Source: Escherichia virus TH41. Taken from it: a DNA stretch of 64,000 nt. Shown here piece after piece: positions 1-64,000 of the stretch. Numbering within the stretch: position 1 is the first letter of the stretch; the number at the start of each line of letters is the position of its first letter. Position numbers and translations under genes: made by a program. Below the pieces are notes generated by a model. It saw only the letters and a list, made by a program, of their open reading frames with translations, was not told where the DNA came from and made no database searches. The stretch lies in sequence record MT446412.1; one strand, 5' to 3'.

Positions 1-55
1 ATCAAAAGCTCTTAAAGCATTGGCCAACAAATTATATCTTGAGGTGCAACCGTGA
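1..55 (+). CDS. 3' end of an upstream CDS truncated by the window edge
   Basis: Frame-2 reading frame open from position 2 to TGA at 53-55; no start codon inside the window. Confidence 0.3.
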   Translation, partial: SKALKALANKLYLEVQP

Positions 56-315
56 GACTTTATGATTTTAATGAAGCGGGGCTTGAACATATCCGCGAAT
101 GTGATGTGGTTGACGACGATAATCAACCGAATACTATTAAGTATTGGTTTGAAGCTATCACTGACCGGGAAACTGGTCAACTTATCAAAGTCTATGTAGT
201 CACCGATTGGGCCGTAGAATTTAGCTTTAATGTAATGGAAGATGATACTCCAGAGACATTAATCCATATGGCTGAATCATGTATCAAGGATGCTTATTAT
301 GATGAAAATGTATAA
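52..315 (+). CDS. hypothetical protein (87 aa, GTG start)
   Basis: ORF with GAGGTG Shine-Dalgarno 7 nt upstream of GTG; sits upstream of gene 46. Confidence 0.45.
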   Translation: MRLYDFNEAGLEHIRECDVVDDDNQPNTIKYWFEAITDRETGQLIKVYVVTDWAVEFSFNVMEDDTPETLIHMAESCIKDAYYDENV

Positions 316-514
316 ACATGATTTTCATATTGGCGATGGCTGGTTCGGTAATGTAGAATGGGACGTGGATGGTTCTTGGTATACCGGAACTATGTATGTC
401 ACTTCTGAATATTCTGAAGGTGTTTCATGGGCCATGGAACTTGACGACGTGTTTGCTTCTTCCGAAGAAATGCTAGAATATGCTGAACAAACAATTCGTG
501 AGAACAATACATGA
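308..514 (+). CDS. hypothetical protein (about 68 aa)
   Basis: ORF 290..514, probable ATG at 308; stop overlaps gene 46 start (translational coupling). Confidence 0.45.
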   Translation: MYKHDFHIGDGWFGNVEWDVDGSWYTGTMYVTSEYSEGVSWAMELDDVFASSEEMLEYAEQTIRENNT

Positions 515-2193
515 AAACGTTTAAGTTAAAGAAAGTAACGTATAAAAATATTATGTCGGTAGGCCAGCAACCTATTACAATCCAACTTGATAAGGTCCAA
601 AAGACCTTAGTCACCGGTAAAAATGGCGCTGGGAAATCTACGTTCCTTGAAGCTGTTACATTTGCTCTGTTTGGTAAGCCTTTTCGTGATGTTAAGAAAG
701 GGCAATTAATTAACTCAAGTAACAAGAAAGACCTTTTGGTCGAACTGTGGATGGAATATGATGGAAAAGAATACTATATCAAACGCGGGCAAAAACCCAA
801 TGTTTTTGAAATCTCTTGTGGCGGTAAACGTCTTGATGAATCTGCCAGCAGTAAAGACTTCCAAGCGGAATTTGAACAGCTCATCGGAATGTCCTATGCA
901 AGCTTCAAACAAATTGTCGTACTCGGCACAGCTGGATATACCCCTTTTATGGGCCTATCCACTCCTGCAAGAAGAAAACTCGTCGAAGACCTTTTAGAGG
1001 TTTCTGTACTGGCCGATATGGATAAGCTGAACAAATCTCTTATCCGCGAAGTCAATAGTCAAATCCAGGTGCTGGATGTGCAGCATGATGGTATTGTTCA
1101 ACAGATTAAAATCTATCAGGACAACGAAGACCGTCAAAGAAAATTATCAGGTGATAATCTGTTGCGGCTGCAAACGATGTATGATGAACTTGCCACAGAA
1201 GCACGTGGAATCAAAACGACTATCGAAGAAGCAACGACAAGACTGACCGAGATAATCTTGGGAGAAGACCCTGAGCATGAACTCACGAAGTTAAAGCAAG
1301 AATCATTCCTGATTAAGTCGAAGATAGACGATTACCGAAAGGTTGTTGGTCTGTACGAGAAAGGTGGTTGTTGTCAGACTTGTGCCAGCCAGTTGCATCC
1401 AGGAGACCCTATTGTCGCCAGGATTGAGTCAAAGATTGAAGAATGTAATGTATCAGCTGATAACCATAAAGCTCGCCAGAACGCTGTTCAGGAGCAATTT
1501 GATGCGTATTCTGCTGCAAGACAAAAACAACGTACAATAGCTCAAGACATTCAAACTAAGAAACAAACCTTAGTTCAGACTGTCGAAAAAGCTAAAAAGG
1601 TTAAAGCATTAATCGAGCAAGCTAAGTCAGAATTCATTGACCATGCGGCAGACATTAAAATGCTTCAAGACCAGCTTGATAAAATAGTCAAACAGAAATC
1701 CGACCTTGTGATGGAAAAATATCAACGTGGTATCCTAACGGATATGTTGAAAGATTCCGGTATCAAAGGTGCGATTATTAAGAAATATATTCCTATCTTT
1801 AATAAGCAGATAAATGCTTACCTTAAAGTTATGGAAGCTGATTATAGTTTTACGTTAGATGAAGAGTTCAACGAAACGATTAAATCTCGTGGACGTGAAG
1901 ACTTCAGCTATGCATCATTTAGCCAGGGTGAAAAAGCTCGTATCGATATTGCATTGCTGTTTACATGGCGTGATATTGCTGCGAAAGTATCTGGTGTTAA
2001 TATTAACACCTTGATTCTGGACGAAGTTTTCGATTCAGCTACTGATGTAGAGGGGGTTAAAGCAATTGCTACCATCCTGAACAAATTGGAAGACACCAAC
2101 ATCTTTATTATCAGTCACCGAGACCATGACCCGGAAGCATACGGGCAACATCTCCAGATGAAAAAAGTTGGTCGATTCACTGTTATGGAATAA
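511..2193 (+). CDS. 46: recombination endonuclease ATPase subunit gp46 (Rad50/SbcC-like)
   Basis: 560 aa, same length as T4 gp46; Walker A GKNGAGKST, long coiled-coil centre, C-terminal LILDEVFDSATD Walker B/D-loop. Confidence 0.93.
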   Translation: MKTFKLKKVTYKNIMSVGQQPITIQLDKVQKTLVTGKNGAGKSTFLEAVTFALFGKPFRDVKKGQLINSSNKKDLLVELWMEYDGKEYYIKRGQKPNVFEISCGGKRLDESASSKDFQAEFEQLIGMSYASFKQIVVLGTAGYTPFMGLSTPARRKLVEDLLEVSVLADMDKLNKSLIREVNSQIQVLDVQHDGIVQQIKIYQDNEDRQRKLSGDNLLRLQTMYDELATEARGIKTTIEEATTRLTEIILGEDPEHELTKLKQESFLIKSKIDDYRKVVGLYEKGGCCQTCASQLHPGDPIVARIESKIEECNVSADNHKARQNAVQEQFDAYSAARQKQRTIAQDIQTKKQTLVQTVEKAKKVKALIEQAKSEFIDHAADIKMLQDQLDKIVKQKSDLVMEKYQRGILTDMLKDSGIKGAIIKKYIPIFNKQINAYLKVMEADYSFTLDEEFNETIKSRGREDFSYASFSQGEKARIDIALLFTWRDIAAKVSGVNINTLILDEVFDSATDVEGVKAIATILNKLEDTNIFIISHRDHDPEAYGQHLQMKKVGRFTVME

Positions 2194-2217
2194 TGCTTTA
2201 AACAAGGATGTTATAAT
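2192..2217 (+). promoter_or_regulatory. candidate MotA-dependent middle promoter
   Basis: aaTGCTTtA MotA-box-like motif, 11-nt spacer, TATAAT; coordinates +/-2. Confidence 0.4.
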
Positions 2218-2227
2218 AGAGGCTATT

Positions 2228-2419
2228 ATGGCTGACTTCTTAACCGGGCAGCATTTACTGGCTGTCCCTGAAATTAAACGGTATGTGTTAGTTAATACCT
2301 TTTCGAAAGATGAACACCTTGTTACTGAACGTGACTTACAAAACGCTTTCGGTGAAGAATATGTTAAAATAATCGCGAACAGACACAAAGCCTGGTTCGC
2401 ATATGAATACTTTGATTAA
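2228..2419 (+). CDS. hypothetical protein (63 aa; T4 45.2 position)
   Basis: ORF 2168..2419 with ATG at 2228; small ORF between 46 and 45 as in T4. Confidence 0.5.
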   Translation: MADFLTGQHLLAVPEIKRYVLVNTFSKDEHLVTERDLQNAFGEEYVKIIANRHKAWFAYEYFD

Positions 2420-2443
2420 TTGATAATGAATAGAGAGAATATT

Positions 2444-2851
2444 ATGAACAACGTAACTGCTAAAGATATCCAAGTTAAAACCATCCGCACCGACGCCAAC
2501 CCACATAACCAAAACCGCATCCGCAAATCCTGGGTCCTGGCATGTGATGAAGCATCTGCTACCCGTCTGCAGTCTCTGCCGCAAGAAATTAAATTCATGC
2601 TGTACGGTGTGATTGATACTGATGTATCTGATAAGTGGATTGAACTGATGCGTAATCACTACAACGATTCACTGGCTGCTGGTGCTAAACTGGTTATCGA
2701 CCGTGACGGTTCCGAACGTCTTGAAGATGATTATTGTGTTAACTCTGACGACCATCTGGTGCAAGCTGGTTCTATTATTGCTGCGCAACTTCCAGAGTAT
2801 ATTGAATCTCTTCCGGAAGCTATCCGCAAACAAATGGCAGTTGTTGCTTAA
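2444..2851 (+). CDS. hypothetical protein, RpbA-like by position (135 aa)
   Basis: ORF 2420..2851, ATG at 2444; directly upstream of gene 45 where T4 has rpbA; sequence identity not verified. Confidence 0.4.
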   Translation: MNNVTAKDIQVKTIRTDANPHNQNRIRKSWVLACDEASATRLQSLPQEIKFMLYGVIDTDVSDKWIELMRNHYNDSLAAGAKLVIDRDGSERLEDDYCVNSDDHLVQAGSIIAAQLPEYIESLPEAIRKQMAVVA

Positions 2852-2878
2852 TTTTTGATTTGAATAAAAGGTAATTAA

Positions 2879-3574
2879 ATGAAATTCTCTAAAGACACTA
2901 TCGCAGTTCTGAAAAACTTCACCTCCATTTACTCTGGCATTATGCTTAAGCCGGGTAATACCATCCTGACTCGTTCTGTAACCGGAGCGTCATATGGTGA
3001 ATCTGAAATCAATGATACAATCGACTTTGAAGCTGCAATTTATGACCTGAACGGCTTCTTAAGTATCCTGGGTCTGGTAACTGACCAAGCTGAAGTATCT
3101 CTGGCTGAAGATGCATCGAATATCATTATCAAAGACCAACGTTCAACGATTCACTGGCCTGCAGCTGACCCGAGCACTATCGTGTTCCCTGCTAAGAAGA
3201 TTCCTTTCCCGGTAGCTAAGGTTATCTTCGACCTGAAAGGTAGTGACCTGCAGCAGCTTCTGCGTGTGGCTGGTGGGTTGTCTCTGGATACTTTTGCAAT
3301 CACCAACAAAGACGGTAAGATTGTTATCCATGGTTATAACCAGCTCGAAGATAAAGAATTAGCACGCCCATTGTATTCCCTGGTGTGTGGCGATTACGAA
3401 GGCGATGCAGCGTTTAAATTTATCATTAACAAACTGAACATGAAAATGATTCCGGCTGATTACCGTGTTATGCTTTGGGCGAAAGATGATAAATTTGCTA
3501 CGAAGTTTGAAGGCACACAAGCAAGCTATGTGATTGCAATGGAACAAGGCTCTAGCCACGAATTCCAAGATTAA
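2879..3574 (+). CDS. 45: sliding clamp gp45
   Basis: 231 aa; N-terminus MKFSKDTIAVLKNFTSIYSGIMLK and later blocks closely match T4 gp45. Confidence 0.93.
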   Translation: MKFSKDTIAVLKNFTSIYSGIMLKPGNTILTRSVTGASYGESEINDTIDFEAAIYDLNGFLSILGLVTDQAEVSLAEDASNIIIKDQRSTIHWPAADPSTIVFPAKKIPFPVAKVIFDLKGSDLQQLLRVAGGLSLDTFAITNKDGKIVIHGYNQLEDKELARPLYSLVCGDYEGDAAFKFIINKLNMKMIPADYRVMLWAKDDKFATKFEGTQASYVIAMEQGSSHEFQD

Positions 3575-3577
3575 TAA

Positions 3578-3595
3578 ATGGGGCTTCGGCCCCAT
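3578..3595 (+). other. TTCG-tetraloop hairpin without U-tract (intercistronic 45/44)
   Basis: ATGGGGC-TTCG-GCCCCAT inverted repeat just after gene 45 stop. Confidence 0.4.
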
Positions 3596-3632
3596 GGAGT
3601 ACAAAGTAGAAACTAATATGAGGAAAATAATA

Positions 3633-4610
3633 ATGGCAACAGTAATTAACGGTTTGACAGTCAACGAATCCGACTTCATGTGGGAACAAAAATACCGCCC
3701 AGGTACATTATCAGAGTGTATTCTCCCGGCCCATGATAAAGAAACATTAGAGGCGATTGTTAAAAAAGGTTTGATTCCTAACTTGATTCTGGTCAGTAGT
3801 TCCCCTGGTACTGGTAAGACAACAGTTGCAAAAGCTATGTGTGCAGATACGAATTCTGATATGCTGTTTGTTAACGGCTCCGATTGCCGAATTGACTTTG
3901 TGCGTAATGAATTGACTCGCTTTGCATCATCCAAATCAATCGAAGGTCGCCGCAAGGTAATCGTTATCGATGAGTTTGACCGTGCAGGTCTGGCTGAATC
4001 ACAACGGCACCTCCGTAGCTTTATGGAAGCTTATTCGAGTAACTGTTCAATCATTATGACCGCGAACAATATTGATGGCATCATCACTCCGTTGCAGTCT
4101 CGTTGTCGCGTCATTAAGTTCGGTGAAGCAACTCCGGCTGACCAGACTACCATGATGAAAGAGATGATTCATCGTGCAGTTGCGGTATGTAAAAATGAAG
4201 GCGTTGAAATCGAAGACCTGAAAGTTGTTGCTGCTCTGGTTAAGCATAACTTCCCGGACCTGCGTAAGACAATTAACGAGCTTGACCGTTACTCTGCAAA
4301 GGGTGTTATCGATTCTGGTATTCTGAGTATCGTGACAAACAATCGCACGCCAATTGATGATGTGATTGATGCCCTTAAGGACCGTAATTTTAAAGTTCTC
4401 CGTGGTCTGGCTCCTAAGCATGCAAATGATTATTCAAGCTTCATTGCAAAGCTGGCTGATGAAATGTATGGCAAACTGACTGGTGCAAGTATCATCCGCA
4501 TGTATGAGATTGTAGGTGAGAATAATCAGTATCATGGCATTGCGGCCAATACCGAAGTTCACTTGACTTATCTGTTTGCTCAACTGGCTGGGGAAATGAA
4601 ATGGCTGTAA
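3633..4610 (+). CDS. 44: clamp loader large subunit gp44
   Basis: ATG at 3633 after AGGAAAA RBS; P-loop SPGTGKTT; AAA+ clamp-loader blocks near-identical to T4 gp44. Confidence 0.93.
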   Translation: MATVINGLTVNESDFMWEQKYRPGTLSECILPAHDKETLEAIVKKGLIPNLILVSSSPGTGKTTVAKAMCADTNSDMLFVNGSDCRIDFVRNELTRFASSKSIEGRRKVIVIDEFDRAGLAESQRHLRSFMEAYSSNCSIIMTANNIDGIITPLQSRCRVIKFGEATPADQTTMMKEMIHRAVAVCKNEGVEIEDLKVVAALVKHNFPDLRKTINELDRYSAKGVIDSGILSIVTNNRTPIDDVIDALKDRNFKVLRGLAPKHANDYSSFIAKLADEMYGKLTGASIIRMYEIVGENNQYHGIAANTEVHLTYLFAQLAGEMKWL

Positions 4611-5179
4611 GTCTCTTTGATGATGACGTTCAATTAAACGAACATGAGGTTGCGTGGAAATCACGCGACTTTAACAAAATTCAGGAATTGTCCGATTCAT
4701 ACAAAGAGAAAGCAGAAAATGAATTGTTCGCGATTCTTAACGACATAACCGTTAGCAAAAAACCACGGAACCTGATTCAATCGGAAAACTACAATAAATT
4801 CTGGCTGGATAACGCATTGAGTCAACATGTTGATTGCATCATGCAGGTGAACGTGATGAACTTAATCGGTTCCGGGTTAACAGACCAGCAGCATTATAAT
4901 TATTTGCTGCATGCAGTTCCGCAAGGTAAGCGTTACGGCAAATGGGCGAAGGCTGAACCGGATGTAGTCAACGTCCAGCTTGTGCTCAAGCTTTTAATGA
5001 AATATTATACAATTAATGCAGATGATGCTTTGATGTATATGGAAACATTGAAAGTCAAAGGTAGTCTTAAAGATGTTTTGAAAAAGACAAAAGGTCTGGT
5101 AACGGATGAATTCTTAAAGACCGTTACCAGTAATGTGAAAGAACAAAAAGAAATTAAAAAACAAATATTGGAATGGTAA
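4601..5179 (+). CDS. 62: clamp loader small subunit gp62
   Basis: 192 aa, start overlaps gp44 stop; size and position as T4 gp62. Confidence 0.85.
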   Translation: MAVSLFDDDVQLNEHEVAWKSRDFNKIQELSDSYKEKAENELFAILNDITVSKKPRNLIQSENYNKFWLDNALSQHVDCIMQVNVMNLIGSGLTDQQHYNYLLHAVPQGKRYGKWAKAEPDVVNVQLVLKLLMKYYTINADDALMYMETLKVKGSLKDVLKKTKGLVTDEFLKTVTSNVKEQKEIKKQILEW

Positions 5180-5180
5180 A

Positions 5181-5549
5181 ATGATTGAAATTACATTAAA
5201 GCAACCTGAAGACTTCCTGAAAGTTAAAGAAACTCTGACCCGTATGGGCATCGCAAATAATAAAGACCGTGTGCTGTACCAGAGCTGCCACATCCTCCAA
5301 AAGCAAGGTCGTTATTATATTGTTCACTTCAAAGAAATGCTGCGCATGGATGGTCGTCAGGTTGATATTGACGGTGAAGACTATCAGCGCCGTGATTCCA
5401 TCGCCCAACTGCTTGAAGACTGGGGCTTAATCGCTATCAAAGAAGAAGAGCATAATGAATTGTTCGCAGTAACAAATAACTTCCGTGTTATTTCATTCAA
5501 ACAAAAAGACGACTGGAAGCTCGTAGCCAAATATACAATTGGTAATTGA
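5181..5549 (+). CDS. regA: translational repressor RegA
   Basis: 122 aa; MIEITLK..VLYQSCHILQK..FRVISFKQK..KYTIGN matches T4 RegA. Confidence 0.93.
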   Translation: MIEITLKQPEDFLKVKETLTRMGIANNKDRVLYQSCHILQKQGRYYIVHFKEMLRMDGRQVDIDGEDYQRRDSIAQLLEDWGLIAIKEEEHNELFAVTNNFRVISFKQKDDWKLVAKYTIGN

Positions 5550-5550
5550 T

Positions 5551-5766
5551 ATGAAGCATGAAATTGAAACATGTGAACGCCTTAAAGAAGTATATGGACT
5601 TTCCCCAACTCAAACTATTTTTGACCTTTCCGAAGAACTTCAAATAGAATTTCAAAAGGAACTCAATAAATTATTGCATCCTGGACAGAGAGTCTTCCAG
5701 GCTATGGTTAGAACTAAAGATGAAAATGGTAATCCGACCATCGAACGTCGTACAATAGAAATTTAA
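5551..5766 (+). CDS. hypothetical protein (71 aa)
   Basis: ORF 5539..5766 with ATG at 5551 directly after regA stop. Confidence 0.5.
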   Translation: MKHEIETCERLKEVYGLSPTQTIFDLSEELQIEFQKELNKLLHPGQRVFQAMVRTKDENGNPTIERRTIEI

Positions 5767-5771
5767 AGCAA

Positions 5772-5790
5772 AGGGACTTCGGTCCCTTTT
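5772..5790 (+). terminator. intrinsic terminator (TTCG tetraloop)
   Basis: GGGAC-TTCG-GTCCC followed by TTTT; a TATAAT follows at about 5795. Confidence 0.7.
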
Positions 5791-5851
5791 GTAGTATAAT
5801 AGCGTCAAGTCATAAAACAAAAGTCAATCACTCGACTATAAAGGAAATCAA

Positions 5852-8566
5852 ATGCAAGAATTTTATTTAACTATCGAACAAATCGGTGACAACCTACTCG
5901 AACGATATATTGACAAGAATGGTCATGAACGTGTTCGTGAAATCCCTTATGCTCCATGCTTGTTTATGCACGCCCGCGAAGACCAAGCTGCAAAGTATAC
6001 AGACATCTATAATAAAGGTTGTGTGAAAAAAGAATTCGATTCCATGCGTGATGCATCCCAGTGGATGAAGCGAATGAATGACATGGGTCTCGAAGCTATG
6101 GGTATGGACGACTTTAAACTCGCATACTTGTCCGACCGTTACCCACACGAAATCAAATATGATTCAAGTAAAATCCGTGTTGCTAACTTCGATATCGAGG
6201 TGACATCTCCTGATGGGTTCCCTGAACCGTCTGAAGCACGTCACCCTATTGACGCCCTGACGCACTATGATTCGGTAGACGATAAATTCTATGTCTTTGA
6301 CCTTTTGGGCTCACCATACGCCACTGTGGAGCAATGGTCTATTGATATTGCTGCTAAGCTGCAGGAAGACGGTGGTGATGAAGTCCCGGAAGAAATCCTG
6401 GAAAAAATTGTTTATATGGCTTTCGATTCAGAAGAAGAAATGCTCCAGCAGTATTTGGTATTCTGGAACGAGAAAACTCCGGTTATGTTAACTGGTTGGA
6501 ACATCGAGAAGTTTGATATTCCATATATCTACAACCGCCTTAAAAATGTATTTGGTGAAGCTACAGCAAAACGTCTGAGCCCACATCGTCGTACAAAAGT
6601 TAAGGTCATTAACAACGGCTTTGGCGAAGAACAAGAAATCATTCAGATTCTGGGTATCTCTGTTCTGGATTATCTGGACCTGTATAAAAAGTTCAGCTTC
6701 ACAAACCAACCGTCTTATTCGTTGGATTATGTTGCGGAATCTGAACTGGGTGTTGGTAAACTCCCGTATGATGGCCCGATTTCTAAACTGCGCGAATCAA
6801 ATCACCAGCGGTATATTTCTTATAACATCATCGACGTTTATCGTGTTGTGCAGATTGACCGTAAGCGACAGTTTATTAACCTGAGTCAGTCAATGGGTTA
6901 TTACGCAAAAATGCAGATTCAGTCTGTATTCAGCCCAATCAAAACTTGGGATGCGATTATCTTTAACAGCTTGAAGACTCAAAACAAAGTTATTCCGGAA
7001 ACCAAATCGCATGTTCGCCAATCGTTCCCTGGTGCATTTGTTAAGGAACCTATTCCGAACGCATACAAATATGTAATGAGCTGTGACTTAACATCTCTGT
7101 ATCCGAGCATCATCCGACAGATTAACATCAGTCCAGAAACGATTGCCGGGTCATTTGCGCCAGCCCAGATGTATGAATACATCGCAGGAACTGCTGACCG
7201 TCCATCTGATACATTTAGTTGTGCTCCAAATGGTATGATGTATTTTAAAGATGTTGCGGGTATTATTCCGACAGAAGTCACCAAGGTGTTTAATCAGCGT
7301 AAAGAGCACAAAGGCTATATGCTTGCGGCTCAACGTAATGGTGAACTGATTAAGGAAGCTCTGCGTAATCCAGGAACTGGCACAACCGAACCAGAAGTTG
7401 ATTATCGTCATGACTTTGATGACAATATGAAAACGGCCCTGCATGGTCTGAATCAAACAGTCCTAAATGGTATGCTGTACAAAGCGCAGATGGAAGAAGT
7501 TGCAGGCATGACCGCACAGATTAACCGTAAACTGCTTATCAACAGTTGTTATGGCGCTCTGGGTAATATCTGGTTCCGTTACTTTGACCTGCGAAATGCA
7601 ACCGCGATTACATCTTTCGGACAACTTGCACTGCAGTGGATTGAGCGTAAAGTTAACGAATACTTCGATAGTGTTTGTGGTACAAGCGGTGAAACTTATG
7701 TGTTCTATGGCGATACTGACTCCATTTATATCCAGTGCGATAACCTGATTAAAAAGGTTGGTGGCGAATCTAAATTCCGCGATACAAACCACCTGGTTGA
7801 CTTCATGGACAAGTTTGCGAAAGACCGTCTGGAACCGGCAATCGATAAAGCTTTCCGTGAGCTGGCTGAATACATGAACAACAAACAGCACCTTATGTTT
7901 ATGGACCGTGAGGCGATTGCATGTCCTCCGCTGGGTTCGAAGGGTGTGGGTGGATTCTGGACGGCGAAGAAGCGTTATGCGTTGAACGTGTACGATATGG
8001 AAGGCACACGTTATGCTGTTCCAAAATTGAAAATCATGGGTCTGGAAACTCAAAAGTCGAGTACTCCAAAGGCATGTCAGAAAGCTCTGAAAGAATGCAT
8101 CCGCCGTATGCTGCAAGAAGGTGAAGAATCTCTGCAGACATACTTCAAGGAATTCAATAAGGAATTTAATGAGCTTAACTACATGACCATCGCAGGGGTA
8201 TCATCGGTTAACAACATCCAGAAATATAATGAAGGTGGTTTCCCTGGATTTAAGTGCCCGGCTCATATCAAAGGTGTGCTTGCATATATGCGTGCAACTA
8301 AAGGTCTGAAGACTGTTCCGCAAATCATGGAAGGGGAAAAGGTGTATGTACTTCCTCTTAAAGTCGGCAACCCATTTGGTGAAACCGTGATTGCATGGCC
8401 ATCAGGGATTGAACTCCCGATTGAAATTCGTGACCAAGTCTTGCAGTGGATGGACTACAACACACTGTTCCAGAAGACTTTTGTCAAACCGTTAACAGGT
8501 TTCTCTGAAGCTGCAAAGGTTGATTACGAAAAGAAAGCAACTCTTTTTGATATGTTTGACTTTTAA
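5852..8566 (+). CDS. 43: DNA polymerase gp43 (family B)
   Basis: 904 aa; exonuclease and polymerase motifs (FDIE, YGDTDS); C-terminal clamp-binding tail TLFDMFDF. Confidence 0.95.
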   Translation: MQEFYLTIEQIGDNLLERYIDKNGHERVREIPYAPCLFMHAREDQAAKYTDIYNKGCVKKEFDSMRDASQWMKRMNDMGLEAMGMDDFKLAYLSDRYPHEIKYDSSKIRVANFDIEVTSPDGFPEPSEARHPIDALTHYDSVDDKFYVFDLLGSPYATVEQWSIDIAAKLQEDGGDEVPEEILEKIVYMAFDSEEEMLQQYLVFWNEKTPVMLTGWNIEKFDIPYIYNRLKNVFGEATAKRLSPHRRTKVKVINNGFGEEQEIIQILGISVLDYLDLYKKFSFTNQPSYSLDYVAESELGVGKLPYDGPISKLRESNHQRYISYNIIDVYRVVQIDRKRQFINLSQSMGYYAKMQIQSVFSPIKTWDAIIFNSLKTQNKVIPETKSHVRQSFPGAFVKEPIPNAYKYVMSCDLTSLYPSIIRQINISPETIAGSFAPAQMYEYIAGTADRPSDTFSCAPNGMMYFKDVAGIIPTEVTKVFNQRKEHKGYMLAAQRNGELIKEALRNPGTGTTEPEVDYRHDFDDNMKTALHGLNQTVLNGMLYKAQMEEVAGMTAQINRKLLINSCYGALGNIWFRYFDLRNATAITSFGQLALQWIERKVNEYFDSVCGTSGETYVFYGDTDSIYIQCDNLIKKVGGESKFRDTNHLVDFMDKFAKDRLEPAIDKAFRELAEYMNNKQHLMFMDREAIACPPLGSKGVGGFWTAKKRYALNVYDMEGTRYAVPKLKIMGLETQKSSTPKACQKALKECIRRMLQEGEESLQTYFKEFNKEFNELNYMTIAGVSSVNNIQKYNEGGFPGFKCPAHIKGVLAYMRATKGLKTVPQIMEGEKVYVLPLKVGNPFGETVIAWPSGIELPIEIRDQVLQWMDYNTLFQKTFVKPLTGFSEAAKVDYEKKATLFDMFDF

Positions 8567-8568
8567 GT

Positions 8569-8598
8569 GTTTACAACGGCAATGGATTGCCGTATGAT
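8569..8598 (+). promoter_or_regulatory. early promoter (cassette type) with spacer hairpin
   Basis: GTTTACA -35, 8-bp inverted repeat ACGGCAAT/ATTGCCGT in the spacer, TATGAT -10; leader CATCAACTGATGA before the imm ATG. Confidence 0.55.
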
Positions 8599-8635
8599 TA
8601 CCCCATCAACTGATGAATAACTTGAGGATATTAAA

Positions 8636-8878
8636 ATGGAAACATTAATTGCGGGTACTGTTGTTCTTGGTGCAGGTTCTTTCTTCCTGGCTGCACTGGC
8701 ATATTTTCTGCCGTGGATTATCGCGCTACTGCGTGGAACCAAAAGTAATTGCGGAATCTTCTTTGTTAACCTCCTGTTAGGTTGGACAATGGTCGGATGG
8801 TTTATTGCATTTATCTGGGCACTCGTTGCTGAACGTAAATCAAACGCACAAGTAATTATCATCAAGGAATCAAAATGA
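8636..8878 (+). CDS. imm: superinfection immunity membrane protein Imm-like
   Basis: 80 aa, two TM helices, YFLPWIIALLRG...LLGWT.VGWFIAFIWAL; T4 imm position downstream of 43. Confidence 0.55.
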   Translation: METLIAGTVVLGAGSFFLAALAYFLPWIIALLRGTKSNCGIFFVNLLLGWTMVGWFIAFIWALVAERKSNAQVIIIKESK

Positions 8879-9018
8879 AGATAATTACAATTATTGTATT
8901 GATTGCATTTTTTAGTATGTCAATCTATTGGGCAATAATGACTCCACATATGATTCCAACTTTAATTTTGGGTTGGGTATTTTTGGGGCTCCAAGCCCGC
9001 TATGAATGTTTTAATTAG
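8875..9018 (+). CDS. small hydrophobic protein (47 aa)
   Basis: ATGA overlap with imm stop; MKIITIIVLIAFF... single TM; below the ORF-track size cutoff. Confidence 0.3.
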   Translation: MKIITIIVLIAFFSMSIYWAIMTPHMIPTLILGWVFLGLQARYECFN

Positions 9019-9026
9019 GAAGCAAA

Positions 9027-9530
9027 ATGAAAAAGTTAGCTATCGCAGCTGTTATGCTGCTATCTGGTTGTGCTTACCAGGGTGATGTTGTTAATGCCAA
9101 CGAGATTGGTAAAGCGCGAATTGCTGCAGACCGTCAGGTGCATAATGGTTCCTTTGATTTCAAAGGTGGTACTGGACTTATCTACAAACGCGACAACAAT
9201 CAATGTGGAAACAACTGCGCGAAATATGCTCAACAAGAAATTGAGTACAAACGCGAGCAAGCTGCGAAGCATGACGAAATCATTGCCAAGCTGGAAGCAG
9301 AAACCAAGCGACAAAATGACCTGGACACTGTTAACCAGATTTCACAGGTCTGCATGTCATACATCAATATGCAGATAAACATCATGCGCGCAGAAGCTTA
9401 TCAGGCAGCGGAGATGGGTTCTCCAAAAGCTAATGAGTACCGCGATATGTATCAGCGTTCTGCTCAAAACCGTCTGAGCTATATTAATAAATGTGTAGCT
9501 AAAGAGAAAGCACGCCAAGGTATTAACTGA
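9027..9530 (+). CDS. putative lipoprotein (167 aa)
   Basis: Signal peptide with lipobox LLSGC; coiled-coil-rich; occupies the slot between imm and uvsX. Confidence 0.6.
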   Translation: MKKLAIAAVMLLSGCAYQGDVVNANEIGKARIAADRQVHNGSFDFKGGTGLIYKRDNNQCGNNCAKYAQQEIEYKREQAAKHDEIIAKLEAETKRQNDLDTVNQISQVCMSYINMQINIMRAEAYQAAEMGSPKANEYRDMYQRSAQNRLSYINKCVAKEKARQGIN

Positions 9531-9637
9531 TGTTATTATTACTTCTGATTGTTGTAACAGTAATTGGTTTGCTGCTATTAGAAAAGCGTAATAAGCATTT
9601 GGCTGAAGAAAACTGGAAATGTGGTAACGTTTACTGA
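9530..9637 (+). CDS. tiny membrane peptide (35 aa)
   Basis: ATG overlaps lipoprotein stop; MLLLLLIVVTVIGLLLL...; speculative. Confidence 0.25.
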   Translation: MLLLLLIVVTVIGLLLLEKRNKHLAEENWKCGNVY

Positions 9638-9721
9638 GTTAATTGCTCTAAAAATACAGTGATATAATTATCCTATCTTAAACCTGTGAGAAAAATATAA
9701 TGGTGCCTATGGAAAAAATGA

Positions 9722-10900
9722 ATGTCTATTGCAGATTTGAAATCCCGTTTGATTAAAGCTTCTACATCCAAAATGACTGCGACTCTTACCAAGTCCAAGT
9801 TCTTTAATGATAAAGATGTAGTTCGTACAAAAATCCCGATGCTGAACATTGCAATCAGCGGTGCACTAGATGGTGGTATGCAGTCAGGTTTGACTATTTT
9901 TGCTGGTCCGTCAAAACACTTTAAATCCAATATGGGTTTAACGATGGTCTCTGCATATATGAACAAATACCCCGATGCAATCTGTTTGTTCTATGATTCA
10001 GAATTTGGTATCACAGAAGCATATCTTCGTGCAATGAAAGTTGACCCGGAACGTGTTATCCATACACCAATCCAGTCGGTTGAACAATTGAAAGTTGATA
10101 TGGTTAACCAGCTTGAAGCAATTGAGCGTGGTGAAAAAGTCATTATCTTTATTGACTCAATCGGTAACATGGCGTCGAAAAAAGAAACAGAAGATGCGAT
10201 GAACGAAAAAGTTGTTGGCGATATGACTCGTGCTAAATCCCTGAAATCTCTGTTCCGTATTGTTACCCCATATTTTAGTATCAAGGATATTCCTTGTGTC
10301 GCGGTTAACCATACAATTGAGACGATTGAGATGTACAGCAAAACCGTTATGACCGGTGGCACAGGTGTTATGTATTCCGCAGACACCGTATTCATTATCG
10401 GCAAACGCCAGATTAAAGAAACTGGTAAAGAACTTGAAGGCTTCCAATTTGTTCTGAACGCCGAAAAATCTCGTATGGTCAAAGAGAAAAGTAAATTCTT
10501 CATTGATGTAAAATTCGATGGGGGTATTGACCCGTATTCTGGCCTGCTTGATATGGCAATGGAAATCGGATTTGTGGTGAAACCAAAAGTTGGTTGGTAT
10601 AACCGTGAATATCTTGATGTTGAGACCGGCGAAATGGTCCGCGAAGAAAAATCATGGCGCGCAAAAGATACTAACTGCACCGAATTCTGGGGTCCGCTGT
10701 TCAAGCACGAACCTTTCCGTGATGCAATTAAACGCCATTACCAACTGGGTGCAATCGATAGCAATGCTGTTGTTGATGCTGAAGTTGATGCGCTTATTGC
10801 CTCCAAGGTTGAAAAATACTCTGCTCCTGAAGGTAAGACAAAACCGTCCGCTGCAGATATCGAAAACGATTTAGATATGATGGAAGACCTTGATGAATGA
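9722..10900 (+). CDS. uvsX: RecA-like recombinase UvsX
   Basis: 392 aa; Walker A GPSKHFKS; near-collinear match to T4 UvsX. Confidence 0.95.
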   Translation: MSIADLKSRLIKASTSKMTATLTKSKFFNDKDVVRTKIPMLNIAISGALDGGMQSGLTIFAGPSKHFKSNMGLTMVSAYMNKYPDAICLFYDSEFGITEAYLRAMKVDPERVIHTPIQSVEQLKVDMVNQLEAIERGEKVIIFIDSIGNMASKKETEDAMNEKVVGDMTRAKSLKSLFRIVTPYFSIKDIPCVAVNHTIETIEMYSKTVMTGGTGVMYSADTVFIIGKRQIKETGKELEGFQFVLNAEKSRMVKEKSKFFIDVKFDGGIDPYSGLLDMAMEIGFVVKPKVGWYNREYLDVETGEMVREEKSWRAKDTNCTEFWGPLFKHEPFRDAIKRHYQLGAIDSNAVVDAEVDALIASKVEKYSAPEGKTKPSAADIENDLDMMEDLDE

Positions 10901-11234
10901 TATCGATTTATCTGATTTAGATAATTTCGAGAAAGATGCGGAGGGAGCTAAGGCTCCTTCTGTACCTTACTACGAAAAAAGTTTGGAGATTATCCGGCAA
11001 TCCATGGGAACCGTACGACAGGAAATTCTGTTATCACTCCCTGATGGGTCCAGTCACATTGTGTACGTAACCGGAATTAAAATTGAACCATCTGGAAAAG
11101 TTTCAGTTGATTTCGGCACCCCTTCTGAAGACCGCAAAGCGGAGCTTGCAGTGCATGTAGAAAAGTGTGTTACAATGCAAATACAAGATGAAATTGATAA
11201 GATTAAAATGAAAAAGAGGTGGTGGAAGTGGTAG
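10890..11234 (+). CDS. gp40-like protein (114 aa)
   Basis: Size and position between uvsX and 41 as T4 gene 40; sequence not independently recognised. Confidence 0.45.
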   Translation: MMNDIDLSDLDNFEKDAEGAKAPSVPYYEKSLEIIRQSMGTVRQEILLSLPDGSSHIVYVTGIKIEPSGKVSVDFGTPSEDRKAELAVHVEKCVTMQIQDEIDKIKMKKRWWKW

Positions 11235-12658
11235 AAACTATTTTATCCCAGCTACTCTTTAACAAGGAATATTTTGTTAAAGTCTGGCCATATCTGAATA
11301 ACACATATTTTGAAAAGGGTCCAGCAAAGACCCTTTTTAATACGATTAACGAACACGTAAAAGAATATCAAGCGGTACCAACTAAGACTGCACTTGATAT
11401 CGCGCTCGACAGTTCTGACCTTTCTGAAGTCGAATATGAAGGCACAAAGAAACTCTTAGGAGTCCTGGCCGATACTCCAGAAGACCAGGAATGGTTGGTT
11501 AAAGAAACCGAGAAGTATGTACAGAAGTCTGCGATGTTCAATGCCACATCCAGGATTATCGAAATCCAGAGCAATGCCGAACTTCCGAAAGATAAACGTG
11601 ATAAACGAATCCCGGATATTGGTGCTATCCCTGACATCATGCGCGATGCATTGTCTATCTGTTTTGACTCTGCTCTGGGCCATGACTGGTTAAACGATTA
11701 CGAAGCTCGATTCCAGACTTATCTGAACAAATCGAAGAAGGTTCCGTTCCGTATTAACATCCTGAATAAAATCACGAAGGGCGGGGTTGAGTACGGTACA
11801 GAGAACGTTTTACTGGCCGGGACGAACGTCGGCAAATCCCTTGGACTTTGTTCGCTGGCGGCTGACTATCTTCAGACTGGTCATAATGTGCTTTATATAA
11901 GCATGGAAATGGCTGAAGAAGTATGTGCCAAACGTATTGATGCCAACTTGCTGGATGTGTCTCTGGATGATATTGATGAAGGTCATGTGTCATGGGCGGA
12001 ATACAAAAGTAAGATGGAAAAATGGCGTGCAGCCGGGACCCTTGGGACTCTGAAGATAAAACAATATCCAACTGGCGGTGCTCATGCGGATACCTTCCGT
12101 GCATTGCTGAATGAATACAAACTGAAGCAAGGGTTTGTGCCGGATGTGATTATTGTTGACTACCTGGCAATCTGTGCAAGCTCAAGACTGAAAACGTTTA
12201 CCGAAAACAGTTACGGCCTGATTAAGATGGTTGCAGAAGAACTTCGTGGTCTGGCGGTCGAGAAAAATGTGGTCCTGTGGACTGCAGCGCAGACAACCAG
12301 GGGTGCGAACGTTGCAGCTGAGATTGATATGGCTGACATCGCTGAATCTTTTGGTATTGCTCACACGGCCGACTTTATGTTGGGTGTTGTTGAGACCGAA
12401 GAATTCGCTCAAATGGGACTACAGTTAATCAAACAGCTTAAGTCTCGTTACGGCGATAAGAACTACTATAATAAATTCAAGATGGGTGTTAAGAAAGGTA
12501 ATCAGCGCTGGTACGAGGTTGATGATGATTCAGCTCCTAAACAAGGCCCTACGGTTAAAGAAGCCACTGGTGAGATGAATCGCCAGGCTGAAATGAATAG
12601 ACAAACCAGGGTCAACAGGAGCGACCTGGACGACCTTGCTGCTCAAATGAAATTCTAA
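11219..12658 (+). CDS. 41: replicative DNA helicase gp41 (DnaB family)
   Basis: Walker A GTNVGKS, DnaB-like blocks matching T4 gp41; start probably GTG at 11228 (M-V-E-T-I-L) overlapping gp40 stop. Confidence 0.93.
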   Translation: MVEVVETILSQLLFNKEYFVKVWPYLNNTYFEKGPAKTLFNTINEHVKEYQAVPTKTALDIALDSSDLSEVEYEGTKKLLGVLADTPEDQEWLVKETEKYVQKSAMFNATSRIIEIQSNAELPKDKRDKRIPDIGAIPDIMRDALSICFDSALGHDWLNDYEARFQTYLNKSKKVPFRINILNKITKGGVEYGTENVLLAGTNVGKSLGLCSLAADYLQTGHNVLYISMEMAEEVCAKRIDANLLDVSLDDIDEGHVSWAEYKSKMEKWRAAGTLGTLKIKQYPTGGAHADTFRALLNEYKLKQGFVPDVIIVDYLAICASSRLKTFTENSYGLIKMVAEELRGLAVEKNVVLWTAAQTTRGANVAAEIDMADIAESFGIAHTADFMLGVVETEEFAQMGLQLIKQLKSRYGDKNYYNKFKMGVKKGNQRWYEVDDDSAPKQGPTVKEATGEMNRQAEMNRQTRVNRSDLDDLAAQMKF

Positions 12659-12677
12659 AGACCTTCGGGTCTTTTTC
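12658..12677 (+). terminator. intrinsic terminator (TTCG tetraloop)
   Basis: AGACC-TTCG-GGTCT followed by TTTTT right after gene 41 stop. Confidence 0.65.
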
Positions 12678-12685
12678 ATTTAGAG

Positions 12686-12715
12686 GTTTACAACACCATA
12701 AAAAGGGTGTACTAT
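12686..12715 (+). promoter_or_regulatory. early promoter cassette
   Basis: GTTTACA, spacer hairpin ACACC..GGTGT, TACTAT; leader CATCAACTACTGATGAGG. Confidence 0.5.
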
Positions 12716-12746
12716 TATCCCATCAACTACTGATGAGGATAATAAA

Positions 12747-12995
12747 ATGTTATTAGTTAATGTGCAGTACCAGTTCAAATCTGAAGAAGCTCTCCAAAAG
12801 TATGCTGATATTTGTGAGCATAATAAAAGAACAGCTGCCATTGTTGGTCTGAAGCCTTTTAAAATTTTGGATTGCTCCTTGAACAGAGCAAGACGCTGGT
12901 GTAGTGTTGCCTGTCATGCTTCAGTTGAAGGGAATGATTATTTTTTCATTACTTTCAATGCACAAGATTTTCATTTAATTAATGAATTAAAATAG
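12747..12995 (+). CDS. hypothetical protein (82 aa)
   Basis: ORF with RBS, preceded by cassette promoter and leader. Confidence 0.55.
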   Translation: MLLVNVQYQFKSEEALQKYADICEHNKRTAAIVGLKPFKILDCSLNRARRWCSVACHASVEGNDYFFITFNAQDFHLINELK

Positions 12996-13024
12996 TGTAC
13001 AAGCCCCTTGTCTTAGGACATAAT
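12995..13024 (+). promoter_or_regulatory. early promoter cassette
   Basis: GTGTACA, 17 nt, CATAAT; leader CCATACTGAGTT. Confidence 0.6.
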
Positions 13025-13073
13025 GATTCCATACTGAGTTACACAATAAACCAACTGTTAAAAGGAAAACCAT

Positions 13074-13376
13074 ATGTTTAATCAAACCGATATGAACCGT
13101 TACTATTTTGGTCAGTTCGCTCGCCGTGATGAAAACTGTGCTGCTCTTATCGCATCAGGCATTCAAACTGGTAAATTAATAAAGCTCAAAAGCGATGTTC
13201 AACCTTCATCTGTTCGCAGCTCTCTTCGTGAGTATCTGCTTGCAGGCGGGGCAGTATATGTTATCGCTGAACCTTTTGTTAACGTGTGCGACGATTACAC
13301 AATTAGTGTGACTGTTATGCACCCAACTACTGGGAAAATTCGTTGTCTGACTATGCACAACTATGAGTTGGCGTAA
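13074..13376 (+). CDS. hypothetical protein (100 aa)
   Basis: ORF following the cassette promoter. Confidence 0.55.
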   Translation: MFNQTDMNRYYFGQFARRDENCAALIASGIQTGKLIKLKSDVQPSSVRSSLREYLLAGGAVYVIAEPFVNVCDDYTISVTVMHPTTGKIRCLTMHNYELA

Positions 13377-13383
13377 GTGAATA

Positions 13384-13406
13384 AAGGGGCTTACAGCCCC
13401 TTTTTC
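13384..13406 (+). terminator. intrinsic terminator fused to a -10/leader
   Basis: GGGGCT-TAC-AGCCCC followed by TTTTT, then TATAAT and leader CTATCAACTACTGGAG. Confidence 0.65.
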
Positions 13407-13444
13407 TTATGTTATAATGACTCTATCAACTACTGGAGAATAAA

Positions 13445-13762
13445 ATGAAAACCATTGATTGCAAGGCAGAATACAAAGTTTATTATCATGGGTCAAGTTC
13501 TAATGCTGGAATCCAAAATATGCTTTGTCCTCCTGATGCAACTGGTGTTCTGTCAGAAGTTGGGCGTAAGAAAAATTTAGGGCGTGTGTTTTTTACTGAA
13601 GATATTGGTTTGGCGCGTATCTATGCAGGAAGAGCAGCTCGCTCATATGGAGGAGAACCCCGTCTTTATCGTGTGATTGCACCTGTTGACGTGGTTTGTT
13701 TAAATGATACTAAAGGCGCAACAGTTTATCACGCTGACTGGGCCTTCTGTGAGGAAATCTAA
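13445..13762 (+). CDS. hypothetical protein with PARP/diphtheria-toxin-like H-G-S motif (105 aa)
   Basis: YYHGSSSNAGIQNM then GRVFFTEDIGLARIYAG pattern; see findings. Confidence 0.55.
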   Translation: MKTIDCKAEYKVYYHGSSSNAGIQNMLCPPDATGVLSEVGRKKNLGRVFFTEDIGLARIYAGRAARSYGGEPRLYRVIAPVDVVCLNDTKGATVYHADWAFCEEI

Positions 13763-13966
13763 ATGTATAAATTAGAGAACGTAGTATTTATTGGTTGGTT
13801 TGAAAATGGTAATATGTTTACCAAAGAAACCGCGCTGGATGTCAGTGACAAAAATATGATTGAATGGGTTACAGTGCAGTATGCGGAAGTGAATAATGCG
13901 CTGGTTAAAGCCTTTGTTAATGACAATAAAGTTTTTGAATATGATGCCCGCATTGAGGAAATCTAA
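13763..13966 (+). CDS. hypothetical protein (67 aa)
   Basis: ORF abutting the previous stop; shares NALVKAFVND block with the next ORF. Confidence 0.5.
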   Translation: MYKLENVVFIGWFENGNMFTKETALDVSDKNMIEWVTVQYAEVNNALVKAFVNDNKVFEYDARIEEI

Positions 13967-14308
13967 ATGACTTTTAATCCAGAAGACCGCGTAAAAGTAA
14001 CAATCAAAGTGAGTGCCGTTGGCGTTCCATCTTTTGAGCGCTCAAGTATGTTCCATCCCGCAGGTATTCACTGGTATGTTCAGAAGACTGCTGATAACTA
14101 TAATGCGCTTGTTGAAGCTTTTGTTGATGGCGAGCTAATCCATAAAGTAGACATGCGTAAGGGCACTGCATTGCGTAATCTTATCTTGACCGTTGAAGCT
14201 CAACTGGTAAATGAAGAAATCTGCCTTACTGATATTGAAGCAGCTCTTCATATTGCACGTGCTGAATATTACAAATTGACTGGTTTTTCAGTTGAAGGTG
14301 AAAAATAA
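13967..14308 (+). CDS. hypothetical protein (113 aa)
   Basis: ORF; NALVEAFVDG block paralogous to the previous ORF. Confidence 0.55.
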   Translation: MTFNPEDRVKVTIKVSAVGVPSFERSSMFHPAGIHWYVQKTADNYNALVEAFVDGELIHKVDMRKGTALRNLILTVEAQLVNEEICLTDIEAALHIARAEYYKLTGFSVEGEK

Positions 14309-14338
14309 GTGTACATCAAAGGGGTAATGCAGTATATT
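14309..14338 (+). promoter_or_regulatory. early promoter cassette
   Basis: GTGTACA, 17 nt, TATATT; leader CTATCAACTACTGAGGAG. Confidence 0.6.
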
Positions 14339-14366
14339 ATCCCTATCAACTACTGAGGAGATTGAA

Positions 14367-14660
14367 ATGAAAAAGTTATTAATCGCAGCAATTCTTACCG
14401 TAGCATCATGTGGTACAGCCCCAGTTACTGCTGGGCTTGATAAAGACCTTTGTGAGTGGTCCATGACTGCGGACCAGACTGATGTTGAACACCAGATTTA
14501 TGCTGACATCATGAACATTACTAAACGTGACCACCCAGATATGGTTAAAGAAGTATCTGACCAACTGGCTTCTGGTGACGTTATGCAGTATAACTATGTT
14601 CTGTATTGCGATGCTTCATTTGACAACAGCAAGATTGTTCAATGGGTTACAGGTGAATAA
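14367..14660 (+). CDS. putative lipoprotein (97 aa)
   Basis: Signal peptide with lipobox TVASC. Confidence 0.55.
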   Translation: MKKLLIAAILTVASCGTAPVTAGLDKDLCEWSMTADQTDVEHQIYADIMNITKRDHPDMVKEVSDQLASGDVMQYNYVLYCDASFDNSKIVQWVTGE

Positions 14661-14661
14661 A

Positions 14662-15102
14662 ATGATTAACAGAAATTTAGTTATCAAAAAACTTCGTTGT
14701 AAAAATCAAAATGCACAAGCATACAGGATGTTTTGGAGCGACGAACCCATTCAATACCTGGGTTATTTTCTTGTTGATAGTGATAATAGAATTACGTTTG
14801 CTCATAAACTTCTTAACAAAGAATTAAACCATTGGCAAGAACTTATTGCGGTCAAGTCTAAATTATTTTCGCGCAATACAATGCACCAATTGGTTTATTT
14901 TTTCGCTGACGGTATTCCTGACAAGGTTGAGTTTGATGGGTTTGAATTTAAAGACATCACCCCTGATAATGAATTGAATGACAGTATTGTTAATATGGGT
15001 ATCCCGGGTAAGTACATCAAAAACAGTCTTTTGAAACTTCTGGAAACCCCTGTATATTCAGTTGACGACCAGATTTTTAATGCCTTCATGAAGCGAGATT
15101 AG
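14662..15102 (+). CDS. hypothetical protein (146 aa) with C-terminal DDQIFNAFMKRD tail
   Basis: ATG at 14662 (track ORF 14527 is a GTG-extended version overlapping the lipoprotein); tail shared with next ORF. Confidence 0.55.
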   Translation: MINRNLVIKKLRCKNQNAQAYRMFWSDEPIQYLGYFLVDSDNRITFAHKLLNKELNHWQELIAVKSKLFSRNTMHQLVYFFADGIPDKVEFDGFEFKDITPDNELNDSIVNMGIPGKYIKNSLLKLLETPVYSVDDQIFNAFMKRD

Positions 15103-15103
15103 T

Positions 15104-15463
15104 ATGAGTTATTATAATTTTCTGAATTTTGAACTGGCGAGCAATAATGATGGTAATGCTCATTATGAATTTCGTGAGCCACGGTTTAATCAAGCGATTG
15201 GTTATATTATCGTCAAAGATGATGTTATCATAAAGGCTCGCTCATTTATGGTAATGAATGGACCTTATGAAGATACTCGCGGCTATCCATTTGATAAAAA
15301 GAATGTGCGCGATTGTGCAGCATGGATAACCGGAAACCCCGAAATTGGGGTCATGATATCTACTGAAGCGAATGACATTCTGGAAGGGGTTTGGGCCAAA
15401 GCTCAAGAATCGTCTATTGCTATTGACGACCAGATTTTTAATGCCTTCATGAAACGAGGTTAA
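15104..15463 (+). CDS. hypothetical protein (119 aa) with C-terminal DDQIFNAFMKRG tail
   Basis: ORF; last about 36 nt nearly identical to the 3' end of the preceding gene. Confidence 0.55.
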   Translation: MSYYNFLNFELASNNDGNAHYEFREPRFNQAIGYIIVKDDVIIKARSFMVMNGPYEDTRGYPFDKKNVRDCAAWITGNPEIGVMISTEANDILEGVWAKAQESSIAIDDQIFNAFMKRG

Positions 15464-15464
15464 T

Positions 15465-15686
15465 ATGTTTGTTTTAACTCAATTTTCTAAAGCAACATAT
15501 AGCTACTCTTGTCAATGGGAAGTCTTCATTGATACACCGTCTCCCAAGTATGGAGTTTTCGGACGAGTAACTACACAAGCTTATGTTGCGCGACCAACCA
15601 AACGTCAGATTCGTAAGCTTAAAAAGGCGCATCGCCAACTGATTAAAAGAAGGGAACAATATGAGTGCAATGTGTACGGGCTCTAA
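15465..15686 (+). CDS. hypothetical protein (73 aa, basic C-terminus)
   Basis: ORF starting 2 nt after the previous stop. Confidence 0.45.
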   Translation: MFVLTQFSKATYSYSCQWEVFIDTPSPKYGVFGRVTTQAYVARPTKRQIRKLKKAHRQLIKRREQYECNVYGL

Positions 15687-15852
15687 GATTTCCGTATTCG
15701 AGATTTTTGAAGAATATGAAATCGTGTCGCAAGACCAAGAAGCAATCCATGTTATCGCTGATGATGGTGTTACCTGGATTATTCCGTTGTATCATGAAGA
15801 CACTTATGAAGTGACTGATGCAAATGGTGATAAAGCTGTCTTCGTTGTATAA
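15661..15852 (+). CDS. hypothetical acidic protein (63 aa)
   Basis: ORF overlapping the previous ORF end. Confidence 0.45.
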   Translation: MSAMCTGSKISVFEIFEEYEIVSQDQEAIHVIADDGVTWIIPLYHEDTYEVTDANGDKAVFVV

Positions 15853-15855
15853 ATA
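15848..15855 (+). promoter_or_regulatory. late-promoter-like TATAAATA box
   Basis: Exact TATAAATA 17 nt upstream of a small ORF ATG; overlaps the preceding stop codon. Confidence 0.4.
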
Positions 15856-15871
15856 GCGGAAAGGGGGTGTT

Positions 15872-16039
15872 ATGAAAACATTCAAAGATTTTATCAACGA
15901 AAATATGGTTGCCGGTGATGCAGGTGGAAATCCAACTAATATCGCAACAGGTACCACTTCCGGGGCAGTTGTCAATAAAGGCCCTGAACAAATCCCATCA
16001 AAAAAGCGTAAGAACAAAGACGATAAACCTACAGTATAA
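15872..16039 (+). CDS. small hypothetical protein (55 aa)
   Basis: ATG after GGGGGTG RBS; MKTFKDFINEN...KKRKNKDDKPTV; below the ORF-track size cutoff. Confidence 0.35.
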   Translation: MKTFKDFINENMVAGDAGGNPTNIATGTTSGAVVNKGPEQIPSKKRKNKDDKPTV

Positions 16040-16071
16040 TGGTCCTCCGGGGCCATTGAAATGAGGAAACT

Positions 16072-17100
16072 ATGTCATATATTGATAAAGAATTTGCGGT
16101 TAGAGCTTTATCGTATCAACCACGTTATAGAGAAGTCACCGGGAGCACATTTAAAGCAAACTGTCGTTGCAAGGTTTGTGGGGACTCCCAGAAAGATTCA
16201 CACAAGGCTCGATTCTGGGCGTATACTAATCCGGCTGATGGCGCGGTTTACGTGAAATGTTTTAACTGTGACTACTCCACGCATATAAGCAAATACATAA
16301 AAGAGTTTGAGCCGGATTTACACTGGGAATATATGGTTGAGAAGTATAAGGAGAATGCCTTTGGCAGACAACGTAATGAAGTTGCCGAAACTCCGAAAGA
16401 ACCAGAAAAAACTCCGGTTATCGAAGAGCTTGCTTTTTGTGAAAGACTCGATACTTTACCAGAAGCGCATCCTATAATTAAGTATGTAAAAAGTCGGTGT
16501 ATTCCTAGCAATGTTTGGAACCGGTTATGGTTTACAAACAAATGGCCTGCATTAGTTAACTCCGTTAATCCTGGGACGTATAAGAATGAAACGAATGAAC
16601 CACGCTTGGTTATTCCTATCTTCAACGGCAAAAAAGAAATCGAATCTTTCCAAGGACGAGCTCTTCGCAAAGATGCACCACAAAAATATATCACAATCAA
16701 AGCTCACCCAGAAGCTTCCAAAGTCTATGGTGTAGACAAGATTGATGAGCGCAAGCGCGTGTGGGTAATGGAAGGTCCGATTGATAGTTTGTTTATCCCT
16801 AACAGCATTGCGATAACTGGTGGAACATTGTCATTGGAAGCCGTTCCTTATCCAGAAACCAGAGTATGGGTAATGGACAACGAACCAAGACATCCGGATA
16901 CGATTAAACGTATGAAGAAGCTCGTTGAAGCTGGCGAAGCTGTTATGTTCTGGGACAATGCACCATGGCATACGAAAGACATAAATGAGATGGTTAAATC
17001 AGAAGGAGCAACCCCTGAACAAATCGAATCATATATGGCTGATAACGTTGCCCAAGGATTGATGGCGAGAATGCGACTTTCGAAGTACGCAAAAGTTTAG
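16072..17100 (+). CDS. 61: DNA primase gp61
   Basis: 342 aa as in T4; N-terminal zinc ribbon CRCKVCGDS...CFNCDYS plus TOPRIM-like core. Confidence 0.93.
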   Translation: MSYIDKEFAVRALSYQPRYREVTGSTFKANCRCKVCGDSQKDSHKARFWAYTNPADGAVYVKCFNCDYSTHISKYIKEFEPDLHWEYMVEKYKENAFGRQRNEVAETPKEPEKTPVIEELAFCERLDTLPEAHPIIKYVKSRCIPSNVWNRLWFTNKWPALVNSVNPGTYKNETNEPRLVIPIFNGKKEIESFQGRALRKDAPQKYITIKAHPEASKVYGVDKIDERKRVWVMEGPIDSLFIPNSIAITGGTLSLEAVPYPETRVWVMDNEPRHPDTIKRMKKLVEAGEAVMFWDNAPWHTKDINEMVKSEGATPEQIESYMADNVAQGLMARMRLSKYAKV

Positions 17101-17297
17101 GAAGGGATTCCGGTAAAGTAACCAATAATAGAATGGATATGTTCCATTGTGACCTGAGGTAAGTGCACCCCTTGTGTTGCGGCGATGGGTACAACCAGTA
17201 AGTTCCACAGGAAAACATCAAGAGCTAAAAAGCCCATGATGAGCTTCTTGTCTTTCTTACTGGTTAATTTCCAAATCTGATAGAATAATGTTCCCAT
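17097..17297 (-). CDS. small membrane protein (66 aa), paralog A
   Basis: Antisense ORF convergent on gene 61; GGTGG RBS; TM segment FLWNLLVVPIAATQGVHLP. Confidence 0.5.
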   Translation of the reverse strand: MGTLFYQIWKLTSKKDKKLIMGFLALDVFLWNLLVVPIAATQGVHLPQVTMEHIHSIIGYFTGIPS

Positions 17298-17305
17298 AGT
17301 TCCAC

Positions 17306-17503
17306 CTATATAAGGCCGATTAATGCCAGTGAAACATCTACAACTGATTCGAGCGCGACGACTGGTAATATAACACCATGTGCCAATGCAATAGGGGCAA
17401 CAATGAAATTCCAGAGTAGAACTAAACAGAGTACCGAAAGGACCAGAATCGTTCGCTTACGACTGCCTTTGATGGCTTGAATTAGACTAGATAGTTTTAG
17501 CAT
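17306..17503 (-). CDS. small membrane protein (65 aa), paralog B
   Basis: Strong AAGGAGGA RBS 7 nt upstream; TM segment LLWNFIVAPIALAHGVILP paralogous to the neighbour. Confidence 0.5.
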   Translation of the reverse strand: MLKLSSLIQAIKGSRKRTILVLSVLCLVLLWNFIVAPIALAHGVILPVVALESVVDVSLALIGLI

Positions 17504-17523
17504 ACATCCTCCTTTCTTGTATT

Positions 17524-17549
17524 TATGCTTTAAACCAATACGATATAAT
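17524..17549 (+). promoter_or_regulatory. candidate MotA-dependent middle promoter for gene 56
   Basis: taTGCTTtA, 11-nt spacer, TATAAT. Confidence 0.45.
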
Positions 17550-17587
17550 TAACATACAAACAACATGAATTGATAAGGAAAAATATA

Positions 17588-18106
17588 ATGGCACATTTTA
17601 ACGAATGTTCTCAACTGATTGCTGGTGTTGATAAAGCTCAAGGCGCTTATGATAATGCAATTTTTGAAGGCACTGACCCACTGCAAATTATGCTTGATAT
17701 GCAGAAATCGTTGCAGGTTCGTCTGGCTAAAGAAAAACCAGAATATAACGAACATCCTGATAACCTGGCGACTGCTGGTGAAGTTGTTACCTGGCTCCGC
17801 AACCAGAAAGATTATATTGATGATGAATTCCGTGAACTGATTACTGCATTAGGTGGCATGTCCAATGGCGAGAAAGCTGCCTCGGCCGTATGGAAGCCTT
17901 GGAAAGCACAACATGGCGAAATGCAGCAAACCCTAATTAATGATTTATCTCCTGAAGACCAGCTCGAAATTAAATTTGAGATGATTGATATCCTGCACTT
18001 TGTTCTGAATATGTTCCATGGCCTTGGACTGACTGCAGAAGAAATCTTTAAATTGTATTACCTGAAAAATGCTGAGAACTTTGCTCGTCAAGACCGAGGT
18101 TATTAA
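17588..18106 (+). CDS. 56: dCTP pyrophosphatase gp56 (MazG-like)
   Basis: ATG at 17588; MAHFNEC N-terminus and later blocks match T4 gp56. Confidence 0.85.
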   Translation: MAHFNECSQLIAGVDKAQGAYDNAIFEGTDPLQIMLDMQKSLQVRLAKEKPEYNEHPDNLATAGEVVTWLRNQKDYIDDEFRELITALGGMSNGEKAASAVWKPWKAQHGEMQQTLINDLSPEDQLEIKFEMIDILHFVLNMFHGLGLTAEEIFKLYYLKNAENFARQDRGY

Positions 18107-18387
18107 TGGCTCGTTTAAATAAACGTCAGCTTAAGAAAGCTCGCAAGAAATATATTAACGATATAATTGAAAATGTTAATACCGAAATCTTCGTAGAACT
18201 CTTATCTAATCAACTAAAACATTTATCTAAACATGAAATTGATATGAATACTGAAAATGCTAAAAATGTAATTGAAACTCATAATGCTTTTGCTAATGCA
18301 ACAGCAGAATGGATGGCGAATCCTACTGCTGAAAATCTAGCTAAAATGACTGAAGCCAATAAAGCAGTTCAAGCCATCAAATTGTAA
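18106..18387 (+). CDS. hypothetical protein (93 aa)
   Basis: ORF overlapping gp56 stop. Confidence 0.5.
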   Translation: MARLNKRQLKKARKKYINDIIENVNTEIFVELLSNQLKHLSKHEIDMNTENAKNVIETHNAFANATAEWMANPTAENLAKMTEANKAVQAIKL

Positions 18388-18389
18388 GT

Positions 18390-18397
18390 TATAAATA
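18390..18397 (+). promoter_or_regulatory. late promoter TATAAATA upstream of soc
   Basis: Exact TATAAATA about 30 nt upstream of the soc ATG. Confidence 0.5.
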
Positions 18398-18428
18398 CAC
18401 CTGTAATTAAACAACAAAGGAGTTAATT

Positions 18429-18662
18429 ATGGGTGGTTTCGTTAATATCAAAACCTTTACGCATCCAGCTGGTGAAGGTAAAGAAGTTAAAGGTGTTGAA
18501 GTATCTGTTCCGTTTGAAATCTATTCAAATGAGCACCGTATTGCCAATGCTCATTATCAGACTTTTCCTTCCGAAAAGGCCGCTTATGTCACCGTAGCGT
18601 CTAGTGCAGCTGATTGGCGAACTAAGAACGCGGCGATGTTTACGCCTACCCCAGTAGTTTAA
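18429..18662 (+). CDS. soc: small outer capsid protein Soc
   Basis: 77 aa; GFVNIKTF...HYQTFPSEKAAY blocks match T4 Soc; late promoter upstream. Confidence 0.7.
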   Translation: MGGFVNIKTFTHPAGEGKEVKGVEVSVPFEIYSNEHRIANAHYQTFPSEKAAYVTVASSAADWRTKNAAMFTPTPVV

Positions 18663-18665
18663 TTA

Positions 18666-18690
18666 TAGGGAACCTTCGGGTTCCCTTTTT
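18666..18690 (+). terminator. intrinsic terminator (TTCG tetraloop)
   Basis: GGGAACC-TTCG-GGTTCCC followed by TTTTT. Confidence 0.7.
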
Positions 18691-18738
18691 GCTTTTAATA
18701 GAAGCGGTATAATTATTTCAATTACAGAGGAGAATACT

Positions 18739-18936
18739 ATGTTAAACCGTTGGATTAAACCAAATAAAACTTTAGATGAAGTTATTGCCCATGATGTCCA
18801 TTTTAAGTATGGTCTGGGTGTGTTTGATGAGGTTGTCGTACATTCATTCATGATGCACGATGATGATTCTTTAGAATTCAATATTGAAATCCGTTGTGAT
18901 GATGGTAAAGTTGAATTTAAACGAGGTTTTCTATGA
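18739..18936 (+). CDS. hypothetical protein (65 aa)
   Basis: ORF with AGGAGA RBS. Confidence 0.45.
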   Translation: MLNRWIKPNKTLDEVIAHDVHFKYGLGVFDEVVVHSFMMHDDDSLEFNIEIRCDDGKVEFKRGFL

Positions 18937-19274
18937 TTAGTTGGCTCAAGAATTTATTCAAGACCAAACCGAATGAAGGTGTGGTTCCCGTTAGCCTACC
19001 GGATGTTAAGCTAAGAGAATATGTTTACATGGGCGATGGCATGATGGAAGAAGTGGTCAAATCAAAATCAAAAGACCTATATTCTACAATGTCAGAAGAA
19101 GACTTACAAAAACGTTTAACTCGACTGCAAGAACAAAGAGCTCAAGCCCAAAGCAGTATCGATACTACTTCGATTGTGGTTACCGCTGCTGCAGTTAGTT
19201 CGTGGACTGGTGATTCGTCTTATTCCTCCTATGATTCAGGAAGCTGCGATTCGTCTTCCAGCTCGTGTGATTAA
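18933..19274 (+). CDS. hypothetical protein (113 aa) with Ser/Cys-rich C-terminal tail
   Basis: ORF; C-terminus SSWTGDSSYSSYDSGSCDSSSSSCD. Confidence 0.5.
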   Translation: MISWLKNLFKTKPNEGVVPVSLPDVKLREYVYMGDGMMEEVVKSKSKDLYSTMSEEDLQKRLTRLQEQRAQAQSSIDTTSIVVTAAAVSSWTGDSSYSSYDSGSCDSSSSSCD

Positions 19275-19469
19275 ATGAGAATTACAAGTTGGCTTAAAGA
19301 TTGGTTGGTTACTCCAGGGATTGATGATTCCTGGGTGGCCAGAGCCGAGGAAGAAATGCAGCGCGAAGCTGAAGAATGGGCTGCTACAGGGCTTAAAGCT
19401 ATGCAGGAAAAGAAGACCGAACGAGCTGCGCTTAAACTGATGCGTGATATCTACGGAGATAAATCATGA
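19275..19469 (+). CDS. hypothetical protein (64 aa)
   Basis: ORF immediately downstream. Confidence 0.45.
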
Positions 19470-19611
19470 CACAAGAAGAAGCTGAACGCCGGGCAAAAGA
19501 AGCACTGGATTTGCTTTTGAAAATTGGCAGTAAAATGATGGAAGAAAATGAAAAGTACATCAAGGAAAATAAAGTTCCTGATGGTCCATTAGTTGGTAAG
19601 AGGAAAACATT

Positions 19612-20100
19612 ATGAAAGTATATGAATTAGAATTCTATGTCCGTGATTCTGCTGGGCAAACACGACCTTACGATGCAACAGCCTGTCTTATCTTTGCATA
19701 TAATGGCATGGATTCGGTTACTGAGTTGGAAACAAAATTAATGAACCTGACGATGCCAGAAAACGTTATGCTGAAGGTATTTCATAGAAAAAACGTTAAT
19801 GTGGCTGAAGGGTGTCCGTTTACTGTTTCCGAAGCTCTGCATATCAAAGGCTATCGTCACCCGGACCCATATGCAGAAGGTACTGCGGATATTTTCTATA
19901 AAGATAGAGATAAAATGGCCACTGAACGTCTCCAAGGTCGCACATATCTGATTTCCACTACCGACGACCTTGCTGAAGTTGAACGTCAGATTTGGAAGCA
20001 CTTTGATATCGGCTTGCGCTTTACTTTAACAGAAGAAGCTATTCAAGATACTAAAATGCGTGCTCGTATGTATGGTTACGGTCCTATCGGTGGCTACTAA
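19612..20100 (+). CDS. hypothetical protein (162 aa; T4 mrh position)
   Basis: Size and position between soc and the ADP-ribosyltransferase genes as T4 mrh; sequence not independently recognised. Confidence 0.5.
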
Positions 20101-20275
20101 TGGATTTATTTGAACTTTTTGAAGAGCCTAAAGCTCCTACGGAAGCCCGTGTGGACCTAGTTGACGAACTTGATGCGATTATACAGAAGCATGGTTTTAG
20201 TCTCCCAATGGAAGTTCTACGCGACCTGGCCTCATATTACGACGACCCACCTCCATGGGCACCATGGGTGAAACG

Positions 20276-20509
20276 ATGAACTGGTTAACAAATATCCCCA
20301 CATCGGCGCTGGATATCGACCGTAAACACGCTCATAAGGAAATTGAGCAACAAAAAATTAATCGCTTACAAAGGATTAAGACTGAATCCAAGACAATTAA
20401 AGCCGAACGCCCGACAGAATCGAAAAGTTCTTACTCATCATATCAATCTCCGATTGGCATGGCCGCAGACATTGCAGTCTTTGGCGTCCCACTTGGAGTA
20501 TTTAAGTAG
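20276..20509 (+). CDS. hypothetical protein (77 aa)
   Basis: ORF 20255..20509 with ATG at 20276. Confidence 0.45.
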   Translation: MNWLTNIPTSALDIDRKHAHKEIEQQKINRLQRIKTESKTIKAERPTESKSSYSSYQSPIGMAADIAVFGVPLGVFK

Positions 20510-20565
20510 TTTACTTACTCCCCTCCTAATGACATAATGGTCTTTCTTACAACAGAGAGGCCATT

Positions 20566-21126
20566 ATGAACATCATCAAATCTGATACCGAACCCAACCA
20601 GTTAAAATTTAATGAAATGGAGATAGCTTCATTATTTGAATGCCGCGCATCAAAGGTTGATAAGACCTTACATTCAAACATCAACTCAATCATCAAGTCA
20701 AGGTTGTCTATACCTGATACAGTCTTGTATCGTGGGGTAACCCAGCAAGAGATTGATTTGTTAGATGAAGCAAAAGAATCAATGCAACCTTTTGAATTTG
20801 GAAGGATAACCTCCTTTACAGAAGACTATGGTATTGCCAGGGATTTTGCTGCAATGGAATATGTGTCAAGGACTATCATCAGATTGAATCATACAAAAGC
20901 TTTTTGTTATCATGATGCGATGCGCAAAATCGCGCTTGACGTTCCACTGGAATTCTTCAATACAGCCTCTGGTTCCGAACAGGCAGCAACGTTAAGGCGT
21001 GAAGAATACATGGACATGATTGATTCTGAGCTTGAATGGTTTGTTCCAGTTGACCAGAAATTCGTGATAGTTGATGCTGGATTTGTTGATGATTATTATG
21101 TTCTTGACTGTGTACAAGAGCAATAA
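20566..21126 (+). CDS. mono-ADP-ribosyltransferase, ModA/ModB family (first copy)
   Basis: R-S-E motif set: LYRG, TSFT, ELEWFVP; 186 aa; T4 modB position. Confidence 0.6.
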   Translation: MNIIKSDTEPNQLKFNEMEIASLFECRASKVDKTLHSNINSIIKSRLSIPDTVLYRGVTQQEIDLLDEAKESMQPFEFGRITSFTEDYGIARDFAAMEYVSRTIIRLNHTKAFCYHDAMRKIALDVPLEFFNTASGSEQAATLRREEYMDMIDSELEWFVPVDQKFVIVDAGFVDDYYVLDCVQEQ

Positions 21127-21170
21127 GACACGTTAAGATGTTCCTATCAACTACTGATGAGGATAATAAA

Positions 21171-21785
21171 ATGCTGTACACTGATGACGTTTTGAATGGA
21201 ATTATTGACATTGCCGCTTCTAGTGAGTCTTTTCGTAACCAATGTCAAGCGGAGATTGATGCTCTTTATACAGATAATGAACAATCAGTACTCTGGCAGT
21301 GTATGGAAAATAAACCCGACCTGATTCAAGAAGACTTAACCAGGATTATCCGCAACAATCTGAATACTGCACCACCTGCGGCATTGTTCCGTGGTATATC
21401 AAAGAAAACTATGGAATACCTGGAAGATTTCAGATATGTTGGTGCAACGATTGAGTTCAATCGTGTGATGAGTTTTTCCAGGGACTGGCAGGTTGCAAGA
21501 AATTTCGCATCATACAGTTTCTATGGCACAAGGAATATTTTCTGCATAAACAATGCACCATATGCGTATAACTATCAGGAAGCAATCTTTAAAATGATTT
21601 GTGGCGCTCCTCCTGAAGAGTTCAATGGTGCATATCCAGAAGCAACCAGGAAGTCAAACTTACACCTGGTTAATGATGAGGATGAGTTTATGTTTCCCGC
21701 TGGGACTACGCTTCGCGTAGACTTGATTGAGACACACCCATTGAATAACCTTTATACTGTTTGGCATTTGACTGTTTTGAACTAA
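21171..21785 (+). CDS. mono-ADP-ribosyltransferase, ModA/ModB family (second copy)
   Basis: LFRG, SFSRD, DEDEFMFP; ATG at 21171 after leader CTATCAACTACTGATGAGG; 204 aa. Confidence 0.6.
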   Translation: MLYTDDVLNGIIDIAASSESFRNQCQAEIDALYTDNEQSVLWQCMENKPDLIQEDLTRIIRNNLNTAPPAALFRGISKKTMEYLEDFRYVGATIEFNRVMSFSRDWQVARNFASYSFYGTRNIFCINNAPYAYNYQEAIFKMICGAPPEEFNGAYPEATRKSNLHLVNDEDEFMFPAGTTLRVDLIETHPLNNLYTVWHLTVLN

Positions 21786-21844
21786 CTAAAGACCTTAGAA
21801 CCATTATACACAGTAAAAATAAAAGCGTTAAAGGCGAAAAAGTA

Positions 21845-21873
21845 GTGTACACACCCAATGGATGGTGTATAAT
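21845..21873 (+). promoter_or_regulatory. early promoter cassette
   Basis: GTGTACA, 16 nt, TATAAT inside ATGGAT..ATCCAT inverted repeat; leader CCATACTGAGTT. Confidence 0.6.
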
Positions 21874-21920
21874 GAATCCATACTGAGTTGCCAAATCGTC
21901 CGTAAGATGAGAAAAATATC

Positions 21921-22667
21921 ATGACTTTATCAAAAACCAAAACGTTGAAAGTTAAACGTCGTCTGGAACACACTCAAGCTTCCGCTAAACGCCGCGGTAA
22001 AGACTTTAACCTGGATTTTGATTATCTGGTTAATATTCTTGACCAAAAAGTTTGTGCTTATTCTGGTGAGACATTTAATAACTCTATTGAAGGTGAGAAG
22101 TTATCATTAGAGCGTTTTAACAATGATATTGGTTATATCAAGGGTAATGTTATTCCTGTTAAAAAGAAATACAATACCATGCGTTCTGATTGGTCCTTGG
22201 ATGAGCTTAAACAACGTCGCGATGATGTTGCTGTAAAAATTGCTCGCCCCTCTGCCAAGAAGATTGAAAAGTTAAATCTGACTTCAGAGAAATGGGAACA
22301 GATTAAAAAGTCATATACTCATATCAAGAACATCCAGCACAAACGTGATAATCGCGTTAAGCATTATGCTCAAATGAGTAAATCAGAGCAGTCCAAAGAA
22401 AACCAATTAAAAATGGTTGCTCTGAAGGCTCGCATTGATGGTTCCCGTGTTGCGGAAGGACATGAGCTTACTAAATTGAATGTCCTGCTCAAAGGTAATG
22501 ACTGGAAAGTTACCAAGAAATTAACTGATGCTGAAACGCTTTTTGATTGCTATGATAAAATCATTCAAGGTCTTGAGCGTTTTGAGAAGATTGGTTTTAT
22601 TGGTAAATTAAAACTGAAACGTGGTCTGCCTTTGAACGCGTCAATTTTTAAACTGATTAGAGGTTAA
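21921..22667 (+). CDS. hypothetical lysine-rich protein (248 aa; T4 srd position)
   Basis: Position downstream of the ART genes and upstream of dda; size close to T4 Srd. Confidence 0.4.
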   Translation: MTLSKTKTLKVKRRLEHTQASAKRRGKDFNLDFDYLVNILDQKVCAYSGETFNNSIEGEKLSLERFNNDIGYIKGNVIPVKKKYNTMRSDWSLDELKQRRDDVAVKIARPSAKKIEKLNLTSEKWEQIKKSYTHIKNIQHKRDNRVKHYAQMSKSEQSKENQLKMVALKARIDGSRVAEGHELTKLNVLLKGNDWKVTKKLTDAETLFDCYDKIIQGLERFEKIGFIGKLKLKRGLPLNASIFKLIRG

Positions 22668-22671
22668 TGTG

Positions 22672-22968
22672 ATGTACTACGCATATGTGCTGGTTCACAA
22701 AGATAAAGATGGTTTTGAACGCCCATTGGAGTATGATGGAAAGGTTACCTTATACACCACAAAACCGGGCGCAGAGTATGAACTTGCCAACTATTTATAT
22801 ACTACAAACCGCTATTTACGCATGGGACGTATTGAAACACGGTATACTCCCAGAAAATGGTGGTTTGATAAGCGGGAAACAAAAACTGTTTTTCCTACTG
22901 AAGAACACGCACGAGAATTGAAATTAGTTTTAGATACTTTATATGTTAAGCGAGTAAAATTGGCATGA
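22672..22968 (+). CDS. hypothetical protein (about 98 aa; T4 dda.1 position)
   Basis: ORF 22669..22968; ATG at 22672. Confidence 0.5.
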   Translation: MYYAYVLVHKDKDGFERPLEYDGKVTLYTTKPGAEYELANYLYTTNRYLRMGRIETRYTPRKWWFDKRETKTVFPTEEHARELKLVLDTLYVKRVKLA

Positions 22969-24293
22969 TTAAATTTGAAGACTTGAACACAGGACAAAAA
23001 GAAGCTTTTGATTATATCACTGAAGCTATTCAGCGACGTTCAGGGGAATGTATCACTCTGAATGGTCCAGCTGGTACAGGTAAGACCACTCTGACAAAAT
23101 TTGTCATTGACCATCTAGTGCGTAATGGAGTTATGGGAATTGTGCTTGCTGCGCCAACTCACCAGGCGAAAAAAGTTTTATCTAAATTGTCTGGTCAAAC
23201 CGCGAATACAATCCATAGTATCCTGAAGATTAACCCGACCACATATGAAGACCAAAACGTTTTTGAACAACGCGAAATGCCTGACATGTCAAAATGCAAT
23301 GTTCTGGTTTGTGATGAAGCAAGTATGTATGACGGGTCTCTGTTTAAGATTATTCTTAACTCTGTTCCTGAATGGTGTACTATTCTTGGGATTGGTGATA
23401 TGCACCAGCTGCAGCCAGTTGACCCAGGAAGCACACAACAAAAGATAAGCCCATTCTTTACGCATCCTAAGTTCAAACAGATTCATCTGACTGAGGTCAT
23501 GCGAAGCAATGCTCCTATCATTGAAGTGGCGACAGAAATTCGTAATGGTGGTTGGTTCCGTGACTGTATGTATGATGGTCATGGTGTACAGGGTTTCACC
23601 TCACAAACCGCTTTAAAGGATTTCATGATAAACTATTTCAGTATTGTAAAAGATGCTGATATGTTGATGGAAAACAGGATGTATGCGTACACGAATAAAT
23701 CAGTTGAAAAACTGAACAATATTATTCGTCGCAAGCTCTATGAAACGGATAAAGCATTTTTACCGTATGAAGTCCTGGTTATGCAAGAGCCACACATGAA
23801 AGAGCTGGAATTTGAAGGCAAGAAATTCAGCGAAACCATTTTTAATAATGGTCAGTTGGTTCGCATCAAGGATTGCAAATACACTTCCACCATTCTCCGT
23901 TGTAAAGGCGAATCGCACCAGTTAGTGATTAATTACTGGGACCTGGAAGTTGAGTCAATTGATGAAGATGAAGAATATCAGGTTGACCGCATTAAAGTTT
24001 TACCAGAAGACCAGCAACCAAAATTCCAGGCATATCTGGCTAAAGTTGCTGACACATACAAACAGATGAAAGCCGCTGGTAAACGTCCGGAGTGGAAAGA
24101 CTTCTGGAAAGCTCGCCGGACCTTCTTGAAAGTTCGTGCTCTTCCGGTCAGTACAATTCACAAGGCCCAGGGCGTTTCAGTGGACAAAGCATTCATCTAT
24201 ACTCCATGCATCCATATGGCCGAAGCTTCATTAGCGAGCCAGTTGGCTTATGTAGGAATCACACGAGCGAGGTACGACGCATATTATGTATAA
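22965..24293 (+). CDS. dda: DNA helicase Dda (SF1)
   Basis: 442 aa; Walker A GPAGTGKTT, Walker B VLVCDEASM; size of T4 Dda. Confidence 0.9.
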   Translation: MIKFEDLNTGQKEAFDYITEAIQRRSGECITLNGPAGTGKTTLTKFVIDHLVRNGVMGIVLAAPTHQAKKVLSKLSGQTANTIHSILKINPTTYEDQNVFEQREMPDMSKCNVLVCDEASMYDGSLFKIILNSVPEWCTILGIGDMHQLQPVDPGSTQQKISPFFTHPKFKQIHLTEVMRSNAPIIEVATEIRNGGWFRDCMYDGHGVQGFTSQTALKDFMINYFSIVKDADMLMENRMYAYTNKSVEKLNNIIRRKLYETDKAFLPYEVLVMQEPHMKELEFEGKKFSETIFNNGQLVRIKDCKYTSTILRCKGESHQLVINYWDLEVESIDEDEEYQVDRIKVLPEDQQPKFQAYLAKVADTYKQMKAAGKRPEWKDFWKARRTFLKVRALPVSTIHKAQGVSVDKAFIYTPCIHMAEASLASQLAYVGITRARYDAYYV

Positions 24294-24531
24294 AGTACAT
24301 AAAGAAGATTTAGATACTCTTATCTATGGTATTCAGGACGCGGTTGAATTTTTCGAAGATAATCCGACTATCGTCGTGCAGGGTAATTACGTTTTACTGG
24401 AACTGAATCTTATTCGGAAACGTATGGCCGCGATTGAATATTTTAACAATGAAGAGCCAGGGATTTTTATCTCCGACTATGTTGCTGGTGAAATTCAGAA
24501 ATTAAAAGAGATGTGCGATGGTTGCTGGTGA
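24286..24531 (+). CDS. hypothetical protein (81 aa)
   Basis: ORF whose 3' end lies in the tandem 40-bp duplication. Confidence 0.5.
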   Translation: MYKVHKEDLDTLIYGIQDAVEFFEDNPTIVVQGNYVLLELNLIRKRMAAIEYFNNEEPGIFISDYVAGEIQKLKEMCDGCW

Positions 24532-24560
24532 AATTCAAAAATTAAAAGAGATGTGCGATG
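24481..24560 (+). repeat. perfect tandem duplication, 2 x 40 bp with 1 mismatch
   Basis: GTTGCTGGTGAAATTCA(G/A)AAATTAAAAGAGATGTGCGATG repeated head-to-tail; second copy ends in the dexA start codon. Confidence 0.9.
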
Positions 24561-25241
24561 ATTGATGCTATTATTGACTTTGAAACTCTGGGAAACGGCT
24601 CGAAGGGAGCCGTTATTGACCTGGCTCTGATTACATTCGAATCTGACCCTGCTATTGTGGAATCATTCGAAACCCTGGTTAATCGCGGCAAACGTATCAA
24701 GTTTAGCCTTGAATACCAAAAAGGTAAGCGTCTGTTCGATACAACAACCATGAGTTGGTGGAAAAAGCAATCAGCAGAAGCCCGTGTTAACTTGGCTCCT
24801 TCTGCGCAAGATGTTGATACTCTGACCGGTATCCAACAGGCAATTGATTATCTGAATGGTAATGGAATTAACAAATACGAAAGCCTTATGTGGTGTCGTG
24901 GAATGTCTTTTGACTTCCCGTTGTTTGTTGACCTTATCCGTGACCTACAGCGCAATGAGGGTATTCCCGAGCGTGAATTGAATACATATGGCCTGGAGCC
25001 GGTTGTATTCTGGAACCAGCGAGATATCAGGACAGCAATCGAAGCCCTATCACTCGTCCGTAAGATGTGTGAAACTCCATTACCAAAGGGGGCTTTAGAT
25101 GGATTTGTGGCGCATGATTCGGTGCATGACTGCGCGAAAGATATTTTGATGCTTAAGTATGCCCAGCGCTATGCTCTTGGTTTGGATGAAGTTCCTTCCG
25201 AAGAAGATGCAGACCCGTTATCTTTACCGAAAAAACGATAA
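24558..25241 (+). CDS. dexA: exonuclease A DexA
   Basis: 227 aa as in T4; DEDDh-like N-terminus IIDFETLG. Confidence 0.8.
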   Translation: MIDAIIDFETLGNGSKGAVIDLALITFESDPAIVESFETLVNRGKRIKFSLEYQKGKRLFDTTTMSWWKKQSAEARVNLAPSAQDVDTLTGIQQAIDYLNGNGINKYESLMWCRGMSFDFPLFVDLIRDLQRNEGIPERELNTYGLEPVVFWNQRDIRTAIEALSLVRKMCETPLPKGALDGFVAHDSVHDCAKDILMLKYAQRYALGLDEVPSEEDADPLSLPKKR

Positions 25242-25247
25242 AAAGTA

Positions 25248-25277
25248 GTGTACAAGGCCAATGGAAAGAGACATAAT
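25248..25277 (+). promoter_or_regulatory. early promoter cassette
   Basis: GTGTACA, 17 nt, CATAAT; stem-loop CTCATCA-actac-TGATGAG in leader. Confidence 0.6.
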
Positions 25278-25308
25278 CATCTCATCAACTACTGATGAGG
25301 ATAACAAA

Positions 25309-25566
25309 ATGATTACTTCTTTTGAAATTGGCCAACAATATGAAATGTCTGCTTTTCAAGCTGCTGAAGCAGGTCTGACTGAAGCGTTTGAATGTGCATT
25401 TACAAATATTCGTGGTAAAATCTTTACTGTCAATAAAATTGCGGTATATGATAAAGAAACAGACATGAACAAAGGCATCTACTTGAACGTGTCAAACGCA
25501 AAAGGCCGTCGTGAAATTATGGTTGTACAACCTAACCAACTGGCGATGTTCAATAAGGTTACATAA
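25309..25566 (+). CDS. hypothetical protein (85 aa)
   Basis: ATG at 25309 right after the leader. Confidence 0.5.
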   Translation: MITSFEIGQQYEMSAFQAAEAGLTEAFECAFTNIRGKIFTVNKIAVYDKETDMNKGIYLNVSNAKGRREIMVVQPNQLAMFNKVT

Positions 25567-26321
25567 TGAAACCAGAATTTATTGACTTTGATGTTGTAAG
25601 CATGTATGTTCGCCCAATTAAACCATTAAAACTTGAGAAACAAAATATGACTATTGAAATTAACAAAACTTATCAACTGATTGAACCTATTATTCAAAAC
25701 GCAGCTATGGTTTCTGGGTATAATACTCTGACTGATGCTTTAGGCGAAGGTGAATTTATTGTTGAAACTTTTGTAAAAAGTAACTGGTTTGATAAAGCAT
25801 ATATTTTGCATGCACGTCGCCTTGATACAAATGAAGTAGAAAAAATTATGGTTTATGAAGCTGAGATTGAACTCTTCAAAGAAGTTGAAGAAACTCCCAT
25901 CAAAGTTGGTAAAACCTATCAGCTTATTGAAGATGCCAGTCAGTTTGGAAAGACTGTTGCAATGCATGCCGGGTGGCGGGTACTGAAAGGTATTTTTGGA
26001 TTTGCTCCATTTACCGTTAAAACAGTTAAGTACCACAATCACCAAAGCATCTTTGAATTTACTGCGGTCAATGAATCAGGTGACAATCTTGAAGCTATCC
26101 TTTATCCGCGTGAATCTGTACTGCTGGAAGAAGTTAGCGAGCTTGGCGACCCTATTGACTTGCTATGTAAACCAGTTCAAATCAAACGCCCATTTAACAG
26201 TTCCATTTGTGGTTGGGTAACAGACCAGTGGATTGAAGATGGTGTTGAACTCCTGAACGTTGTTCATTGTGGTAGTTTTACTGTTGTACCACGTTCCATG
26301 GTTGTTGAAATTTTTAATTAA
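25566..26321 (+). CDS. hypothetical protein (251 aa) with internal repeat
   Basis: Internal duplication (INKTYQLIEP / VGKTYQLIED) and C-terminal domain shared with the ORF at 26398. Confidence 0.55.
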   Translation: MKPEFIDFDVVSMYVRPIKPLKLEKQNMTIEINKTYQLIEPIIQNAAMVSGYNTLTDALGEGEFIVETFVKSNWFDKAYILHARRLDTNEVEKIMVYEAEIELFKEVEETPIKVGKTYQLIEDASQFGKTVAMHAGWRVLKGIFGFAPFTVKTVKYHNHQSIFEFTAVNESGDNLEAILYPRESVLLEEVSELGDPIDLLCKPVQIKRPFNSSICGWVTDQWIEDGVELLNVVHCGSFTVVPRSMVVEIFN

Positions 26322-26325
26322 ATTT

Positions 26326-26355
26326 GTGTACAAACTCGTGGGGCCAGAGTATAAT
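26326..26355 (+). promoter_or_regulatory. early promoter cassette
   Basis: GTGTACA, 17 nt, TATAAT flanked by GGGGCCA..TGGTCCC imperfect inverted repeat. Confidence 0.6.
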
Positions 26356-26397
26356 GGTCCCACTGGAGAATAAACTTATTAATCAAGAGAGAAAATT

Positions 26398-26889
26398 ATG
26401 AAAGTTGAAGCTGGTGATATTGTACGCGTTTCTAAAGAATCTCGTTCTAAAGCTGCTGGTCGTTTTGTTGAGGTTGTGGGTCTTCGCACTAATTTAGTAG
26501 GTGGAATTAAAGAAGTTAAAGTGCGTATTATTCCTAAAAATGGCCAGACTGAAACTCAATTGGCTTATGTACATCCTAAATTCCTGGAATCAACTGAATT
26601 TACTGGATATATCGCTCCTGTGGTTGAAGAAGTTGAAACCATTGACCAGTCTCATGTTGGGGTTGATTTTAAATGGAAATTAGGTAAAGGTGTCTTTTTC
26701 GTTTCACCTAAACCGTTTGAATACAATTGCAAGTATGGTCCGACTTATGAAACCACTAGCATGTCTGGTTATATCACAGACCAGTGGGTTGAAGAAGGGG
26801 TTAAACTGTATAATATTGTGTTCCTTGGAACCTTTAAGGTTGTTCCTGAAAGTTTTATCGTTGAGTATGCTGATATTCATTTTGCCTAA
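26398..26889 (+). CDS. hypothetical protein (163 aa), paralog of the C-terminal domain of 25566..26321
   Basis: Shared block ITDQWVEEGVKLYNIVFLGTFKVVPESFIVE. Confidence 0.55.
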   Translation: MKVEAGDIVRVSKESRSKAAGRFVEVVGLRTNLVGGIKEVKVRIIPKNGQTETQLAYVHPKFLESTEFTGYIAPVVEEVETIDQSHVGVDFKWKLGKGVFFVSPKPFEYNCKYGPTYETTSMSGYITDQWVEEGVKLYNIVFLGTFKVVPESFIVEYADIHFA

Positions 26890-26939
26890 ATTATAAAATA
26901 ATGATAGGGTAATTTTGCCCTATCAATGAGGAGAATATT

Positions 26940-27170
26940 ATGTTTAATGAAGATTGCGTGACCACTTCCCTGACCGCTGAAGAGTTCTGGGAAACCGCTG
27001 AAAGTGATAAAGTGATTGTTAAGAAAAACATCAATGAATTTCTTTGCACCACTGATATCATTTATGTGTATGCGTATGAAGGCGCGGAATTACCTAGCTA
27101 TGCACTGTTCCGTGAAGAATCAGAAGATGGCACAGATTTTTGGAAGGAGACTTATCATGTTGAAATTTGA
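26940..27170 (+). CDS. hypothetical protein (76 aa)
   Basis: ORF with GAGGAGA RBS. Confidence 0.5.
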   Translation: MFNEDCVTTSLTAEEFWETAESDKVIVKKNINEFLCTTDIIYVYAYEGAELPSYALFREESEDGTDFWKETYHVEI

Positions 27171-27531
27171 AACTGATAAATGGTATTATTTTAAAGATAA
27201 TGTTGCTGAAAGCAGATTTCGTTTGTTATGCTCTGATAATGATAATATAGCTGATGCTATAATCAATGGTGAAGGATTTAGACCAGTCGGAATTGAAGGT
27301 GGTGATGTATATCGGATAGAATTTTCGACCGGTGGAATAGAGAGAATATTCATAAAGGAAGATGAGCGTCGTTTCTTTGAAGAAGAAAAAGATGACGATA
27401 CTGAAGACGAATGCGAAGACGCTGATGAAGCATTTGAACCAAGCGAATTCCCTTTGACTAAAATCACCATTTCTAATAACTCTGAAGCCTGGACCGTTTA
27501 CCAGATGTTGAAAGCACACTTTAAGGAATAA
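27157..27531 (+). CDS. hypothetical acidic protein (124 aa)
   Basis: ORF 27016..27531 with ATG at 27157; acidic C-terminal half. Confidence 0.5.
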   Translation: MLKFETDKWYYFKDNVAESRFRLLCSDNDNIADAIINGEGFRPVGIEGGDVYRIEFSTGGIERIFIKEDERRFFEEEKDDDTEDECEDADEAFEPSEFPLTKITISNNSEAWTVYQMLKAHFKE

Positions 27532-27532
27532 C

Positions 27533-27709
27533 ATGCCACTTTATGATTACAAATGCCAATCCAATGACTGCGCGAAAGAATACGAAAAAATCAAGAAAAT
27601 CTCTGAAAGAGATAATGATGTTTGCCCTGATTGCCATCGGCTGGCTGTTCGGTTAGTCTCGGCTCCTAAACATGTTAATGGCGGTTTTTACGACCTGCTG
27701 ACTAAGTGA
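27533..27709 (+). CDS. small zinc-ribbon protein (58 aa)
   Basis: MPLYDYKCQSNDC...CPDCH; two Cys pairs in FmdB-like arrangement; below the ORF-track cutoff. Confidence 0.4.
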   Translation: MPLYDYKCQSNDCAKEYEKIKKISERDNDVCPDCHRLAVRLVSAPKHVNGGFYDLLTK

Positions 27710-27715
27710 GGAATT

Positions 27716-27976
27716 ATGAAATACATTAATCGTTCTATTGCAGCACTGGTACTGGCGGTTTCATTGGCTGGTTGTACTGATGCAGATAATGCCATTCGTG
27801 TATTAGATGCAAACGGCTATGAGCAAATCCAAATCACCGGATATAATTGGTTCTCTTGCGGTAAAGATGATTTTCAACACACAGGTTTTACAGCCGTGGG
27901 CCCAACTGGTAAGAAAGTTGAAGGAACCGTTTGTTCTGGATTGCTGTTTAAGAATTCAACCATCCGATTCGAATGA
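27716..27976 (+). CDS. putative lipoprotein (86 aa)
   Basis: Signal peptide with lipobox LAGC. Confidence 0.55.
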   Translation: MKYINRSIAALVLAVSLAGCTDADNAIRVLDANGYEQIQITGYNWFSCGKDDFQHTGFTAVGPTGKKVEGTVCSGLLFKNSTIRFE

Positions 27977-27983
27977 GGATATT

Positions 27984-28382
27984 ATGTTTAAAATTGGAAA
28001 GAGTTATTGCATTAAAGATTTAGATGGCTTCCTTAAACATGTCGGTATGCCTGGTAGCATTTTGAACCAACAAGGAACCTCTATCATTGATTTGGTTACT
28101 ACCAAAGAGTTTTCAGTCACTAAGATGGAAGCAAATGTTGTTACGGAATTTAGTACTATAGATGGAACTGGATTTTCTTTCCATAGTCGTAATGGAACCG
28201 GTCTTATTTTTGGTGATGAATTTAAATATTTTGAAGAAGTCCCGGAATGTGATTCTGAAATAACCGAACAGGAATCAAAAGAGGATATCGTTGTTACCGG
28301 CGGCGATGTTATTATTACGGTTAAAACTGAAGCCGGCCGTCTACAAGCTATTAAAATGTTAGAGCAGCTTCGATTCAAATAA
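27984..28382 (+). CDS. hypothetical protein (132 aa)
   Basis: ORF 27807..28382 with ATG at 27984 after GAGGA RBS. Confidence 0.5.
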   Translation: MFKIGKSYCIKDLDGFLKHVGMPGSILNQQGTSIIDLVTTKEFSVTKMEANVVTEFSTIDGTGFSFHSRNGTGLIFGDEFKYFEEVPECDSEITEQESKEDIVVTGGDVIITVKTEAGRLQAIKMLEQLRFK

Positions 28383-28383
28383 A

Positions 28384-28401
28384 AGGCCTTCGGGCCTTTT
28401 T
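28384..28401 (+). terminator. intrinsic terminator (TTCG tetraloop)
   Basis: AGGCC-TTCG-GGCCT followed by TTTTT. Confidence 0.65.
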
Positions 28402-28425
28402 GCTTTAAAATATGTGACTTATAAT
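28399..28425 (+). promoter_or_regulatory. candidate MotA-dependent middle promoter for gene 39
   Basis: ttTGCTTtA, 12-nt spacer, TATAAT. Confidence 0.45.
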
Positions 28426-28447
28426 ACCTCCATACACAAGAGGAAAG

Positions 28448-30280
28448 ATGATGATTAATAATGAAATTAAAGTACTCTCGGACGTCGAGCATATCAAAAA
28501 ACGTTCCGGGATGTATATTGGTTCCAGTTCAAATGAAGCGCATGAGCGATTCTTGTTTGGTGAATATAAGTCTGTAAGCTATGTTCCTGGTATTGTAAAA
28601 CTGATTGATGAAATTATCGATAACTCTGTTGATGAAGCAATTCGCACCAGTTTTAAATTTGCCAATAAAATTGATGTTCAAATTAAAGATAATCAGATTT
28701 CGGTTTCTGATAATGGTCGTGGTATTCCTCAAGCAATGGTTACAGACCAAAACGGTGAACAAATCCCTGGCCCTGTTGCAGCATGGACTATTCCAAAAGC
28801 CGGTGGCAACTTCGGTGATGATGCTGAACGTAAAACTGGCGGGATGAATGGTGTCGGGTCTTCTCTGACCAATATTTTCTCTGTATTGTTCACCGGGATT
28901 ACCTCTGATGGAGCAAACGAAATTACTGTTAACTGCTCCAACGGTATGGAAAACAAAGGTTGGTCCACCAAGAAATCTAAGGGCAAAGGTACAACTGTTA
29001 TATTTGTTCCAGATTTTAGTCACTTTGAAGAAAATAGTCTGTCCCAGATTTATCTGGATATTACATTGGACCGTTTACAGACTCTCGCGGTTGTTTATCC
29101 GGATATTCAGTTCACCTTTAATGGTAAAAAGGTTGATGGTAATTTCAAGAAGTTCTCCAAGCAATTCGGAACCGAAGTTGTTATCCAGGAAACTGATACA
29201 GTATCAATGGCTTTTACGACCAGCCCGGATGGTTTCCGTCAGTTGACTTATGTCAACAACATTCATACAAAGAATGGCGGACACCACGTTGAATGTGTTA
29301 TGGATGATATCTGTGAACACCTTCAGCCTGCGATTAAGCGCAAATATAAAGGCATCGAGGTGACCAAGGCACGAGTTAAAGAATGCCTCACCATGCTTAT
29401 GTTCATCCGCGATATGAGCAACATGCGATTTGATTCCCAGACCAAGGAGCGATTGACTTCTCCGGCTGGTGAAATTCGAAATCACATTAAGATTGATGCT
29501 AAGAAAATCGCACAAGCTATTCTGAAAAATGAACCGCTGATTATGCCGATTGTTGAAGCTGCATTGGCTCGTAAATTGGCTGCAGAGAAAGCAGCAGAGA
29601 CCAAGGCGAATAAGAAAGCTTCGAAGGCCAAGGTGCAGAAACACATCAAGGCAAACGAATGGGGCAATGATAAGCTGGAAACGACTCTATTCCTGACCGA
29701 AGGGGATTCTGCAACTGGTCCATTTATCAAGGTTCGCGACCGTGAATTGCAAGGTGCTTATCCATTACGTGGTAAGTTTAAAAACACATGGGGTCTGAAA
29801 GCTGTTGAAGTTATGAAGAACGCTGAAGCCTTTGATGTGTGTGCAATTACTGGGTTAACGATTGGACAACCGGCCGAGAATATGAATTACCGAAACATTG
29901 CTATCATGACAGATGCGGATGTGGATGGTGTCGGTAGTATCTATCCATCGTTATTGGCGTTTTTCAGTAACTGGCCAGAGTTGTTCCATGAAGGACGAAT
30001 TCGCTTTGTGAAAACACCTGTTATTATTGCACAGCTCAAAGATAAACAAGAATGGTTCTATTCTCTTCCTGACTATGAAGAAGCTAAGGATAAACTTCCG
30101 AAGCACACCATCCGATATATCAAGGGGCTTGGTTCTCTGGAAGATTCCGAGTACAAACGCGTATTGCTCGAACCGGTATTCGAAGTTGTTCAATTGCCCG
30201 ACAACTGGAAAGAACTGTTCGAAATGCTATTCGGTAAAGATTCCCAGCAGCGTAAAGACTGGATGAATGCGACGCTATAA
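28448..30280 (+). CDS. 39: DNA topoisomerase II large subunit gp39 (GyrB-like), uninterrupted
   Basis: 610 aa; GHKL ATPase and TOPRIM blocks collinear with T-even gp39; no separate gene 60. Confidence 0.93.
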   Translation: MMINNEIKVLSDVEHIKKRSGMYIGSSSNEAHERFLFGEYKSVSYVPGIVKLIDEIIDNSVDEAIRTSFKFANKIDVQIKDNQISVSDNGRGIPQAMVTDQNGEQIPGPVAAWTIPKAGGNFGDDAERKTGGMNGVGSSLTNIFSVLFTGITSDGANEITVNCSNGMENKGWSTKKSKGKGTTVIFVPDFSHFEENSLSQIYLDITLDRLQTLAVVYPDIQFTFNGKKVDGNFKKFSKQFGTEVVIQETDTVSMAFTTSPDGFRQLTYVNNIHTKNGGHHVECVMDDICEHLQPAIKRKYKGIEVTKARVKECLTMLMFIRDMSNMRFDSQTKERLTSPAGEIRNHIKIDAKKIAQAILKNEPLIMPIVEAALARKLAAEKAAETKANKKASKAKVQKHIKANEWGNDKLETTLFLTEGDSATGPFIKVRDRELQGAYPLRGKFKNTWGLKAVEVMKNAEAFDVCAITGLTIGQPAENMNYRNIAIMTDADVDGVGSIYPSLLAFFSNWPELFHEGRIRFVKTPVIIAQLKDKQEWFYSLPDYEEAKDKLPKHTIRYIKGLGSLEDSEYKRVLLEPVFEVVQLPDNWKELFEMLFGKDSQQRKDWMNATL

Positions 30281-30283
30281 ATA
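30276..30283 (+). promoter_or_regulatory. late-promoter-like TATAAATA box
   Basis: Exact TATAAATA overlapping the gp39 stop, about 40 nt upstream of a small ORF. Confidence 0.35.
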
Positions 30284-30286
30284 GAT

Positions 30287-30306
30287 ACGGGAGAATATTC
30301 TCCCGT
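30287..30306. other. perfect 20-nt palindrome
   Basis: ACGGGAGAATATTCTCCCGT is fully self-complementary. Confidence 0.5.
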
Positions 30307-30322
30307 CTTATAGGAGAAGTCC

Positions 30323-30475
30323 ATGAAAAAGTGGTGGGTTACGTTGTCAAATGGCGAATACGGTTATCTGTGGGCCGATACTAAACCCCTGTTTGCATCC
30401 TTTGTCACCATTATGTGCGAGACCTGGGATGGTGAATACTATACCGCGTATGGGCAAGTCTATAAAGTTGAGTAG
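30323..30475 (+). CDS. small hypothetical protein (50 aa)
   Basis: ATG after GGAGAAG RBS; MKKWWVTLSNGEYGYLW...; followed by terminator. Confidence 0.35.
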   Translation: MKKWWVTLSNGEYGYLWADTKPLFASFVTIMCETWDGEYYTAYGQVYKVE

Positions 30476-30478
30476 CCA

Positions 30479-30501
30479 AAAGGACCTTCGGGTCCTTTTT
30501 T
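30479..30501 (+). terminator. intrinsic terminator (TTCG tetraloop)
   Basis: AGGACC-TTCG-GGTCCT followed by TTTTTT. Confidence 0.7.
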
Positions 30502-30551
30502 ATTATGTACAAGCCATAAAAATTGCGTTAAGATGTCCTTGAGGTGAAAAT

Positions 30552-30836
30552 ATGATTATGTCTGACGGAAGTTTAGTTAATCTACAGAATGTTGCTCGTT
30601 GTATTATGGAAGCAGGCCTGAGGAAGGTGCAGGAGCTCCCAGATAGCGACAGGAAGCGAAGTTACTTGTTGGCTGTAAGAGCATCAGCCATGAGCATTAA
30701 GGCTGGCCAGAAGGTTCCTGAGGAGCGAATTGAAGCACTCCTTGCATTGATATACCATGGCCAAGAACATAAAGCTACCATGCGTAGTATGAGAAAAATA
30801 TTACAGGAGATTGGAAATGACGAACTTCAAAGTTAA
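30552..30836 (+). CDS. hypothetical protein (94 aa)
   Basis: ORF with GAGGTGA RBS. Confidence 0.5.
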   Translation: MIMSDGSLVNLQNVARCIMEAGLRKVQELPDSDRKRSYLLAVRASAMSIKAGQKVPEERIEALLALIYHGQEHKATMRSMRKILQEIGNDELQS

Positions 30837-31020
30837 TATGGAACTGTTTGATAAGGCTATCCATAAAGAGTACCGTGTTATCCAACGATTTTTTGATATA
30901 AGAGAAGCTGAAGAGTTTAAAGAACGCTTCAAAGAAATCCGTATTAAAATAGCTTCAGACACCGCAACAAAGGATGAACTTCTTGAAGTTGCAGAATTAA
31001 TCAAACGTAACATAAAGTGA
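30817..31020 (+). CDS. hypothetical protein (67 aa; T4 rIIA.1 position)
   Basis: ORF 30811..31020; ATG at 30817 after GGAGA. Confidence 0.45.
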   Translation: MTNFKVNMELFDKAIHKEYRVIQRFFDIREAEEFKERFKEIRIKIASDTATKDELLEVAELIKRNIK

Positions 31021-31027
31021 GAAAAAC

Positions 31028-33262
31028 ATGATTTTAGAAACTGAAAAGGAAACAATCCTTGGTAATGGTGCCAAGGCATCAGCATTCACAATCCAGGCAT
31101 CTCCAAAGGTGTTTAAGATTCTGACCAGCGACCTTTATACAAACAAGGTGCGTGCGGTTGTTCGTGAGCTGATTACCAATATGATTGATGCTCATATGCT
31201 CAATGGTTGTCAGGATAAATTCATTGTGCAAGCTCCTGGTGAACTGGACCCACGTTTTGTATGCCGTGACTTTGGTCCGGGTATGAGTGATTTCCAGATT
31301 CGTGGTGATGAAAATACCCCAGGTCTGTATAACAGTTTCTTTGCATCATCCAAGGCTGAATCCAACGATTTTATTGGCGGCTTTGGTCTGGGCTCTAAAT
31401 CTCCGTTCAGTTATACAGAGACGTTTAGCCTGATTTCATATCACGATGGTCAAGTTAATGGTTATGTCGCTTATATGGACGGCGATGGCCCACAGATTAA
31501 ACCAACCTTTAGCGAACCAATGAAACCTGGTGACCGCACGGGGATTGAAGTTGTTGTCCCGGTTGATAGTAATGATTTTGGTAAGTTCCGCTACGAGATT
31601 GCATATATCATGCGTCCATTTGCTGGACTGGCTGAAGTGCAAGGCGTAAGCGAAATTGAATACTTCCCGGAATTTGATGATTATTATGCTCCAGAGCGTA
31701 TTAATTATAGCAGCCCAGAACGTTATGGTCTTTATGCAATTTACGGTGGAATTGTTTATCCAATTGCCGACGGTTATACAAAGAAAACCTGGATGACTGC
31801 CAAAAACGATGTTGTCTTTATTAAGTTCCCGATGGGTTCGTTGGATATTGCACCTTCTCGCGAAGCATTATCACTGGATAAACGTACGGTCGCAAATATC
31901 GTTGAACGTATTGAATCCCTTGATAAGAAAGTCATGGAAGATGATTGTAAGAAATGGCAGGAATCAGAATGTATCCGCCACACGTATCGCGAATTACAGA
32001 GTCTGAGTTATGAAGCTCGTAATTTTCTGAAAGCTCGTAATGCTGAAACGAAATTTACGAAATCGCAATTGACCTTTAACCAGATGTATGAAATGTTCGA
32101 GCTGGACAAAGACCTTATTAATGCCGGGGTTGTCTATGATATCTATAGCACTACCCGTCTGAAACGTCTGCGTAACTCAAGCTCGAACACGAATACTGCA
32201 AGTCTGACGAGCATGTTTGGTATTCAGAATAATACCTTGAACATTGTTATTGACGATGCTAAAGGGCGAATTGCGATGATTCGTGGTATCAGTTCAATGC
32301 TATATGACACCAGCGCGAAAGCCAAAAAGCTCAAAGCATCTGGTAAAGTCCCGACTGTACAAGGTAGTAGTCTATTGTTCGTTGACCCAACCAGCGAAAT
32401 TCAAACACGTCTGATGGTTCAACTTCAAGAACGATTTAAAGGCGATACAGTTAATATCTATCGTACGTCTGAACTGACCGCCCTTGTAAAAGACTGGATT
32501 CCGGTTGCTGACCCGAAAGCGCGCGTTAAGTCAAAGACTCCATCATTGATTCGTTGGACTAAAACTAATGGCAAATGGCAGTCTGTTGAAGAATTTACAT
32601 GTGCAGCTGATGCAGAGGAAATCGATGGTTATGCTGTATTCATTAACCGCAGTAGCATTTCCCCGTTGAATCAAGAATATGGCACCACGACCTTCGGGAC
32701 CCAGACATTGTGTAAACTGGCAAACCTGTTGGAAATCAATGAATTCTGTGTTATTCGTCCACAGCTTCAGAAAAAGATTACCAAGCTGGCGCAGTGTGAT
32801 TGTCTGATTGAAGCTGCAGTCAATCGTTATGTGGAATTGATTGATGCGGTTGATGCGGACCAGTACATTGCCGCTTCAAGCCGTTCGCGTTATTATATTC
32901 CTATCCTGTCTGAATATGCAGAACTGAATTTTATGTTCAAGTATTTTTATGCAAAAGATGTTCAGAAAGATGTGAATACTGACTATGCCGAATTAATGCA
33001 GTTCAATAAGTTCTTTGCTTATAACGCATATAACAGTGGAACAGTTGATAAGACCATGCAGGAAACTCTGGTCCTTTGTAATAAGATTTATGACGACCTG
33101 ACCAAAAACGCTTCGGTAACAAGCGATAAAATGGTTTTTGAATTTGAAAAGAATCACCCGATTGTTTCACACTTTTTATATAACCGTAACGCCATGTCAA
33201 CTGAACAAGTACAGAACGTTGCTCAAATCATGAAGGCCGTGGAAGCGGCCAATAAGGAATAA
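31028..33262 (+). CDS. rIIA: rIIA protein
   Basis: 744 aa; N-terminal GHKL-ATPase-like region; size and position as T4 rIIA. Confidence 0.9.
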   Translation: MILETEKETILGNGAKASAFTIQASPKVFKILTSDLYTNKVRAVVRELITNMIDAHMLNGCQDKFIVQAPGELDPRFVCRDFGPGMSDFQIRGDENTPGLYNSFFASSKAESNDFIGGFGLGSKSPFSYTETFSLISYHDGQVNGYVAYMDGDGPQIKPTFSEPMKPGDRTGIEVVVPVDSNDFGKFRYEIAYIMRPFAGLAEVQGVSEIEYFPEFDDYYAPERINYSSPERYGLYAIYGGIVYPIADGYTKKTWMTAKNDVVFIKFPMGSLDIAPSREALSLDKRTVANIVERIESLDKKVMEDDCKKWQESECIRHTYRELQSLSYEARNFLKARNAETKFTKSQLTFNQMYEMFELDKDLINAGVVYDIYSTTRLKRLRNSSSNTNTASLTSMFGIQNNTLNIVIDDAKGRIAMIRGISSMLYDTSAKAKKLKASGKVPTVQGSSLLFVDPTSEIQTRLMVQLQERFKGDTVNIYRTSELTALVKDWIPVADPKARVKSKTPSLIRWTKTNGKWQSVEEFTCAADAEEIDGYAVFINRSSISPLNQEYGTTTFGTQTLCKLANLLEINEFCVIRPQLQKKITKLAQCDCLIEAAVNRYVELIDAVDADQYIAASSRSRYYIPILSEYAELNFMFKYFYAKDVQKDVNTDYAELMQFNKFFAYNAYNSGTVDKTMQETLVLCNKIYDDLTKNASVTSDKMVFEFEKNHPIVSHFLYNRNAMSTEQVQNVAQIMKAVEAANKE

Positions 33263-33263
33263 T

Positions 33264-34238
33264 ATGTTTAATATCAAATGTATGTCTAAAGCCGAACAAG
33301 CTGATGTGGTCCAGATGTATTCAACGGGCAATTATACCCAGCCTGAATTGGCAGAATATTTTGCTGTGTCCGTTGACACCATTCGTCGCGTTTTGAAAAA
33401 TGATAAAGAATCAAAATTAGCTAAAACCATTTCTGCATCACTGAAAGCCGCTGTCGGGGTGGCGATTAATGCTCCGGTGACAGTAACGGTTGAAGTCCCG
33501 GTTGTTGAAGATACAATCGGCGGTAGCCGTCCAGAAATCGTATGGAACGCCTCAAGCAAATTCGTTTCCATCACTGAAGGTCGTACAGTCTGGAACGCAA
33601 CAAAAGACCATAAACACTTTGATGATATTATTCAGGCACTCAAAGAATCTCGTTTTGATGATGCTATCGAGTTTATCTCAATCAAAGCTGCAGTACAAAA
33701 ATATGTGAAAGGTGATGTGCGTATTGAAGGTGGTAGTTTGTTCTATCAGGGAATTGAACTGCGCTCTGGCCTGGTTACTCGTATCATTGATTCAATGCAA
33801 AATGGCGAAGACTTTGAATTCTATCTACCGTTCCTTGAGAATCTCCTTGAGAACCCGAGTGAGAAAGCCGTACAGCGTTTGTTTGACTTCCTGGTTGCGA
33901 ACGATATCGAAATCACCGAAGACGGCCATTTCATCGCATGGAAAATGGTTCGTGCAACTTACAAAGATTGTCACTCAAACACATTCGACAACAGCCCTGG
34001 TCAATATGTTAAAATGCCGCGCTCTCGTGTGAATGATAATGACGAACAGACCTGTTCAACCGGGTTGCATGTTTGCTCTAAAGGCTATATCGGAAGTGGT
34101 TTTGGTCATGGTGATGGACGCATCGTATCCTGTAAAGTTCACCCGCGTGATGTTGTAAGTATCCCGGTTGATTATAACGATTCCAAAATGCGGGTCTGTG
34201 GTTACCTGGTTCTTGATGATGTAACTGAACAATTCTAA
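33264..34238 (+). CDS. rIIB: rIIB protein
   Basis: 324 aa starting 1 nt after rIIA stop; size and position as T4 rIIB. Confidence 0.85.
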   Translation: MFNIKCMSKAEQADVVQMYSTGNYTQPELAEYFAVSVDTIRRVLKNDKESKLAKTISASLKAAVGVAINAPVTVTVEVPVVEDTIGGSRPEIVWNASSKFVSITEGRTVWNATKDHKHFDDIIQALKESRFDDAIEFISIKAAVQKYVKGDVRIEGGSLFYQGIELRSGLVTRIIDSMQNGEDFEFYLPFLENLLENPSEKAVQRLFDFLVANDIEITEDGHFIAWKMVRATYKDCHSNTFDNSPGQYVKMPRSRVNDNDEQTCSTGLHVCSKGYIGSGFGHGDGRIVSCKVHPRDVVSIPVDYNDSKMRVCGYLVLDDVTEQF

Positions 34239-34244
34239 ATTAAT

Positions 34245-34260
34245 CGGGGCTTCGGCCCCT
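34245..34260 (+). other. TTCG-tetraloop hairpin without U-tract
   Basis: GGGGC-TTCG-GCCCC after rIIB stop. Confidence 0.4.
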
Positions 34261-34271
34261 AATGAGGCTTT

Positions 34272-34469
34272 ATGTTAGGTTTCCAAGCACGTGTAGTTGA
34301 AGAACATGACCAGCTGGTTTTGAAAATCAATGCTCTTGAAGAATTTATTAAGGGCGGTGTTTTTGAAACTCTCGATGCTCGTCAACAAGGTCTTTTGATT
34401 GCCCAGTTAGATGCGATGGGCGCATATGCTCATATTCTGGCAACTCGTATCTCTTATTTTGGTGAATAA
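34272..34469 (+). CDS. hypothetical protein (65 aa)
   Basis: ORF. Confidence 0.5.
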   Translation: MLGFQARVVEEHDQLVLKINALEEFIKGGVFETLDARQQGLLIAQLDAMGAYAHILATRISYFGE

Positions 34470-34472
34470 ATT

Positions 34473-34793
34473 ATGATTAACTATATGAACGTTGGCGATG
34501 AATCTATTAATGAAATTCGGTTGCATGGTAATCATGTTGCGGATATTGTTTATTGTGTTGATTGTCATTATGCTTCTACAAAGTCAACTGGCCGGTTATA
34601 TGCGAGAGACATCATTCTTGCAACGAAAGAAGAACTTCGTAGTCTGGACCATTCTACTCTAGCCGAAAGTGCCAGAATTTATTATGGCGTCGTTCATGTA
34701 GACAAAGTTTATATTGGCAGTGATTATCAAGAGCAAGCTGAGCAAAATTCTTTGGATATTGTCGAAAAATCCGATATGTATTTTAAAGGATGA
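34473..34793 (+). CDS. hypothetical protein (106 aa)
   Basis: ORF. Confidence 0.5.
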   Translation: MINYMNVGDESINEIRLHGNHVADIVYCVDCHYASTKSTGRLYARDIILATKEELRSLDHSTLAESARIYYGVVHVDKVYIGSDYQEQAEQNSLDIVEKSDMYFKG

Positions 34794-34797
34794 GCTG

Positions 34798-35391
34798 ATG
34801 ATTCAGAAGAGTAAAACATGGGAGCATCTGAAAAAGATGCCCTCCTTTCTTTATACAAAGGAAGACTTAACCCCCGAATCCCTGCAAAAGATTGTAGATA
34901 CAGCCAGGTATTCATTGCGTAAAGACCCGGGTCAGGACCGTGAGCAAGTCATGCAAAGATGTATGGTGGCTACAATGGCTGAACAAGCTATTGCTAAATG
35001 GACTTCAGGTTTTTTATGTGGCGGTGATGAAGATTACGATAATCCTTATTCCTTTGCATTTGATGTAGTTTCGAAGGAAGGGGTAAGAATCGAAGTCAAG
35101 ACTCATCAGTCTGGTTCCAAATGGATATCCGTACATACTGGTCACCAGGGTGATTATCCACATGGTTACGGGGTTAATCTTGGCCCTTTTATGCAGCACA
35201 AGCTTGCTGACCTTATGATTATGTTTAATGTAAAAGAGACTCTCAAAGGTTATAGATTTAAACCAAAATTCCTTGCTGGGCCTGGTGCTTTCGTTCCTGA
35301 GTCTGGTCTTGTGCAGAAATCACAAGGGGATGGCTGGTACCTCCGTTCTTGTTCAGAAGAAAAATTTCCCTATCACCGGTTTACAAGCTGA
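34798..35391 (+). CDS. hypothetical protein with PD-(D/E)xK-like nuclease motif (about 197 aa)
   Basis: ORF 34714..35391 with ATG at 34798; FAFDVV...IEVKT resembles D...E-x-K; in the region where T4 has denB. Confidence 0.5.
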   Translation: MIQKSKTWEHLKKMPSFLYTKEDLTPESLQKIVDTARYSLRKDPGQDREQVMQRCMVATMAEQAIAKWTSGFLCGGDEDYDNPYSFAFDVVSKEGVRIEVKTHQSGSKWISVHTGHQGDYPHGYGVNLGPFMQHKLADLMIMFNVKETLKGYRFKPKFLAGPGAFVPESGLVQKSQGDGWYLRSCSEEKFPYHRFTS

Positions 35392-35403
35392 ACCAACTGT
35401 GTA

Positions 35404-35437
35404 ATAATGTCCTCATACCAACAAATGAGGACATTAT
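35404..35437 (+). promoter_or_regulatory. 13-bp stem-loop sequestering the RBS of the downstream ORF
   Basis: TAATGTCCTCAT-accaacaa-ATGAGGACATTA perfect stem; GAGGA Shine-Dalgarno lies in the 3' arm, ATG at 35439. Confidence 0.6.
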
Positions 35438-35438
35438 C

Positions 35439-35714
35439 ATGGAACACGTTACTACTCACAACATCAAACAAATTCTTATCCAAGCACTCAAAAACAACAA
35501 CATCAATTTTCCAACCCATGAAATTTTTGATGTAGCATTCAACGAAGTCCAGGGTCAAGTTGCATATTATGACGTTATCGTTTATCTTTCAGAATTTGAA
35601 GTCTACCACCTGACTGAAATTGCTTTCTATCTCTATCGTGGGACTGCAGATTTTACTGGGGTCGTGAATGCAGTTGGCGCATATAAAGAAGTTAAAGAAC
35701 AAATGCACAATTAA
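35439..35714 (+). CDS. hypothetical protein (91 aa)
   Basis: ORF 35349..35714 with ATG at 35439. Confidence 0.5.
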   Translation: MEHVTTHNIKQILIQALKNNNINFPTHEIFDVAFNEVQGQVAYYDVIVYLSEFEVYHLTEIAFYLYRGTADFTGVVNAVGAYKEVKEQMHN

Positions 35715-35724
35715 TTAAAAAGTA

Positions 35725-35754
35725 GTGTACATCAGTATGGAGTCTATGTATAAT
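35725..35754 (+). promoter_or_regulatory. early promoter cassette
   Basis: GTGTACA, 17 nt, TATAAT; leader CCATACTGAGTT. Confidence 0.6.
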
Positions 35755-35788
35755 GATTCCATACTGAGTTACCAAACTGGAGAATAAA

Positions 35789-35944
35789 ATGAAACCTGCT
35801 CAATATGCAATGACTTTATACCTTGAAGTTAATGGCGATATTACTGAATTTTTTAAATTAATGCAACAGCGCGGAAAAAGTTTTGCAGTTACTGAGCGTC
35901 AATTTTACGCTTGCCGTAAAAATACATACAATCGTTATGCGTGA
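35789..35944 (+). CDS. small hypothetical protein (51 aa)
   Basis: ATG after GGAGAA RBS directly after the cassette leader. Confidence 0.35.
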   Translation: MKPAQYAMTLYLEVNGDITEFFKLMQQRGKSFAVTERQFYACRKNTYNRYA

Positions 35945-35954
35945 GGAAAACAGA

Positions 35955-36221
35955 ATGGATATTAAATTATACTACGCCAAACACAAAGTTACAGGTATGG
36001 TTGTTGCTGCTATGTATGATGCGTCAGGTGATGGTGATGATATTACTACAGAATTGTCTCTTTCTGAATGTAAATTTCTTCGCCCGCTAGTTGCCTCAAA
36101 GCGTGATTTAAAAAAGCTTATTGATGGAAAACTGGATAATGTTGATGGCATAGATATTCTTTATGACCTTCGCACCGCATTGCACAGGGGTCTGATTGAA
36201 ATAAAAGAGGTGATATTTTGA
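35955..36221 (+). CDS. hypothetical protein (88 aa)
   Basis: ORF 35883..36221 with ATG at 35955. Confidence 0.5.
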   Translation: MDIKLYYAKHKVTGMVVAAMYDASGDGDDITTELSLSECKFLRPLVASKRDLKKLIDGKLDNVDGIDILYDLRTALHRGLIEIKEVIF

Positions 36222-36311
36222 GCAGCAAAACCTGGTGTCTTATCTGGATGTTGTGTATCCCAGTAATTTGCGTTTGTTTTAGTTTATTATTAATGAAACT
36301 TGCATAAAAGA

Positions 36312-36340
36312 GTGTACATCTCCGGTGGTTGTAGTATAAT
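36312..36340 (+). promoter_or_regulatory. early promoter cassette
   Basis: GTGTACA, 16 nt, TATAAT; leader CTATCAACTACTGGAG. Confidence 0.55.
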
Positions 36341-36360
36341 GAACCTATCAACTACTGGAG

Positions 36361-36483
36361 ATGATTATGAAAAAGTTACTTAAAGCCATTTGGAACATGT
36401 TTGTACTGTTTGTTGTCCTGAGCATTTTCCCAATTGTTTTTATGATTGACCATGTACGCGTTTACTTTAACTATTTCTTTTGA
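36361..36483 (+). CDS. small membrane peptide (40 aa)
   Basis: ATG after the leader; MIMKKLLKAIWNMFVLFVVLSIFPIVF. Confidence 0.3.
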   Translation: MIMKKLLKAIWNMFVLFVVLSIFPIVFMIDHVRVYFNYFF

Positions 36484-36493
36484 GGATAATATT

Positions 36494-36700
36494 ATGAATT
36501 ACAATTCACAATTTCAGAAATCTAATCGTCGCTTTGACTTTATGTTCAAGTTTATTGTGGCAATGATTATCCTGATTTTCATTGGTGCCATTGCAATGAT
36601 TGGTTTCCAGCTCTGGATTGCTGCTGAAGTGTTCACACAAATCCAGGATAATGGTTTGAAGTCTGTTGTTGATGTAATTTGGAATGGTGCTAAGCAATGA
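36494..36700 (+). CDS. small membrane protein (68 aa)
   Basis: ORF 36446..36700 with ATG at 36494 after GAGGA. Confidence 0.45.
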   Translation: MNYNSQFQKSNRRFDFMFKFIVAMIILIFIGAIAMIGFQLWIAAEVFTQIQDNGLKSVVDVIWNGAKQ

Positions 36701-36942
36701 AACTTTTTAAAGACATTGCAGTTGGTGAAAAATTTGTCCTGGGTAATGGTCAACAACTGATTCGCATTTCGCCTTTAATGGATAACAGTGAGCGCCCTGT
36801 GCGTACTGAAAACTGTTTGGATTATCCTTTTTATCAGAAACGTTTTGCAATTGAAAATAATACTGAGTGCTTCACAGTTGATGAACTGATGGAATCATCA
36901 GAAGAAGTTGACTTGTGGGATGGCGCGGTAGATGTAGAATAG
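36697..36942 (+). CDS. hypothetical protein (81 aa)
   Basis: ORF overlapping the previous stop. Confidence 0.5.
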   Translation: MKLFKDIAVGEKFVLGNGQQLIRISPLMDNSERPVRTENCLDYPFYQKRFAIENNTECFTVDELMESSEEVDLWDGAVDVE

Positions 36943-36971
36943 TGTACAAACTCATGGGAGCAGAGTATAAT
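36942..36971 (+). promoter_or_regulatory. early promoter cassette
   Basis: GTGTACA, 17 nt, TATAAT. Confidence 0.6.
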
Positions 36972-37009
36972 GTTCCCGTGGATAATAAAATTTAATTGAG
37001 GAAAATATT

Positions 37010-37354
37010 ATGTCTAAAGTATTTTTTGGTAATCGCAACATTATGTTCTTTAAACAGATTAGCATATCAGAAGCATTTGATTTAAGTTATTCAGGTGGTA
37101 CAAAAGCTGTTAACCTTAAAAATTTGATGTCTGCAGAATTTGCATTCTATCAGGACCCTGAAACTGGTTTCTATAAATTTATTAAGTTCCGCATGACTAT
37201 GGACCGCGATTATCGCGATGTTTATTATACAAGTTATGAAAGTGTTGTGAATGCAATTCGTGAAGCTTATGGGTTGGATTCGTTGTCTCTTGACCGTCTG
37301 TATAATGCAAGCCTTTACACCAGTGGATTTATTTTAGAACAACTACAAAAATAG
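37010..37354 (+). CDS. hypothetical protein (114 aa)
   Basis: ORF after the cassette. Confidence 0.55.
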   Translation: MSKVFFGNRNIMFFKQISISEAFDLSYSGGTKAVNLKNLMSAEFAFYQDPETGFYKFIKFRMTMDRDYRDVYYTSYESVVNAIREAYGLDSLSLDRLYNASLYTSGFILEQLQK

Positions 37355-37383
37355 TGTACAAACTCTTGGGGTCAGAGTATAAT
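37354..37383 (+). promoter_or_regulatory. early promoter cassette with -10 inside a perfect hairpin
   Basis: GTGTACA, 17 nt, TATAAT; GGGGTCA-gagtataa-TGACCCC 7-bp inverted repeat (37368-37389). Confidence 0.6.
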
Positions 37384-37427
37384 GACCCCACTGGAGCACA
37401 AAACTTTAACTTACTGAGGAAATTAAT

Positions 37428-37877
37428 ATGACTACTTACATGACCCGTCGTGACGTACTGAATGCTGGTGCTACCACTGTTGCTTATATCCATAATGGTA
37501 ATTATGTTGCCGGTCGCCCAACTAAAGAAGCTATCGCTCAACCAGGTTTTTATTTCGTGGTTAAAGGTGAAGGCGAATCACGTATTGTTGCTGCACGTTT
37601 TTATGTTGGTAACCAACGTTCACAACAAGGGTTTGACACTGTATTAAGTCACATCCGCAAACAACGTTCACAATTGTCTCGCACAATGGCGAACAATGGT
37701 GTTATCTATGAAGTCCTGTTTGTTCCAGTTTCTAAAATGAAACCCCTGACAACTGGTTATGGTAAAGGTCAAATTGCGATGGCGTTCACTCGCTCACATA
37801 GTTCTGATTGCCAGACCCTTTCAGAAATGAATCGCATGCTTGCTGATAACTTTAAATTCATTCTGCAGAGCTATTAA
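37428..37877 (+). CDS. Ndd-like protein (149 aa)
   Basis: Size and position (between rIIB and 52) as T4 nucleoid-disruption protein Ndd; recalled similarity, not verified. Confidence 0.5.
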
Positions 37878-37878
37878 T

Positions 37879-38052
37879 ATGAGACATTTCTTTACAATGG
37901 GTTACCTATTTGTTTTAGCCCTATTTGTTATTACAGGAGCCTTTATAGCCTTTGGTGCTCCATTTAATGATAAAGTTGCTGTTACTATGTGCTTTAGTGG
38001 TGGGTATATCTGTTTTGAACGCTTATGCAAAATGTGTGGTATATATGAGTAA
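37879..38052 (+). CDS. small membrane protein (57 aa)
   Basis: ORF 37840..38052 with ATG at 37879. Confidence 0.4.
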
Positions 38053-38132
38053 TTTCCATAACGAACATGTGATGCAATGGCATCGTCATAATCTGAAATT
38101 AACCGGCGTCTTCGGACGTCCTTGAGGAAAAT

Positions 38133-38288
38133 ATGAATAAATTTGTTCATGGTGTAGCTTTTTTCTGCTGGTCATTTTTATTTGTTGGAACATTAATAAC
38201 TGGTGAAACTTCAGTATTTCTGCAGTCAACAGCTCAAGGTGTATTAGCAGTTTTATCACTATTTAAATTATTGGATAAAAATGATTAA
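38133..38288 (+). CDS. small membrane protein (51 aa; T4 ac position)
   Basis: ATG after GAGGAAA RBS; MNKFVHGVAFFCWSFLFVGTL... Confidence 0.4.
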   Translation: MNKFVHGVAFFCWSFLFVGTLITGETSVFLQSTAQGVLAVLSLFKLLDKND

Positions 38289-38421
38289 GAAAATCCTGGG
38301 CTACTCGTTAGCCCTTGCTGCCTTATTGGTGGCGCTGTATTATGGAGTTGTATTTGCATTAGTGCAGGTTGTGCTTTTTATTTCTGATGCTATAATGGCA
38401 GTACATTCGTTAATCTGGTAA
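38281..38421 (+). CDS. small membrane peptide (46 aa)
   Basis: Overlaps the previous stop; MIKKILGYSLALAALLVALYYGVVFALV. Confidence 0.3.
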   Translation: MIKKILGYSLALAALLVALYYGVVFALVQVVLFISDAIMAVHSLIW

Positions 38422-38429
38422 GGTGATAT

Positions 38430-39809
38430 ATGTCTGACGTTTTAAGTATGATGTCCAAACAGTTCAGTGATTCTATGGGGACCCTTAACCCACGCAGTCT
38501 AAAAGACATTATTGACGTGGAAGCATTGTCATATGCTATCTACACTGTGGAAGGTCGTGCCATTCCAAACATGATTGATGGTTTTAAACCAGTTCACAGA
38601 TTTGTTATGGCGAGAGCATTAGACCTGGCTCGTGGTGATAAGAATAAATTCCATAAGGTTGCATCCATTGCAGGTGGCGTAGCTGATTATGGTTATCACC
38701 ATGGCGAAGCATCAGCGGAAGAAGCAACTTCTGGTTTGGTCGCAACATATAAAAATGAATATCCTATGTTTGATGGGCAAGGTAACTTTGGTTCCAGAAT
38801 GGTTCCAGAAGCATCATCAGCTCGTTATGTATTCGCAAGGGTTTCAAAGAACTTTTACAACTTGTTTAAGGATACAGAATATGCTCCGGTCCATCCTGAT
38901 GAAGAACATAAGCCTCCTGCTTTTTATCTTCCTGTTATTCCTACTGTATTACTTAACGCCACTTCTGGGATTGCTGTTGGCTTCGCTACTGATATCCTTC
39001 CTCATTCGTTCCAGGACGTCAAGGAAGCTGTTAAAGCTATCGTGGAAGGTCGTGAGCCGGTTGCTCCGAAAGTAAAATATCCAGAATTCCGTGGTAAAGT
39101 TGTTGAGCTGGAAGAGCCTGGTAAGTATGAACTTCACGGCACATACAAAATGACCTCAAGGACTCAAATGGAAATTACTGAAATCCCGGTCCAATGGAAC
39201 CTGGAAAAATATACAAGTAAAATCCTGGACCCACTGGAAGAGAAAGGTTTTATCACCTGGAAAGATAACTGCGGCGAGCATGGTTTTGGGTTTAAGATTA
39301 AATTCCGCAAAGAATACAAGTTGGATGGCACTGAAGAAGAGAATCATGAGAAAATCATGAAAGACTTTGGTCTGATTGAGAAACTCTCCCAGAACTTAAC
39401 TGTGCTTAATCACAAAGGCAAATTAGCTGAATACACCAACACGCTTGACCTGATTCGCGATTTCGTTGATGTCCGTAAGACCTATGTTCAAGTGCGAATT
39501 GACAGTAAGATTAAAGAAACTGAAGCGGCATTTAAACTGGCCCGGGCAAAAGTCTTCTTTATTAAAGAAGTGATTGATGGTAAGGTTGTTATCCAGGGGA
39601 AACCTCGTAAGAAGTTGATTGAGGAACTCCAGGCGAGTGAAATATATGGCGATTATGCAGAGAAGTTAGTGGCGATGAACATCTACCATATGACCTCTGA
39701 TGAAGCCAAGAAGCTTGCAGACGAAGCAAAGGCTAAGAAAGCTGAGCATGAGTACTGGAAGACAACTGATGTTAAAACTGAATACCTTAATGATTTGGAG
39801 GCTCTATGA
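38430..39809 (+). CDS. 52: DNA topoisomerase II medium subunit gp52 (GyrA-like)
   Basis: 459 aa; breakage-reunion domain blocks; size and position as T4 gp52. Confidence 0.93.
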   Translation: MSDVLSMMSKQFSDSMGTLNPRSLKDIIDVEALSYAIYTVEGRAIPNMIDGFKPVHRFVMARALDLARGDKNKFHKVASIAGGVADYGYHHGEASAEEATSGLVATYKNEYPMFDGQGNFGSRMVPEASSARYVFARVSKNFYNLFKDTEYAPVHPDEEHKPPAFYLPVIPTVLLNATSGIAVGFATDILPHSFQDVKEAVKAIVEGREPVAPKVKYPEFRGKVVELEEPGKYELHGTYKMTSRTQMEITEIPVQWNLEKYTSKILDPLEEKGFITWKDNCGEHGFGFKIKFRKEYKLDGTEEENHEKIMKDFGLIEKLSQNLTVLNHKGKLAEYTNTLDLIRDFVDVRKTYVQVRIDSKIKETEAAFKLARAKVFFIKEVIDGKVVIQGKPRKKLIEELQASEIYGDYAEKLVAMNIYHMTSDEAKKLADEAKAKKAEHEYWKTTDVKTEYLNDLEAL

Positions 39810-39901
39810 GTTTTGGAGTTGAGTTTGCATTGCTTTGTATTTTTGCGGCAATCGCAGGTGTGATTGTTGGTATGTTTATTGGCAATAAGATAGATAAAGA
39901 C

Positions 39902-39926
39902 TAGGACCCTTCGGGGTCCTTTTTAT
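39902..39926 (+). terminator. intrinsic terminator (TTCG tetraloop)
   Basis: AGGACCC-TTCG-GGGTCCT followed by TTTTT. Confidence 0.7.
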
Positions 39927-39938
39927 TTTAAAAAAGTA

Positions 39939-39968
39939 GTGTACAAGTCCCTTGACCTGATGCATAAT
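39939..39968 (+). promoter_or_regulatory. early promoter cassette
   Basis: GTGTACA, 17 nt, CATAAT; leader CCATACTGAGTT. Confidence 0.6.
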
Positions 39969-40017
39969 GATTCCATACTGAGTTACACAATGAATCACAA
40001 AAACTTTGGAGAATAAA

Positions 40018-40233
40018 ATGTTTACTGCACAACAGAATGAAGGTCAAGAATACATTAACGCTAAATTCAAATCTAATAAAGAAGCTTGCTATTACTACTT
40101 TGACATGTTCAAACTGGCAAACTCTAAAGAAGAACGTAAACAAGCGATTGATGTGATTGTTTCTACTTCCCATATGAAACGTACTGTGGTACAATCATAT
40201 GCATCAAATTATATGAAATCTATTAAGGGATAA
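40018..40233 (+). CDS. hypothetical protein (71 aa)
   Basis: ORF 40006..40233 with ATG at 40018. Confidence 0.5.
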   Translation: MFTAQQNEGQEYINAKFKSNKEACYYYFDMFKLANSKEERKQAIDVIVSTSHMKRTVVQSYASNYMKSIKG

Positions 40234-40235
40234 TT

Positions 40236-40844
40236 GTGAACAAGTTAAATTATATCGTTAAATGCTCCCAGAATGCTCTACATGAGACTGATGTTAATGC
40301 TCTGGTGTTTGTATACAAAAACAACTTCGTGCGTCCTGAGGTTGTTTTAGGCCAGCAGAACACGTCAATTGATAGCGTGCAGACATTGTTGAATAACAAC
40401 TATGTTGAAGCTTCTGGTGATGGTTTGATGGTTACAGAAAAAGGTGTTGACCTTATTCTGGATGCAGCTGAACTTTGGGCAAATGAAAATAATCCTGACC
40501 TTCTGGAAGTGAAGAAGACAAGAACAAAACGCGGTGTGACTGATGAAATGGAAGCGACTGCAGAATATATCAAAGAGCAATTGTTGTCTATTGGTATTGA
40601 CTTTAAGAGCATTTCAGAAGACCGCAGCAATCTGATTGTGAAGTTCAAGCGTGTCAAGACATTAAAACAGATTGATGTTCGTCGTGATGGTCAGATTCGC
40701 GTGCATGCGTATAATACTGAACAAAAGATAGTAAAACAGTTTACAGACGTGGGATTTAGCGTTAAAGTAGGTGGATTGAATACCTACATTGACAATCATA
40801 TGTCAACTGAAAACATTCAACATGTTATTAACATCTTAAAGTGA
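40236..40844 (+). CDS. motA: middle-transcription activator MotA
   Basis: 202 aa, GTG start; ASGDGLMVTEKGVDLI and C-terminal QFTDVGFSVKVGG blocks resemble T4 MotA. Confidence 0.75.
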   Translation: MNKLNYIVKCSQNALHETDVNALVFVYKNNFVRPEVVLGQQNTSIDSVQTLLNNNYVEASGDGLMVTEKGVDLILDAAELWANENNPDLLEVKKTRTKRGVTDEMEATAEYIKEQLLSIGIDFKSISEDRSNLIVKFKRVKTLKQIDVRRDGQIRVHAYNTEQKIVKQFTDVGFSVKVGGLNTYIDNHMSTENIQHVINILK

Positions 40845-40851
40845 GGAAATT

Positions 40852-41184
40852 ATGAATAAGCTGAATATTGTTAATGAATTGCGTGCTTGTGTAGAACCCA
40901 CTCAAGAGGGTTGGGATGTTTGGTATCATGGCGCTTACCTTGGGACTATTGTCAAGGTCAAAGCTGGTCAGTATCTTATCCATCGCCAGGATGATGCAGT
41001 AGCTCCATTTGGTGCTCGCAAGAACTTCATGGCGGCGATTGGTGCCTTTGTTCCAGCAGCATATGAAGTCTATAAAGCTGACTATAAAGAATACCTGGAA
41101 TCACAACCAGTTATTCGCTCAATTGGTGTTAATAAAGCTCAACAGAAAAGTCTGTGGCAACGTGTTAAAGGTTGGTTCAAATGA
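40852..41184 (+). CDS. hypothetical protein (110 aa)
   Basis: ORF. Confidence 0.5.
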   Translation: MNKLNIVNELRACVEPTQEGWDVWYHGAYLGTIVKVKAGQYLIHRQDDAVAPFGARKNFMAAIGAFVPAAYEVYKADYKEYLESQPVIRSIGVNKAQQKSLWQRVKGWFK

Positions 41185-41519
41185 TTCCTATGGAACTAAA
41201 TTGGGATGGCGAAGGTCATTCCCTTAAATTGATTGAAGAACAACGTAACGCTTGGGATGAGCGCTGTGCCCTGGTGAATGGTATTAAGAAAACTTATCAA
41301 CTTAACCTCCAGATTGATAATGTTACTCTTGAATTTGGTATGCAGCTATTGCGATTTCTTGAGCTTATTTTTACGGAAAAAGTGAATATAACTTCGTATG
41401 GCGAAGGCAAAACAGTTGATATTAAATTATCATCCTATTATAAAGGTGATTTAATTGAAACCGCCGCTAAAATTCAAGAATTCGCTAAAGATAACGGTTA
41501 TAAGGTGATTTTCAAATGA
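41172..41519 (+). CDS. hypothetical protein (115 aa)
   Basis: ORF. Confidence 0.5.
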
Positions 41520-42127
41520 ATCCATTAAAAGGTAAAGCGTTATCCTTTAAAGACCGTATGGCCTTGTTAGATAAAGCTCTTTCTCGGGAGACTCCTGAAA
41601 GTCTCGCTGCTAAATTACATGCATACGGTGATTACACCGAATATAATGAAGAAGGTAATTGTGAAATGAATCCGTTTATCACTCGTTTAGAAATGTTACC
41701 AGCACCAGAATCGCGTGAAACCCCCAAAAGCCTCGCTGAAAAATTTAAAGCACATGGATACACATGCGATGAAAAAGATATTCTGGAAGAAGTCCCAGAA
41801 ATCTGTTGGCAGATTGCACATTGGAATAACAATGAAAAATATCAGCGACGGATTGTATGTGCCGCCAACCGATTTAAGTTAAAAGATGGTGGGACTCTGG
41901 TTATTCCTGGTGCCAGACATTATTCCAAGGATATGGCAGAAGTGCTTGACCAAGTAAGTGATAAACTTGTGTCAGACCATGTTTGTGGTGTTAATCAAGG
42001 ATTCATTGACCAGTACAGCAATTACTGGACCCGCGAAGAAGCAATGATTATTGCGACTTATGCAAATCAAGTGCGTATTGAACGTGGCGGTAGTGAAAAA
42101 GAACTTTATTCAGAGGACCTTTATTAA
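41516..42127 (+). CDS. hypothetical protein (203 aa) with internal tandem repeat
   Basis: [16 protein letters not shown] / [16 protein letters not shown] repeated N-terminally. Confidence 0.5.
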
Positions 42128-42405
42128 TGAACCTTAAACAACTCCAGATTGATGCAATCGAAACCCATATCAATCATATCAAACGTCTGAACACTATGAT
42201 GGAAGACAACTGGGGAACTTATGTTAACCAGCCGGCTTGGGATGCTTTAGACCATGAATATATAAAGGATATTAGTGATAACACGTATAGAGTTAGAGAA
42301 GGTCTGAAACCCTTCCTACGTGATATGTATATTGCAACTAATAAAGAAATTATCAGTTCTCTTGAATATCAATTAAGGAAATTGCATGAACAATCTGGTA
42401 GCTAA
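42127..42405 (+). CDS. hypothetical protein (92 aa)
   Basis: ORF. Confidence 0.5.
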   Translation: MNLKQLQIDAIETHINHIKRLNTMMEDNWGTYVNQPAWDALDHEYIKDISDNTYRVREGLKPFLRDMYIATNKEIISSLEYQLRKLHEQSGS

Positions 42406-42717
42406 GCACGATTTCAATAAGGCGTCTGTCCATAAGGACAAGAAGAAAACCAAAATGCAGTCCAAACGTAAGCAGAAGCACAAAGGGAATCATTATGAGC
42501 CATAACTTAGAGAACACCATCACCGGTCAACGTACGCACGAGCAGGCTTGCTTTGAGGAATTCCTTGGAGCTGATTTTAAGTTCCAGGAACCAGTTGAAC
42601 AGATGTATCAGGAATATGTTGTACAGATGGAAAATCATGTGTACAACCCAGAGGAATAATAGTATAATACCCTTACTGAATAATTGAATGTCTTATTGAA
42701 TACTTGAGTAAATTAAA

Positions 42718-42993
42718 ATGACTAAATTTGAAATCGTTTCTGAAATTGTTACTATAACTTCAATTTTGATTAAAACCGACCGGGAAGATATTACGATGAA
42801 GCGCGATGTGTTTATCGCGTTTTTGAATGAGTTGGGATTGAGAAATGAGAATGGGAATGAGTTAAACAATGTATCGTTTAACAAGTTGTTTAAAAGTTTA
42901 TCTGAAGATGAAATTGAACAAATTATTGAACAATTTAACGAAGGATTCGAAGATATACACCGTTATCTTATGATGTATACCTCCGGATTCTAA
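42718..42993 (+). CDS. asiA: anti-sigma-70 factor AsiA
   Basis: 91 aa; ITSILIK..REDI..FIAFLNE..QFNEGFEDIHRYLMMYT matches T4 AsiA. Confidence 0.85.
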   Translation: MTKFEIVSEIVTITSILIKTDREDITMKRDVFIAFLNELGLRNENGNELNNVSFNKLFKSLSEDEIEQIIEQFNEGFEDIHRYLMMYTSGF

Positions 42994-43643
42994 CGTGTAC
43001 GCCCAAGCGTACGACCTGCTTGTCCACACATAGAAGAAAGCCTATCAAAACCAAGGTCGGGTTTTTGCTTATACCAGTACAGTGAGACTGTGCCTGCATA
43101 AACGTTTTCCAAATTAAAGAATGGGCAGCTGAACATATATGTGAAGCTGCTTTTTTTCTTTGTTGGTAAGAATACAGATTCCACACTGGATTCAAAATAA
43201 TTACCATTAACCCCCGCCAAATATTCCGCTGAAGTCTTATCTATTGGAAACCCACCTAAATTTTTTTCGTCGACTGTATCAGGCAATATCCCCTCGTAAC
43301 CCACCATATCCACAAAGTAGTTAAGGTTAGTTGGCCTAAAAGAATATATTGCTGTAAAGTCTGCCCCACTTGACGAGTGGACTATCTGGATTTGCTCGAT
43401 AGCTGCAATTTTAAATCTGTTATCCTGGTCTTGCCTTATCATTTCAGTGTATGAGGCATATGAAGCATCCCTGTACGCATCTAAAAGTGCATCACCTTTA
43501 TACCAGATTACCGCCATTAAAAATAATAGAACAATAACTAGTACCCGGGAAAAAACAACTTTCCCGGTCGCATTATCTTTAAAAATTCTATCAAGAAGTC
43601 CAAAAAGTAGGTCGGGTATTGATATTCCTACTTTTGGTTCCAT
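42990..43643 (-). CDS. t: holin T
   Basis: 217 aa; LLFGLLDRIFKDNATGKV, single TM and large periplasmic domain blocks match T4 holin. Confidence 0.9.
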   Translation of the reverse strand: MEPKVGISIPDLLFGLLDRIFKDNATGKVVFSRVLVIVLLFLMAVIWYKGDALLDAYRDASYASYTEMIRQDQDNRFKIAAIEQIQIVHSSSGADFTAIYSFRPTNLNYFVDMVGYEGILPDTVDEKNLGGFPIDKTSAEYLAGVNGNYFESSVESVFLPTKKKSSFTYMFSCPFFNLENVYAGTVSLYWYKQKPDLGFDRLSSMCGQAGRTLGRTR

Positions 43644-43662
43644 ACTTTTCTCCTTTAAAGAT

Positions 43663-43670
43663 ATTTATAG
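43663..43670 (-). promoter_or_regulatory. late promoter TATAAATA for t
   Basis: TATTTATA on + strand, 20 nt upstream of the t start. Confidence 0.5.
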
Positions 43671-43680
43671 CGCTTATGTA

Positions 43681-44460
43681 CTATAACCATGAGCCGTAAA
43701 TTGTGCCTGTAGCACCCCATGATGGGGAGGAACCGAATACTGCTCTACCAGGAGCACCACCACCCGACCTGGATAAGTTATTACCCCATCCATTGCCACC
43801 AGCGCCTCCAGCATCACCGCCATTGCCACCGCCAAATTGGCTTGCATTACCACCGCCACCTGGACCATCATAACTAGCATTGCCGCCTGGCCAATTAACA
43901 CCACCGCCGCCGAGACCAAATGGTCTGCCGCCACCGCCACCTGCTGTAGCATTTGCAGGCCAACTATTCTGTAATGATGCGGCACCGCCGCCACCACCAC
44001 CGGAGGCTATCACACCATAATTCCAAATGCGAAGTCGTCCACCAATATCATTTTGGATTACGTCACCACCATTAGTGCCCGGGCTTCCATTTACTGTACC
44101 GTTGCCACCTCGGCCCCACATATGAACACCACCATGAATATTCAAAGTAACATATTCGTTAGGGGTATCACCGTACATAAAGAACAACGGAACATCTTTA
44201 GTATATGATACTAAGTTGCCTGTGATATTAAACACTATAGGAGCACCGCCGGCTTCAAAGCAACGGTCTCTAAACCATTGCCCGTTAAAGTTGTGGTCCG
44301 CACCAAGTGTGTGAATAATCTCACGGGACCGACCAGCAAATTGCGACATTGATACCGGTAGTCCCAATCTTAACTGTCCAGCCGCTGCAGACATCCATCG
44401 CTGGCCTGTTTCAGCCACTGCTGATGTTCCAATCCAACCAGGAATTCCTACTACTGCCAT
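43681..44460 (-). CDS. 38: long-tail-fibre tip adhesin gp38 (T2 type, glycine-rich)
   Basis: 259 aa; conserved N-terminus [15 protein letters not shown]...[19 protein letters not shown] and C-terminal polyglycine tracts. Confidence 0.8.
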
Positions 44461-44470
44461 AAAAACCTCC

Positions 44471-44486
44471 AGGGCCCGAAGGCCCT
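44471..44486 (-). other. TTCG-tetraloop hairpin between genes 37 and 38
   Basis: On - strand AGGGCC-TTCG-GGCCCT then GGAGG and TTTTT before the gp38 ATG. Confidence 0.4.
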
Positions 44487-44489
44487 TTC

Positions 44490-47400
44490 TTATAATAATG
44501 ATTTAATTAATGCTTTCAACTCAGCAATTTCAGATTTCAATTCCTTGATTTCGTCAGTATGCTCGTTGATAGTAGCAGTATTTAAACCGATAATACCGTT
44601 ATAGTTTAAACGAAGTAAGCCGGTCTCTTTATCTTCAGTCACAAGTTCAGGCAATACTTCTTGAACTTCCTGAGCAATTAAACCAGCAGACGGTTTAACT
44701 TCATCTGTGACAGAGTTTTTAAGCAGATAAGTATAACCGCCTAAGAGTTTAGATTTCTCTTGGGCATTTTCTATAAGCTTAATTTCTGACTTACAGCGAA
44801 TATCAGAACGGATATAAACGTCGTTAACATCGATGTTGTCACGAACATACATACCGGCGTTAACGTTTAGAAACTTATTTTGCTCGGTCGTAATACCGCC
44901 AGCTTCCCAGAAAAATACACTCTGCGCATTAGCATACGCGCCTAGACTACCATCACCTCTAGTAGCAAGACCTGTATCGTTATCGCCAATAGCAATAGAA
45001 GCATTTGGTAATGAACATGATGTACCAATGCCCATTCGAGACGCAGCATTCAAAGCATTAGGGGCGGTTAAGGTGCCGTCGGCGCCAAAAACGTATATCG
45101 CATTAGGATGGCTTGCATCGCCGCTTTCAGCAGAACCCACACGAATAACAGCAGAACCCCAGGTAGCCGCTCCACCTAATCGAATAATACCGAAGTCTGC
45201 TTTAGTAGAATATCCTTCAGTAGCTAGAGTGCTTTTTCCTTTGATAATTGGCATATAACTATCTTTAGGAACGGATTCACCAAAGTCAACGAAATAAGGA
45301 GCTTCTGTTTGCCATTGGTTTCCGTAACCATGACCTTGAGTATTAACCCATGCTCGACCGTTAACATACATGCGATAATAATTCATTTGCATTGCCAGAC
45401 CAGCACCAGAAAGGTCTACGTTGAATTCACCGTTATTGGTGATATACAGGCCACAGTTAGTAGCATAGCTGTAAAGGCCTATTCCATTATCGCTGCCACC
45501 TTTACCGACATACCAGTTGCCGGTACCATTTACATCAGAACGGATATGTGAACTATTACCTGTAGTTGTTCTTAATACTAAAGCATCACCAGGGGCTTCT
45601 ATTGTCAGCTTGCCTGTCATTGTATCGCCTTCTTTAGCAACACGAGTAGCAATGGCATCGCGAATATTAGTTACATCGCCTGCTGAAGTAAACGTTTTCC
45701 AAATATCGGACCAGATATTACCATTTCGGGCAATAGTAGCTTCACCACCACCAACCTGCACGTTATCGGGGAAGTTAACTGTACCATCGGCATTAAATCT
45801 TGAGGTATGACCTTCGGTCCCGTCTTCTTTAAGATGGTGTAAAACAAAAGTCCCGGAATTAATTTCAGTACCTAAAGACCAAACAGCTTTTCCTTGTAAG
45901 AATTTCTGCTTAACAATAGGATAATATTTACTTACTGCGGCATCATCAATTTCTTGGAAAATAGGAGCTGCTTGTGCATATTGAATATCGTAACCGCCTG
46001 CACCAGCCCCATGACCAACAAATTTAATATAGCCGTTTGCTGCGAACGTATTGTAACTTGATTGTAAATCTGGAATAGTAACTTTACCAGTATCTAAAGC
46101 CATACTAAATGGGCGAAGTGGACCGATATCACCGCCCTGTCCTTCACCAAACGCTGTAGGAATAATATGAAGACTTCCTTCTGAGCGACGGAAAATAGCA
46201 CCGTAATCGTCGTTCCAAATTCTAAGGGCATTAACAGCATTACCTGCAATTTCACCATGTGCGCTGATTGTACCATCAAATGTAGCATTTTTTACTACGG
46301 TCAGGTTTTCATTAACAATCTGGGAGCCATTTAGAACCGATTCGACTTTACCAGCAGTTGTTCGTTGAATATATTGCATCCAGCTAGTAGCATCAGATAT
46401 TTCCATTACGTTTTTGCGAGTACCGTCTACAGTGGTAAAAGTATCGCCCCAAACGCGTATATTCATATTATCGACAGAGCTTTGACCAGACGTATAGCTA
46501 CTAAACAGTAAGGTTGAAGCATTACTGCGGCCGTCGATATTAATTAAACCGCCAATCACATCGATATTACCCGGAGTAACCAACAAACCACCCGTGGTGT
46601 TAATGTTTGTAGTGCCTTTACCACGAAAATAGTGGTGATATGCTCCACCTTGATAATATCCTAAAAGAGTTTGTCCATCACCGAAGGCATTATTATCATG
46701 ATAAGTAACAACGGTACCAAGCGCATAGTTTTCTGTCGGCGGCGTAGTTAAATCGTTACCGTTTACAGAATAACCCATGACCATTTTTCTAAGGCTTACA
46801 GTTGATTCAGGGCTGTAAAGGAAAGTTCTCGTACCATTGTTTACTGCATAGAAATAACCATCTTGGTACCATTTTAACCCGGTGTCATTATCACCAAGAG
46901 CAATAGAACCCTTACCTAAGGCTGAATATGTCATAGGCCCTGATTCCATACCCACTGCAATCGAATGTCCAGCTTGAAAACCACCTGAATAAGCAAAAGA
47001 TAACATATAATCAGTAGGGGTTGAACCAGAATACCAACTGATACCGTTATTTTCACAAATTTCATGGAGCATTGCGGCGGCTGCATCAGTACGCACAACA
47101 CGTAAATTATTTTTATCTGTGTTAGAATTATTATTTGCTAATGAATAGATATCATAATCACCAGCTTTCTTACCATTTGTAATAACTTTATCAGTCAGAA
47201 TTTGTGGGGATGAAATAGATTTCCATGCTGATACTTCAGGTGAAGTAAATTGACCATTGCCTGAAAACGCGTAAGTGCTTTCGCTACCAGCGGCATAATC
47301 TTGCACTCGTATATTAACTACCTGAGTTGTCAAACCCGCATTGTTAGGAGAAAAGATAATACCGCGTTCGCGTGATGCACCATCAAAAAAACGAAGATGC

Positions 47401-47756
47401 GAAGTCGATGCACTCTTAGAAATAAGTTCACCACCTTCAGTCATTATCTGACCCGCGGCAATAATATCGCGAGCTACACGAGCAATGCCGGTTAAATTAA
47501 AATCACCAGTTTGGGTAAAAGTACCATTCAGGGTATAATCACCAGTTTGATTGTAATTACCGTTATGAATAACATTACCATCAATATTACCGCCTTTGGC
47601 AAAACCAAGGTCGATAATGGCGCCGGTGTCATCTTTAGTAAAAAGTAAGCGGTCTTTCAGGTTGATAGCCAGTTCACCTTCAGCAAGAACTGTTGGCGCC
47701 GGACGAACGCCGGCAACCTTACTTCTTTTAAATTGTATTTGTTTTAAAGTAGCCAT
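44490..47756 (-). CDS. 37: long tail fibre distal subunit gp37 with C-terminal intramolecular chaperone domain
   Basis: 1088 aa fibrous ORF between 36 and 38; last about 105 aa [14 protein letters not shown]...coiled coil resemble autoproteolytic chaperone modules. Confidence 0.85.
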
Positions 47757-47764
47757 AATGCCTC

Positions 47765-48412
47765 TTAATAATATCCAAAATCTTGTACGGAGTCTTTAAG
47801 AACGATTTGGTCAAAACGAGGCACATGGGCCGGGTCTGATGCTGGGTTCCTAGAGAAGAAATTAGGTGCTGACAAGTTACCTGTCATTGTTTGCAATGTA
47901 CTATTATTTAGTTCTACCTGTTGCTGGTTAGTTACATTACCAAGACCAACTTGAGCTTTTGACGGAGTATTCCCTGGAGAAAATACACGACCTGTTTCAT
48001 CATAAATTTGTCGAGCTAACGTATCACCCATAACAGTAAGACGTTTTGCTCCTGTCGTAGTATCAGGGTCAAAAATAACAAATGGTGTTCCCGTTTCAGT
48101 CTCAAATCCGAATGGTCCTTTAATACGGAAAGATGCTGTAAATGGTGTTCCGCCTGTTCTTGCTCCTAACTTAATCCCGTAACCATTTGAATCGTTAAAT
48201 GTCAGACCCTGTTCGAAATACACATTTGCTTTATAATTACCACCCAGAGCTTTAGAAACAAAATCGTTATCGACTGCTTGTGGCTTGTTATATTCGGAAT
48301 AAATTTTATAAGTTTTGAAATATAAGTCATTACTGACTGGTGTTAATGGGAAATTACCCTGGTGCCAGAGGACCGAACCTCCGGCTGTTGAGCCTAGTTT
48401 TAAATCTGCCAT
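47765..48412 (-). CDS. 36: long tail fibre subunit gp36
   Basis: 215 aa; position between 35 and 37; late promoter upstream. Confidence 0.75.
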   Translation of the reverse strand: MADLKLGSTAGGSVLWHQGNFPLTPVSNDLYFKTYKIYSEYNKPQAVDNDFVSKALGGNYKANVYFEQGLTFNDSNGYGIKLGARTGGTPFTASFRIKGPFGFETETGTPFVIFDPDTTTGAKRLTVMGDTLARQIYDETGRVFSPGNTPSKAQVGLGNVTNQQQVELNNSTLQTMTGNLSAPNFFSRNPASDPAHVPRFDQIVLKDSVQDFGYY

Positions 48413-48447
48413 TTATAAGTCCTCTTCAACCGGCATATGATATTTTG

Positions 48448-48455
48448 TATTTATA
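48448..48455 (-). promoter_or_regulatory. late promoter TATAAATA for gene 36
   Basis: TATTTATA on + strand about 36 nt upstream of the gp36 start. Confidence 0.45.
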
Positions 48456-48458
48456 ACG

Positions 48459-48480
48459 AAAAAAGGACTCCGAAGAGTCC
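48459..48480 (-). terminator. intrinsic terminator after gene 35
   Basis: On - strand GGACTC-TTCG-GAGTCC followed by TTTTTT; overlaps the gp35 stop. Confidence 0.6.
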
Positions 48481-49610
48481 TATTGTTTTTCTCGTAGTTC
48501 GGCTGCGTATATCTTGCCGGCTCTTGGAGCTTGCGCATCCGGGAATGTTACAATTGTATTGCCTGTATTTGTTGCATCGTTTGCATATGACATCCTTATG
48601 CCGTTGACACCAAATTCAGCCGGTTTGAACGCAGAGTCACCTCTGGTTATCTCACCAATAACAATATTGCGTATTGACCCAGTTCCGGTAGCTACAGTTC
48701 TTGATGTTACTACTGTAAAGCCATCAGCTCCTGGCGGAATCTCGACATATCTTTCGAAACTCGCCCAAGCCCCGGCAGGAATGTTTGCTGCGATATCGAT
48801 GTTTGTATTTGATATCGGCGAAGTGCTGGGGCTTTTAAAGAATCGAACCGAAGTCCTTACGGTCCCCGCAGCTTTCAGTGCAGCGTCAAATGACATCTGA
48901 AACTTCAAGTAAAGCACATCCAAAGGTAAAAGGTTATAGGTGTCCATAGGAGTCACCAGGTCCTCTGTGGGGAACCTTTTAATTGTGGTTGATGTTCCAT
49001 CACCTGTTGATGAATACGTGCTCTCGTCTTCCGTTATGCGTACAGGATAGCCTGTTGCTCCTATATCACTAAAGGTATCATAAATGACTTCAAGCGGAGT
49101 CGAAACATCCTCAACTAACTTCCCGTCATTATACTTAACATGCTCCGAAACAATTACATTCCGGCCGGTTATGTAAAAAGCCGAGTACGATGTATCAACT
49201 TTATCAATCAGCCATTTATCTGGGAATGCTCTTGAACCACATTTACGGAACCAATCAATTAATGGCTGTGATGCGTTTAGTTTCCCTGAAGAAATAAAAG
49301 CAATCAATCTTCCGGCTGGAACAGATTCCACAAAGGTGATTAATGCCTGACTGATTGCATCATGTGTGCTAGTTAATGAATAGTTTTTCGTGTTAACAAT
49401 TTTATTCGTAGTTGTATCAATTTCCAATAGAGTCAGACCATTACCAAAAGTAGTTGGTCCAATTCGTTCATCCTGAAATTTGATATACGATTTCACCGTG
49501 GAAAGAGTACAGCTCCCTGCTATACTCATTTTAAATTTAACGGCATTATTTTCTGATATAACTGGCGTTTGGACGTATCCTTGTCCAAACTCTGCCATAA
49601 ATTTTTCCAT
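48480..49610 (-). CDS. 35: long tail fibre hinge subunit gp35
   Basis: 376 aa; position and size as T4 gp35. Confidence 0.7.
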   Translation of the reverse strand: MEKFMAEFGQGYVQTPVISENNAVKFKMSIAGSCTLSTVKSYIKFQDERIGPTTFGNGLTLLEIDTTTNKIVNTKNYSLTSTHDAISQALITFVESVPAGRLIAFISSGKLNASQPLIDWFRKCGSRAFPDKWLIDKVDTSYSAFYITGRNVIVSEHVKYNDGKLVEDVSTPLEVIYDTFSDIGATGYPVRITEDESTYSSTGDGTSTTIKRFPTEDLVTPMDTYNLLPLDVLYLKFQMSFDAALKAAGTVRTSVRFFKSPSTSPISNTNIDIAANIPAGAWASFERYVEIPPGADGFTVVTSRTVATGTGSIRNIVIGEITRGDSAFKPAEFGVNGIRMSYANDATNTGNTIVTFPDAQAPRAGKIYAAELREKQ

Positions 49611-49618
49611 ATTACCTC

Positions 49619-52600
49619 TTATTCAATCCATTCAAACTTAACGGATTTAGTGGTCGGGTCTGGGATGATACGCACGTTACCGATACGCAACCAATCAAGA
49701 ATGGTTAAGTTCCCCATCGTTGTGTTGTCAGCCGGTAATGCGCCAACATCCTCTGCAGACGGAGGGTTATCCGCGGTATAAACCATTGCGAAAGTCGTCC
49801 ATGCTGATTTATTTTTCTGCCATGTACGAGTATAACGAATAGTACCACCGTTCAATCCAGTTGGATAACAAACCCAATCTTGATAGCACGAATCCAGCGT
49901 ATTACCAAACTGAGTCAATGTACCAGGATATTTAATTTGTTTATCACGAACTGAATAGTCAAACCAGGTTCCGCGCAGTTTCTGTCCGGAGCTACCTAAT
50001 ACTTCATCACCGAGTGTACCATCATCAGTACGATAACGAATAGCGGGCGAGGCAAAAGTTCCGTTTTCAGTTAACCAACCAGAAGCATTCCAAACTTCAT
50101 CAGTTACCCCAGCAGGTTTAGTTTGAACCGTATCAATGTTTACTTGACGTTTTAACTTCATTGTCCAATAACCAGGGAACTGGCTATAAGTCGGTTCATC
50201 ATTGATATCGACAGACCAGAAACCAACAGTATCCGCAGTCGGAGCTTGTGCGATAAGACTTGGTTTCGTACCGAATACACGGACCGGAGCATTCACACGG
50301 AGCACACCAGACATTGTATCACCGGCTTGGTTAACAAAGTTTCTATCTACAATCTCAACAGCGTTTTTCTCGGTCAGGACTTTAAATGCGCCGCCACCAT
50401 TTGCTATGATATTGCCAGCATCAAGAGTTTTAAGCACTAAATTCTGCGAGTTATCACCCAGAGCCAGAGTTGCACCAGAAGCTTCACCCGTTGTGGTTGC
50501 GATAGTACGACCATTTAGAACGTAATTATTTTTGGCTTGAACATCATTTCCGGCGCTAAGGTTGTTCAATACAGCAGCATTACCCGAGGCGGTGTTTAAT
50601 GTCAATACGTTAGTCGTATCGCCAATAGTCATTGTCGTTCCGGTGGAAGGAGCGGTGATTTTCCACTTGTTAGTTCCGTTAACAACATTCACAGTTCCGA
50701 ACGTCGAAGTGCCAGCCGTTACATCAGTAAACACTGCAGTGCTCGTCGATACAACCGGAGCAGATATATTTGTCTGTTTAGTAAGAGTTAACACACCTTC
50801 AACAGTCTGAGCAATATCACGACGAATAAACTGGGTCGAATCAAGGTTATCCAGTTTTTCAGCATTAACAGCCATCGCATTTATCGGTAAGAAGTTTTGC
50901 AATACGCGGTTTAATTCGTAAGGCGAAACTGCATAACCAGATTTTGAATAGCTAACCAGTTTACTTGGGTCCGGAGTATACACACCATTTGCATATGTAA
51001 ATCCTGCACCAGTCGTTGTAGTTGCGGCCGAAGTAGCTGTACCAGAAGATAAACGAACAAATCCACGTAGGGTTTCAGATGCTTCCCAGGTTGTTTCCGT
51101 TTGGGCAATATATTTCAGCGCCGACGGACTGATGGCCAAGACTTTTGATGTGCCTGCTGTTGCTTCTGCGTTTGTCGCGATGCGAACAATACCTTCGGCA
51201 TTTTCAGTGGCTTTTTTCGACATCAATTTAAGCGGAGTAACGATTGTTTTATCGTCAGTGCCGGTATTGACTTCACCCTGAGTTGCTAATCTTGCCGTAC
51301 CACGTTGAGTCTCATTTGCTTCAAGAATATTCAGGCTATAATGGTCCCAGAGCGTCCCTGTTTCTACTAAACCACTTAATGCATTAACAGAAGTGCGAGC
51401 AGTATTATTAAATCTAGTTTTAATTTTTAATGGAGTTGAGATACGAGTATCATCAGTTCCAGTATCAAATTCTGATTGCGTAGCAATCTCGGCTATGCCG
51501 GTTAACGTTTCTGATGCTTTACGGTCATTTAACGTTTTAGGAGTCACAGCTCTGGTATAATCAGTTCCTGCATCTGTTTCCACCTGAGTAGCAATCTCGA
51601 TTAAACCGATACGGGAATCAAGAGCAGTTTTGCGATGCAACATTTCTGGAGTAACGACTGCGTTTGCCCATCCAGATTGAGAAGTACCAGCAATTACTTC
51701 ACTTTCAACCGCAAGAATAACCGCACCTTGTTGGGTGTAAGTAGCTTTATACTGGTCAAGAGCTTTCGGAGAAACAACCAGATTAACCGTATTTTTATTA
51801 TAAACGTTTGTACCATTTAATTCACGCGAAGCAGCAGGAGTTGTACCGGTTGTTGAAACGTAAGTTACAATACCAGATAGCGATTCTGAGCCCTGGCGCG
51901 CTTGCAGTTTCTTCGGAGTGATAATTGTGGTATCATCTACACCTGCATCAGTTTCTTGCTGTGTGGCGAGTTCTGCGAGCCCACGTCTCGTTTCTGTTGC
52001 CGTACGTTCATTGAGTTTTTTCGGAGAAATAATTACATCATCAACAAATGCAAAATCACTGTTCTGATTTACTTGAGCAGTCGTTGCGATTCTGGCAATA
52101 CCTCGTTGGTTCTCTTTAGCAACACGGTTGGCCAAAGTCTGAGGGGTAATTGCAAGTTCTTTCTCTGGGTTATTTTCATGGTCAACGTTTGCCTGAGTCT
52201 GGTTTGCCAGAGCAATAACACCAAGACGTGCGCGCGTGGAATCATTTAATGAGTCAACTCGTTCAACAGTCGGAACGTTTTGAGCAACAACCCAATAACT
52301 TGTTCCAGACACTGTATCTTCTGCATATGATAATTCAATAACCGGAGTATAACTGATGTTGCCATTAAAGGTCAATGAATCAACCAACACCCAAGTTGTA
52401 TCCGGTGGATACTCGGAACGTTTAGGGAATTGTAGCAATTTAATGTCAGATGCAATCTTATCGCCAACAGCAGCTCTTATATTAACAGTCTGCGATTTAC
52501 GGAGATAGTTCAATGCAATTTTAACAATATCACCTTGTAAAACATTAGTTGGTAAATCGATATTAATCGTTGCTGGAGTTGAGTTATCTTCACCAAATAC

Positions 52601-53575
52601 AATGATACTTTCGTTTGGTAAAAGTTTAACGCTGTCACGAATAACGCGCAGACGAGTTTTAAAATCGCCATCCCAAACATACCAGAGTTTTTCGGCAGCA
52701 TTATAAACGAAGAAACCATCACCTGTAGTACGGAATTCCATTTGATGCTGACCAGCTTTACCAAGACTAGAACTGGTGTCAAAGGTTTCAACCATCAGGT
52801 GGAACGTTGGTCCCATGCCATCGATATCAACAGATTTGACAATATCACCCTGGTTTGCATACTTAGGAAGAATGAAAGTAATCGGTGCACCAGTTGTATA
52901 ACGACGCATAATAAAGTCGCCAGCTTGTGCATGGAAACGACCTGTCGATGGTTCTACTCTGATGCCACGTTCTTCGTTGCCAGCTTCCCAAAATTGCCAT
53001 AAGCGGTTTGAAAAGATAAGCATGTTATAAGAGAATGGTTTGGTAATTAAAATTTCCGGATACTGATTACCAAAGCGAACAATCTTTTGGTTACCTGCCC
53101 CTGGTACGTTGCTTGACTGGATTTTAATTTCATTGTAACCAACATTCCCACCGATATCTTTAATAACGATGGTATCACCATCAACCGGGTTTGGAGGCAA
53201 TGTAAATGTGGTAAAGCTTGCAGCAGAGTCGACGGCGATAAATTCGCCCGAGTTAAGCTGACGAGTTGGAGATGCAACAGTTTCCCATTTAGGGTCAGTA
53301 CGAGTTGCTAACCAATACTGAGGGGTAAATTCTCCGGCAGGAGCCGCGATATCACGTTGAGCAACCCAAATACGGTTATCGTTAATAACTACAAAGTTCT
53401 TTTTGTATCCGCGTGTTGCATCATATTGTTGAACTGTGTTTTCTTCTATAAAGAAATCTACGTTAACGCCGTCTGATAAAACTGAGTAATCAGCTTTTGC
53501 GACATTAATGACTTTCTCACCAGCAGCGTCGAGACCGGATGTTGCTCTGAATGCTGGTTTTAAAATATCGGCCAT
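49619..53575 (-). CDS. 34: long tail fibre proximal subunit gp34
   Basis: 1318 aa repetitive fibrous protein; first gene of the fibre operon. Confidence 0.85.
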   Translation of the reverse strand: MADILKPAFRATSGLDAAGEKVINVAKADYSVLSDGVNVDFFIEENTVQQYDATRGYKKNFVVINDNRIWVAQRDIAAPAGEFTPQYWLATRTDPKWETVASPTRQLNSGEFIAVDSAASFTTFTLPPNPVDGDTIVIKDIGGNVGYNEIKIQSSNVPGAGNQKIVRFGNQYPEILITKPFSYNMLIFSNRLWQFWEAGNEERGIRVEPSTGRFHAQAGDFIMRRYTTGAPITFILPKYANQGDIVKSVDIDGMGPTFHLMVETFDTSSSLGKAGQHQMEFRTTGDGFFVYNAAEKLWYVWDGDFKTRLRVIRDSVKLLPNESIIVFGEDNSTPATINIDLPTNVLQGDIVKIALNYLRKSQTVNIRAAVGDKIASDIKLLQFPKRSEYPPDTTWVLVDSLTFNGNISYTPVIELSYAEDTVSGTSYWVVAQNVPTVERVDSLNDSTRARLGVIALANQTQANVDHENNPEKELAITPQTLANRVAKENQRGIARIATTAQVNQNSDFAFVDDVIISPKKLNERTATETRRGLAELATQQETDAGVDDTTIITPKKLQARQGSESLSGIVTYVSTTGTTPAASRELNGTNVYNKNTVNLVVSPKALDQYKATYTQQGAVILAVESEVIAGTSQSGWANAVVTPEMLHRKTALDSRIGLIEIATQVETDAGTDYTRAVTPKTLNDRKASETLTGIAEIATQSEFDTGTDDTRISTPLKIKTRFNNTARTSVNALSGLVETGTLWDHYSLNILEANETQRGTARLATQGEVNTGTDDKTIVTPLKLMSKKATENAEGIVRIATNAEATAGTSKVLAISPSALKYIAQTETTWEASETLRGFVRLSSGTATSAATTTTGAGFTYANGVYTPDPSKLVSYSKSGYAVSPYELNRVLQNFLPINAMAVNAEKLDNLDSTQFIRRDIAQTVEGVLTLTKQTNISAPVVSTSTAVFTDVTAGTSTFGTVNVVNGTNKWKITAPSTGTTMTIGDTTNVLTLNTASGNAAVLNNLSAGNDVQAKNNYVLNGRTIATTTGEASGATLALGDNSQNLVLKTLDAGNIIANGGGAFKVLTEKNAVEIVDRNFVNQAGDTMSGVLRVNAPVRVFGTKPSLIAQAPTADTVGFWSVDINDEPTYSQFPGYWTMKLKRQVNIDTVQTKPAGVTDEVWNASGWLTENGTFASPAIRYRTDDGTLGDEVLGSSGQKLRGTWFDYSVRDKQIKYPGTLTQFGNTLDSCYQDWVCYPTGLNGGTIRYTRTWQKNKSAWTTFAMVYTADNPPSAEDVGALPADNTTMGNLTILDWLRIGNVRIIPDPTTKSVKFEWIE

Positions 53576-53606
53576 GTGCTTTATCCTTATTGATTTGGTA
53601 TATGTG

Positions 53607-53614
53607 TATTTATA
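53607..53614 (-). promoter_or_regulatory. late promoter TATAAATA for gene 34
   Basis: TATTTATA on + strand about 32 nt upstream of the gp34 start. Confidence 0.5.
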
Positions 53615-53641
53615 TTGCTTTAAAAATTTTATGCTAATATA
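53614..53641 (+). promoter_or_regulatory. candidate MotA-dependent middle promoter for rnh
   Basis: atTGCTTtA, 13-nt spacer, TAATAT; divergent from the gene 34 late promoter. Confidence 0.4.
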
Positions 53642-53671
53642 ATCGAGTCAACTAATTGAACAGAGGTTCAT

Positions 53672-54616
53672 ATGAATTTAGATTTTTTACTCCCTGAAGA
53701 AGACCGTCAAAAAGATGGTTTTCAGTTACTCGATTTTAGTCAGCTCATCATGGCTGCAGCCTTCCAGGAATTCGGCAAAGACGCAGGCTTTCCGAAGGTA
53801 ACAACTGCAATGACCAGGCACCTGGTTCTGAACTCTATCCGAAAAAATATTGTGCAGTTCAAGAAGCTCGGTTATAAGATTCCGATTATTTGTGTTGATA
53901 ACTCTAAGAATGGCTATTGGCGTCGGACTAAATCTTATTATTATAAGAAAAACCGTGCGAAAGCTCGTGAAGAGTCTCAATTCGATTGGGAAGGTCTACA
54001 TGCGGCCATGCACATCATCATCGATGAAATGGAAAAACATATGCCTTACATCGTGATGAATATGGATAAAGTCGAGGCTGATGACCATATTGCAGTATTA
54101 ACGAAGTTGCTAACTGGACTCGGACATCCGGTTATGATTGTTTCTTCGGATGGTGACTTTACACAGTTGCATAAATTCCCTGGGGTGAAACAATGGTCCC
54201 CGATGCAGAAAAAATATGTCAAAACTAAATCAGGCGATGCCCTTATGGATTGCGTGACAAAGGTTGTTAAAGGTGACAAAAAAGATAACGTGTCGAGCAT
54301 CAAAGTTCGTGGTGATTTTTATTACACTCACGAAGAAGGTGAACGCACTCCACCGACCCGTGCAGCCGAGCTTGAACAAATTGCGCTCAACTATTACGAC
54401 CATGACGTGCTGAAAACGCTTTTAACAGAAGAGCAATATAATAGATTCTGTGAAAACCAATTGTTGATTGATATGGACTTTATCCCAACGGAAATATCCG
54501 CTTCAATCTTAGAACGATATAATAACTACGTTATCCCAGCCAAAAGTAAAGTTTATCCTTACTTTGTTAAGTCTGGTCTGTCTAAACTAACTGCAAACAT
54601 TGCTGAATTTTATTAA
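53672..54616 (+). CDS. rnh: RNase H (5'-3' exonuclease / flap endonuclease)
   Basis: 314 aa; conserved acidic blocks (IICVDNSKNGYWRR, SSDGDFTQLH) as T4 RNase H. Confidence 0.85.
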   Translation: MNLDFLLPEEDRQKDGFQLLDFSQLIMAAAFQEFGKDAGFPKVTTAMTRHLVLNSIRKNIVQFKKLGYKIPIICVDNSKNGYWRRTKSYYYKKNRAKAREESQFDWEGLHAAMHIIIDEMEKHMPYIVMNMDKVEADDHIAVLTKLLTGLGHPVMIVSSDGDFTQLHKFPGVKQWSPMQKKYVKTKSGDALMDCVTKVVKGDKKDNVSSIKVRGDFYYTHEEGERTPPTRAAELEQIALNYYDHDVLKTLLTEEQYNRFCENQLLIDMDFIPTEISASILERYNNYVIPAKSKVYPYFVKSGLSKLTANIAEFY

Positions 54617-54624
54617 GGTATATT

Positions 54625-54894
54625 ATGAAAGAGAAAAAAGTGAAAGTTGAATTTTGTCCTGATACTCATGGTGCTGAACTGGCCAAGCTGATTAAAGCTG
54701 CTTCCGATACCAAATTAAAAATGGAAGCATATGCAGACGAAATTAAAGACCTTAAAGACAAGGCAAAAACTGAATTAGGTGTTGACGGTAAGATGTTCAA
54801 TACACAGCTCGGCCTGTATCATAAAGGCACTCGTGAGCGTTTTGAAGATGAAAAAACCGAAGCTGTGGAGCTCTATGATGTCCTCTTTAGTTAA
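54625..54894 (+). CDS. dsbA: DsbA-like dsDNA-binding late-transcription protein
   Basis: 89 aa as in T4 DsbA; position between rnh and 33. Confidence 0.6.
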   Translation: MKEKKVKVEFCPDTHGAELAKLIKAASDTKLKMEAYADEIKDLKDKAKTELGVDGKMFNTQLGLYHKGTRERFEDEKTEAVELYDVLFS

Positions 54895-55168
54895 TTTTGA
54901 TACACAGAAAACTGAATCGCCTTCCGGGGCGATTAGTAAGCAGCAAAACGGGCTTGATATTGAAGCCATGGTCGAGACAACTGAAATGTCTTATCTGGAA
55001 GCTGCGACTGCCTGGTTGGAAGAACGTGGAATTCCTGAAGGCAATTTTGCGCGATATATCCCTGCGGGAATCGTCGATAAGATTATGAATGAAGCATATG
55101 ATGATAACTTGCTTCGTCCGAGTATGTCTCGTACACAGAAAACTAATACGCTGGACTTTTTGTTATGA
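54875..55168 (+). CDS. 33: late transcription co-activator gp33
   Basis: ORF 54779..55168 with ATG at 54875 overlapping dsbA end; C-terminal TLDFLL tail; position before 59. Confidence 0.5.
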   Translation: MMSSLVNFDTQKTESPSGAISKQQNGLDIEAMVETTEMSYLEAATAWLEERGIPEGNFARYIPAGIVDKIMNEAYDDNLLRPSMSRTQKTNTLDFLL

Positions 55169-55833
55169 TTACGATTCGCATGCCTCCAAATAACAACCGA
55201 TATATAAATGGTAAATCAGTATACCAACTGTACTTATCCATCAAACAGCATTTTTCGGGTCGTTATGATATTATCAAATATAACTGGACCATGCGAATCT
55301 CCGATAGTGCTTATCAAAAACGTCGCGATAAGTATTTTTTCGAAAAGCTTAGCGATAAGTACACTCTCAAAGAATTAACGTTAATATTCATGTCAAACCT
55401 GGTTGCGAACCAGGATGCATGGATAGGCGATATAAGTGATGCCGATGCTCTGATATTTTATAGAGAATACATTGGTAGACTTAAAAGAATTAGACAAGTA
55501 TACGAAGATGATATAAAGAACATCTATTACTTCAGTAAGAAAGTCGAAGTCAAATCGCTCCAAGAGATTTTCGAGTATAATACTAAAGTGAACACAAGTT
55601 ATATTTTCAAACTTCTCCAATCGAATGTTATCTCATTTGAAACGTTTTGTTTGCTTGATTCATTTTTAGGTATTATAAATAAACATGATGAACAGACTAA
55701 CGACTTGGTTTGGGAAAAGTATTCAACCAAACTAAATGCCTATAAGAAAATCTTAAATATAGATTCTCTTGAAGCTCGTAAATTGTTCATCGAGACCGTT
55801 AAAAACTGTCAAATAACGCTTCAATCACTTTGA
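55165..55833 (+). CDS. 59: helicase loader gp59
   Basis: 222 aa; YNWTMRISDSAYQKRRDKYFFEKLSDKY...LVANQDAWIGDISDADA matches T4 gp59. Confidence 0.9.
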   Translation: MITIRMPPNNNRYINGKSVYQLYLSIKQHFSGRYDIIKYNWTMRISDSAYQKRRDKYFFEKLSDKYTLKELTLIFMSNLVANQDAWIGDISDADALIFYREYIGRLKRIRQVYEDDIKNIYYFSKKVEVKSLQEIFEYNTKVNTSYIFKLLQSNVISFETFCLLDSFLGIINKHDEQTNDLVWEKYSTKLNAYKKILNIDSLEARKLFIETVKNCQITLQSL

Positions 55834-55893
55834 AGTATAATTAATACGTAATCAAAACAACTGCTAAAAATCAAATAATCTAAGGAAAATCAT

Positions 55894-56805
55894 ATGTCTA
55901 TGTTTAAACGTAAAAACCCTGCTGACCTGGCTGCTTCCCTTAACGCTCTGAAAGGTGGTGCTGGTTTCTCTTCTGACGATAAAAAAGAATGGAAACTGAA
56001 AGATACTGATGGTGTCGGCTCTGCGGTTATTCGTTTCCTGCCTTCTAAGAATGAAGAAAATCCATCTCCGTTCATCAAGCTCGTTAACCACGGCTTTAAA
56101 AACGCGGGTCAATGGTATATTGAAAACTGTACTTCTACTCACGGTGATTATGAAAACTGTCCTGTGTGTGCGTACATGAATAAGAATGACCTGTACAATA
56201 CAAACGAATCCGAATATCGTAAACTGAAGCGTAATACTTCTTACTGGGCTAACATCCTGGTCATTAAAGACCCTGCTGTTCCGTCTAATGAAGGTCAAGT
56301 ATTCAAATACCGCTTCGGCAAGAAAATCATGGACAAAATCAACCAGATGGTTGAAGTCGATGTTGACATGGGTGAAACTGCTATCGATGTAACTTGTCCG
56401 TTTGAAGGTGCGAACTTCGTACTGAAATCTAAAATGGTTTCCGGTTATAAAAACTACGATGATTCCAAATTCATGAACCAGTCTGAAATCGCTGGTATCA
56501 ATGATGAAGCATTCCAGAAAAAACTTTGGGACGAAATGTCTGACCTGAATGAATTGCTGGTATTTAAATCTCTTGAAGAGAATCAGAAGAAATTCTCTAA
56601 AGTAATGGGTACGGCTGCTCTCGGTGGTGCTGCTTCTAAAGCTGCTGCGCAAGCCGATAAACTGGGCGCTGACCTGGACGATTTTGATAAAGATATGGAA
56701 GACTTCACTTCCAGCAAACCTGCTAAGTCTGAACGCACTGCGACTGCTCCAAGCACTCCAGAGCCTTCTGATGATGGTCTTGACGACCTTCTGGCTGGCC
56801 TTTAA
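55894..56805 (+). CDS. 32: ssDNA-binding protein gp32
   Basis: 303 aa; zinc site [10 protein letters not shown]; acidic C-terminal tail; collinear with T4 gp32 (start may be the second ATG at 55900). Confidence 0.95.
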
Positions 56806-56809
56806 TATA

Positions 56810-56834
56810 AGGGGACCTTCGGGTCCCTTTTTTA
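56810..56834 (+). terminator. intrinsic terminator (TTCG tetraloop)
   Basis: GGGACC-TTCG-GGTCCC followed by TTTTTT. Confidence 0.7.
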
Positions 56835-56847
56835 TTTTCAAAAAGTA

Positions 56848-56877
56848 GTGTACAAGTCCCTTGAGCTAAGGCATAAT
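56848..56877 (+). promoter_or_regulatory. early promoter cassette
   Basis: GTGTACA, 17 nt, CATAAT; leader CATCAACTACTGA. Confidence 0.6.
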
Positions 56878-56915
56878 GATTCCATCAACTACTGATAACA
56901 ACTGAGGAAATAAAA

Positions 56916-57278
56916 ATGGAAATCGGCAAAAAATATGAGTTCAATCCACATCGTATTAAATCTTTCATTGATATTAGTTCATCGAATGCTAGTATGGTTG
57001 ACATCATCCAAGAAAATGGCGGTTGGTTTGAAGTTAAATCAATATCAAGTGCAGACGGCTATGATTATGTAACCGAAATCATTTGTGCTAATGGTGCAAT
57101 CTATAATGATGATGGCATGGGTGATGATTATTTTGAACTTAGTGAAGAAGAGTTTTATTGCTTCCGTGAATACTCTAGTTATACAAAAACACCTTCAGGG
57201 GCGGTTTCTATTAATTGTGTTGTAGATGTTAATAACGTCGACCAAATCATTGAACTTCTACAAAAAGCTTTCAAATAG
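56916..57278 (+). CDS. hypothetical acidic protein (120 aa)
   Basis: ORF; paralogous to 57628..57996. Confidence 0.55.
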   Translation: MEIGKKYEFNPHRIKSFIDISSSNASMVDIIQENGGWFEVKSISSADGYDYVTEIICANGAIYNDDGMGDDYFELSEEEFYCFREYSSYTKTPSGAVSINCVVDVNNVDQIIELLQKAFK

Positions 57279-57280
57279 CA

Positions 57281-57310
57281 GTTTACAACGGGTCTATGAT
57301 TATGTTATTA
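57281..57310 (+). promoter_or_regulatory. early promoter cassette
   Basis: GTTTACA; GGTCTAT..ATAGACC inverted repeat around an AT-rich -10; leader CTATCAACTACATGAGG. Confidence 0.5.
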
Positions 57311-57340
57311 TAGACCTATCAACTACATGAGGAAAATAAA

Positions 57341-57568
57341 ATGGCTAAGGTTAATATTGATATCGTTGATTTTGAATACACTTACGAAGTTATTCGTAAT
57401 CGGTATCCTTCTTTGTGTATGACTTACATTAAAGATACTGAAGTCTTTGGTATTCAAATTGAAGTCCAAGGTCCTCTTGAAGATATTACCCGCTTTATGC
57501 AAAATGAATATTGTGACGGTATGTACCCAGAAGACGCTGAATTTTATATGGGTTTGATTCAAGCTTAG
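57341..57568 (+). CDS. hypothetical protein (75 aa)
   Basis: ORF. Confidence 0.5.
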
Positions 57569-57602
57569 TATACAAACCAACTGGAACATGATAATATGTT
57601 CC
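57568..57602 (+). promoter_or_regulatory. early promoter cassette with -10 in hairpin loop
   Basis: GTATACA; GGAACAT-gataat-ATGTTCC perfect inverted repeat (57583-57602). Confidence 0.5.
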
Positions 57603-57627
57603 CTCAATTGAATATGAGGAAATTAAA

Positions 57628-57996
57628 ATGATGGAAACTGGTAAATTTTACGTATTAGACCCTGCTGCCAAAAAACAATTCATCGCTGGTAGTCCTGATG
57701 ACAATTCGCGTATGATTAAGTTGATGGAACAACATGGTAGTTCCTTCAAAGTCCTGGACATGTGCTTTATTGATGGCGATTATTTTGTTGAAAAAGTTGA
57801 AATGAAAGATGGCACCATCCTGGATAGTATGGATGGTGCTGATGAGTACTTTGAACTCGCTGAATGGGAATTCCGTCACTTCATAGAAGTAGATGGTGAT
57901 GCTCCTGATGTTGATACCCAAACCATTCATGTGCAAGTCAATCACAAAAATGCAGCAGAAGTCATTGCACTGATTAAAGCAACTTTTGGGGTCTAA
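57628..57996 (+). CDS. hypothetical acidic protein (122 aa)
   Basis: ORF; paralogous to 56916..57278. Confidence 0.55.
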   Translation: MMETGKFYVLDPAAKKQFIAGSPDDNSRMIKLMEQHGSSFKVLDMCFIDGDYFVEKVEMKDGTILDSMDGADEYFELAEWEFRHFIEVDGDAPDVDTQTIHVQVNHKNAAEVIALIKATFGV

Positions 57997-58252
57997 CATG
58001 ACTAAAGATGATTTCCTGGATGCAGTAGAAAAAGCAAGCGAACAGTTTGAAGTAATGGGTGTACGAGTTCATAAAGACAGAAATTATGGTCTGGATGTTC
58101 AAACATACTCATTATGGCTTGTTGGTGAGCACAGTCTTGCAACCAATCTGGTGATGGGTATGGATGTTCATCCTTTATTAGTTAAGTTCAGAAGTATGGA
58201 AAAAGCCACCAAGGAAATGATTAAACTTGGCAAATGGCTTGATAAAATTTAA
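57986..58252 (+). CDS. hypothetical protein (88 aa)
   Basis: ORF. Confidence 0.5.
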   Translation: MGSNMTKDDFLDAVEKASEQFEVMGVRVHKDRNYGLDVQTYSLWLVGEHSLATNLVMGMDVHPLLVKFRSMEKATKEMIKLGKWLDKI

Positions 58253-58258
58253 AAAGTA

Positions 58259-58288
58259 GTGTACAACCAAATGGGGCTATGACATAAT
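58259..58288 (+). promoter_or_regulatory. early promoter cassette
   Basis: GTGTACA, 17 nt, CATAAT; leader CCATACTGAGTT. Confidence 0.6.
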
Positions 58289-58329
58289 GGTCCCATACTG
58301 AGTTAACAACTAAAACCCTGGAGAATAAA

Positions 58330-58569
58330 ATGAAATTACAACGTGAGAGCATCAAAGATTCAGAAGTTAAAGGCAAATGGTACTTCACAATCCAGGGTAA
58401 CAATCCAGAAGCTCTGGAAAAAGCTGAAGAAACTTTATGCGCGATGGGTTGGAAAGATGAGTGCGATGGTTGCCCTCTTTATGAAGATGGTAGCTCATCT
58501 GGTTTCTGGATTCACCACTCTGACGTTGACCAATTTAAAGCTGACTGGAAAGTTGCTAAGAAAGCGTGA
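58330..58569 (+). CDS. hypothetical protein (79 aa)
   Basis: ORF after the cassette. Confidence 0.5.
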   Translation: MKLQRESIKDSEVKGKWYFTIQGNNPEALEKAEETLCAMGWKDECDGCPLYEDGSSSGFWIHHSDVDQFKADWKVAKKA

Positions 58570-58579
58570 GGAAAATATA

Positions 58580-60355
<1,776 letters not shown>

Positions 60356-60356
<1 letters not shown>

Positions 60357-60553
60357 TGAATATTCGTATAGTAAACAATAGATACGGCACCAATGAGGTG
60401 CTGTTTGAAAAAATGAACATAAGTCTCGATGAACTGCCTAAAGAGAAAACAACGATTTTTGTCCAGGGTAAAGAACTTTATGTTATGCGTGTTATTAAAT
60501 CGTATGAATATGATGATTTCAATCGGTCTATCTGGTTTATTGTCGAGGTATAA
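60356..60553 (+). CDS. hypothetical protein (65 aa)
   Basis: ORF overlapping td stop. Confidence 0.45.
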
Positions 60554-60614
60554 TGAAAATTCAAATTGCCGGTATTTTATTTCTGGCCGTAATGGTCGGG
60601 CTTAACTTCCTACT

Positions 60615-60914
60615 ATGAAAGCCTGTCGGGTTGTTAACAAATATCAATCCGACTTTGATGTGAATATTCAACGGGGTACCATGTGGGGAAATCCATATAA
60701 AGATGGTACCCGAGAAGAAAACATAAAGAACTTTAAAGAATATTTCATAGCAAAGATTAAATCGGGTGAAATCAAAAGAGAACATCTTGAAACTCTCCGC
60801 GGAATGCGATTAGCCTGCACATGCAAACCGAAGTCATGTCATGGCGACGTTATCGCTCTGGTCGTTAACAAACTTTTCAAAGACACCTTTTCGCTCGAGG
60901 ATTTGGGTACATAA
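60615..60914 (+). CDS. hypothetical Cys-containing protein (99 aa)
   Basis: ORF; GNPYKDG and CTCKPKSCHGD motifs. Confidence 0.5.
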   Translation: MKACRVVNKYQSDFDVNIQRGTMWGNPYKDGTREENIKNFKEYFIAKIKSGEIKREHLETLRGMRLACTCKPKSCHGDVIALVVNKLFKDTFSLEDLGT

Positions 60915-60973
60915 ATACGATTCCGCTTCAGGGCACTGTGATATAATTATTTAAAATTTAATGAGAGGAAATT

Positions 60974-61219
60974 ATGAATTTACGATTTAAACGCCAGTCA
61001 GGCGAAGTCATTTTTGAAATGCCACAATTTACCGAACAGGATTTACCTGCACCAAATTCTTATATCACTATTGACGGAATCAAATTTCTGGCCAAACGAC
61101 ATGAACGTGTCTACTGTCATGATTCAGCCGGTGATGTCCAGTCATATTTTGACATCACTGTCCAGTCAGAAGAAGAATATAATGATGAAATGACTTCGGA
61201 ACTACCAGAGACAATTTAA
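60974..61219 (+). CDS. hypothetical protein (81 aa)
   Basis: ORF with GAGAGGAAA RBS. Confidence 0.5.
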   Translation: MNLRFKRQSGEVIFEMPQFTEQDLPAPNSYITIDGIKFLAKRHERVYCHDSAGDVQSYFDITVQSEEEYNDEMTSELPETI

Positions 61220-61252
61220 GGTTCCCAACCCTTTTGAACTATAGAGGAAAAC

Positions 61253-63508
61253 ATGCAAGTACAAAAAAGTAGTGGTGTATCCCAAGATTTTGATGGCCAG
61301 AAAATTATTAAAGTTCTTTCTTGGTCATGTGAAGGAACCAATATCGACCCATACGAATTATACGAAACAATCAAACCACATCTGCGCGATGGCATGACTA
61401 CTCGCGATATTCAGACGGTTATCATCAAAGTGTCTGCTGGGCTTATCTCGGTTGAAGAACCAGATTACCAATATGTTGCAGCCAAAGCTACGATGTTTGC
61501 TCTGCGTAAAGATGTTTACGGACAATTTGAGCCGCGTTCTTTTATTGACCAGATTTCTTATTGTGTTAATGAAGGCAAATACGACCCGGAGCTGTTGTCA
61601 AGCTACTCCGCCGAAGAGATTACTTATCTGGAATCTCGTATCAAACACGAACGTGATTTTGACTTGACTTATGCAGGCGCGATGCAGCTTAAAGAAAAAT
61701 ACCTGGTTAAAGATAAAACCACTGGGAAAATCTACGAGACTCCGCAATTCGCTATCATGGCTATCGGCATGGCACTGCACCAGGATGAACCAACGGACCG
61801 CCTGAAGCACGTTTGCCGTTTTTATGATGCAGTATCCACCCGACAGGTTTCGTTGCCCACACCTATCATGGCGGGCGCCAGAACACCTACCAGGCAGTTC
61901 AGTTCATGTGTGGTTATCGAAGCGGCTGACTCCCTGAAGTCAATTAATAAGACTGCTAATTCAATCATCGAATATATCAGTAAGCGTGCAGGTATCGGTA
62001 TCAACGTTGGCATGATTCGTGCTGAAGGTTCGAAAATCGGTATGGGCGAAGTCAAGCATACTGGTGTTATTCCGTTCTGGAAACATTTCCAAACGGCTGT
62101 TAAATCATGTTCACAAGGTGGAATCCGTGGCGGCGCTGCTACTGCTTATTATCCTATTTGGCATTTGGAAGTTGAAAATTTACTCGTTCTGAAGAACAAC
62201 AAGGGCGTTGAAGAAAACCGCATCAGACATATGGACTATGGTGTCCAGCTGAATAACCTGATGATGGAACGACTGGCTAAGAATGATTACATCACTCTGT
62301 TTAGTCCACACGAAGCTGGCGGTGAATTGTATTATTCATATTTTGATAACCCGGATAAATTCCGCGAGTTATATGAAGCCTTAGAAAAAGACCCGACAGT
62401 TCGCAAGAAACGTATCAAAGCAAAAGATGTATTTGAATTATTCATGACCGAACGTTCCGGTACGGCCAGGGTTTATCCGCAGTTCGTCGATAACGTGAAT
62501 GACTACACTCCGTTCATCCGTGACAAGGCTCCGATTCGTCAATCAAACCTTTGCTGCGAAATTGCAATCCCGACTACTGATGTGAACAGCGAAGACGCTG
62601 AAATCGGATTGTGCACATTGTCCGCATTTGTTCTGGATAGTTTTGACTGGCAGGACCAAGATAAGATTAATGAACTGGCCGAAGTTCAAGTTCGGGCTCT
62701 TGACAACCTGTTGGACTATCAGGGTTATCCGGTTAAAGAAGCTCTGAAAGCCAAAAAACGCCGCAACCTGGGTGTTGGGGTTACTAACTATGCTGCATGG
62801 TTGGCAAGCAATTTCGCTTCCTACGCTGATGCAAACGATTTAACGCATGAACTGTTTGAGAGATTACAATATGGCCTTATCCGTGCATCAATCAAGCTCG
62901 CCAAAGAAAAAGGACCTTGCGAATATTATTCAGACACTCGTTGGGCTCGAGGCGAATTACCTATCGACTGGTACAATAAAAAGATTGACCAAATCGCAGC
63001 TCCAAACTACGTTTGTGACTGGGCGCAGTTGCGGGAAGACCTGGTTGAACATGGCATCCGTAATAGCACATTATCAGCACTTATGCCTTGTGAGTCATCT
63101 TCCCAAGTTTCTAACAGTACAAACGGTATCGAACCTCCGCGTGGACCAGTCTCTATTAAAGAGTCAAAAGAGGGTTCCTTTAATCAAGTCGTGCCCAATA
63201 TTGAGCACAATAAAGGATTGTACGATTACGCATGGGTGCTAGCTAAGCAAGGTAACAAACCTTATCTGACACAAGTCGCGATTATGCTGAAATGGGTATG
63301 TCAATCAGCTTCAGCGAATACATATTATGACCCGCAGAATTATCCGAAAGGAAAAGTTCCGATGTCTGTTATGCTTGACGACCTGATGTACTTCTGGTAT
63401 TTTGGTGGAAAAAACCTTTATTATCATAACACTCGAGATGGTTCCGGAACAGACGATTACGAAATCGAAGCTCCTAAAGCAGAAGACTGCTCCGCCTGTA
63501 AACTTTGA
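61253..63508 (+). CDS. nrdA: ribonucleotide reductase large subunit NrdA (class Ia)
   Basis: 751 aa; ATP-cone N-terminus, active-site NLCCEI, C-terminal CSAC. Confidence 0.93.
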   Translation: MQVQKSSGVSQDFDGQKIIKVLSWSCEGTNIDPYELYETIKPHLRDGMTTRDIQTVIIKVSAGLISVEEPDYQYVAAKATMFALRKDVYGQFEPRSFIDQISYCVNEGKYDPELLSSYSAEEITYLESRIKHERDFDLTYAGAMQLKEKYLVKDKTTGKIYETPQFAIMAIGMALHQDEPTDRLKHVCRFYDAVSTRQVSLPTPIMAGARTPTRQFSSCVVIEAADSLKSINKTANSIIEYISKRAGIGINVGMIRAEGSKIGMGEVKHTGVIPFWKHFQTAVKSCSQGGIRGGAATAYYPIWHLEVENLLVLKNNKGVEENRIRHMDYGVQLNNLMMERLAKNDYITLFSPHEAGGELYYSYFDNPDKFRELYEALEKDPTVRKKRIKAKDVFELFMTERSGTARVYPQFVDNVNDYTPFIRDKAPIRQSNLCCEIAIPTTDVNSEDAEIGLCTLSAFVLDSFDWQDQDKINELAEVQVRALDNLLDYQGYPVKEALKAKKRRNLGVGVTNYAAWLASNFASYADANDLTHELFERLQYGLIRASIKLAKEKGPCEYYSDTRWARGELPIDWYNKKIDQIAAPNYVCDWAQLREDLVEHGIRNSTLSALMPCESSSQVSNSTNGIEPPRGPVSIKESKEGSFNQVVPNIEHNKGLYDYAWVLAKQGNKPYLTQVAIMLKWVCQSASANTYYDPQNYPKGKVPMSVMLDDLMYFWYFGGKNLYYHNTRDGSGTDDYEIEAPKAEDCSACKL

Positions 63509-63546
63509 TATAATTATGCTCATGGATGAGCTATTGAGGAAATAAA

Positions 63547-64000
63547 ATGAGTACAGTTTTTAATACCACTCCAGTGGATGTTTTAGCCGAGCCGATGTTC
63601 TTCGGTTCTGGATTGGGGATTGCACGTTATGATATCCAGCGCCATAAAGTTTTCGAAGAATTAACAGAAAAGCAATTATCATTCTTCTGGCGACCTGAGG
63701 AAGTCAACCTGATGATGGATGGAGCTCAATTTAATAAGCTTCCTGAACATCAACAAAATATTTTTACCAACAACCTGAAATACCAATCACTTCTGGATAG
63801 TATCCAGGGTCGTGCTCCAGCTGCAGCATTAGCCGCATTAGTTTCTGACCCGAGTCTTGATACATGGATTCAGACCTGGACATTCAGCGAGACAATTCAC
63901 TCTCGTTCTTATACGCACATCATGCGAAATCTCTATACGGACCCGGCGAAGGTATTCGACGAAATCCTGTTAGATGATGCAATCATGAAGCGCGCAGAAT
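63547..64000 (+). CDS. nrdB: ribonucleotide reductase small subunit NrdB (5' part, runs off window)
   Basis: ATG at 63547 after GAGGAAA; frame open to window end; di-iron ligand block (FSETIHSRSYTH). Confidence 0.85.
   Translation, partial: MSTVFNTTPVDVLAEPMFFGSGLGIARYDIQRHKVFEELTEKQLSFFWRPEEVNLMMDGAQFNKLPEHQQNIFTNNLKYQSLLDSIQGRAPAAALAALVSDPSLDTWIQTWTFSETIHSRSYTHIMRNLYTDPAKVFDEILLDDAIMKRAE

What the first reader, a model, noticed from the sequence alone, without database searches (positions are those of the whole stretch)
30276..30501. Late box, 20-nt palindrome, micro-ORF and terminator packed between gene 39 and rIIA
A TATAAATA overlaps the gp39 stop and is followed by the perfect palindrome ACGGGAGAATATTCTCCCGT (30287-30306). 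A 50-aa Trp/Tyr-rich ORF (30323..30475) and a strong terminator follow. The palindrome could be a bidirectional terminator, a protein-binding site or an RNA-processing site.
Basis: seen in the sequence. Interest (0 to 1): 0.4.

Follow-up and report, generated by a model that had tools for sequence, protein, structure and literature searches.

The report
Late-gene cassette between gene 39 and rIIA
The interval is an ordinary but neatly built T4-type control region: a late promoter, a conserved RNA hairpin, a real 50-amino-acid phage gene of unknown function and a terminator, which together form a small exchangeable gene cassette found in many T4-like phages but not in T4.

Summary
All four features are present at the stated coordinates. 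The window is a Gaprivervirus, a T4-like coliphage about 99.5% identical to phage vB_EcoM_RZ.

- **Late box:** (T/A)ATAAATA is invariant in 32 distinct relatives from at least 12 genera. It occurs only where the small gene is present.
- **Palindrome:** it is a sense-strand RNA hairpin. The structure is kept in nearly every lineage, but the sequence is not. Cognate arms fold at -11.9 kcal/mol against -4.1 for arms swapped between lineages. All 10 model pairs covary. G·U pairs occur almost only on the + strand. It is therefore not a sequence-specific DNA site and not a bidirectional terminator.
- **Micro-ORF:** it is a real gene (phrog_4369, dN/dS 0.02-0.1) with a confident four-strand beta model. 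Its function is unknown.
- **Terminator:** it is canonical, and an early promoter follows it.
- **Cassette exchange:** compared with VR7, bases 30307-30505 form a replaced island (63-72% identity against 92-96% in the flanks). The hairpin and the terminator bound the island.

The hairpin's job is inferred, not shown. The predicted late start lies inside its 5' arm, yet bases upstream of that start covary. It therefore most likely acts on RNA read through from gene 39, as a 3' boundary or stabiliser. This is a new member of a known kind, of modest interest.

The parts
28381..28425 (+). Context: a terminator hairpin (28381-28400) followed by a MotA-box-like TGCTTTA (28401-28407) and TATAAT (28420-28425). 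This is the likely middle-mode promoter that feeds gene 39 and reads into the interval.
   Evidence: Sequence read; hairpin listed. The promoter assignment is by consensus only, from my own knowledge of the T4 MotA box.
28448..30280 (+). Gene 39, DNA topoisomerase II large subunit. It is 610 aa, the unsplit 39+60 form. Its stop TAA lies at 30278-30280.
   Evidence: ORF; annotated as such in RZ, VR7 and VR26.
30276..30283 (+). T4-type (gp55) late promoter box TATAAATA, overlapping the gp39 stop. The predicted late start is about 30289 (+/-1).
   Evidence: ATAAATA is invariant in 32 of 32 distinct relatives. It is TATAAATA in Gaprivervirus, TG1 and L053, and AATAAATA elsewhere. It is fully non-coding in TG1 and L053. 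It is absent from every gp39 locus that lacks the small gene. TATAAATA (32 of 50 sites) and A(-13) (9 of 50) are the two commonest natural T4 late-promoter forms (PMC2988020).
30287..30306 (+). Sense-strand RNA hairpin with an 8-bp stem and an AUAU loop. The core GGGAGAAUAUUCUCCC spans 30289-30304.
   Evidence: -13 kcal/mol, z = -4.0. A helix of 8-12 bp starts 0-5 nt after the box in nearly all lineages, each with a different sequence. Cognate against swapped arms: -11.9 against -4.1 kcal/mol. 92% of cells paired and 10 of 10 pairs with changes on both sides. + strand bias.
30312..30316 (+). Shine-Dalgarno AGGAG of the small gene, 5 nt after the hairpin and 6 nt before the ATG.
   Evidence: Sequence; an A/G-rich SD sits at the same place in all relatives.
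30323..30475 (+). Conserved 50-aa gene (phrog_4369; VR7 ORF004c). It is a small all-beta protein of unknown function.
30478..30505 (+). Intrinsic terminator: 9-bp stem, UUCG loop and a T-run.
   Evidence: Found by the scan; -12.4 kcal/mol. The other Gaprivervirus clade has an unrelated stem (GGTCTCC-TTCG-GGAGACC) with the same loop and T-run. A hairpin plus T-run follows the ORF in all 13 other lineages examined.
30506..30534 (+). Early (sigma-70-type) promoter TGTACA-17-TAAGAT for the DUF7367 gene, rIIA.1 and rIIA. Together with the terminator it forms a PeSL-like terminator/promoter unit.
   Evidence: TGTACA-N17-TANNNT occurs 9 times, all on the + strand, against 0.87 expected. The stretch is nearly invariant in 14 Gaprivervirus genomes.
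30307..30505 (+). Replaced (mosaic) segment, 63-72% identical to VR7 where the flanks are 92-96% identical.
   Evidence: Pairwise identity profile; the boundaries are visible in the alignment.

Best explanation
The interval is a self-contained late-gene cassette set inside the middle/early transcription unit that runs from gene 39 towards rIIA.

**Early and middle infection.** RNA started upstream of gene 39 reads through the gp39 stop into the cassette. On that read-through RNA the 8-bp hairpin forms directly after the stop codon. My best guess for its role is a 3' boundary. It would block 3'-exonucleases, possibly next to an endonuclease cut in the A/U-rich 5-8 nt between the hairpin and the SD. 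That would keep the gene 39 message stable and separate it from the small gene.

**Late infection.** gp55-RNA polymerase starts at TATAAATA (30276-30283), about 6 nt downstream of the box and therefore inside the hairpin's 5' arm. It makes an mRNA of about 215 nt for the 50-aa protein, which ends at the UUCG terminator (30478-30505). An early promoter (30506-34) then restarts transcription for the downstream genes.

**Exchange.** The hairpin and the terminator/promoter also mark the borders at which the cassette has been swapped between phages.

**Shown by computation:** the sequence features, their conservation, covariation of the helix, its strand, purifying selection on the ORF, and the mosaic boundaries.

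**Inferred:** promoter activity, the start site, read-through, and above all the hairpin's biochemical role.

**Confidence by part.** The overall figure of 0.5 is for the whole statement. I put the cassette architecture (late promoter, real gene, terminator, early promoter) at about 0.85 and the hairpin being a sense-strand RNA element at about 0.85. The specific 3'-boundary role I put at about 0.35.
For: - **Box.** ATAAATA is invariant in 32 of 32 distinct relatives across at least 12 genera, in different gp39 C-terminal coding contexts. It is fully non-coding in TG1 and L053.
- **Link to the small gene.** The box co-occurs strictly with the small gene. T4, the L059/L065/L080 type and the Aeromonas-phage-type loci lack both.
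- **Box as late-promoter marker in this genome.** The same octamer precedes gp34, gp36, holin t and soc in this window.
- **Natural variants.** Both forms seen here are natural T4 late-promoter variants (PMC2988020).
- **Hairpin structure.** Median z is -3.6 across lineages. Cognate arms fold at -11.9 kcal/mol against -4.1 +/- 2.5 for chimeric arms. On the model-fitted alignment 92.3% of cells pair against 62.9% when shuffled (0 of 500 shuffles reach it) and 30-49% when the partner is slid. All 10 pairs change on both sides.
- **Unambiguous subgroup.** UA<->CG and GC<->AU swaps occur in a subgroup whose alignment is not in doubt.
- **Strand.** The + strand fold is favoured in 19 of 26 lineages, p = 6e-5.
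- **Covariation upstream of the late start.** Covarying pairs include positions 1-5 nt after the box, upstream of the predicted late start. So the selected RNA must begin upstream.
- **Read-through source.** Gene 39 has a terminator plus a MotA-like promoter upstream of it, and the scan lists no strong + strand terminator between that promoter and the hairpin.
- **Cassette-less relatives.** In most of them a hairpin follows the gp39 stop within 0-5 nt.
- **Similar junctions.** Stop-hairpin-SD junctions without a T-tract recur in this genome at 3578, 16037 and 26902.
- **ORF and terminator.**
- **Mosaic island.**
Against: - There are no transcript ends, RNA half-lives or peptides for any phage that carries the cassette. 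I found no transcript-mapping data for such a phage in two literature searches.
- Two lineages (L053 and Shewanella phage Thanatos) keep the box, ORF and terminator with no convincing hairpin. The hairpin is therefore dispensable for expressing the gene.
- The hairpin's position is tied to the box as tightly as to the stop codon. In TG1 and L076 it follows the box, 14-18 nt after the stop. A purely gene-39-centred role is therefore not singled out.
- The match to the RegB consensus (GGAGRAYARAA, PMC3014915) is poor.
- The model-fitted alignment leans towards the structure.
- The late start is assumed from T4 (box at -13 to -6), not mapped.
Confidence: 0.5

Rival explanations
1. Translational discrimination of the soc/e type. 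The full hairpin forms only in RNA read through from gene 39. It lowers translation of the small gene early, for example by occupying the leader just upstream of the SD where the 30S subunit and S1 dock. Late RNA starts inside the 5' arm, lacks the full helix and is translated well.
For: The geometry is the same as the classical T4 cases: a late box directly before the 5' arm, with the predicted start inside it. The soc gene in this same window shows the classical form (PMC3014915). The calculated cost of opening SD..AUG is higher in read-through RNA than in late RNA in 20 of 23 relatives, median +1.9 kcal/mol.
Against: The 3' arm ends 3-6 nt upstream of the SD and never contains the SD or the AUG. 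In the window itself the difference in opening cost is 0.0 kcal/mol. The same calculation gives -0.7 to +5.7 for unrelated late genes and only +1.6 for the soc control, so it does not discriminate. Mean unpaired probability is 0.48 against 0.53. In Gaprivervirus the late RNA would still carry a 6-bp hairpin of about -10 kcal/mol.
Confidence: 0.22
2. 5'-terminal stabiliser of the late mRNA. Because the helix straddles the start site, any start within the 5' arm leaves a stem-loop flush with the 5' end. That would protect the short late mRNA from 5'-end-dependent RNase E and RppH attack. This is the principle described for the ompA 5' stem-loop, which I cite from my own knowledge.
For: The base 6 nt after the box is a purine in 28 of 29 lineages. 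The predicted late RNA begins with a flush residual hairpin of 3-7 bp: 6 bp in the window (GGGAGA/UCUCCC), where the predicted late leader folds at -12.8 kcal/mol with a second small hairpin. The transcript would then carry a hairpin at both ends.
Against: In about half of the lineages the residual helix is marginal (3-5 bp, -4 kcal/mol or weaker). Selection visibly maintains pairs upstream of the predicted start, which a late RNA would not contain. Other late promoters in the window have no such hairpin.
Confidence: 0.15
3. DNA-level palindrome: a binding site for a dimeric protein, a cruciform, a recombination site recognised as DNA, or a bidirectional or minus-strand terminator.
For: In the window the 20-mer is a perfect DNA palindrome. 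On the - strand it is followed by ATCTATTTAT and is flagged as terminator-like. The mosaic boundary lies at its 3' edge.
Against: The sequence is not conserved between genera, which argues against sequence-specific binding. G·U pairs and folding energy favour the + strand RNA; they would be A·C mismatches in DNA or in - strand RNA. Close relatives already break the DNA symmetry at the outer pairs. Every sizeable ORF from 27.5 to 34 kb is on the + strand, so no converging gene needs a - strand terminator here.
Confidence: 0.05

Closest known systems
T4 dual-transcript genes soc, e, 49 and I-TevI: a late promoter inside a hairpin that sequesters the ribosome-binding site in early read-through RNA (reviewed in PMC3014915)
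   Same: A TATAAATA box lies directly upstream of, or within, the 5' arm of a stable hairpin. The gene lies downstream of early/middle genes on the same strand, and the predicted late start falls inside the helix. The soc homologue in this very window (18390-18662) shows the classical form.
   Different: Here the 3' arm stops 3-6 nt before the SD, and neither the SD nor the AUG is paired with the arm. No consistent change in RBS accessibility could be computed.
PeSLs, the composite terminator/early-promoter cassettes of T4-like phages proposed to mediate modular shuffling (PMC2839356, PMC4122927)
   Same: A stem-loop terminator abuts a sigma-70-type early promoter (30478-30534). The element lies at the edge of an indel (cassette present or absent between genera) and at the edge of a replaced island within the genus.
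   Different: The left border of the island is a late box plus a hairpin without a U-tract, not a PeSL. I did not compare the sequence with published PeSL consensus motifs.
Canonical T4 late transcription units (gp55/gp33/gp45-dependent TATAAATA promoters; PMC2988020)
   Same: The octamer is identical to the consensus, with AATAAATA in relatives (the commonest natural variant). The spacing to the start codon (39 nt) is within, or close to, the 16-35 nt seen for gp34, gp36, t and soc in this window.
   Different: It drives a single 50-aa gene embedded in an early region. The box overlaps the stop codon of an early/middle gene. Activity has not been tested.
phrog_4369, the family of roughly 50-aa hypothetical proteins of T4-like phages (VR7 ORF004c, S16 gp2.1, PEi26 ORF-004)
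   Same: Full-length match at E = 3.9e-29. Same length and same position between gene 39 and rIIA.1.
   Different: None; the window's gene is a member. The family has no known function. The label 'head vertex assembly chaperone' in one record is not supported by any search made here.

Membership tests
T4-type (gp55) late promoter | Octamer TATAAATA, or a known single-base variant, at -13 to -6 | tested here: met
   TATAAATA at 30276-30283. Relatives carry TATAAATA or AATAAATA. These are the two commonest T4 forms, 32 and 9 of 50 sites (PMC2988020).
T4-type (gp55) late promoter | Lies on the coding strand a few tens of nt upstream of an SD plus start codon, and is conserved independently of any overlapping coding sequence | tested here: met
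   39 nt from box to ATG. Invariant in 32 of 32 distinct sequences with differing gp39 C-termini, and non-coding in TG1 and L053. Absent wherever the small gene is absent.
T4-type (gp55) late promoter | A gp55/gp33/gp45-dependent RNA 5' end about 6 nt downstream of the box, late in infection | not testable with these tools
   No transcript data are available. Literature searches found none for phages that carry the cassette.
Intrinsic (Rho-independent) terminator: the 30478-30505 element | G+C-rich stem-loop followed directly by a U-tract on the transcribed strand | tested here: met
   9-bp stem, UUCG loop and TTTTTTATT. The stem is replaced by an unrelated complementary one in the other clade. 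A hairpin plus T-run is present in 13 other lineages.
Intrinsic (Rho-independent) terminator: the 30287-30306 palindrome | U-tract directly after the stem on the strand in question | tested here: not met
   The + strand tail is CUUAUAGGAG, with 3 T in 8. Relatives have AUAAAAGGAG or AAUAAGGAG. The - strand tail is T-rich only because it is the complement of the late box, and the helix is biased to the + strand.
soc/e/49/I-TevI-type RBS-sequestering hairpin | Late promoter at or in the 5' arm, so that the late start lies inside the helix | tested here: met
   The stem starts 0-5 nt after the box in nearly all lineages, and the predicted +1 is 6 nt after the box. The start site is predicted, not mapped.
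soc/e/49/I-TevI-type RBS-sequestering hairpin | The 3' arm contains the Shine-Dalgarno sequence and/or the start codon | tested here: not met
   The 3' arm ends at 30306, the SD is at 30312-16 and the ATG at 30323. The same gap of 3-6 nt is seen in relatives.
soc/e/49/I-TevI-type RBS-sequestering hairpin | The RBS is less accessible in read-through RNA than in late RNA | tested here: inconclusive
   0.0 kcal/mol difference in the window and a median of +1.9 in relatives. Control genes range from -0.7 to +5.7, and the soc control gives only +1.6.
PeSL (terminator / early-promoter cassette) | A stem-loop terminator adjacent to a strong sigma-70-like early promoter | tested here: met
   Terminator at 30478-30505 and TGTACA-17-TAAGAT at 30506-30534. 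The promoter motif occurs 9 times on the + strand against 0.87 expected.
PeSL (terminator / early-promoter cassette) | Lies at the boundary of indels or replacements between related genomes | tested here: met
   The right edge of the 63-72% island lies at the terminator T-run. The cassette is absent in T4 and in the L059-type loci.
PeSL (terminator / early-promoter cassette) | Sequence similarity to the published PeSL consensus of RB49/phi1 or T4/PST | not tested
   I read only the abstract, introduction and opening genome comparison of PMC4122927.
phrog_4369 small protein | Full-length profile match | tested here: met
   E = 3.9e-29, residues 1-50 against profile positions 1-50 of 50.

The most novel reading that the evidence does not exclude
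The late box and the hairpin that straddles its start site may form a distinct, conserved regulatory module, which could be called a 'late-promoter stem-loop'. It would differ from the classical soc/e switch in that it never touches the ribosome-binding site. It would have two roles. First, it would mark RNA made from upstream (full helix) as different from RNA made from the late promoter (truncated, 5'-flush helix), giving the two different fates. Second, it would serve, like PeSLs, as the left-hand crossover point for exchanging small late-gene cassettes between T4-like phages.
Probability: 0.15. Interest if true: 0.5.

Novelty: new member of a known kind. Interest (0 to 1): 0.33.

Why it matters
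- **Annotation.** A 'hypothetical' 50-aa ORF is shown to be a real, selected gene with its own predicted late promoter and terminator. The gene occurs in hundreds of T4-like phage genomes, many of them therapeutic candidates against Klebsiella, Enterobacter and E. coli.
- **A clean example of RNA structure conservation.** The hairpin is kept in structure across at least 12 genera while its sequence turns over completely. It lies exactly where an early/middle message and a late message overlap. That makes it a simple, testable system for asking how T4-type phages give different fates to two transcripts of the same gene without hiding the ribosome-binding site.
- **Genome shuffling.** The 200-bp replaced island bounded by the hairpin and the terminator/promoter adds a concrete case to the idea that regulatory stem-loops are the joints of modular genome shuffling.
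- **Limits.** None of this overturns known T4 biology.

Tried and rejected
- **Rfam** scan of 30100-30700 at E <= 10: only sub-threshold chance hits.
- **Pfam** for the 50-aa protein: no match.
- **PDB by sequence profile:** the only hits were designer beta-propellers ('Cake', 'Scone'). These come from summing nine repeats of 2.7 bits each and are spurious.
- **BFVD:** only members of its own family.
- **The search for homologous proteins:** one hit, an N-terminally extended copy, so no deep alignment was available for structure prediction.
- **phmmer against 1.84 billion representatives:** only 3 clusters, all 52-56 aa, with no fusions that could hint at function.
- **RegB site idea:** the SD context GGAGAAGTCCA fits the GGAGRAYARAA consensus poorly, so I did not pursue it.
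- **RBS sequestration:** two accessibility calculations were made. Neither was discriminating, and the soc positive control itself gave only a small signal.
- **Plain MAFFT alignment of the leaders** put the stems out of register. I replaced it with a covariance-model alignment.
- **Literature searches** for transcript maps of phages that carry the cassette found nothing usable.
- **In-genus invariance of the 16-nt core:** I considered this as evidence of sequence-specific recognition and rejected it. At a background identity of 92%, 16 unchanged bases are expected about a quarter of the time (0.92^16, my arithmetic).
Full report
**What the window is.** The 421 bases around the finding are 99.5% identical to Escherichia phage vB_EcoM_RZ. 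They are 81-99% identical to 32 other phage records, and those checked against their records belong to the genus Gaprivervirus (Straboviridae, Tevenvirinae). All sizeable ORFs from 27.5 to 34 kb are on the + strand. In order they are:
- gene 39, the unsplit 610-aa topoisomerase II large subunit (28448-30280);
- the 50-aa ORF (30323-30475);
- a DUF7367 gene (30552-30836);
- rIIA.1 (30817-31020);
- rIIA (31028-33262).

These assignments rest.

**Checking the observation.**
- TATAAATA lies at 30276-30283 and overlaps the TAA stop at 30278-30280.
- The perfect 20-nt palindrome lies at 30287-30306.
- AGGAG lies at 30312-30316 and the ATG at 30323.
- A 9-bp hairpin with a UUCG loop lies at 30478-30499, followed by a T-run.

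The palindrome is the longest perfect one in the 64 kb. It folds at -13 kcal/mol with z = -4.0. TATAAATA by count alone is not remarkable: 8 sites against 4.5 expected. However, six of the eight sites lie 16-39 nt upstream of an SD plus start codon. Four of those genes are textbook late genes: long-tail-fibre gp34, gp36, holin t and soc. In this genome the octamer is therefore a good marker of late promoters.

**The small ORF is a real gene.**
- It matches phrog_4369 over its full length (E = 3.9e-29).
- tblastn finds it in 328 phage records. These include Gaprivervirus, Dhakavirus, Kanagawavirus, Winklervirus, Kagamiyamavirus, Jiaodavirus, Tegunavirus, Moonvirus, Karamvirus and Gelderlandvirus, other Klebsiella phages not typed to genus, and a Shewanella phage. 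In every record checked it lies just after gene 39.
- Substitutions are overwhelmingly synonymous. dN/dS is 0.02-0.11 wherever dS is not saturated.
- A single-sequence AlphaFold2 model is confident (pLDDT 92) and shows four beta strands.
- Pfam has nothing. The PDB sequence hits are repeat artefacts.
- An exhaustive phmmer search of 1.84 billion representatives finds three clusters, all 52-56 aa.

The function therefore stays unknown. The label 'head vertex assembly chaperone' in one public record has no support here.

**The late box.** I compared 32 distinct upstream sequences.
- ATAAATA is invariant in all of them. The octamer is TATAAATA in Gaprivervirus, Tegunavirus and L053, and AATAAATA elsewhere.
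- The gp39 C-terminus around it varies (…ATL*, …WMS*, …WMSE*). In TG1 and L053 the box is entirely non-coding. Coding constraint on gp39 therefore does not explain it.
- I fetched 80 loci through the gp39 C-terminus. Every usable locus with the small gene has the box. The loci that lack the gene have no box at the gp39 stop; two (L099, L101) carry a TATAAATA 15-18 nt further downstream, ahead of an unrelated gene. Those lacking the gene include the T4 group, the L059/L065/L080 type, L061 and the Aeromonas-phage type.
- T4 itself goes straight from the gene 60 stop to an early promoter and rIIA.1.
- According to the review of T4 late transcription, 32 of 50 T4 late sites are TATAAATA and nine have A at -13. 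The box sits about one helical turn upstream of the start (PMC2988020).

The simplest reading is a late promoter dedicated to the small gene. Its activity is inferred, not shown.

**The palindrome is a sense-strand RNA hairpin.**
- In nearly every lineage a helix of 8-12 bp begins 0-5 nt after the box and ends 3-6 nt before the SD. Its sequence is unrelated between genera. The median z against shuffles is -3.6.
- Joining the 5' half of one lineage to the 3' half of another destroys the helix. Cognate arms fold at -11.9 kcal/mol and chimeras at -4.1 +/- 2.5. 87.5% of cognates reach -8 kcal/mol, against 6.3% of chimeras.
- In a subgroup whose alignment is not in doubt, two pairs show double compensatory changes (UA<->CG, GC<->AU) and three show G·U intermediates.
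- I built a covariance model from that subgroup and aligned 26 hits from 25 loci to it; one hit is the reverse strand of the same site in L031. On that alignment 92.3% of cells pair, against 62.9% when shuffled (0 of 500 shuffles reach it) and 30-49% when the partner is slid. All ten pairs change on both sides. This alignment is fitted to the model, so it leans towards the structure. The arm-swap test does not depend on any alignment.
- The + strand RNA folds better than the - strand in 19 of 26 lineages, with 25 G·U pairs against 2 (p = 6e-5).

This rules against a DNA palindrome, a cruciform and a minus-strand terminator. It also shows that the perfect DNA symmetry in the window is a peculiarity of its own sub-lineage; RZ and VR26 already have G·T at the outer pairs. 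No U-tract follows the helix on the + strand, so it is not a canonical terminator either. Rfam has no matching family.

**How the hairpin most likely works.** With the T4 spacing, the late start falls 6 nt after the box. That position is a purine in 28 of 29 lineages and lies inside the 5' arm. Yet the pairs made by the first one to five nucleotides after the box also covary. The RNA on which selection acts must therefore start upstream. That RNA would be the message read through from gene 39, which has its own terminator plus a MotA-like promoter at 28381-28425.

Three roles remain possible.

1. **A 3' boundary or stabiliser for the gene 39 message.** This may act together with a cut in the A/U-rich spacer before the SD.
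   - In most cassette-less relatives a hairpin follows the gp39 stop within 0-5 nt.
   - Stop-hairpin-SD junctions without a T-tract recur in this genome.
   - Weak point: in TG1 the helix follows the box rather than the stop. Also, two lineages lack the helix.
2. **A soc/e-like translational switch** (PMC3014915). The geometry matches, and soc in this very window shows the classical form. But the 3' arm never includes the SD or the AUG. My accessibility calculations do not discriminate: 0.0 kcal/mol in the window, a median of +1.9 in relatives, -0.7 to +5.7 in the control genes, and +1.6 for soc.
3. **A 5'-flush stabiliser of the late mRNA.** This is plausible in Gaprivervirus, where the residual stem has 6 bp (the -12.8 kcal/mol is for the whole predicted late leader, which also forms a second small hairpin). 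It is marginal in about half of the lineages.

I rank them 1 > 2 > 3. I regard the choice as open, and only experiments can settle it.

**Terminator, downstream promoter and the mosaic.** The terminator is canonical.
- The second Gaprivervirus clade has a wholly different complementary stem with the same UUCG loop and T-run.
- All 13 other lineages examined have a hairpin plus T-run after the ORF.

Immediately after the terminator lies TGTACA-17-TAAGAT. This motif, TGTACA-N17-TANNNT, occurs nine times in the window, always on the + strand, against 0.87 expected. It is therefore the early promoter type of this phage. Together with the terminator it forms a PeSL-like terminator/promoter unit (PMC2839356; PMC4122927). 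In several other genera no promoter fits between the terminator and the next gene. There the downstream genes must be reached by read-through.

Against VR7, the flanks are 92-96% identical. Bases 30307-30505 (SD, ORF and terminator) are only 63-72% identical. This is a replaced cassette whose joints fall at the 3' edge of the hairpin and at the terminator T-run. It also means the in-genus invariance of the hairpin core carries little weight; the cross-genus data carry the argument.

**Verdict.** The palindrome is an RNA element rather than a bidirectional terminator or a DNA-binding site. The whole is a compact late-gene cassette built from known T4-type parts. It is widespread in T4-like phages but absent from T4, and it encodes a small beta protein of unknown function. 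It is a new member of a known kind and of modest interest. The unusual point is a structurally conserved hairpin that straddles a late start site without touching the ribosome-binding site.

Noticed in passing
window 18390-18686 (+): The soc homologue (18429-18662, phrog_1715 'virion structural protein') has TATAAATA at 18390-18397. A 13-bp hairpin (CACCTGTAATTAA / TTAATTATGGGTG) follows at once and buries the SD and the AUG. This is the classical T4 soc/e arrangement. A UUCG terminator follows at 18667-18686.
   Followed up: partly
window 14310, 21111, 26327, 30506, 35726, 36943, 37355, 42640, 56192 (+): TGTACA-N17-TANNNT occurs 9 times, all on the + strand, against 0.87 expected. This is the phage's early-promoter family. 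At 26327, 36943, 37355 and 14310 the spacer and the -10 box lie inside a strong hairpin (for example GTGGGGCC-AGAGTATAAT-GGTCCCAC). A similar site at 58271 has a different spacing. A promoter embedded in a stem-loop is an odd arrangement.
   Followed up: partly
window 30307-30505 compared with VR7 (L002): A roughly 200-bp island of 63-72% identity sits in a 92-96% background. It covers the SD, the small gene and the terminator. Two alleles of the cassette therefore circulate within Gaprivervirus, with crossover points at the hairpin and at the terminator/promoter.
   Followed up: yes
window 28381-28425 (+): Upstream of gene 39 lie a UUCG terminator (AAAAGGCCTTCGGGCCTTTT), then TGCTTTA (MotA-box-like) and TATAAT 12 nt later. 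This looks like a T4-type middle promoter.
   Followed up: no
window 15848-16058 (+): This looks like another small late-promoter unit. TATAAATA at 15848 lies 16 nt before a 55-aa ORF (15872-16039, phrog_1823, unknown function). The ORF's stop lies in a hairpin without a T-tract (16037-16058), directly before the SD of the next gene, a 342-aa ORF at 16072.
   Followed up: partly
window 3578-3595, 16037-16058, 26902-26925 (+): Stop-hairpin-SD junctions without a T-tract recur between + strand genes. The class of the 30287 hairpin (an intercistronic stem-loop right before an SD) therefore seems general in this genome.
   Followed up: no
L005 (Yersinia phage vB_YenM_P8) and L006 (phage EAWsc9): Public records name these small genes inconsistently. 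The 50-aa gene is called 'head vertex assembly chaperone'. The DUF7367 gene is called 'RecA-like recombination protein' in one record and 'ZapA' in another. None of these names is backed by the Pfam or PHROG matches obtained here.
   Followed up: partly
L059, L065, L080 (IMG/VR contigs of about 144-170 kb): In these relatives, which lack the cassette, the gp39 stop is followed by TT-AAAGGGC-TTCG-GCCCTTT-GGAGG and then the DUF7367 gene. That is the junction one would get by deleting everything between the cassette's left edge and its terminator.
   Followed up: no
L001 (phage RZ record) 3829-6058: In the RZ record rIIA is annotated as two overlapping CDS (3829-5103 and 5093-6058), whereas the window has one intact 744-aa rIIA. 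This is probably a frameshift or a sequencing error in that record.
   Followed up: no

What the first reader, a model, noticed from the sequence alone, without database searches (positions are those of the whole stretch)
34798..35391. Candidate PD-(D/E)xK nuclease downstream of rIIB
The roughly 197-aa product contains FAFDVV...GVRIEVKT, consistent with the D...(D/E)-x-K core of restriction-endonuclease-like nucleases. It lies where T4 encodes endonuclease IV (denB). Whether it is a DenB ortholog or a different nuclease cannot be decided from sequence alone.
Basis: inference. Interest (0 to 1): 0.4.

Follow-up and report, generated by a model that had tools for sequence, protein, structure and literature searches.

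The report
Phage DenB endonuclease IV gene

Summary
The ORF is real. It runs from ATG 34798 to TGA 35391 on the + strand, encodes 197 aa, has a Shine-Dalgarno site, and carries FAFD89VV and VRIE99VK101T as described.

- PHROG 1360 matches over the full length (E 2e-80).
- It is 46% identical to T4 DenB (E 1e-58).
- It is 100% identical to the annotated "DNA endonuclease IV" of Escherichia phage vB_EcoM_RZ (Gaprivervirus).
- The gene order matches T4: rIIA-rIIB-denB.1-denB...ndd...gene 52.

The PD-(D/E)xK reading also holds.
- E62, D89, E99 and K101 are invariant in 57 homologs.
- They are the only invariant residues once relatives of 18-26% identity are added.
- A 2025 paper already states this fold assignment for DenB.

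[quoted passage not shown] It would act on host and unmodified DNA.

Verdict: correct observation, already known, low interest. One open side issue is that this phage lineage lacks the known hydroxymethylcytosine synthase, and its DenB belongs to a diverged long form.

The parts
34786..34790 (+). Shine-Dalgarno-like AAGGA, 7 nt upstream of the denB start codon
   Evidence: Read directly from the sequence.
34798..35391 (+). denB coding sequence (197 aa plus stop): DenB / endonuclease IV ortholog, a single-domain PD-(D/E)xK nuclease
   Evidence: ORF; PHROG 1360, E 2e-80, full length; 100% identical annotated DNA endonuclease IV; 46% identity to T4 DenB, E 1e-58; fold.
34981..34983 (+). Codon for E62, the conserved glutamate in core helix 48-68 (inferred metal ligand)
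   Evidence: Invariant in A2 (57 sequences) and A3 (30 sequences, including distant relatives). Helix position.
35008..35010 (+). Codon for G71, equivalent to T2 DenB G71, whose G71R change inactivates the enzyme
   Evidence: Invariant in A2. Aligned to T4 G71. The mutant is described in PMC12916289.
35059..35064 (+). Codons for F88-D89, the 'PD' motif equivalent. D89 is the inferred catalytic aspartate; F88 corresponds to T4 W88 (W88R has <0.4% activity)
   Evidence: D89 is invariant. Position 88 is always aromatic (F 26, Y 20, W 11). Alignment to T4. The mutant is described in PMC2175332.
35092..35100 (+). Codons for E99-V100-K101, the (D/E)xK motif inside strand 97-103
   Evidence: Invariant in A2. 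E99 and K101 are also invariant in A3. Strand position.
35320..35322 (+). Codon for S175, equivalent to T4 DenB Ser176, which directs polarised cleavage of dC tracts
   Evidence: Invariant in A2. Alignment. PMC2175332.
33264..34238 (+). rIIB (genomic context)
   Evidence: PHROG 609 RIIB, E 4e-103. 62% identical to T4 rIIB.
34272..34469 (+). denB.1 homolog (context; function unknown)
   Evidence: 50% identical to T4 DenB.1, E 2e-22. Pfam crAss001_48, E 4e-19.
34473..34793 (+). DUF7418 ORF directly upstream of denB (context). It is absent at this position in T4 and present in JS10 and many other T-even phages
   Evidence: Pfam DUF7418, E 7e-26. 313 phage records hold a match. JS10 gene order.
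37428..37877 (+). ndd (context; completes the T4-like rIIB...denB...ndd...52 gene order)
   Evidence: 61% identical to T4 Ndd, E 3e-69.

Best explanation
The gene encodes the DenB (endonuclease IV) ortholog of a Gaprivervirus-type T-even phage.

It is a small single-domain nuclease of the PD-(D/E)xK (restriction-endonuclease-like) superfamily. The inferred active site has four parts: E62 on the core helix, D89 at the start of the second core strand, and E99 and K101 on the third strand. Together they would bind Mg2+ and position the attacking water.

By homology with the T4 and T2 enzymes, it should cut single-stranded DNA on the 5' side of unmodified deoxycytidine. T4 DenB prefers 5'-T|CA-3' and cleaves dC tracts in a polarised way that depends on Ser176, which is S175 here.

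The expected targets during infection are single-stranded gaps in host and other unmodified DNA. Cutting them would help destroy that DNA and block its replication, while the phage's own modified-cytosine DNA would be spared.

Two further consequences are known for close homologs. The protein is toxic when expressed in E. coli, and its cleavage of retron msDNA triggers the Eco2 defence system.

Shown here: the ORF, orthology, gene order, conservation of the catalytic and specificity residues, and a predicted fold of the PD-(D/E)xK type. Inferred: enzymatic activity, dC specificity and biological role.
For: Orthology:
- PHROG 1360 'DenB-like DNA endonuclease IV', E 2e-80, covering 1-196 of 197 residues.
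- BLASTP against T4 DenB: 46% identity, E 1e-58.
- 1090 phage records hold a homolog. Those at 95-100% identity are annotated DNA endonuclease IV.
- Every homolog in the 5.8-billion-protein collection carries the same precomputed Pfam family, PF26887.

Gene order: rIIB, the denB.1 homolog, denB, ndd and gene 52 follow the T4 order.

Catalytic residues:
- E62, G71, D89, R97, E99, V100, K101, T102, D138 and S175 are invariant in 57 sequences.
- With relatives of 18-26% identity added, only E62, D89, E99 and K101 remain invariant.

Fold:
- AF2 model with pLDDT 92.7 and pTM 0.89. Helix 48-68, a strand at 90-91 and strand 97-103 carry the motif residues.
- Foldseek PDB: NhoI E 4e-4, Eco15I-N E 1e-3.
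- Sub-threshold Pfam hits fall on nuclease-type families: NOV_C in 28 of 57 members, plus AHJR-like, PDDEXK_5 and Hjc. That NOV_C belongs to the PD-(D/E)xK clan is from my memory.

Literature:
- The canonical active site is E on the helix, D on strand 2 and (D/E)XK on strand 3 (PMC11347163).
- DenB was assigned a PD-(D/E)xK motif from AF2 models (PMC12405507).
- T4 W88R is inactive and S176N loses polarised cleavage (PMC2175332).
- T2 G71R is inactive, and G180E and W181* are Eco2 escapers (PMC12916289). The equivalent residues here are F88, S175, G71, G179 and W180.

The window also encodes the dCTPase gp56 (67% identity), part of the same host-versus-phage cytosine system.
Against: - No biochemistry exists for this protein. 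Its activity and dC specificity are transferred from a 46%-identical enzyme.
- Structural similarity to solved nucleases is moderate (Z no higher than 7.4, 7-16% identity).
- The tools returned no residue-level superposition. Placement of E62, D89, E99 and K101 in the active site therefore rests on secondary-structure position and conservation.
- The local Pfam-A, NCBIfam and PADLOC libraries gave no significant hit.
- The phage lineage lacks the known dCMP hydroxymethylase and glucosyltransferase. How its own DNA escapes a dC-specific nuclease is not explained by the T4 scheme.
- This DenB is unusually diverged: 48% identical to the JS10 protein, against 67-85% for neighbouring genes. Altered specificity cannot be excluded.
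Confidence: 0.9

Rival explanations
1. It is a DenB-family nuclease whose substrate discrimination has shifted. The lineage lacks hydroxymethylcytosine synthesis. The enzyme might therefore distinguish host dC from a different, unidentified cytosine modification, or recognise another sequence or structure than T4 DenB does.
For: - No gp42, beta-gt or dam homolog was found in the window, or in 145 of the 170 kb of the closest annotated relative, vB_EcoM_RZ.
- Two papers note that Gaprivervirus lacks the hmC enzyme yet keeps denB, alc, denA and gp56 (PMC8056088; PMC12115623).
- VR7 DNA is reported to carry modified but unglycosylated cytosines (PMC6326788).
- The window DenB is 48% identical to JS10 DenB, while flanking genes are 67-85% identical and JS10 versus T4 DenB is 72%.
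- It is a long form with a conserved C-terminal extension.
Against: - The catalytic residues and those tied to specificity or DNA binding in T4 and T2 are all conserved: S175, G179, W180 and an aromatic residue at 88.
- A dC-specific enzyme would work unchanged with any cytosine modification that blocks it, so no shift in specificity is required.
Confidence: 0.08
2. It is a catalytically dead or non-nuclease relic of denB, kept for another role such as DNA binding.
For: None specific. No activity data exist for this protein.
Against: - All four catalytic residues and G71 are invariant.
- The ORF is intact and nearly identical (95-100%) in 34 phage records.
- The model is confidently folded.
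Confidence: 0.01
3. It is an unrelated restriction-like or homing endonuclease that happens to sit at the denB position (the alternative the first reader left open).
For: The nearest solved structures are Type II and modification-dependent restriction enzymes.
Against: - Direct full-length homology to T4 DenB, E 1e-58.
- A full-length PHROG 1360 match.
- No extra DNA-binding or homing-endonuclease domains.
- The structural matches to restriction enzymes are at superfamily level only (7-16% identity).
Confidence: 0.01

Closest known systems
Bacteriophage T4 endonuclease IV (DenB, NP_049887; PHROG 1360 / Pfam PF26887)
   Same: - Orthologous: 46% identity over 178 residues, E 1e-58.
- Same genomic position, after rIIB and denB.1 and before ndd and gene 52.
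- Same invariant E/D/ExK residues.
- Same residues at the experimentally informative positions: G71, an aromatic at 88, S176 (S175 here), G180 and W181 (G179 and W180 here).
   Different: - 197 aa against 185 aa, with a C-terminal extension of about 12 residues (RSCSEEKFPYHRFTS) that is conserved in the long-form subgroup.
- F instead of W before the catalytic Asp.
- An extra DUF7418 ORF lies between denB.1 and denB.
- The host phage lacks gp42 and the glucosyltransferases.
DNA endonuclease IV of Escherichia phage vB_EcoM_RZ (UGL59839 / YP_010650860) and other Gaprivervirus phages (VR25, UPEC01, DK-13, vB_YenM_P8)
   Same: 100% (RZ) and 97.5% (VR25) protein identity. The flanking genes are the same.
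   Different: Nothing of substance. The window DNA is about 96% identical to these records over 33000-37000.
BisI-family modification-dependent restriction endonucleases NhoI and Eco15I N-terminal domain (PDB 8q5n, 8q5m, 8rpx)
   Same: - A PD-(D/E)xK core with a Glu on the core helix, an aromatic-Asp 'PD' motif (WD in NhoI, WD in T4 DenB, FD here) and an xVK motif (PMC11347163).
- Both enzyme types read the modification state of cytosine.
   Different: - Only 9-17% identity, so there is no family-level relation.
- The BisI enzymes are dimers that cut double-stranded GCNGC and require methylated or hydroxymethylated C. DenB cuts single-stranded DNA at unmodified C.
- The BisI motif is Q-V-K, not E-V-K.
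Type II restriction endonucleases and other PD-(D/E)xK nucleases (R.SwaI, DpnI, PvuII, HincII, Hjc, MutH, RecU, DXO/Rai1, influenza PA-N)
   Same: A shared core fold and the same catalytic motif positions.

Membership tests
DenB / phage endonuclease IV family (PHROG 1360, PF26887) | Full-length sequence homology to T4 DenB | tested here: met
   PHROG 1360, E 2e-80, 1-196 of 197 residues. BLASTP against T4 DenB, 46% identity, E 1e-58. All homologs carry precomputed PF26887.
DenB / phage endonuclease IV family (PHROG 1360, PF26887) | Position in the T-even early region between rIIB/denB.1 and ndd/gene 52 | tested here: met
   Window gene order: rIIA, rIIB, denB.1 homolog, DUF7418 ORF, denB, ndd, gene 52.
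DenB / phage endonuclease IV family (PHROG 1360, PF26887) | Conservation of the residues shown by mutation to matter in T4 and T2 DenB (G71, W88, S176, G180, W181) | tested here: met
   G71 and S175 are invariant. Position 88 is always aromatic (F here). G179 is present in 54 of 57 sequences, and position 180 is W/Y/F in 55 of 57. The mutants are described.
DenB / phage endonuclease IV family (PHROG 1360, PF26887) | Mg2+-dependent cleavage of ssDNA 5' of unmodified dC; no cleavage of hmC or glucosyl-hmC DNA | not testable with these tools
   Known only for the T4 and T2 enzymes (PMC1635256, PMC2175332, PMC12916289).
DenB / phage endonuclease IV family (PHROG 1360, PF26887) | A phage genome with modified cytosine, so that its own DNA is spared | tested here: inconclusive
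   The dCTPase gp56 is present in the window. No gp42, beta-gt or dam was found in the window or in most of the RZ genome. VR7, of the same genus, is reported to have modified, unglycosylated cytosines (PMC6326788).
PD-(D/E)xK (restriction-endonuclease-like) nuclease superfamily | A core fold of one alpha-helix followed by antiparallel beta-strands, similar to solved members | tested here: met
   [not shown]
PD-(D/E)xK (restriction-endonuclease-like) nuclease superfamily | Catalytic residues in the canonical elements: an acidic residue on the core helix, Asp at the start of strand 2, and (D/E)xK in strand 3 | tested here: met
   E62 lies in helix 48-68, D89 directly precedes strand 90-91, and E99-V-K101 lie in strand 97-103. 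All are invariant, and they are the only invariant residues with distant relatives included. The definition comes from PMC11347163.
PD-(D/E)xK (restriction-endonuclease-like) nuclease superfamily | Residue-by-residue superposition of the motif on the active site of a solved member | not tested
   The fold searches return scores only, with no aligned residues or coordinates.
PD-(D/E)xK (restriction-endonuclease-like) nuclease superfamily | A significant sequence-profile match to a curated PD-(D/E)xK family | tested here: inconclusive
   Only sub-threshold hits were found: NOV_C in 28 of 57 members (best E 2.5e-4 to 4.5e-3, below the gathering score), AHJR-like, PDDEXK_5 and Hjc. There is no PDB hit by sequence.

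The most novel reading that the evidence does not exclude
This DenB is a diverged long form. It is 48% identical to the DenB of its sister genus, against 67-85% for flanking genes. The phage lineage (Gaprivervirus) keeps the whole anti-dC toolkit (DenB, dCTPase gp56, and by literature Alc and DenA) but has no recognisable dCMP hydroxymethylase or glucosyltransferase.

The most novel reading not excluded is that the phage makes a cytosine modification by an unidentified enzyme, and that this DenB has co-evolved to spare that base. denB would then be a genomic marker for an undiscovered DNA-modification pathway.
Probability: 0.35. Interest if true: 0.55.

Novelty: already known. Interest (0 to 1): 0.1.

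Why it matters
As an annotation it matters little. The gene is already labelled DNA endonuclease IV in identical GenBank records, and the PD-(D/E)xK assignment for DenB has been published.

The useful outcomes are three:
- DenB is shown to be a small, narrow family: 49 clusters at 50% identity among 1.84 billion representative proteins.
- A known puzzle is flagged again: a dC-specific nuclease sits in a phage genus without the known hmC pathway. That puzzle can be tested directly by nucleoside mass spectrometry of the phage DNA.

DenB also has current relevance as the phage trigger of the retron Eco2 defence. The residues mutated in Eco2 escapers are conserved here.

Tried and rejected
- The local Pfam-A scan gave no significant hit for the protein. 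The family PF26887 exists only in the precomputed annotations.
- NCBIfam gave only one non-significant hit (adenosine deaminase, E 0.082). PADLOC gave nothing.
- Sequence searches of the PDB gave only chance hits (PsaI, LSP1/PIL1, E at least 0.03), with both the single sequence and the 57-sequence profile.
- The afdb50 fold library was not available.
- The alternative TTG start at 34714 (225 aa) was rejected. It overlaps the upstream DUF7418 ORF, and homologs start at the ATG.
- The bare D...(D/E)xK pattern was rejected as evidence, because 78% of shuffles contain it.
- I looked for a gp42 substitute. tblastn with T4 gp42, beta-gt and dam against the window and 145 kb of phage RZ found nothing. 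A Pfam scan of ten larger unannotated RZ proteins gave no candidate base-modifying enzyme. RZ bases 95001-120000, the structural-gene region, were not fetched.
- Reading the gene as a defence-type or homing nuclease was rejected, given its direct homology to DenB.

Full report
**Observation.** ATG is at 34798 and TGA at 35389-35391 on the + strand, giving 197 aa. An AAGGA Shine-Dalgarno sequence lies 7 nt upstream. The previous ORF stops four bases before the ATG, so the genes are packed as in an operon.

A longer in-frame TTG start at 34714 is listed mechanically. It overlaps the upstream gene, and no homolog supports it.

The two quoted motifs are F86-A-F-D89-V-V and V96-R-I-E99-V-K101-T. 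As a bare pattern, D-x(5-25)-[DE]-x-K is worthless, because 78% of shuffled versions of this protein contain it. Only 0.8% contain it in the hydrophobic strand context seen here. The motif alone would therefore not justify the claim. Conservation and fold do.

**What it is.** The protein matches PHROG 1360, "DenB-like DNA endonuclease IV", end to end (E 2e-80). It is 46% identical to T4 DenB (NP_049887) over 178 residues (E 1e-58).

A tblastn search finds homologs in 1090 phage records. Thirty-four of them are 95-100% identical. These include a 100% match annotated "DNA endonuclease IV" in Escherichia phage vB_EcoM_RZ (Gaprivervirus) and a 97.5% match in VR25.

The window DNA is about 96% identical to Gaprivervirus-type genomes over 33000-37000 and 99.9% identical to phage UPEC01 over 8500-9800.

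The gene order matches T4:
- rIIA (31028-33262)
- rIIB (33264-34238)
- a denB.1 homolog (34272-34469; 50% identical to T4 DenB.1)
- this gene
- ndd (37428-37877; 61% identical)
- gene 52 (38430-39809)

The one difference from T4 is an extra DUF7418 ORF (34473-34793) between denB.1 and denB. JS10 and many other T-even phages also carry it there. It is the DenB ortholog.

**Fold and active site.** The local Pfam, NCBIfam and PADLOC libraries and sequence searches of the PDB gave nothing significant. I therefore tested the fold by prediction.

A 57-sequence alignment reaching down to 33% identity has these invariant residues: A58, E62, G71, D89, R97, E99, V100, K101, T102, D138 and S175.

An exhaustive HMMER search of 1.84 billion cluster representatives found only 49 proteins at E no greater than 1e-3. 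All are single-domain proteins of about 150-230 aa, apart from a few shorter fragments, so the family is small and narrow. I aligned the most distant of them (18-26% identity) with the window protein and T4 DenB. The only invariant residues left are E62, D89, E99 and K101.

AlphaFold2 on the alignment gives a confident model (pLDDT 92.7, pTM 0.89). In it, E62 lies in helix 48-68, D89 directly precedes a short strand (90-91), and E99-V-K101 lie inside strand 97-103.

This is the canonical PD-(D/E)xK layout as defined in the structural literature: a glutamate on the core helix, an aspartate at the start of the second strand, and (D/E)XK on the third (PMC11347163).

In the viral structure library the best hits are DenB homologs. 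More distant phage proteins follow, some of them labelled restriction endonuclease.

Sub-threshold Pfam hits point the same way: NOV_C in 28 of 57 members, plus AHJR-like, PDDEXK_5 and Hjc.

The tools give no residue-level structural superposition.

**Mechanism.** For T4 and T2 DenB, experiments have shown the following:
- The enzyme needs Mg2+, acts on single-stranded DNA, and leaves dC at the 5' end of the products.
- It prefers 5'-TCA-3'.
- It cleaves dC tracts at the 5'-proximal dC in a polarised way that depends on Ser176.
- It does not cut glucosyl-hmC T4 DNA.
- It is lethal when expressed in E. coli (PMC1635256, PMC2095790, PMC2175332).
- It cleaves retron Eco2 msDNA and so triggers that defence. 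Escaper mutations are G71R (inactive enzyme), G180E and W181* (PMC12916289).

One group has already stated that DenB carries a PD-(D/E)xK motif, based on AF2 models (PMC12405507).

All the informative residues are conserved in the window protein:
- G71 is present.
- An aromatic residue (F88) precedes D89. In T4, W88R abolishes activity, which fits its place next to the catalytic Asp.
- S175 corresponds to T4 S176.
- G179 and W180 correspond to T2 G180 and W181.

I therefore infer, at about 0.9 confidence, that this protein is an active dC-specific ssDNA endonuclease that uses E62, D89, E99 and K101 for metal-dependent hydrolysis. The activity itself is inferred, not shown.

**What does not fit the T4 scheme.** The window encodes the dCTPase gp56 (67% identical to T4's). 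It has no homolog of gp42 (dCMP hydroxymethylase), beta-glucosyltransferase or Dam.

In T4, genes 42 and beta-gt lie between imm and uvsX. In the window that interval holds only a 167-aa lipoprotein-like ORF at 9027-9530.

The annotated relative RZ shows the same arrangement. It has a single thymidylate-synthase-family gene (td), and tblastn finds no gp42 in the 145 of its 170 kb that I examined.

This is a known puzzle. Two papers note that Gaprivervirus lacks the hmC enzyme while keeping denB, alc, denA and the dCTPase, and they propose an unknown non-canonical base (PMC8056088; PMC12115623). Restriction analysis indicated that VR7 DNA carries modified but unglycosylated cytosines (PMC6326788).

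I add one observation. The window DenB is only 48% identical to the DenB of the sister genus Dhakavirus (JS10). The flanking genes are 67-85% identical, and JS10 DenB is 72% identical to T4 DenB.

The window protein also belongs to a long form (197-204 aa) with a conserved C-terminal extension. Its nearest relatives outside the genus are metagenomic proteins and the DenB of Pectobacterium phage PM2 and Klebsiella phage Marfa. Whether this reflects gene replacement or adaptation to a different modified base cannot be decided here.

A Pfam scan of ten larger unannotated RZ proteins gave no candidate modifying enzyme.

**Verdict.** The undecided point resolves in favour of DenB orthology.

Nothing here is new. 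Identical proteins are already annotated as endonuclease IV, and the fold class is published. Interest is low (0.1).

The only lead worth keeping is the side issue of how a gp42-less phage lineage coexists with its own dC-specific nuclease. That concerns the genome as a whole and is already noted in the literature.

Noticed in passing
window 8566-9722 (imm 8636-8878; ORF 9027-9530; uvsX from 9722), and the whole window: T4 has gene 42 (dCMP hydroxymethylase) and beta-gt between imm and uvsX. The window has only a 167-aa ORF there, with a lipoprotein-type signal (MKKLAIAAVMLLSGC). tblastn finds no gp42, beta-gt or dam anywhere in the window, although the dCTPase gp56 is present at 17588-18103. 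The relative vB_EcoM_RZ shows the same. The literature calls this an unsolved question for Gaprivervirus, which may carry an unknown modified cytosine.
   Followed up: partly
window 34798-35391 compared with L008 (JS10) 1538-2014: DenB is far more diverged from the sister genus Dhakavirus (48% identity) than the neighbouring genes are: rIIB 71%, denB.1 85%, ndd 75%, gene 52 67%. JS10 DenB is 72% identical to T4 DenB. The window protein is a long form with a conserved C-terminal extension of about 12 aa. This could mean gene replacement or fast evolution.
   Followed up: partly
window 34246-34259: A perfect GGGGC-UUCG-GCCCC hairpin (UUCG tetraloop) lies in the 33-nt gap between rIIB and the denB.1 homolog. 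This is the kind of stable intercistronic hairpin known from T4 mRNAs (from memory). There is no T-run after it on the + strand.
   Followed up: no
window 35397-35442: A strong stem-loop lies just after denB and directly abuts the ATG (35439) of the next ORF (35439-35714, PHROG 17571, function unknown). Its core is 13 bp at 35404-35437 (AUAAUGUCCUCAU...AUGAGGACAUUAU). Folding gives dG -20.2 kcal/mol and z -4.1, and none of 200 shuffles folds as well. A promoter-like site (TTTACA-17-AATAAT with TG) at 35380-35408 overlaps its 5' arm. It may control translation or stabilise the RNA.
   Followed up: partly
window 34473-34793: A DUF7418 / PHROG 2237 ORF (106 aa, function unknown) is inserted between denB.1 and denB. 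It is absent at this place in T4 but present in 313 phage records, usually beside denB. In several records (T6 NC_054907, S16, PG7) the feature under the match is labelled DenB-like endonuclease IV or endonuclease. This looks like annotation spill-over, or a longer CDS call.
   Followed up: partly
window 34272-34469: The denB.1 homolog (65 aa) matches Pfam PF21825, 'crAss001_48 related protein' (E 4e-19). A small helical protein family is thus shared between T-even and crAss-like phages. In phage vB_YenM_P8 this ORF is annotated 'endonuclease', which nothing found here supports.
   Followed up: no
L004 (vB_EcoM_RZ) 10059-12288 compared with window 31028-33262: rIIA is one intact 744-aa ORF in the window. 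In the RZ record it is annotated as two overlapping CDSs (10059-11024 and 11014-12288), which suggests a frameshift or sequencing error in that record.
   Followed up: no

What the first reader, a model, noticed from the sequence alone, without database searches (positions are those of the whole stretch)
35404..35441. 13-bp perfect hairpin occluding the ribosome-binding site of ORF 35439..35714
TAATGTCCTCAT-accaacaa-ATGAGGACATTA forms a 13-bp stem whose 3' arm contains the GAGGA Shine-Dalgarno, with the ATG 2 nt after the stem. T-even phages use this architecture to silence translation on read-through transcripts (e, soc, I-TevI). No late promoter is visible inside this hairpin, so the release mechanism is unclear.
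Basis: partly seen in the sequence, partly recalled or inferred. Interest (0 to 1): 0.5.

Follow-up and report, generated by a model that had tools for sequence, protein, structure and literature searches.

The report
Early-promoter cassette that masks its own RBS
The hairpin is real and buries the ribosome-binding site of a small T4-like phage gene, but its left arm also carries the -10 box of an early promoter, so RNA started there lacks that arm and can probably be translated, while read-through RNA from the upstream gene stays silent.

Summary
**Observation:** confirmed. Arms 35404-35416 and 35425-35437 form a perfect 13-bp stem with an 8-nt loop (dG -20 kcal/mol). GAGGA (35427-35431) lies in the 3' arm and the ATG at 35439. 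No other perfect short-loop stem of 10 bp or more occurs in the window, and only 1.5% of whole-window shuffles contain one this long.

**Context:** the window is a T4-like Gaprivervirus. The hairpin lies between denB and a clade-restricted 91-aa ORFan under purifying selection.

**Release mechanism:** A T4 early-type promoter (GTTTAC 35379-35384, TG 35400-35401, AATAAT 35403-35408) overlaps the 5' arm. T4 consensus numbering puts the start at A35415. That RNA lacks the 5' arm, and the predicted cost of opening the RBS falls from 18.7 to 3.4 kcal/mol.

**Supporting evidence:**
- The strict promoter pattern occurs 16 times, all on the early-gene strand (1.4 expected).
- modB has the same layout here and in T4, RB69 and JD18, with covariation.
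- T4 gene 49, a proven masked RBS, scores the same as ORF91.

**Classification:** it is a PeSL-type early cassette combined with the T4 e/soc/49 masking logic, driven by an early promoter instead of a late one. All functional claims are inferred, because no 5'-end or translation data exist.

The parts
35379..35385 (+). -35 element GTTTAC(A) of a T4 early-type promoter. It lies in the last codons of denB.
   Evidence: It matches the T4 early consensus GTTTAC at -36..-31. It is invariant in 14 genomes and homologous to the GTTTACA after denB in T4.
35389..35391 (+). denB stop codon (TGA), 13 nt upstream of the main stem
   Evidence: No terminator-like site lies between denB and the hairpin.
35400..35408 (+). 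Extended -10: TG (35400-35401), one base, then the AATAAT hexamer (35403-35408). The hexamer overlaps the first 5 nt of the 5' arm.
   Evidence: (10 of 12 matches, with TG). TG and the hexamer are kept even where the spacer changed.
35409..35414 (+). Discriminator GTCCTC, which acts as the anti-Shine-Dalgarno segment of the 5' arm
   Evidence: It pairs with GAGGAC at 35427-35432. C-rich -3..-1 is typical of T4-type early promoters.
35415..35415 (+). Predicted transcription start (A), plausible range 35413-35417
   Evidence: It follows from T4 consensus numbering and from the -10 + N6 + A spacing shared with sister cassettes. This is an inference and has not been measured.
35404..35416 (+). 5' arm of the hairpin
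35417..35424 (+). Loop ACCAACAA
35425..35437 (+). 3' arm of the hairpin, containing the Shine-Dalgarno GAGGA (35427-35431)
35397..35442 (+). Whole structure including the lower 5-bp helix (35397-35401 with 35438-35442), which pairs the AUG
   Evidence: In 5 relatives the TG-to-CA change at 35398-35399 turns two G.U pairs into C-G and A-U.
35439..35714 (+). ORF91, a 91-aa ORFan (VR7ORF288c homolog) whose translation is controlled by the hairpin
   Evidence: pN/pS is 0.12-0.21. There is one cluster in 5.8 billion. It has no Pfam or NCBIfam match, and phrog_17571 has no known function.

Best explanation
The hairpin is part of a self-contained early-gene cassette of the PeSL type, in which a promoter and an RBS mask are written into the same bases.

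On the DNA, bases 35379-35408 form a sigma-70 / T4 early-type promoter (GTTTAC, 18 nt, TG-n-AATAAT). On RNA that reads through from denB, the -10 hexamer and the discriminator (35404-35416) are transcribed. They pair with the segment from the SD to the base before the AUG (35425-35437), which shuts the ORF91 ribosome-binding site in a stem of about -20 kcal/mol. A ribosome terminating at the denB stop codon (35389-35391) ends just short of the main stem, so it should not open it.

RNA polymerase that starts at the cassette's own promoter begins at about A35415. That RNA has no 5' arm, its 24-nt leader is unstructured, and ORF91 is translated.

The net effect would be that ORF91 is made only from its own immediate-early transcripts. 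It would stay silent on longer delayed-early or middle transcripts that continue after early promoters shut off at about 3 min.

Shown: the stem, the promoter-like sequence, their overlap, their conservation, and the same layout with covariation at modB. Inferred: promoter activity, the start site, the existence of read-through RNA, and the effect on translation.
For: 1. The stem is real and unlikely by chance.

2. The promoter evidence:
- The site is TTTACA-17-AATAAT, 10 of 12 matches, with TG.
- The strict T4-type pattern (G[TG]T[TG]AC, 16-18 nt, a -10 with at least 5 of 6 matches) occurs 16 times in the window. All 16 are on the early-gene strand and none on the other, against 1.4 expected for both strands.
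- 13 of the 16 lie 20-44 nt before a start codon.
- T4 has a homologous GTTTACA-17-TACTAT at the same place after denB.

3. T4 consensus numbering (GTTTAC at -36..-31, T at -7, A at -11, C-rich -3..-1) puts +1 at A35415.

4. The opening cost of the RBS (35422-35452) is 18.7 kcal/mol on read-through RNA. It is 3.4 kcal/mol for any 5' end between 35412 and 35420.

5. Census of 115 gene starts:
- ORF91 (0.09) and modB (0.12) are the two least accessible RBSs, and both have such a promoter.
- 3 of the top 4 gains on truncation are promoter-proximal (p = 0.012).

6. The modB leader in T4, RB69, JD18 and metagenomic relatives has the -10 paired to the AUG region and the discriminator paired to the SD:
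- 86% of cells are paired, against 38-48% with slid partners.
- 7 of 15 pairs change on both sides.
- Only 1 of 500 shuffles reaches the observed covariation score.

7. Imperfect pairs are G.U on the sense strand, for example in fDHCT2, at modB and at 36367. That points to an RNA-level structure rather than a DNA-level one.

8. Calibration: T4 gene 49, a proven masked RBS, scores 0.09, the lowest of 84 T4 genes. T4 modB, mrh.2 and motB.2 behave like ORF91.

9. ORF91 is under purifying selection (pN/pS 0.12-0.21), so it must be expressed despite the mask.

10. Early initiation fades after about 3 min, and middle RNA arises partly by extension of early transcripts.
Against: - There are no 5'-end, transcript or translation data for this phage.
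- The -10 hexamer lacks the consensus T at its first position, and the region at -40..-44 is not A-rich.
- Promoter-proximal RBSs as a class are not more occluded than others (Mann-Whitney p = 0.44), so this is a subset design and not a rule.
- The hairpin itself shows almost no variation in its narrow clade. There is one wobble-preserving change and one two-base change that strengthens the lower helix, and no compensatory double change. The top pair is broken in 9 of 14 genomes.
- Stem conservation (1-2 variable sites in 26) is not significantly below that of the flanks.
- Some complementarity comes for free, because an A/T-rich -10 matches an A/U-rich SD-AUG spacer and a C-rich discriminator matches an SD.
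- The energy model ignores folding kinetics and ribosome standby binding.
Confidence: 0.62

Rival explanations
1. The stem-loop is a transcription terminator or attenuator for RNA coming from denB, which is how the PeSL authors read such stems. It would stop upstream transcription from adding to that of the cassette's own promoter. This does not exclude the RBS mask.
For: PeSL stems were proposed as attenuators. One G/C-rich stem (PeSL211/210) lowered lacZ in a transcriptional fusion as much as rrnB T1. The hairpin is intergenic and stable.
Against: There is no U tract after the stem, which is followed by CAUGGAACACG. The terminator scan does not flag it. The same genome uses canonical G/C-rich UUCG-type terminators with U runs elsewhere, for example at 39904-39926 and near 13385. 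The stem is A/U-rich. The exact register with the SD and AUG, and the covariation at modB, are not needed for a terminator.
Confidence: 0.15
2. The hairpin is an RNA stability or processing element. It would act as a 3' exonuclease barrier that protects denB mRNA, or as an endonuclease site, and the RBS overlap would be incidental.
For: Stable intergenic hairpins commonly protect 3' ends (established knowledge). The stem sits 13 nt after the denB stop.
Against: It does not explain why the 3' arm coincides exactly with the SD, or why the -10 coincides with the 5' arm, here and at modB across genera. Thirteen base pairs is short for RNase III (my own knowledge). No Rfam family matches.
Confidence: 0.08
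3. The promoter-like sequence is inactive. The hairpin simply keeps ORF91 translation constitutively very low from polycistronic RNA, or ORF91 is released by some unknown trans factor.
For: The -10 is imperfect (AATAAT) and no start-site data exist. At a loose threshold the generic promoter scan has a high background, with 24 found against 15.5 expected.
Against: The strict T4-type pattern is 11-fold enriched and limited to one strand. -35, TG and -10 are invariant in 14 genomes. T4 has a homologous promoter at the same site. An opening cost of about 19 kcal/mol would nearly silence a gene that is nevertheless under purifying selection.
Confidence: 0.08
4. The inverted repeat works on DNA. It would be an operator for a dimeric DNA-binding protein that overlaps the -10, or a cruciform that affects promoter opening or recombination between cassettes.
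For: It is a perfect palindrome centred on the promoter's start region. PeSLs are recombination hot spots, with an indel junction in the neighbouring cassette.
Against: Natural variants and sister cassettes tolerate G.U pairs only on the sense strand, and these would be A.C mismatches in a DNA palindrome. The stem sequence differs in every cassette, so no common protein site exists.
Confidence: 0.04
5. The stem is a chance palindrome with no function.
For: The clade is narrow, so conservation carries little weight.
Against: Only 1.5% of whole-window shuffles contain such a stem anywhere. In addition, it sits exactly on an RBS and a promoter, and the layout recurs at modB with covariation.
Confidence: 0.03

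Closest known systems
PeSL cassettes (promoter-early stem-loops) of T4-type phages (Arbiol et al. 2010, PMC2839356; Comeau et al. 2014, PMC4122927)
   Same: Both consist of a sigma-70-like early promoter, a stem-loop, an SD and an ATG, placed between small ORFans in a hyperplastic region. The promoter consensus TTTACW-N17-TAYWAT of the T4/PST group fits in 5 of 6 positions of each hexamer. The denB-ndd region is one of the published PeSL-rich regions. An indel with its junction in a cassette leader lies next door.
   Different: All five published stem positions lie upstream of the transcription start, whereas this stem spans the start and ends on the SD. The authors read the stems as terminators or attenuators and as recombination sites, not as RBS masks. 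This stem is A/U-rich and has no U tract.
T4 e, soc, 49 and I-TevI: RBS-sequestering hairpins relieved by an internal late promoter (review PMC3014915)
   Same: The SD and/or AUG lies in a helix on long transcripts. A promoter sits in or just before the 5' arm, so its own transcripts lack that arm and are translated. The predicted occlusion equals that of T4 gene 49 and exceeds that of the soc-like gene in this window.
   Different: The promoter here is early-type (sigma-70), not TATAAATA. The predicted timing is therefore reversed: the gene is on from the start and off on later read-through RNA. The case is not tested experimentally.
Leader of T4 modB and its homologs
   Same: The layout is identical: GTTTAC, TG-n, a -10 hexamer that begins the 5' arm, a discriminator paired to the SD, and the AUG in or next to the 3' arm. 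The leader is short, at 20-24 nt.
   Different: The downstream gene is unrelated. At modB the helix is supported by covariation across four or more genera, whereas the ORF91 helix is confined to one genus.
mobE (Aeromonas phage Aeh1) and segB RBS hairpins (cited in PMC3014915)
   Same: Both are local hairpins that sequester the RBS of a small accessory gene in a T4-type phage.
   Different: Those are homing-endonuclease genes. I did not examine their promoters.

Membership tests
PeSL cassette | Sigma-70-like early promoter (-35, about 17 nt, -10) | tested here: met
   TTTACA-17-AATAAT with TG. It is 1 of 16 strand-specific strict matches against 1.4 expected. This is sequence evidence only.
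PeSL cassette | Stable stem-loop within or next to the promoter | tested here: met
   A 13-bp stem overlaps the -10. However, it extends past the start site to the SD, which is not one of the five described positions.
PeSL cassette | AT-rich region upstream of -35 | tested here: inconclusive
   AAAAATTT is at 35360-35367, but -40..-44 is TATCA and the region is denB coding sequence. It is homologous to the A-rich T4 sequence.
PeSL cassette | SD and start codon at the 3' end; intergenic in a hyperplastic region next to ORFans and indels | tested here: met
   GAGGA and the ATG. The denB-ndd region holds a clade-restricted ORFan. A neighbouring module is present or absent among relatives.
PeSL cassette | Stem-loop acts as a terminator or attenuator | not testable with these tools
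   There is no U tract and the scan does not flag it. This argues against the feature but is not a test.
T4 e/soc/49/I-TevI-type masked RBS | SD and/or AUG paired in a stable local helix on long transcripts | tested here: met
   Predicted: unpaired probability 0.09, opening cost 18.7 kcal/mol. The score equals that of T4 gene 49.
T4 e/soc/49/I-TevI-type masked RBS | A promoter placed so that its transcripts lack the 5' arm | tested here: met
   The predicted start A35415 is the second-to-last base of the 5' arm. The start has not been measured.
T4 e/soc/49/I-TevI-type masked RBS | The relieving promoter is a late promoter (TATAAATA) | tested here: not met
   No TATAAATA and no MotA box (TGCTT) lie in 35364-35450 (sequence).
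T4 e/soc/49/I-TevI-type masked RBS | Demonstrated lower translation on long transcripts | not testable with these tools
   This needs reporter fusions, toeprinting or ribosome profiling.
Intrinsic (Rho-independent) terminator | G/C-rich stem followed by a U run | tested here: not met
   The stem has 5 G-C pairs out of 13 and is followed by CAUGGAAC. The scan does not list it.
RegB endoribonuclease site | Single-stranded GGAGRAYARAA (Durand et al. 2006, PMC1702504) | tested here: not met
   The SD region is GAGGACAUUAU. The four consensus sites in the window are elsewhere.
Any Rfam RNA family | Match at the gathering threshold | tested here: not met
   There are 0 matches in the whole window.

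The most novel reading that the evidence does not exclude
A subset of T4-type early promoters are self-insulating. Anti-Shine-Dalgarno bases are built into promoter DNA that is not transcribed from that promoter (the -10, the discriminator, or the spacer just after -35). Each such gene can then be translated only from its own promoter's RNA and is silent on every read-through transcript. This would give immediate-early-only protein synthesis for genes such as modB, T4 mrh.2, T4 motB.2 and ORF91. It would work independently of RegB cleavage, and it would reinterpret part of the PeSL 'terminator' stems as translational insulators.
Probability: 0.35. Interest if true: 0.65.

Novelty: new variant of a known kind. 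Interest (0 to 1): 0.45.

Why it matters
If the explanation is right, there are three consequences.

- **The puzzle is resolved.**
- **The classical T4 device would work in both temporal directions.** The promoter-inside-a-hairpin arrangement known from e, soc, 49 and I-TevI, which makes genes late-only, would also be used in mirror image to make genes immediate-early-only. That would include the toxic ADP-ribosyltransferase ModB in T4 itself.
- **PeSL cassettes gain a function.** Stems so far read as terminators would act on translation. This would explain how tandem arrays of strong early promoters avoid over-expressing downstream genes.

It is also a compact design rule for synthetic operons, in which a gene responds only to its own promoter.

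The element itself is one small accessory gene's leader in a narrow phage clade, so its importance on its own is modest.

Tried and rejected
- **More variants of this hairpin.**
  - An IMG/VR scan with the stem pattern returned only the three known Gapriverviruses plus unrelated AT-rich terminator hairpins.
  - A metagenome scan anchored on the ORF's first codons gave 21 chance matches and no homolog.
  - A protein-based locus search gave 3 loci.
  - The 5.8-billion-cluster protein search gave one cluster.
  - Real covariation for this particular stem therefore cannot be obtained.
- **Function of ORF91.**
  - Pfam and NCBIfam gave nothing, and the PHROG family has no known function.
  - The 'MafI immunity protein' label in one GenBank record is not supported.
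  - The single-sequence AlphaFold model had pLDDT 60, so I did not run a fold search.
- **Late or middle promoter inside the hairpin.** None is present.
- **Terminator reading.** The stem has no U tract.
- **RegB site.** The sequence does not match.
- **Rfam.** No match.
- **General rule.** The idea that all early promoters mask their RBS was rejected by the census (p = 0.44).
- **T4 genome review (PMC150520).** It lists mapped early promoters, but it is not held in the library.
- **Translational coupling to denB.** I consider this unlikely. The stop codon is 47 nt before the ATG, and the terminating ribosome should reach only the weak lower helix. This rests on ribosome footprint geometry from my own knowledge.

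Full report

Yes. Bases 35404-35416 (ATAATGTCCTCAT) and 35425-35437 (ATGAGGACATTAT) are perfectly complementary over 13 bp, with the 8-nt loop ACCAACAA. GAGGA at 35427-35431 is in the 3' arm.

As RNA the region folds at -20.2 kcal/mol, with z = -3.8 in an 86-nt context and -5.4 in a 49-nt context. A weak lower helix (35397-35401 with 35438-35442) also pairs the AUG.

It is the only perfect stem of 10 bp or more with a 3-12 nt loop in the 64-kb window. Only 1.5% of dinucleotide shuffles of the whole window contain a 13-bp stem of that kind anywhere.

**2. Where is it?**

The window is a T4-like coliphage of the genus Gaprivervirus (VR7, VR20 and SP18 type), at 93-98% identity. The hairpin lies in the 47-nt gap between denB (endonuclease IV, stop codon at 35389-35391) and a 91-aa ORF homologous to VR7ORF288c. 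This is the denB-ndd hyperplastic region.

The ORF occurs only in this clade. It is found in 34 phage records, all at 94% identity or more, and in one cluster out of 5.8 billion. It has no Pfam or NCBIfam match, and its PHROG family has no known function. It is under purifying selection (pN/pS 0.12-0.21), so it is a real, expressed gene.

**3.

The promoter scan finds TTTACA, 17 nt, AATAAT. That is 10 of 12 matches, and it is one of only two plus-strand sites in the 5-kb stretch scanned that has an upstream TG. In T4 terms this reads GTTTAC (35379-35384), 18 nt, AATAAT (35403-35408), with TG at 35400-35401.

The loose scan has a high background, so I tested a strict T4-type pattern: G[TG]T[TG]AC, 16-18 nt, and a -10 with at least 5 of 6 matches. 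The results:
- There are 16 matches, all on the early-gene strand and none on the other strand.
- Shuffles give 1.4 matches for both strands together.
- 13 of the 16 lie 20-44 nt upstream of a start codon.

The pattern is therefore specific in this genome, and the ORF91 site is a member.

T4 has GTTTACA-17-TACTAT at the equivalent place after denB. Its sequence upstream of the -35 is homologous to the window, and it diverges just after the -35.

Published T4 consensus numbering is GTTTAC at -36..-31, A at -11, T at -7, and C-rich -3..-1 (Nolan et al. 2006). This places the start at A35415, the second-to-last base of the 5' arm. Sister cassettes share the same spacing of -10, then six bases, then A.

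**4. Consequence for the RNA**

RNA reading through from denB contains both arms. RNA started at the cassette's own promoter contains only the loop and the 3' arm.

| RNA | Cost of opening 35422-35452 |
|---|---|
| Read-through from denB | 18.7 kcal/mol |
| Any 5' end from 35412 to 35420 | 3.4 kcal/mol |

The result therefore does not depend on the exact start site. The soc-like gene in this window (ATG 18429) has a TATAAATA at 18390 just before its hairpin, which is the classical late arrangement. It shifts by only about 7 kcal/mol.

**5. Is this a design or a coincidence?**

I computed the mean unpaired probability of the RBS (-14 to +3) for 115 gene starts in read-through context.
- The two lowest values are ORF91 (0.09) and the modB-like ADP-ribosyltransferase gene at 20566 (0.12).
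- Starts 12747 (0.24) and 36367 (0.28) follow closely.
- Each of the four has an early-type promoter with a predicted start 20-25 nt before the ATG.
- In that shorter RNA the RBS opens to 0.55-0.65.

A control truncated every gene at -24.
- As a class, promoter-proximal starts are not more occluded than others (Mann-Whitney p = 0.44).
- The extremes are enriched: 3 of the top 4 gains are promoter-proximal (hypergeometric p = 0.012).

So this is a subset design and not a property of all early promoters. The three strict-pattern promoters with the shortest leaders (20, 21 and 24 nt) are the masked ones.

**6. Comparative support from modB**

ORF91 has no divergent homologs, but modB does. The same layout appears in the window, T4, RB69 (Mosigvirus), JD18 (Jiaodavirus) and several metagenomic relatives, each with a different stem sequence. 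It consists of GTTTAC, TG-n, a -10 hexamer that pairs with the bases at the start codon, and a discriminator that pairs with the SD.

On an 11-sequence alignment:
- 86% of cells are paired, against 38-48% when partners are slid by 1-3 columns.
- 7 of 15 pairs change on both sides, for example -10 G with C in T4 against A with U in the window.
- Only 1 of 500 shuffles reaches the observed covariation score.

The many U.G pairs lie on the sense strand and would be C.A mismatches on the other strand. This points to an RNA-level structure.

**7. Calibration on T4**

Applied to 84 annotated T4 genes in 1-50 kb, the same measure ranks gene 49 lowest (0.09). Gene 49 is an experimentally established masked RBS (review), and ORF91 scores the same.

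T4 modB (0.21), mrh.2 (0.30) and motB.2 (0.30) each have an early promoter and open to 0.64-0.71 in their own transcripts. In mrh.2 and motB.2 the anti-SD stretch lies just after the -35, as GTTTAC-TTTCC and GTTTAC-TTCCTC.

**8. Variation of this hairpin among 14 relatives**

- The 12-bp core, the -35, the TG and the -10 are invariant.
- The top pair exists in 5 genomes. In the other 9, C35416 gives a 12-bp stem of -17.7 kcal/mol.
- fDHCT2 has C35414T, which keeps a G.U pair.
- Five genomes have TG-to-CA at 35398-35399. This converts two G.U pairs of the lower helix into C-G and A-U (-21.0 kcal/mol) and keeps the TG of the extended -10.
- These changes are consistent with the structure, but there are too few of them to prove it.
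- Stem conservation (1-2 variable sites in 26) is not significantly below that of the flanks.

**9. Most likely mechanism**

The element is an early-gene cassette in which the promoter and the RBS mask share the same bases. ORF91 is translated from its own immediate-early transcripts. It is silent on RNA that extends from denB and the genes upstream of it.

In T4, early initiation fades after about 3 min, and middle RNA arises partly by extension of early transcripts (Hinton 2010). The predicted outcome is therefore a short early pulse of ORF91 synthesis.

The denB stop codon is 13 nt before the main stem. From ribosome footprint geometry (my own knowledge), a terminating ribosome should reach only the weak lower helix and should not melt the mask.

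The SD region (GAGGACAUUAU) does not fit the RegB site GGAGRAYARAA. The neighbouring cassettes at 13435, 35779, 40008 and 58320 carry exactly GGAGAATAAAA, which is 4 sites against 0.4 expected. ORF91 therefore probably cannot be shut off by RegB, and the mask may serve a related purpose. This last point is speculation.

**10. Rivals**

- **Terminator or attenuator, as proposed for PeSL stems.** This is possible in addition to the mask, but the stem has no U tract and the scan does not flag it. The genome uses canonical terminators elsewhere.
- **RNA stability or processing element.** This does not explain the exact register with the SD and the -10.
- **Inactive promoter with a permanent mask.** This is hard to reconcile with purifying selection on ORF91 and with the strand-specific promoter family.
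- **DNA operator or cruciform.** Sense-strand G.U pairs and the lack of a common stem sequence argue against this.
- **Chance.** This is unlikely.

**11. Relation to what is known**

The element meets the sequence definition of a PeSL (Arbiol et al. 2010; Comeau et al. 2014): an early promoter, a stem-loop, an SD and an ATG between ORFans in a hyperplastic region. The next cassette downstream shows a PeSL-type indel. VR7 lacks the 51-aa ORF at 35789-35944, with the junction between the SD and the ATG of the leader.

However, all five published stem positions lie upstream of the start site. This stem crosses the start site and ends on the SD.

It works like the T4 e, soc, 49 and I-TevI hairpins, but with an early promoter in place of a late one. 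No TATAAATA and no MotA box are present.

The accessible literature names no early-promoter case. Older subscription papers and the 2003 T4 genome review could not be searched, so I cannot exclude a prior description.

**12. Verdict**

I rate the element a new variant of a known kind and of moderate interest. The main open item is experimental: 5'-end mapping, plus reporter fusions with 5'-arm mutations.

Noticed in passing
window 20509-20568: The modB-like ADP-ribosyltransferase gene (ATG 20566) has the same promoter-in-hairpin layout. GTTTAC is at 20509, and the -10 CATAAT (20533-20538) is the start of the 5' arm (20533-20547). The 3' arm (20554-20568) holds the SD and the ATG. The layout is conserved with covariation in T4, RB69, JD18 and others.
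   Followed up: yes
window 12690-12750 and 36312-36367: Two more masked early cassettes. One is the goF-like ORF at 12747 (GTTTACA-17-TACTAT, SD GAGGA paired to ATTATCC). The other is the 38-aa ndd.4-like ORF at 36367 (stem 36319-36331 with 36349-36361, -10 in the loop, GGAG in the 3' arm, two sense-strand G.U pairs).
   Followed up: partly
window 12995, 21845, 26326, 35725, 36312, 36942, 37354, 39939, 42639, 56848, 58259 (+ strand): A repeated cassette family: AGTGTACA, a 5' stem arm, GTATAATG or CATAATG, a 3' stem arm, then a leader that often reads TATCAACTACTG. The stem brackets the -10 but mostly does not touch the SD. All 16 strict early-type promoters are on the + strand and none on the - strand (1.4 expected).
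   Followed up: partly
window 18390-18440: A classical late-promoter case. TATAAATA at 18390 lies immediately before a hairpin (CACCTGTAATTAA / TTAATTATGGGTG) that pairs the AUG of the 77-aa soc-like gene at 18429.
   Followed up: partly
window 13435, 35779, 40008, 58320: The exact RegB/S1 consensus GGAGAATAAAA occurs four times (0.4 expected), each time as the SD of an early cassette. ORF91 and modB lack it.
   Followed up: partly
window 35789-35944 versus L001 (VR7) 2805-2905: The 51-aa ORF is absent in VR7. The same promoter/leader cassette is fused directly to the next ORF (MDIK...), with the junction between the SD and the ATG. SP18 has yet another ORF there. This is PeSL-type module shuffling.
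   Followed up: partly
window 39904-40233: A canonical terminator (AGGACCCTTCGGGGTCCTTTTT, 39904-39926) is followed by an early-type promoter (39939) and a small + strand gene (ATG 40019, 71 aa). My crude gene caller had replaced that gene with a spurious minus-strand ORF.
   Followed up: partly
window 35356-35391 versus T4 (L008): denB here runs about 30 nt further than T4 denB, so the -35 of the ORF91 promoter lies in its last codons. In T4 the homologous AAAAATTTC...GTTTACA is intergenic.
   Followed up: no
L063 (T4) modB 13130, mrh.2 15232, motB.2 8161: Three T4 early genes have RBSs predicted to be masked on read-through RNA and open on their own promoter's RNA. In mrh.2 and motB.2 the anti-SD is the CU-rich stretch right after GTTTAC. 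T4 39.1, dexA.1 and dam also have poorly accessible RBSs with no nearby early-type promoter.
   Followed up: partly
window 17524-17588: A MotA-box-like TATGCTTTA lies about 12 nt before GATATAAT, upstream of the gene 56-like ORF. It looks like a typical middle promoter.
   Followed up: no
window 34246-34259: GGGGCTTCGGCCCC (UUCG tetraloop) lies right after rIIB and directly before the denB.1 SD, with no U run. It may be a stabiliser or attenuator.
   Followed up: no
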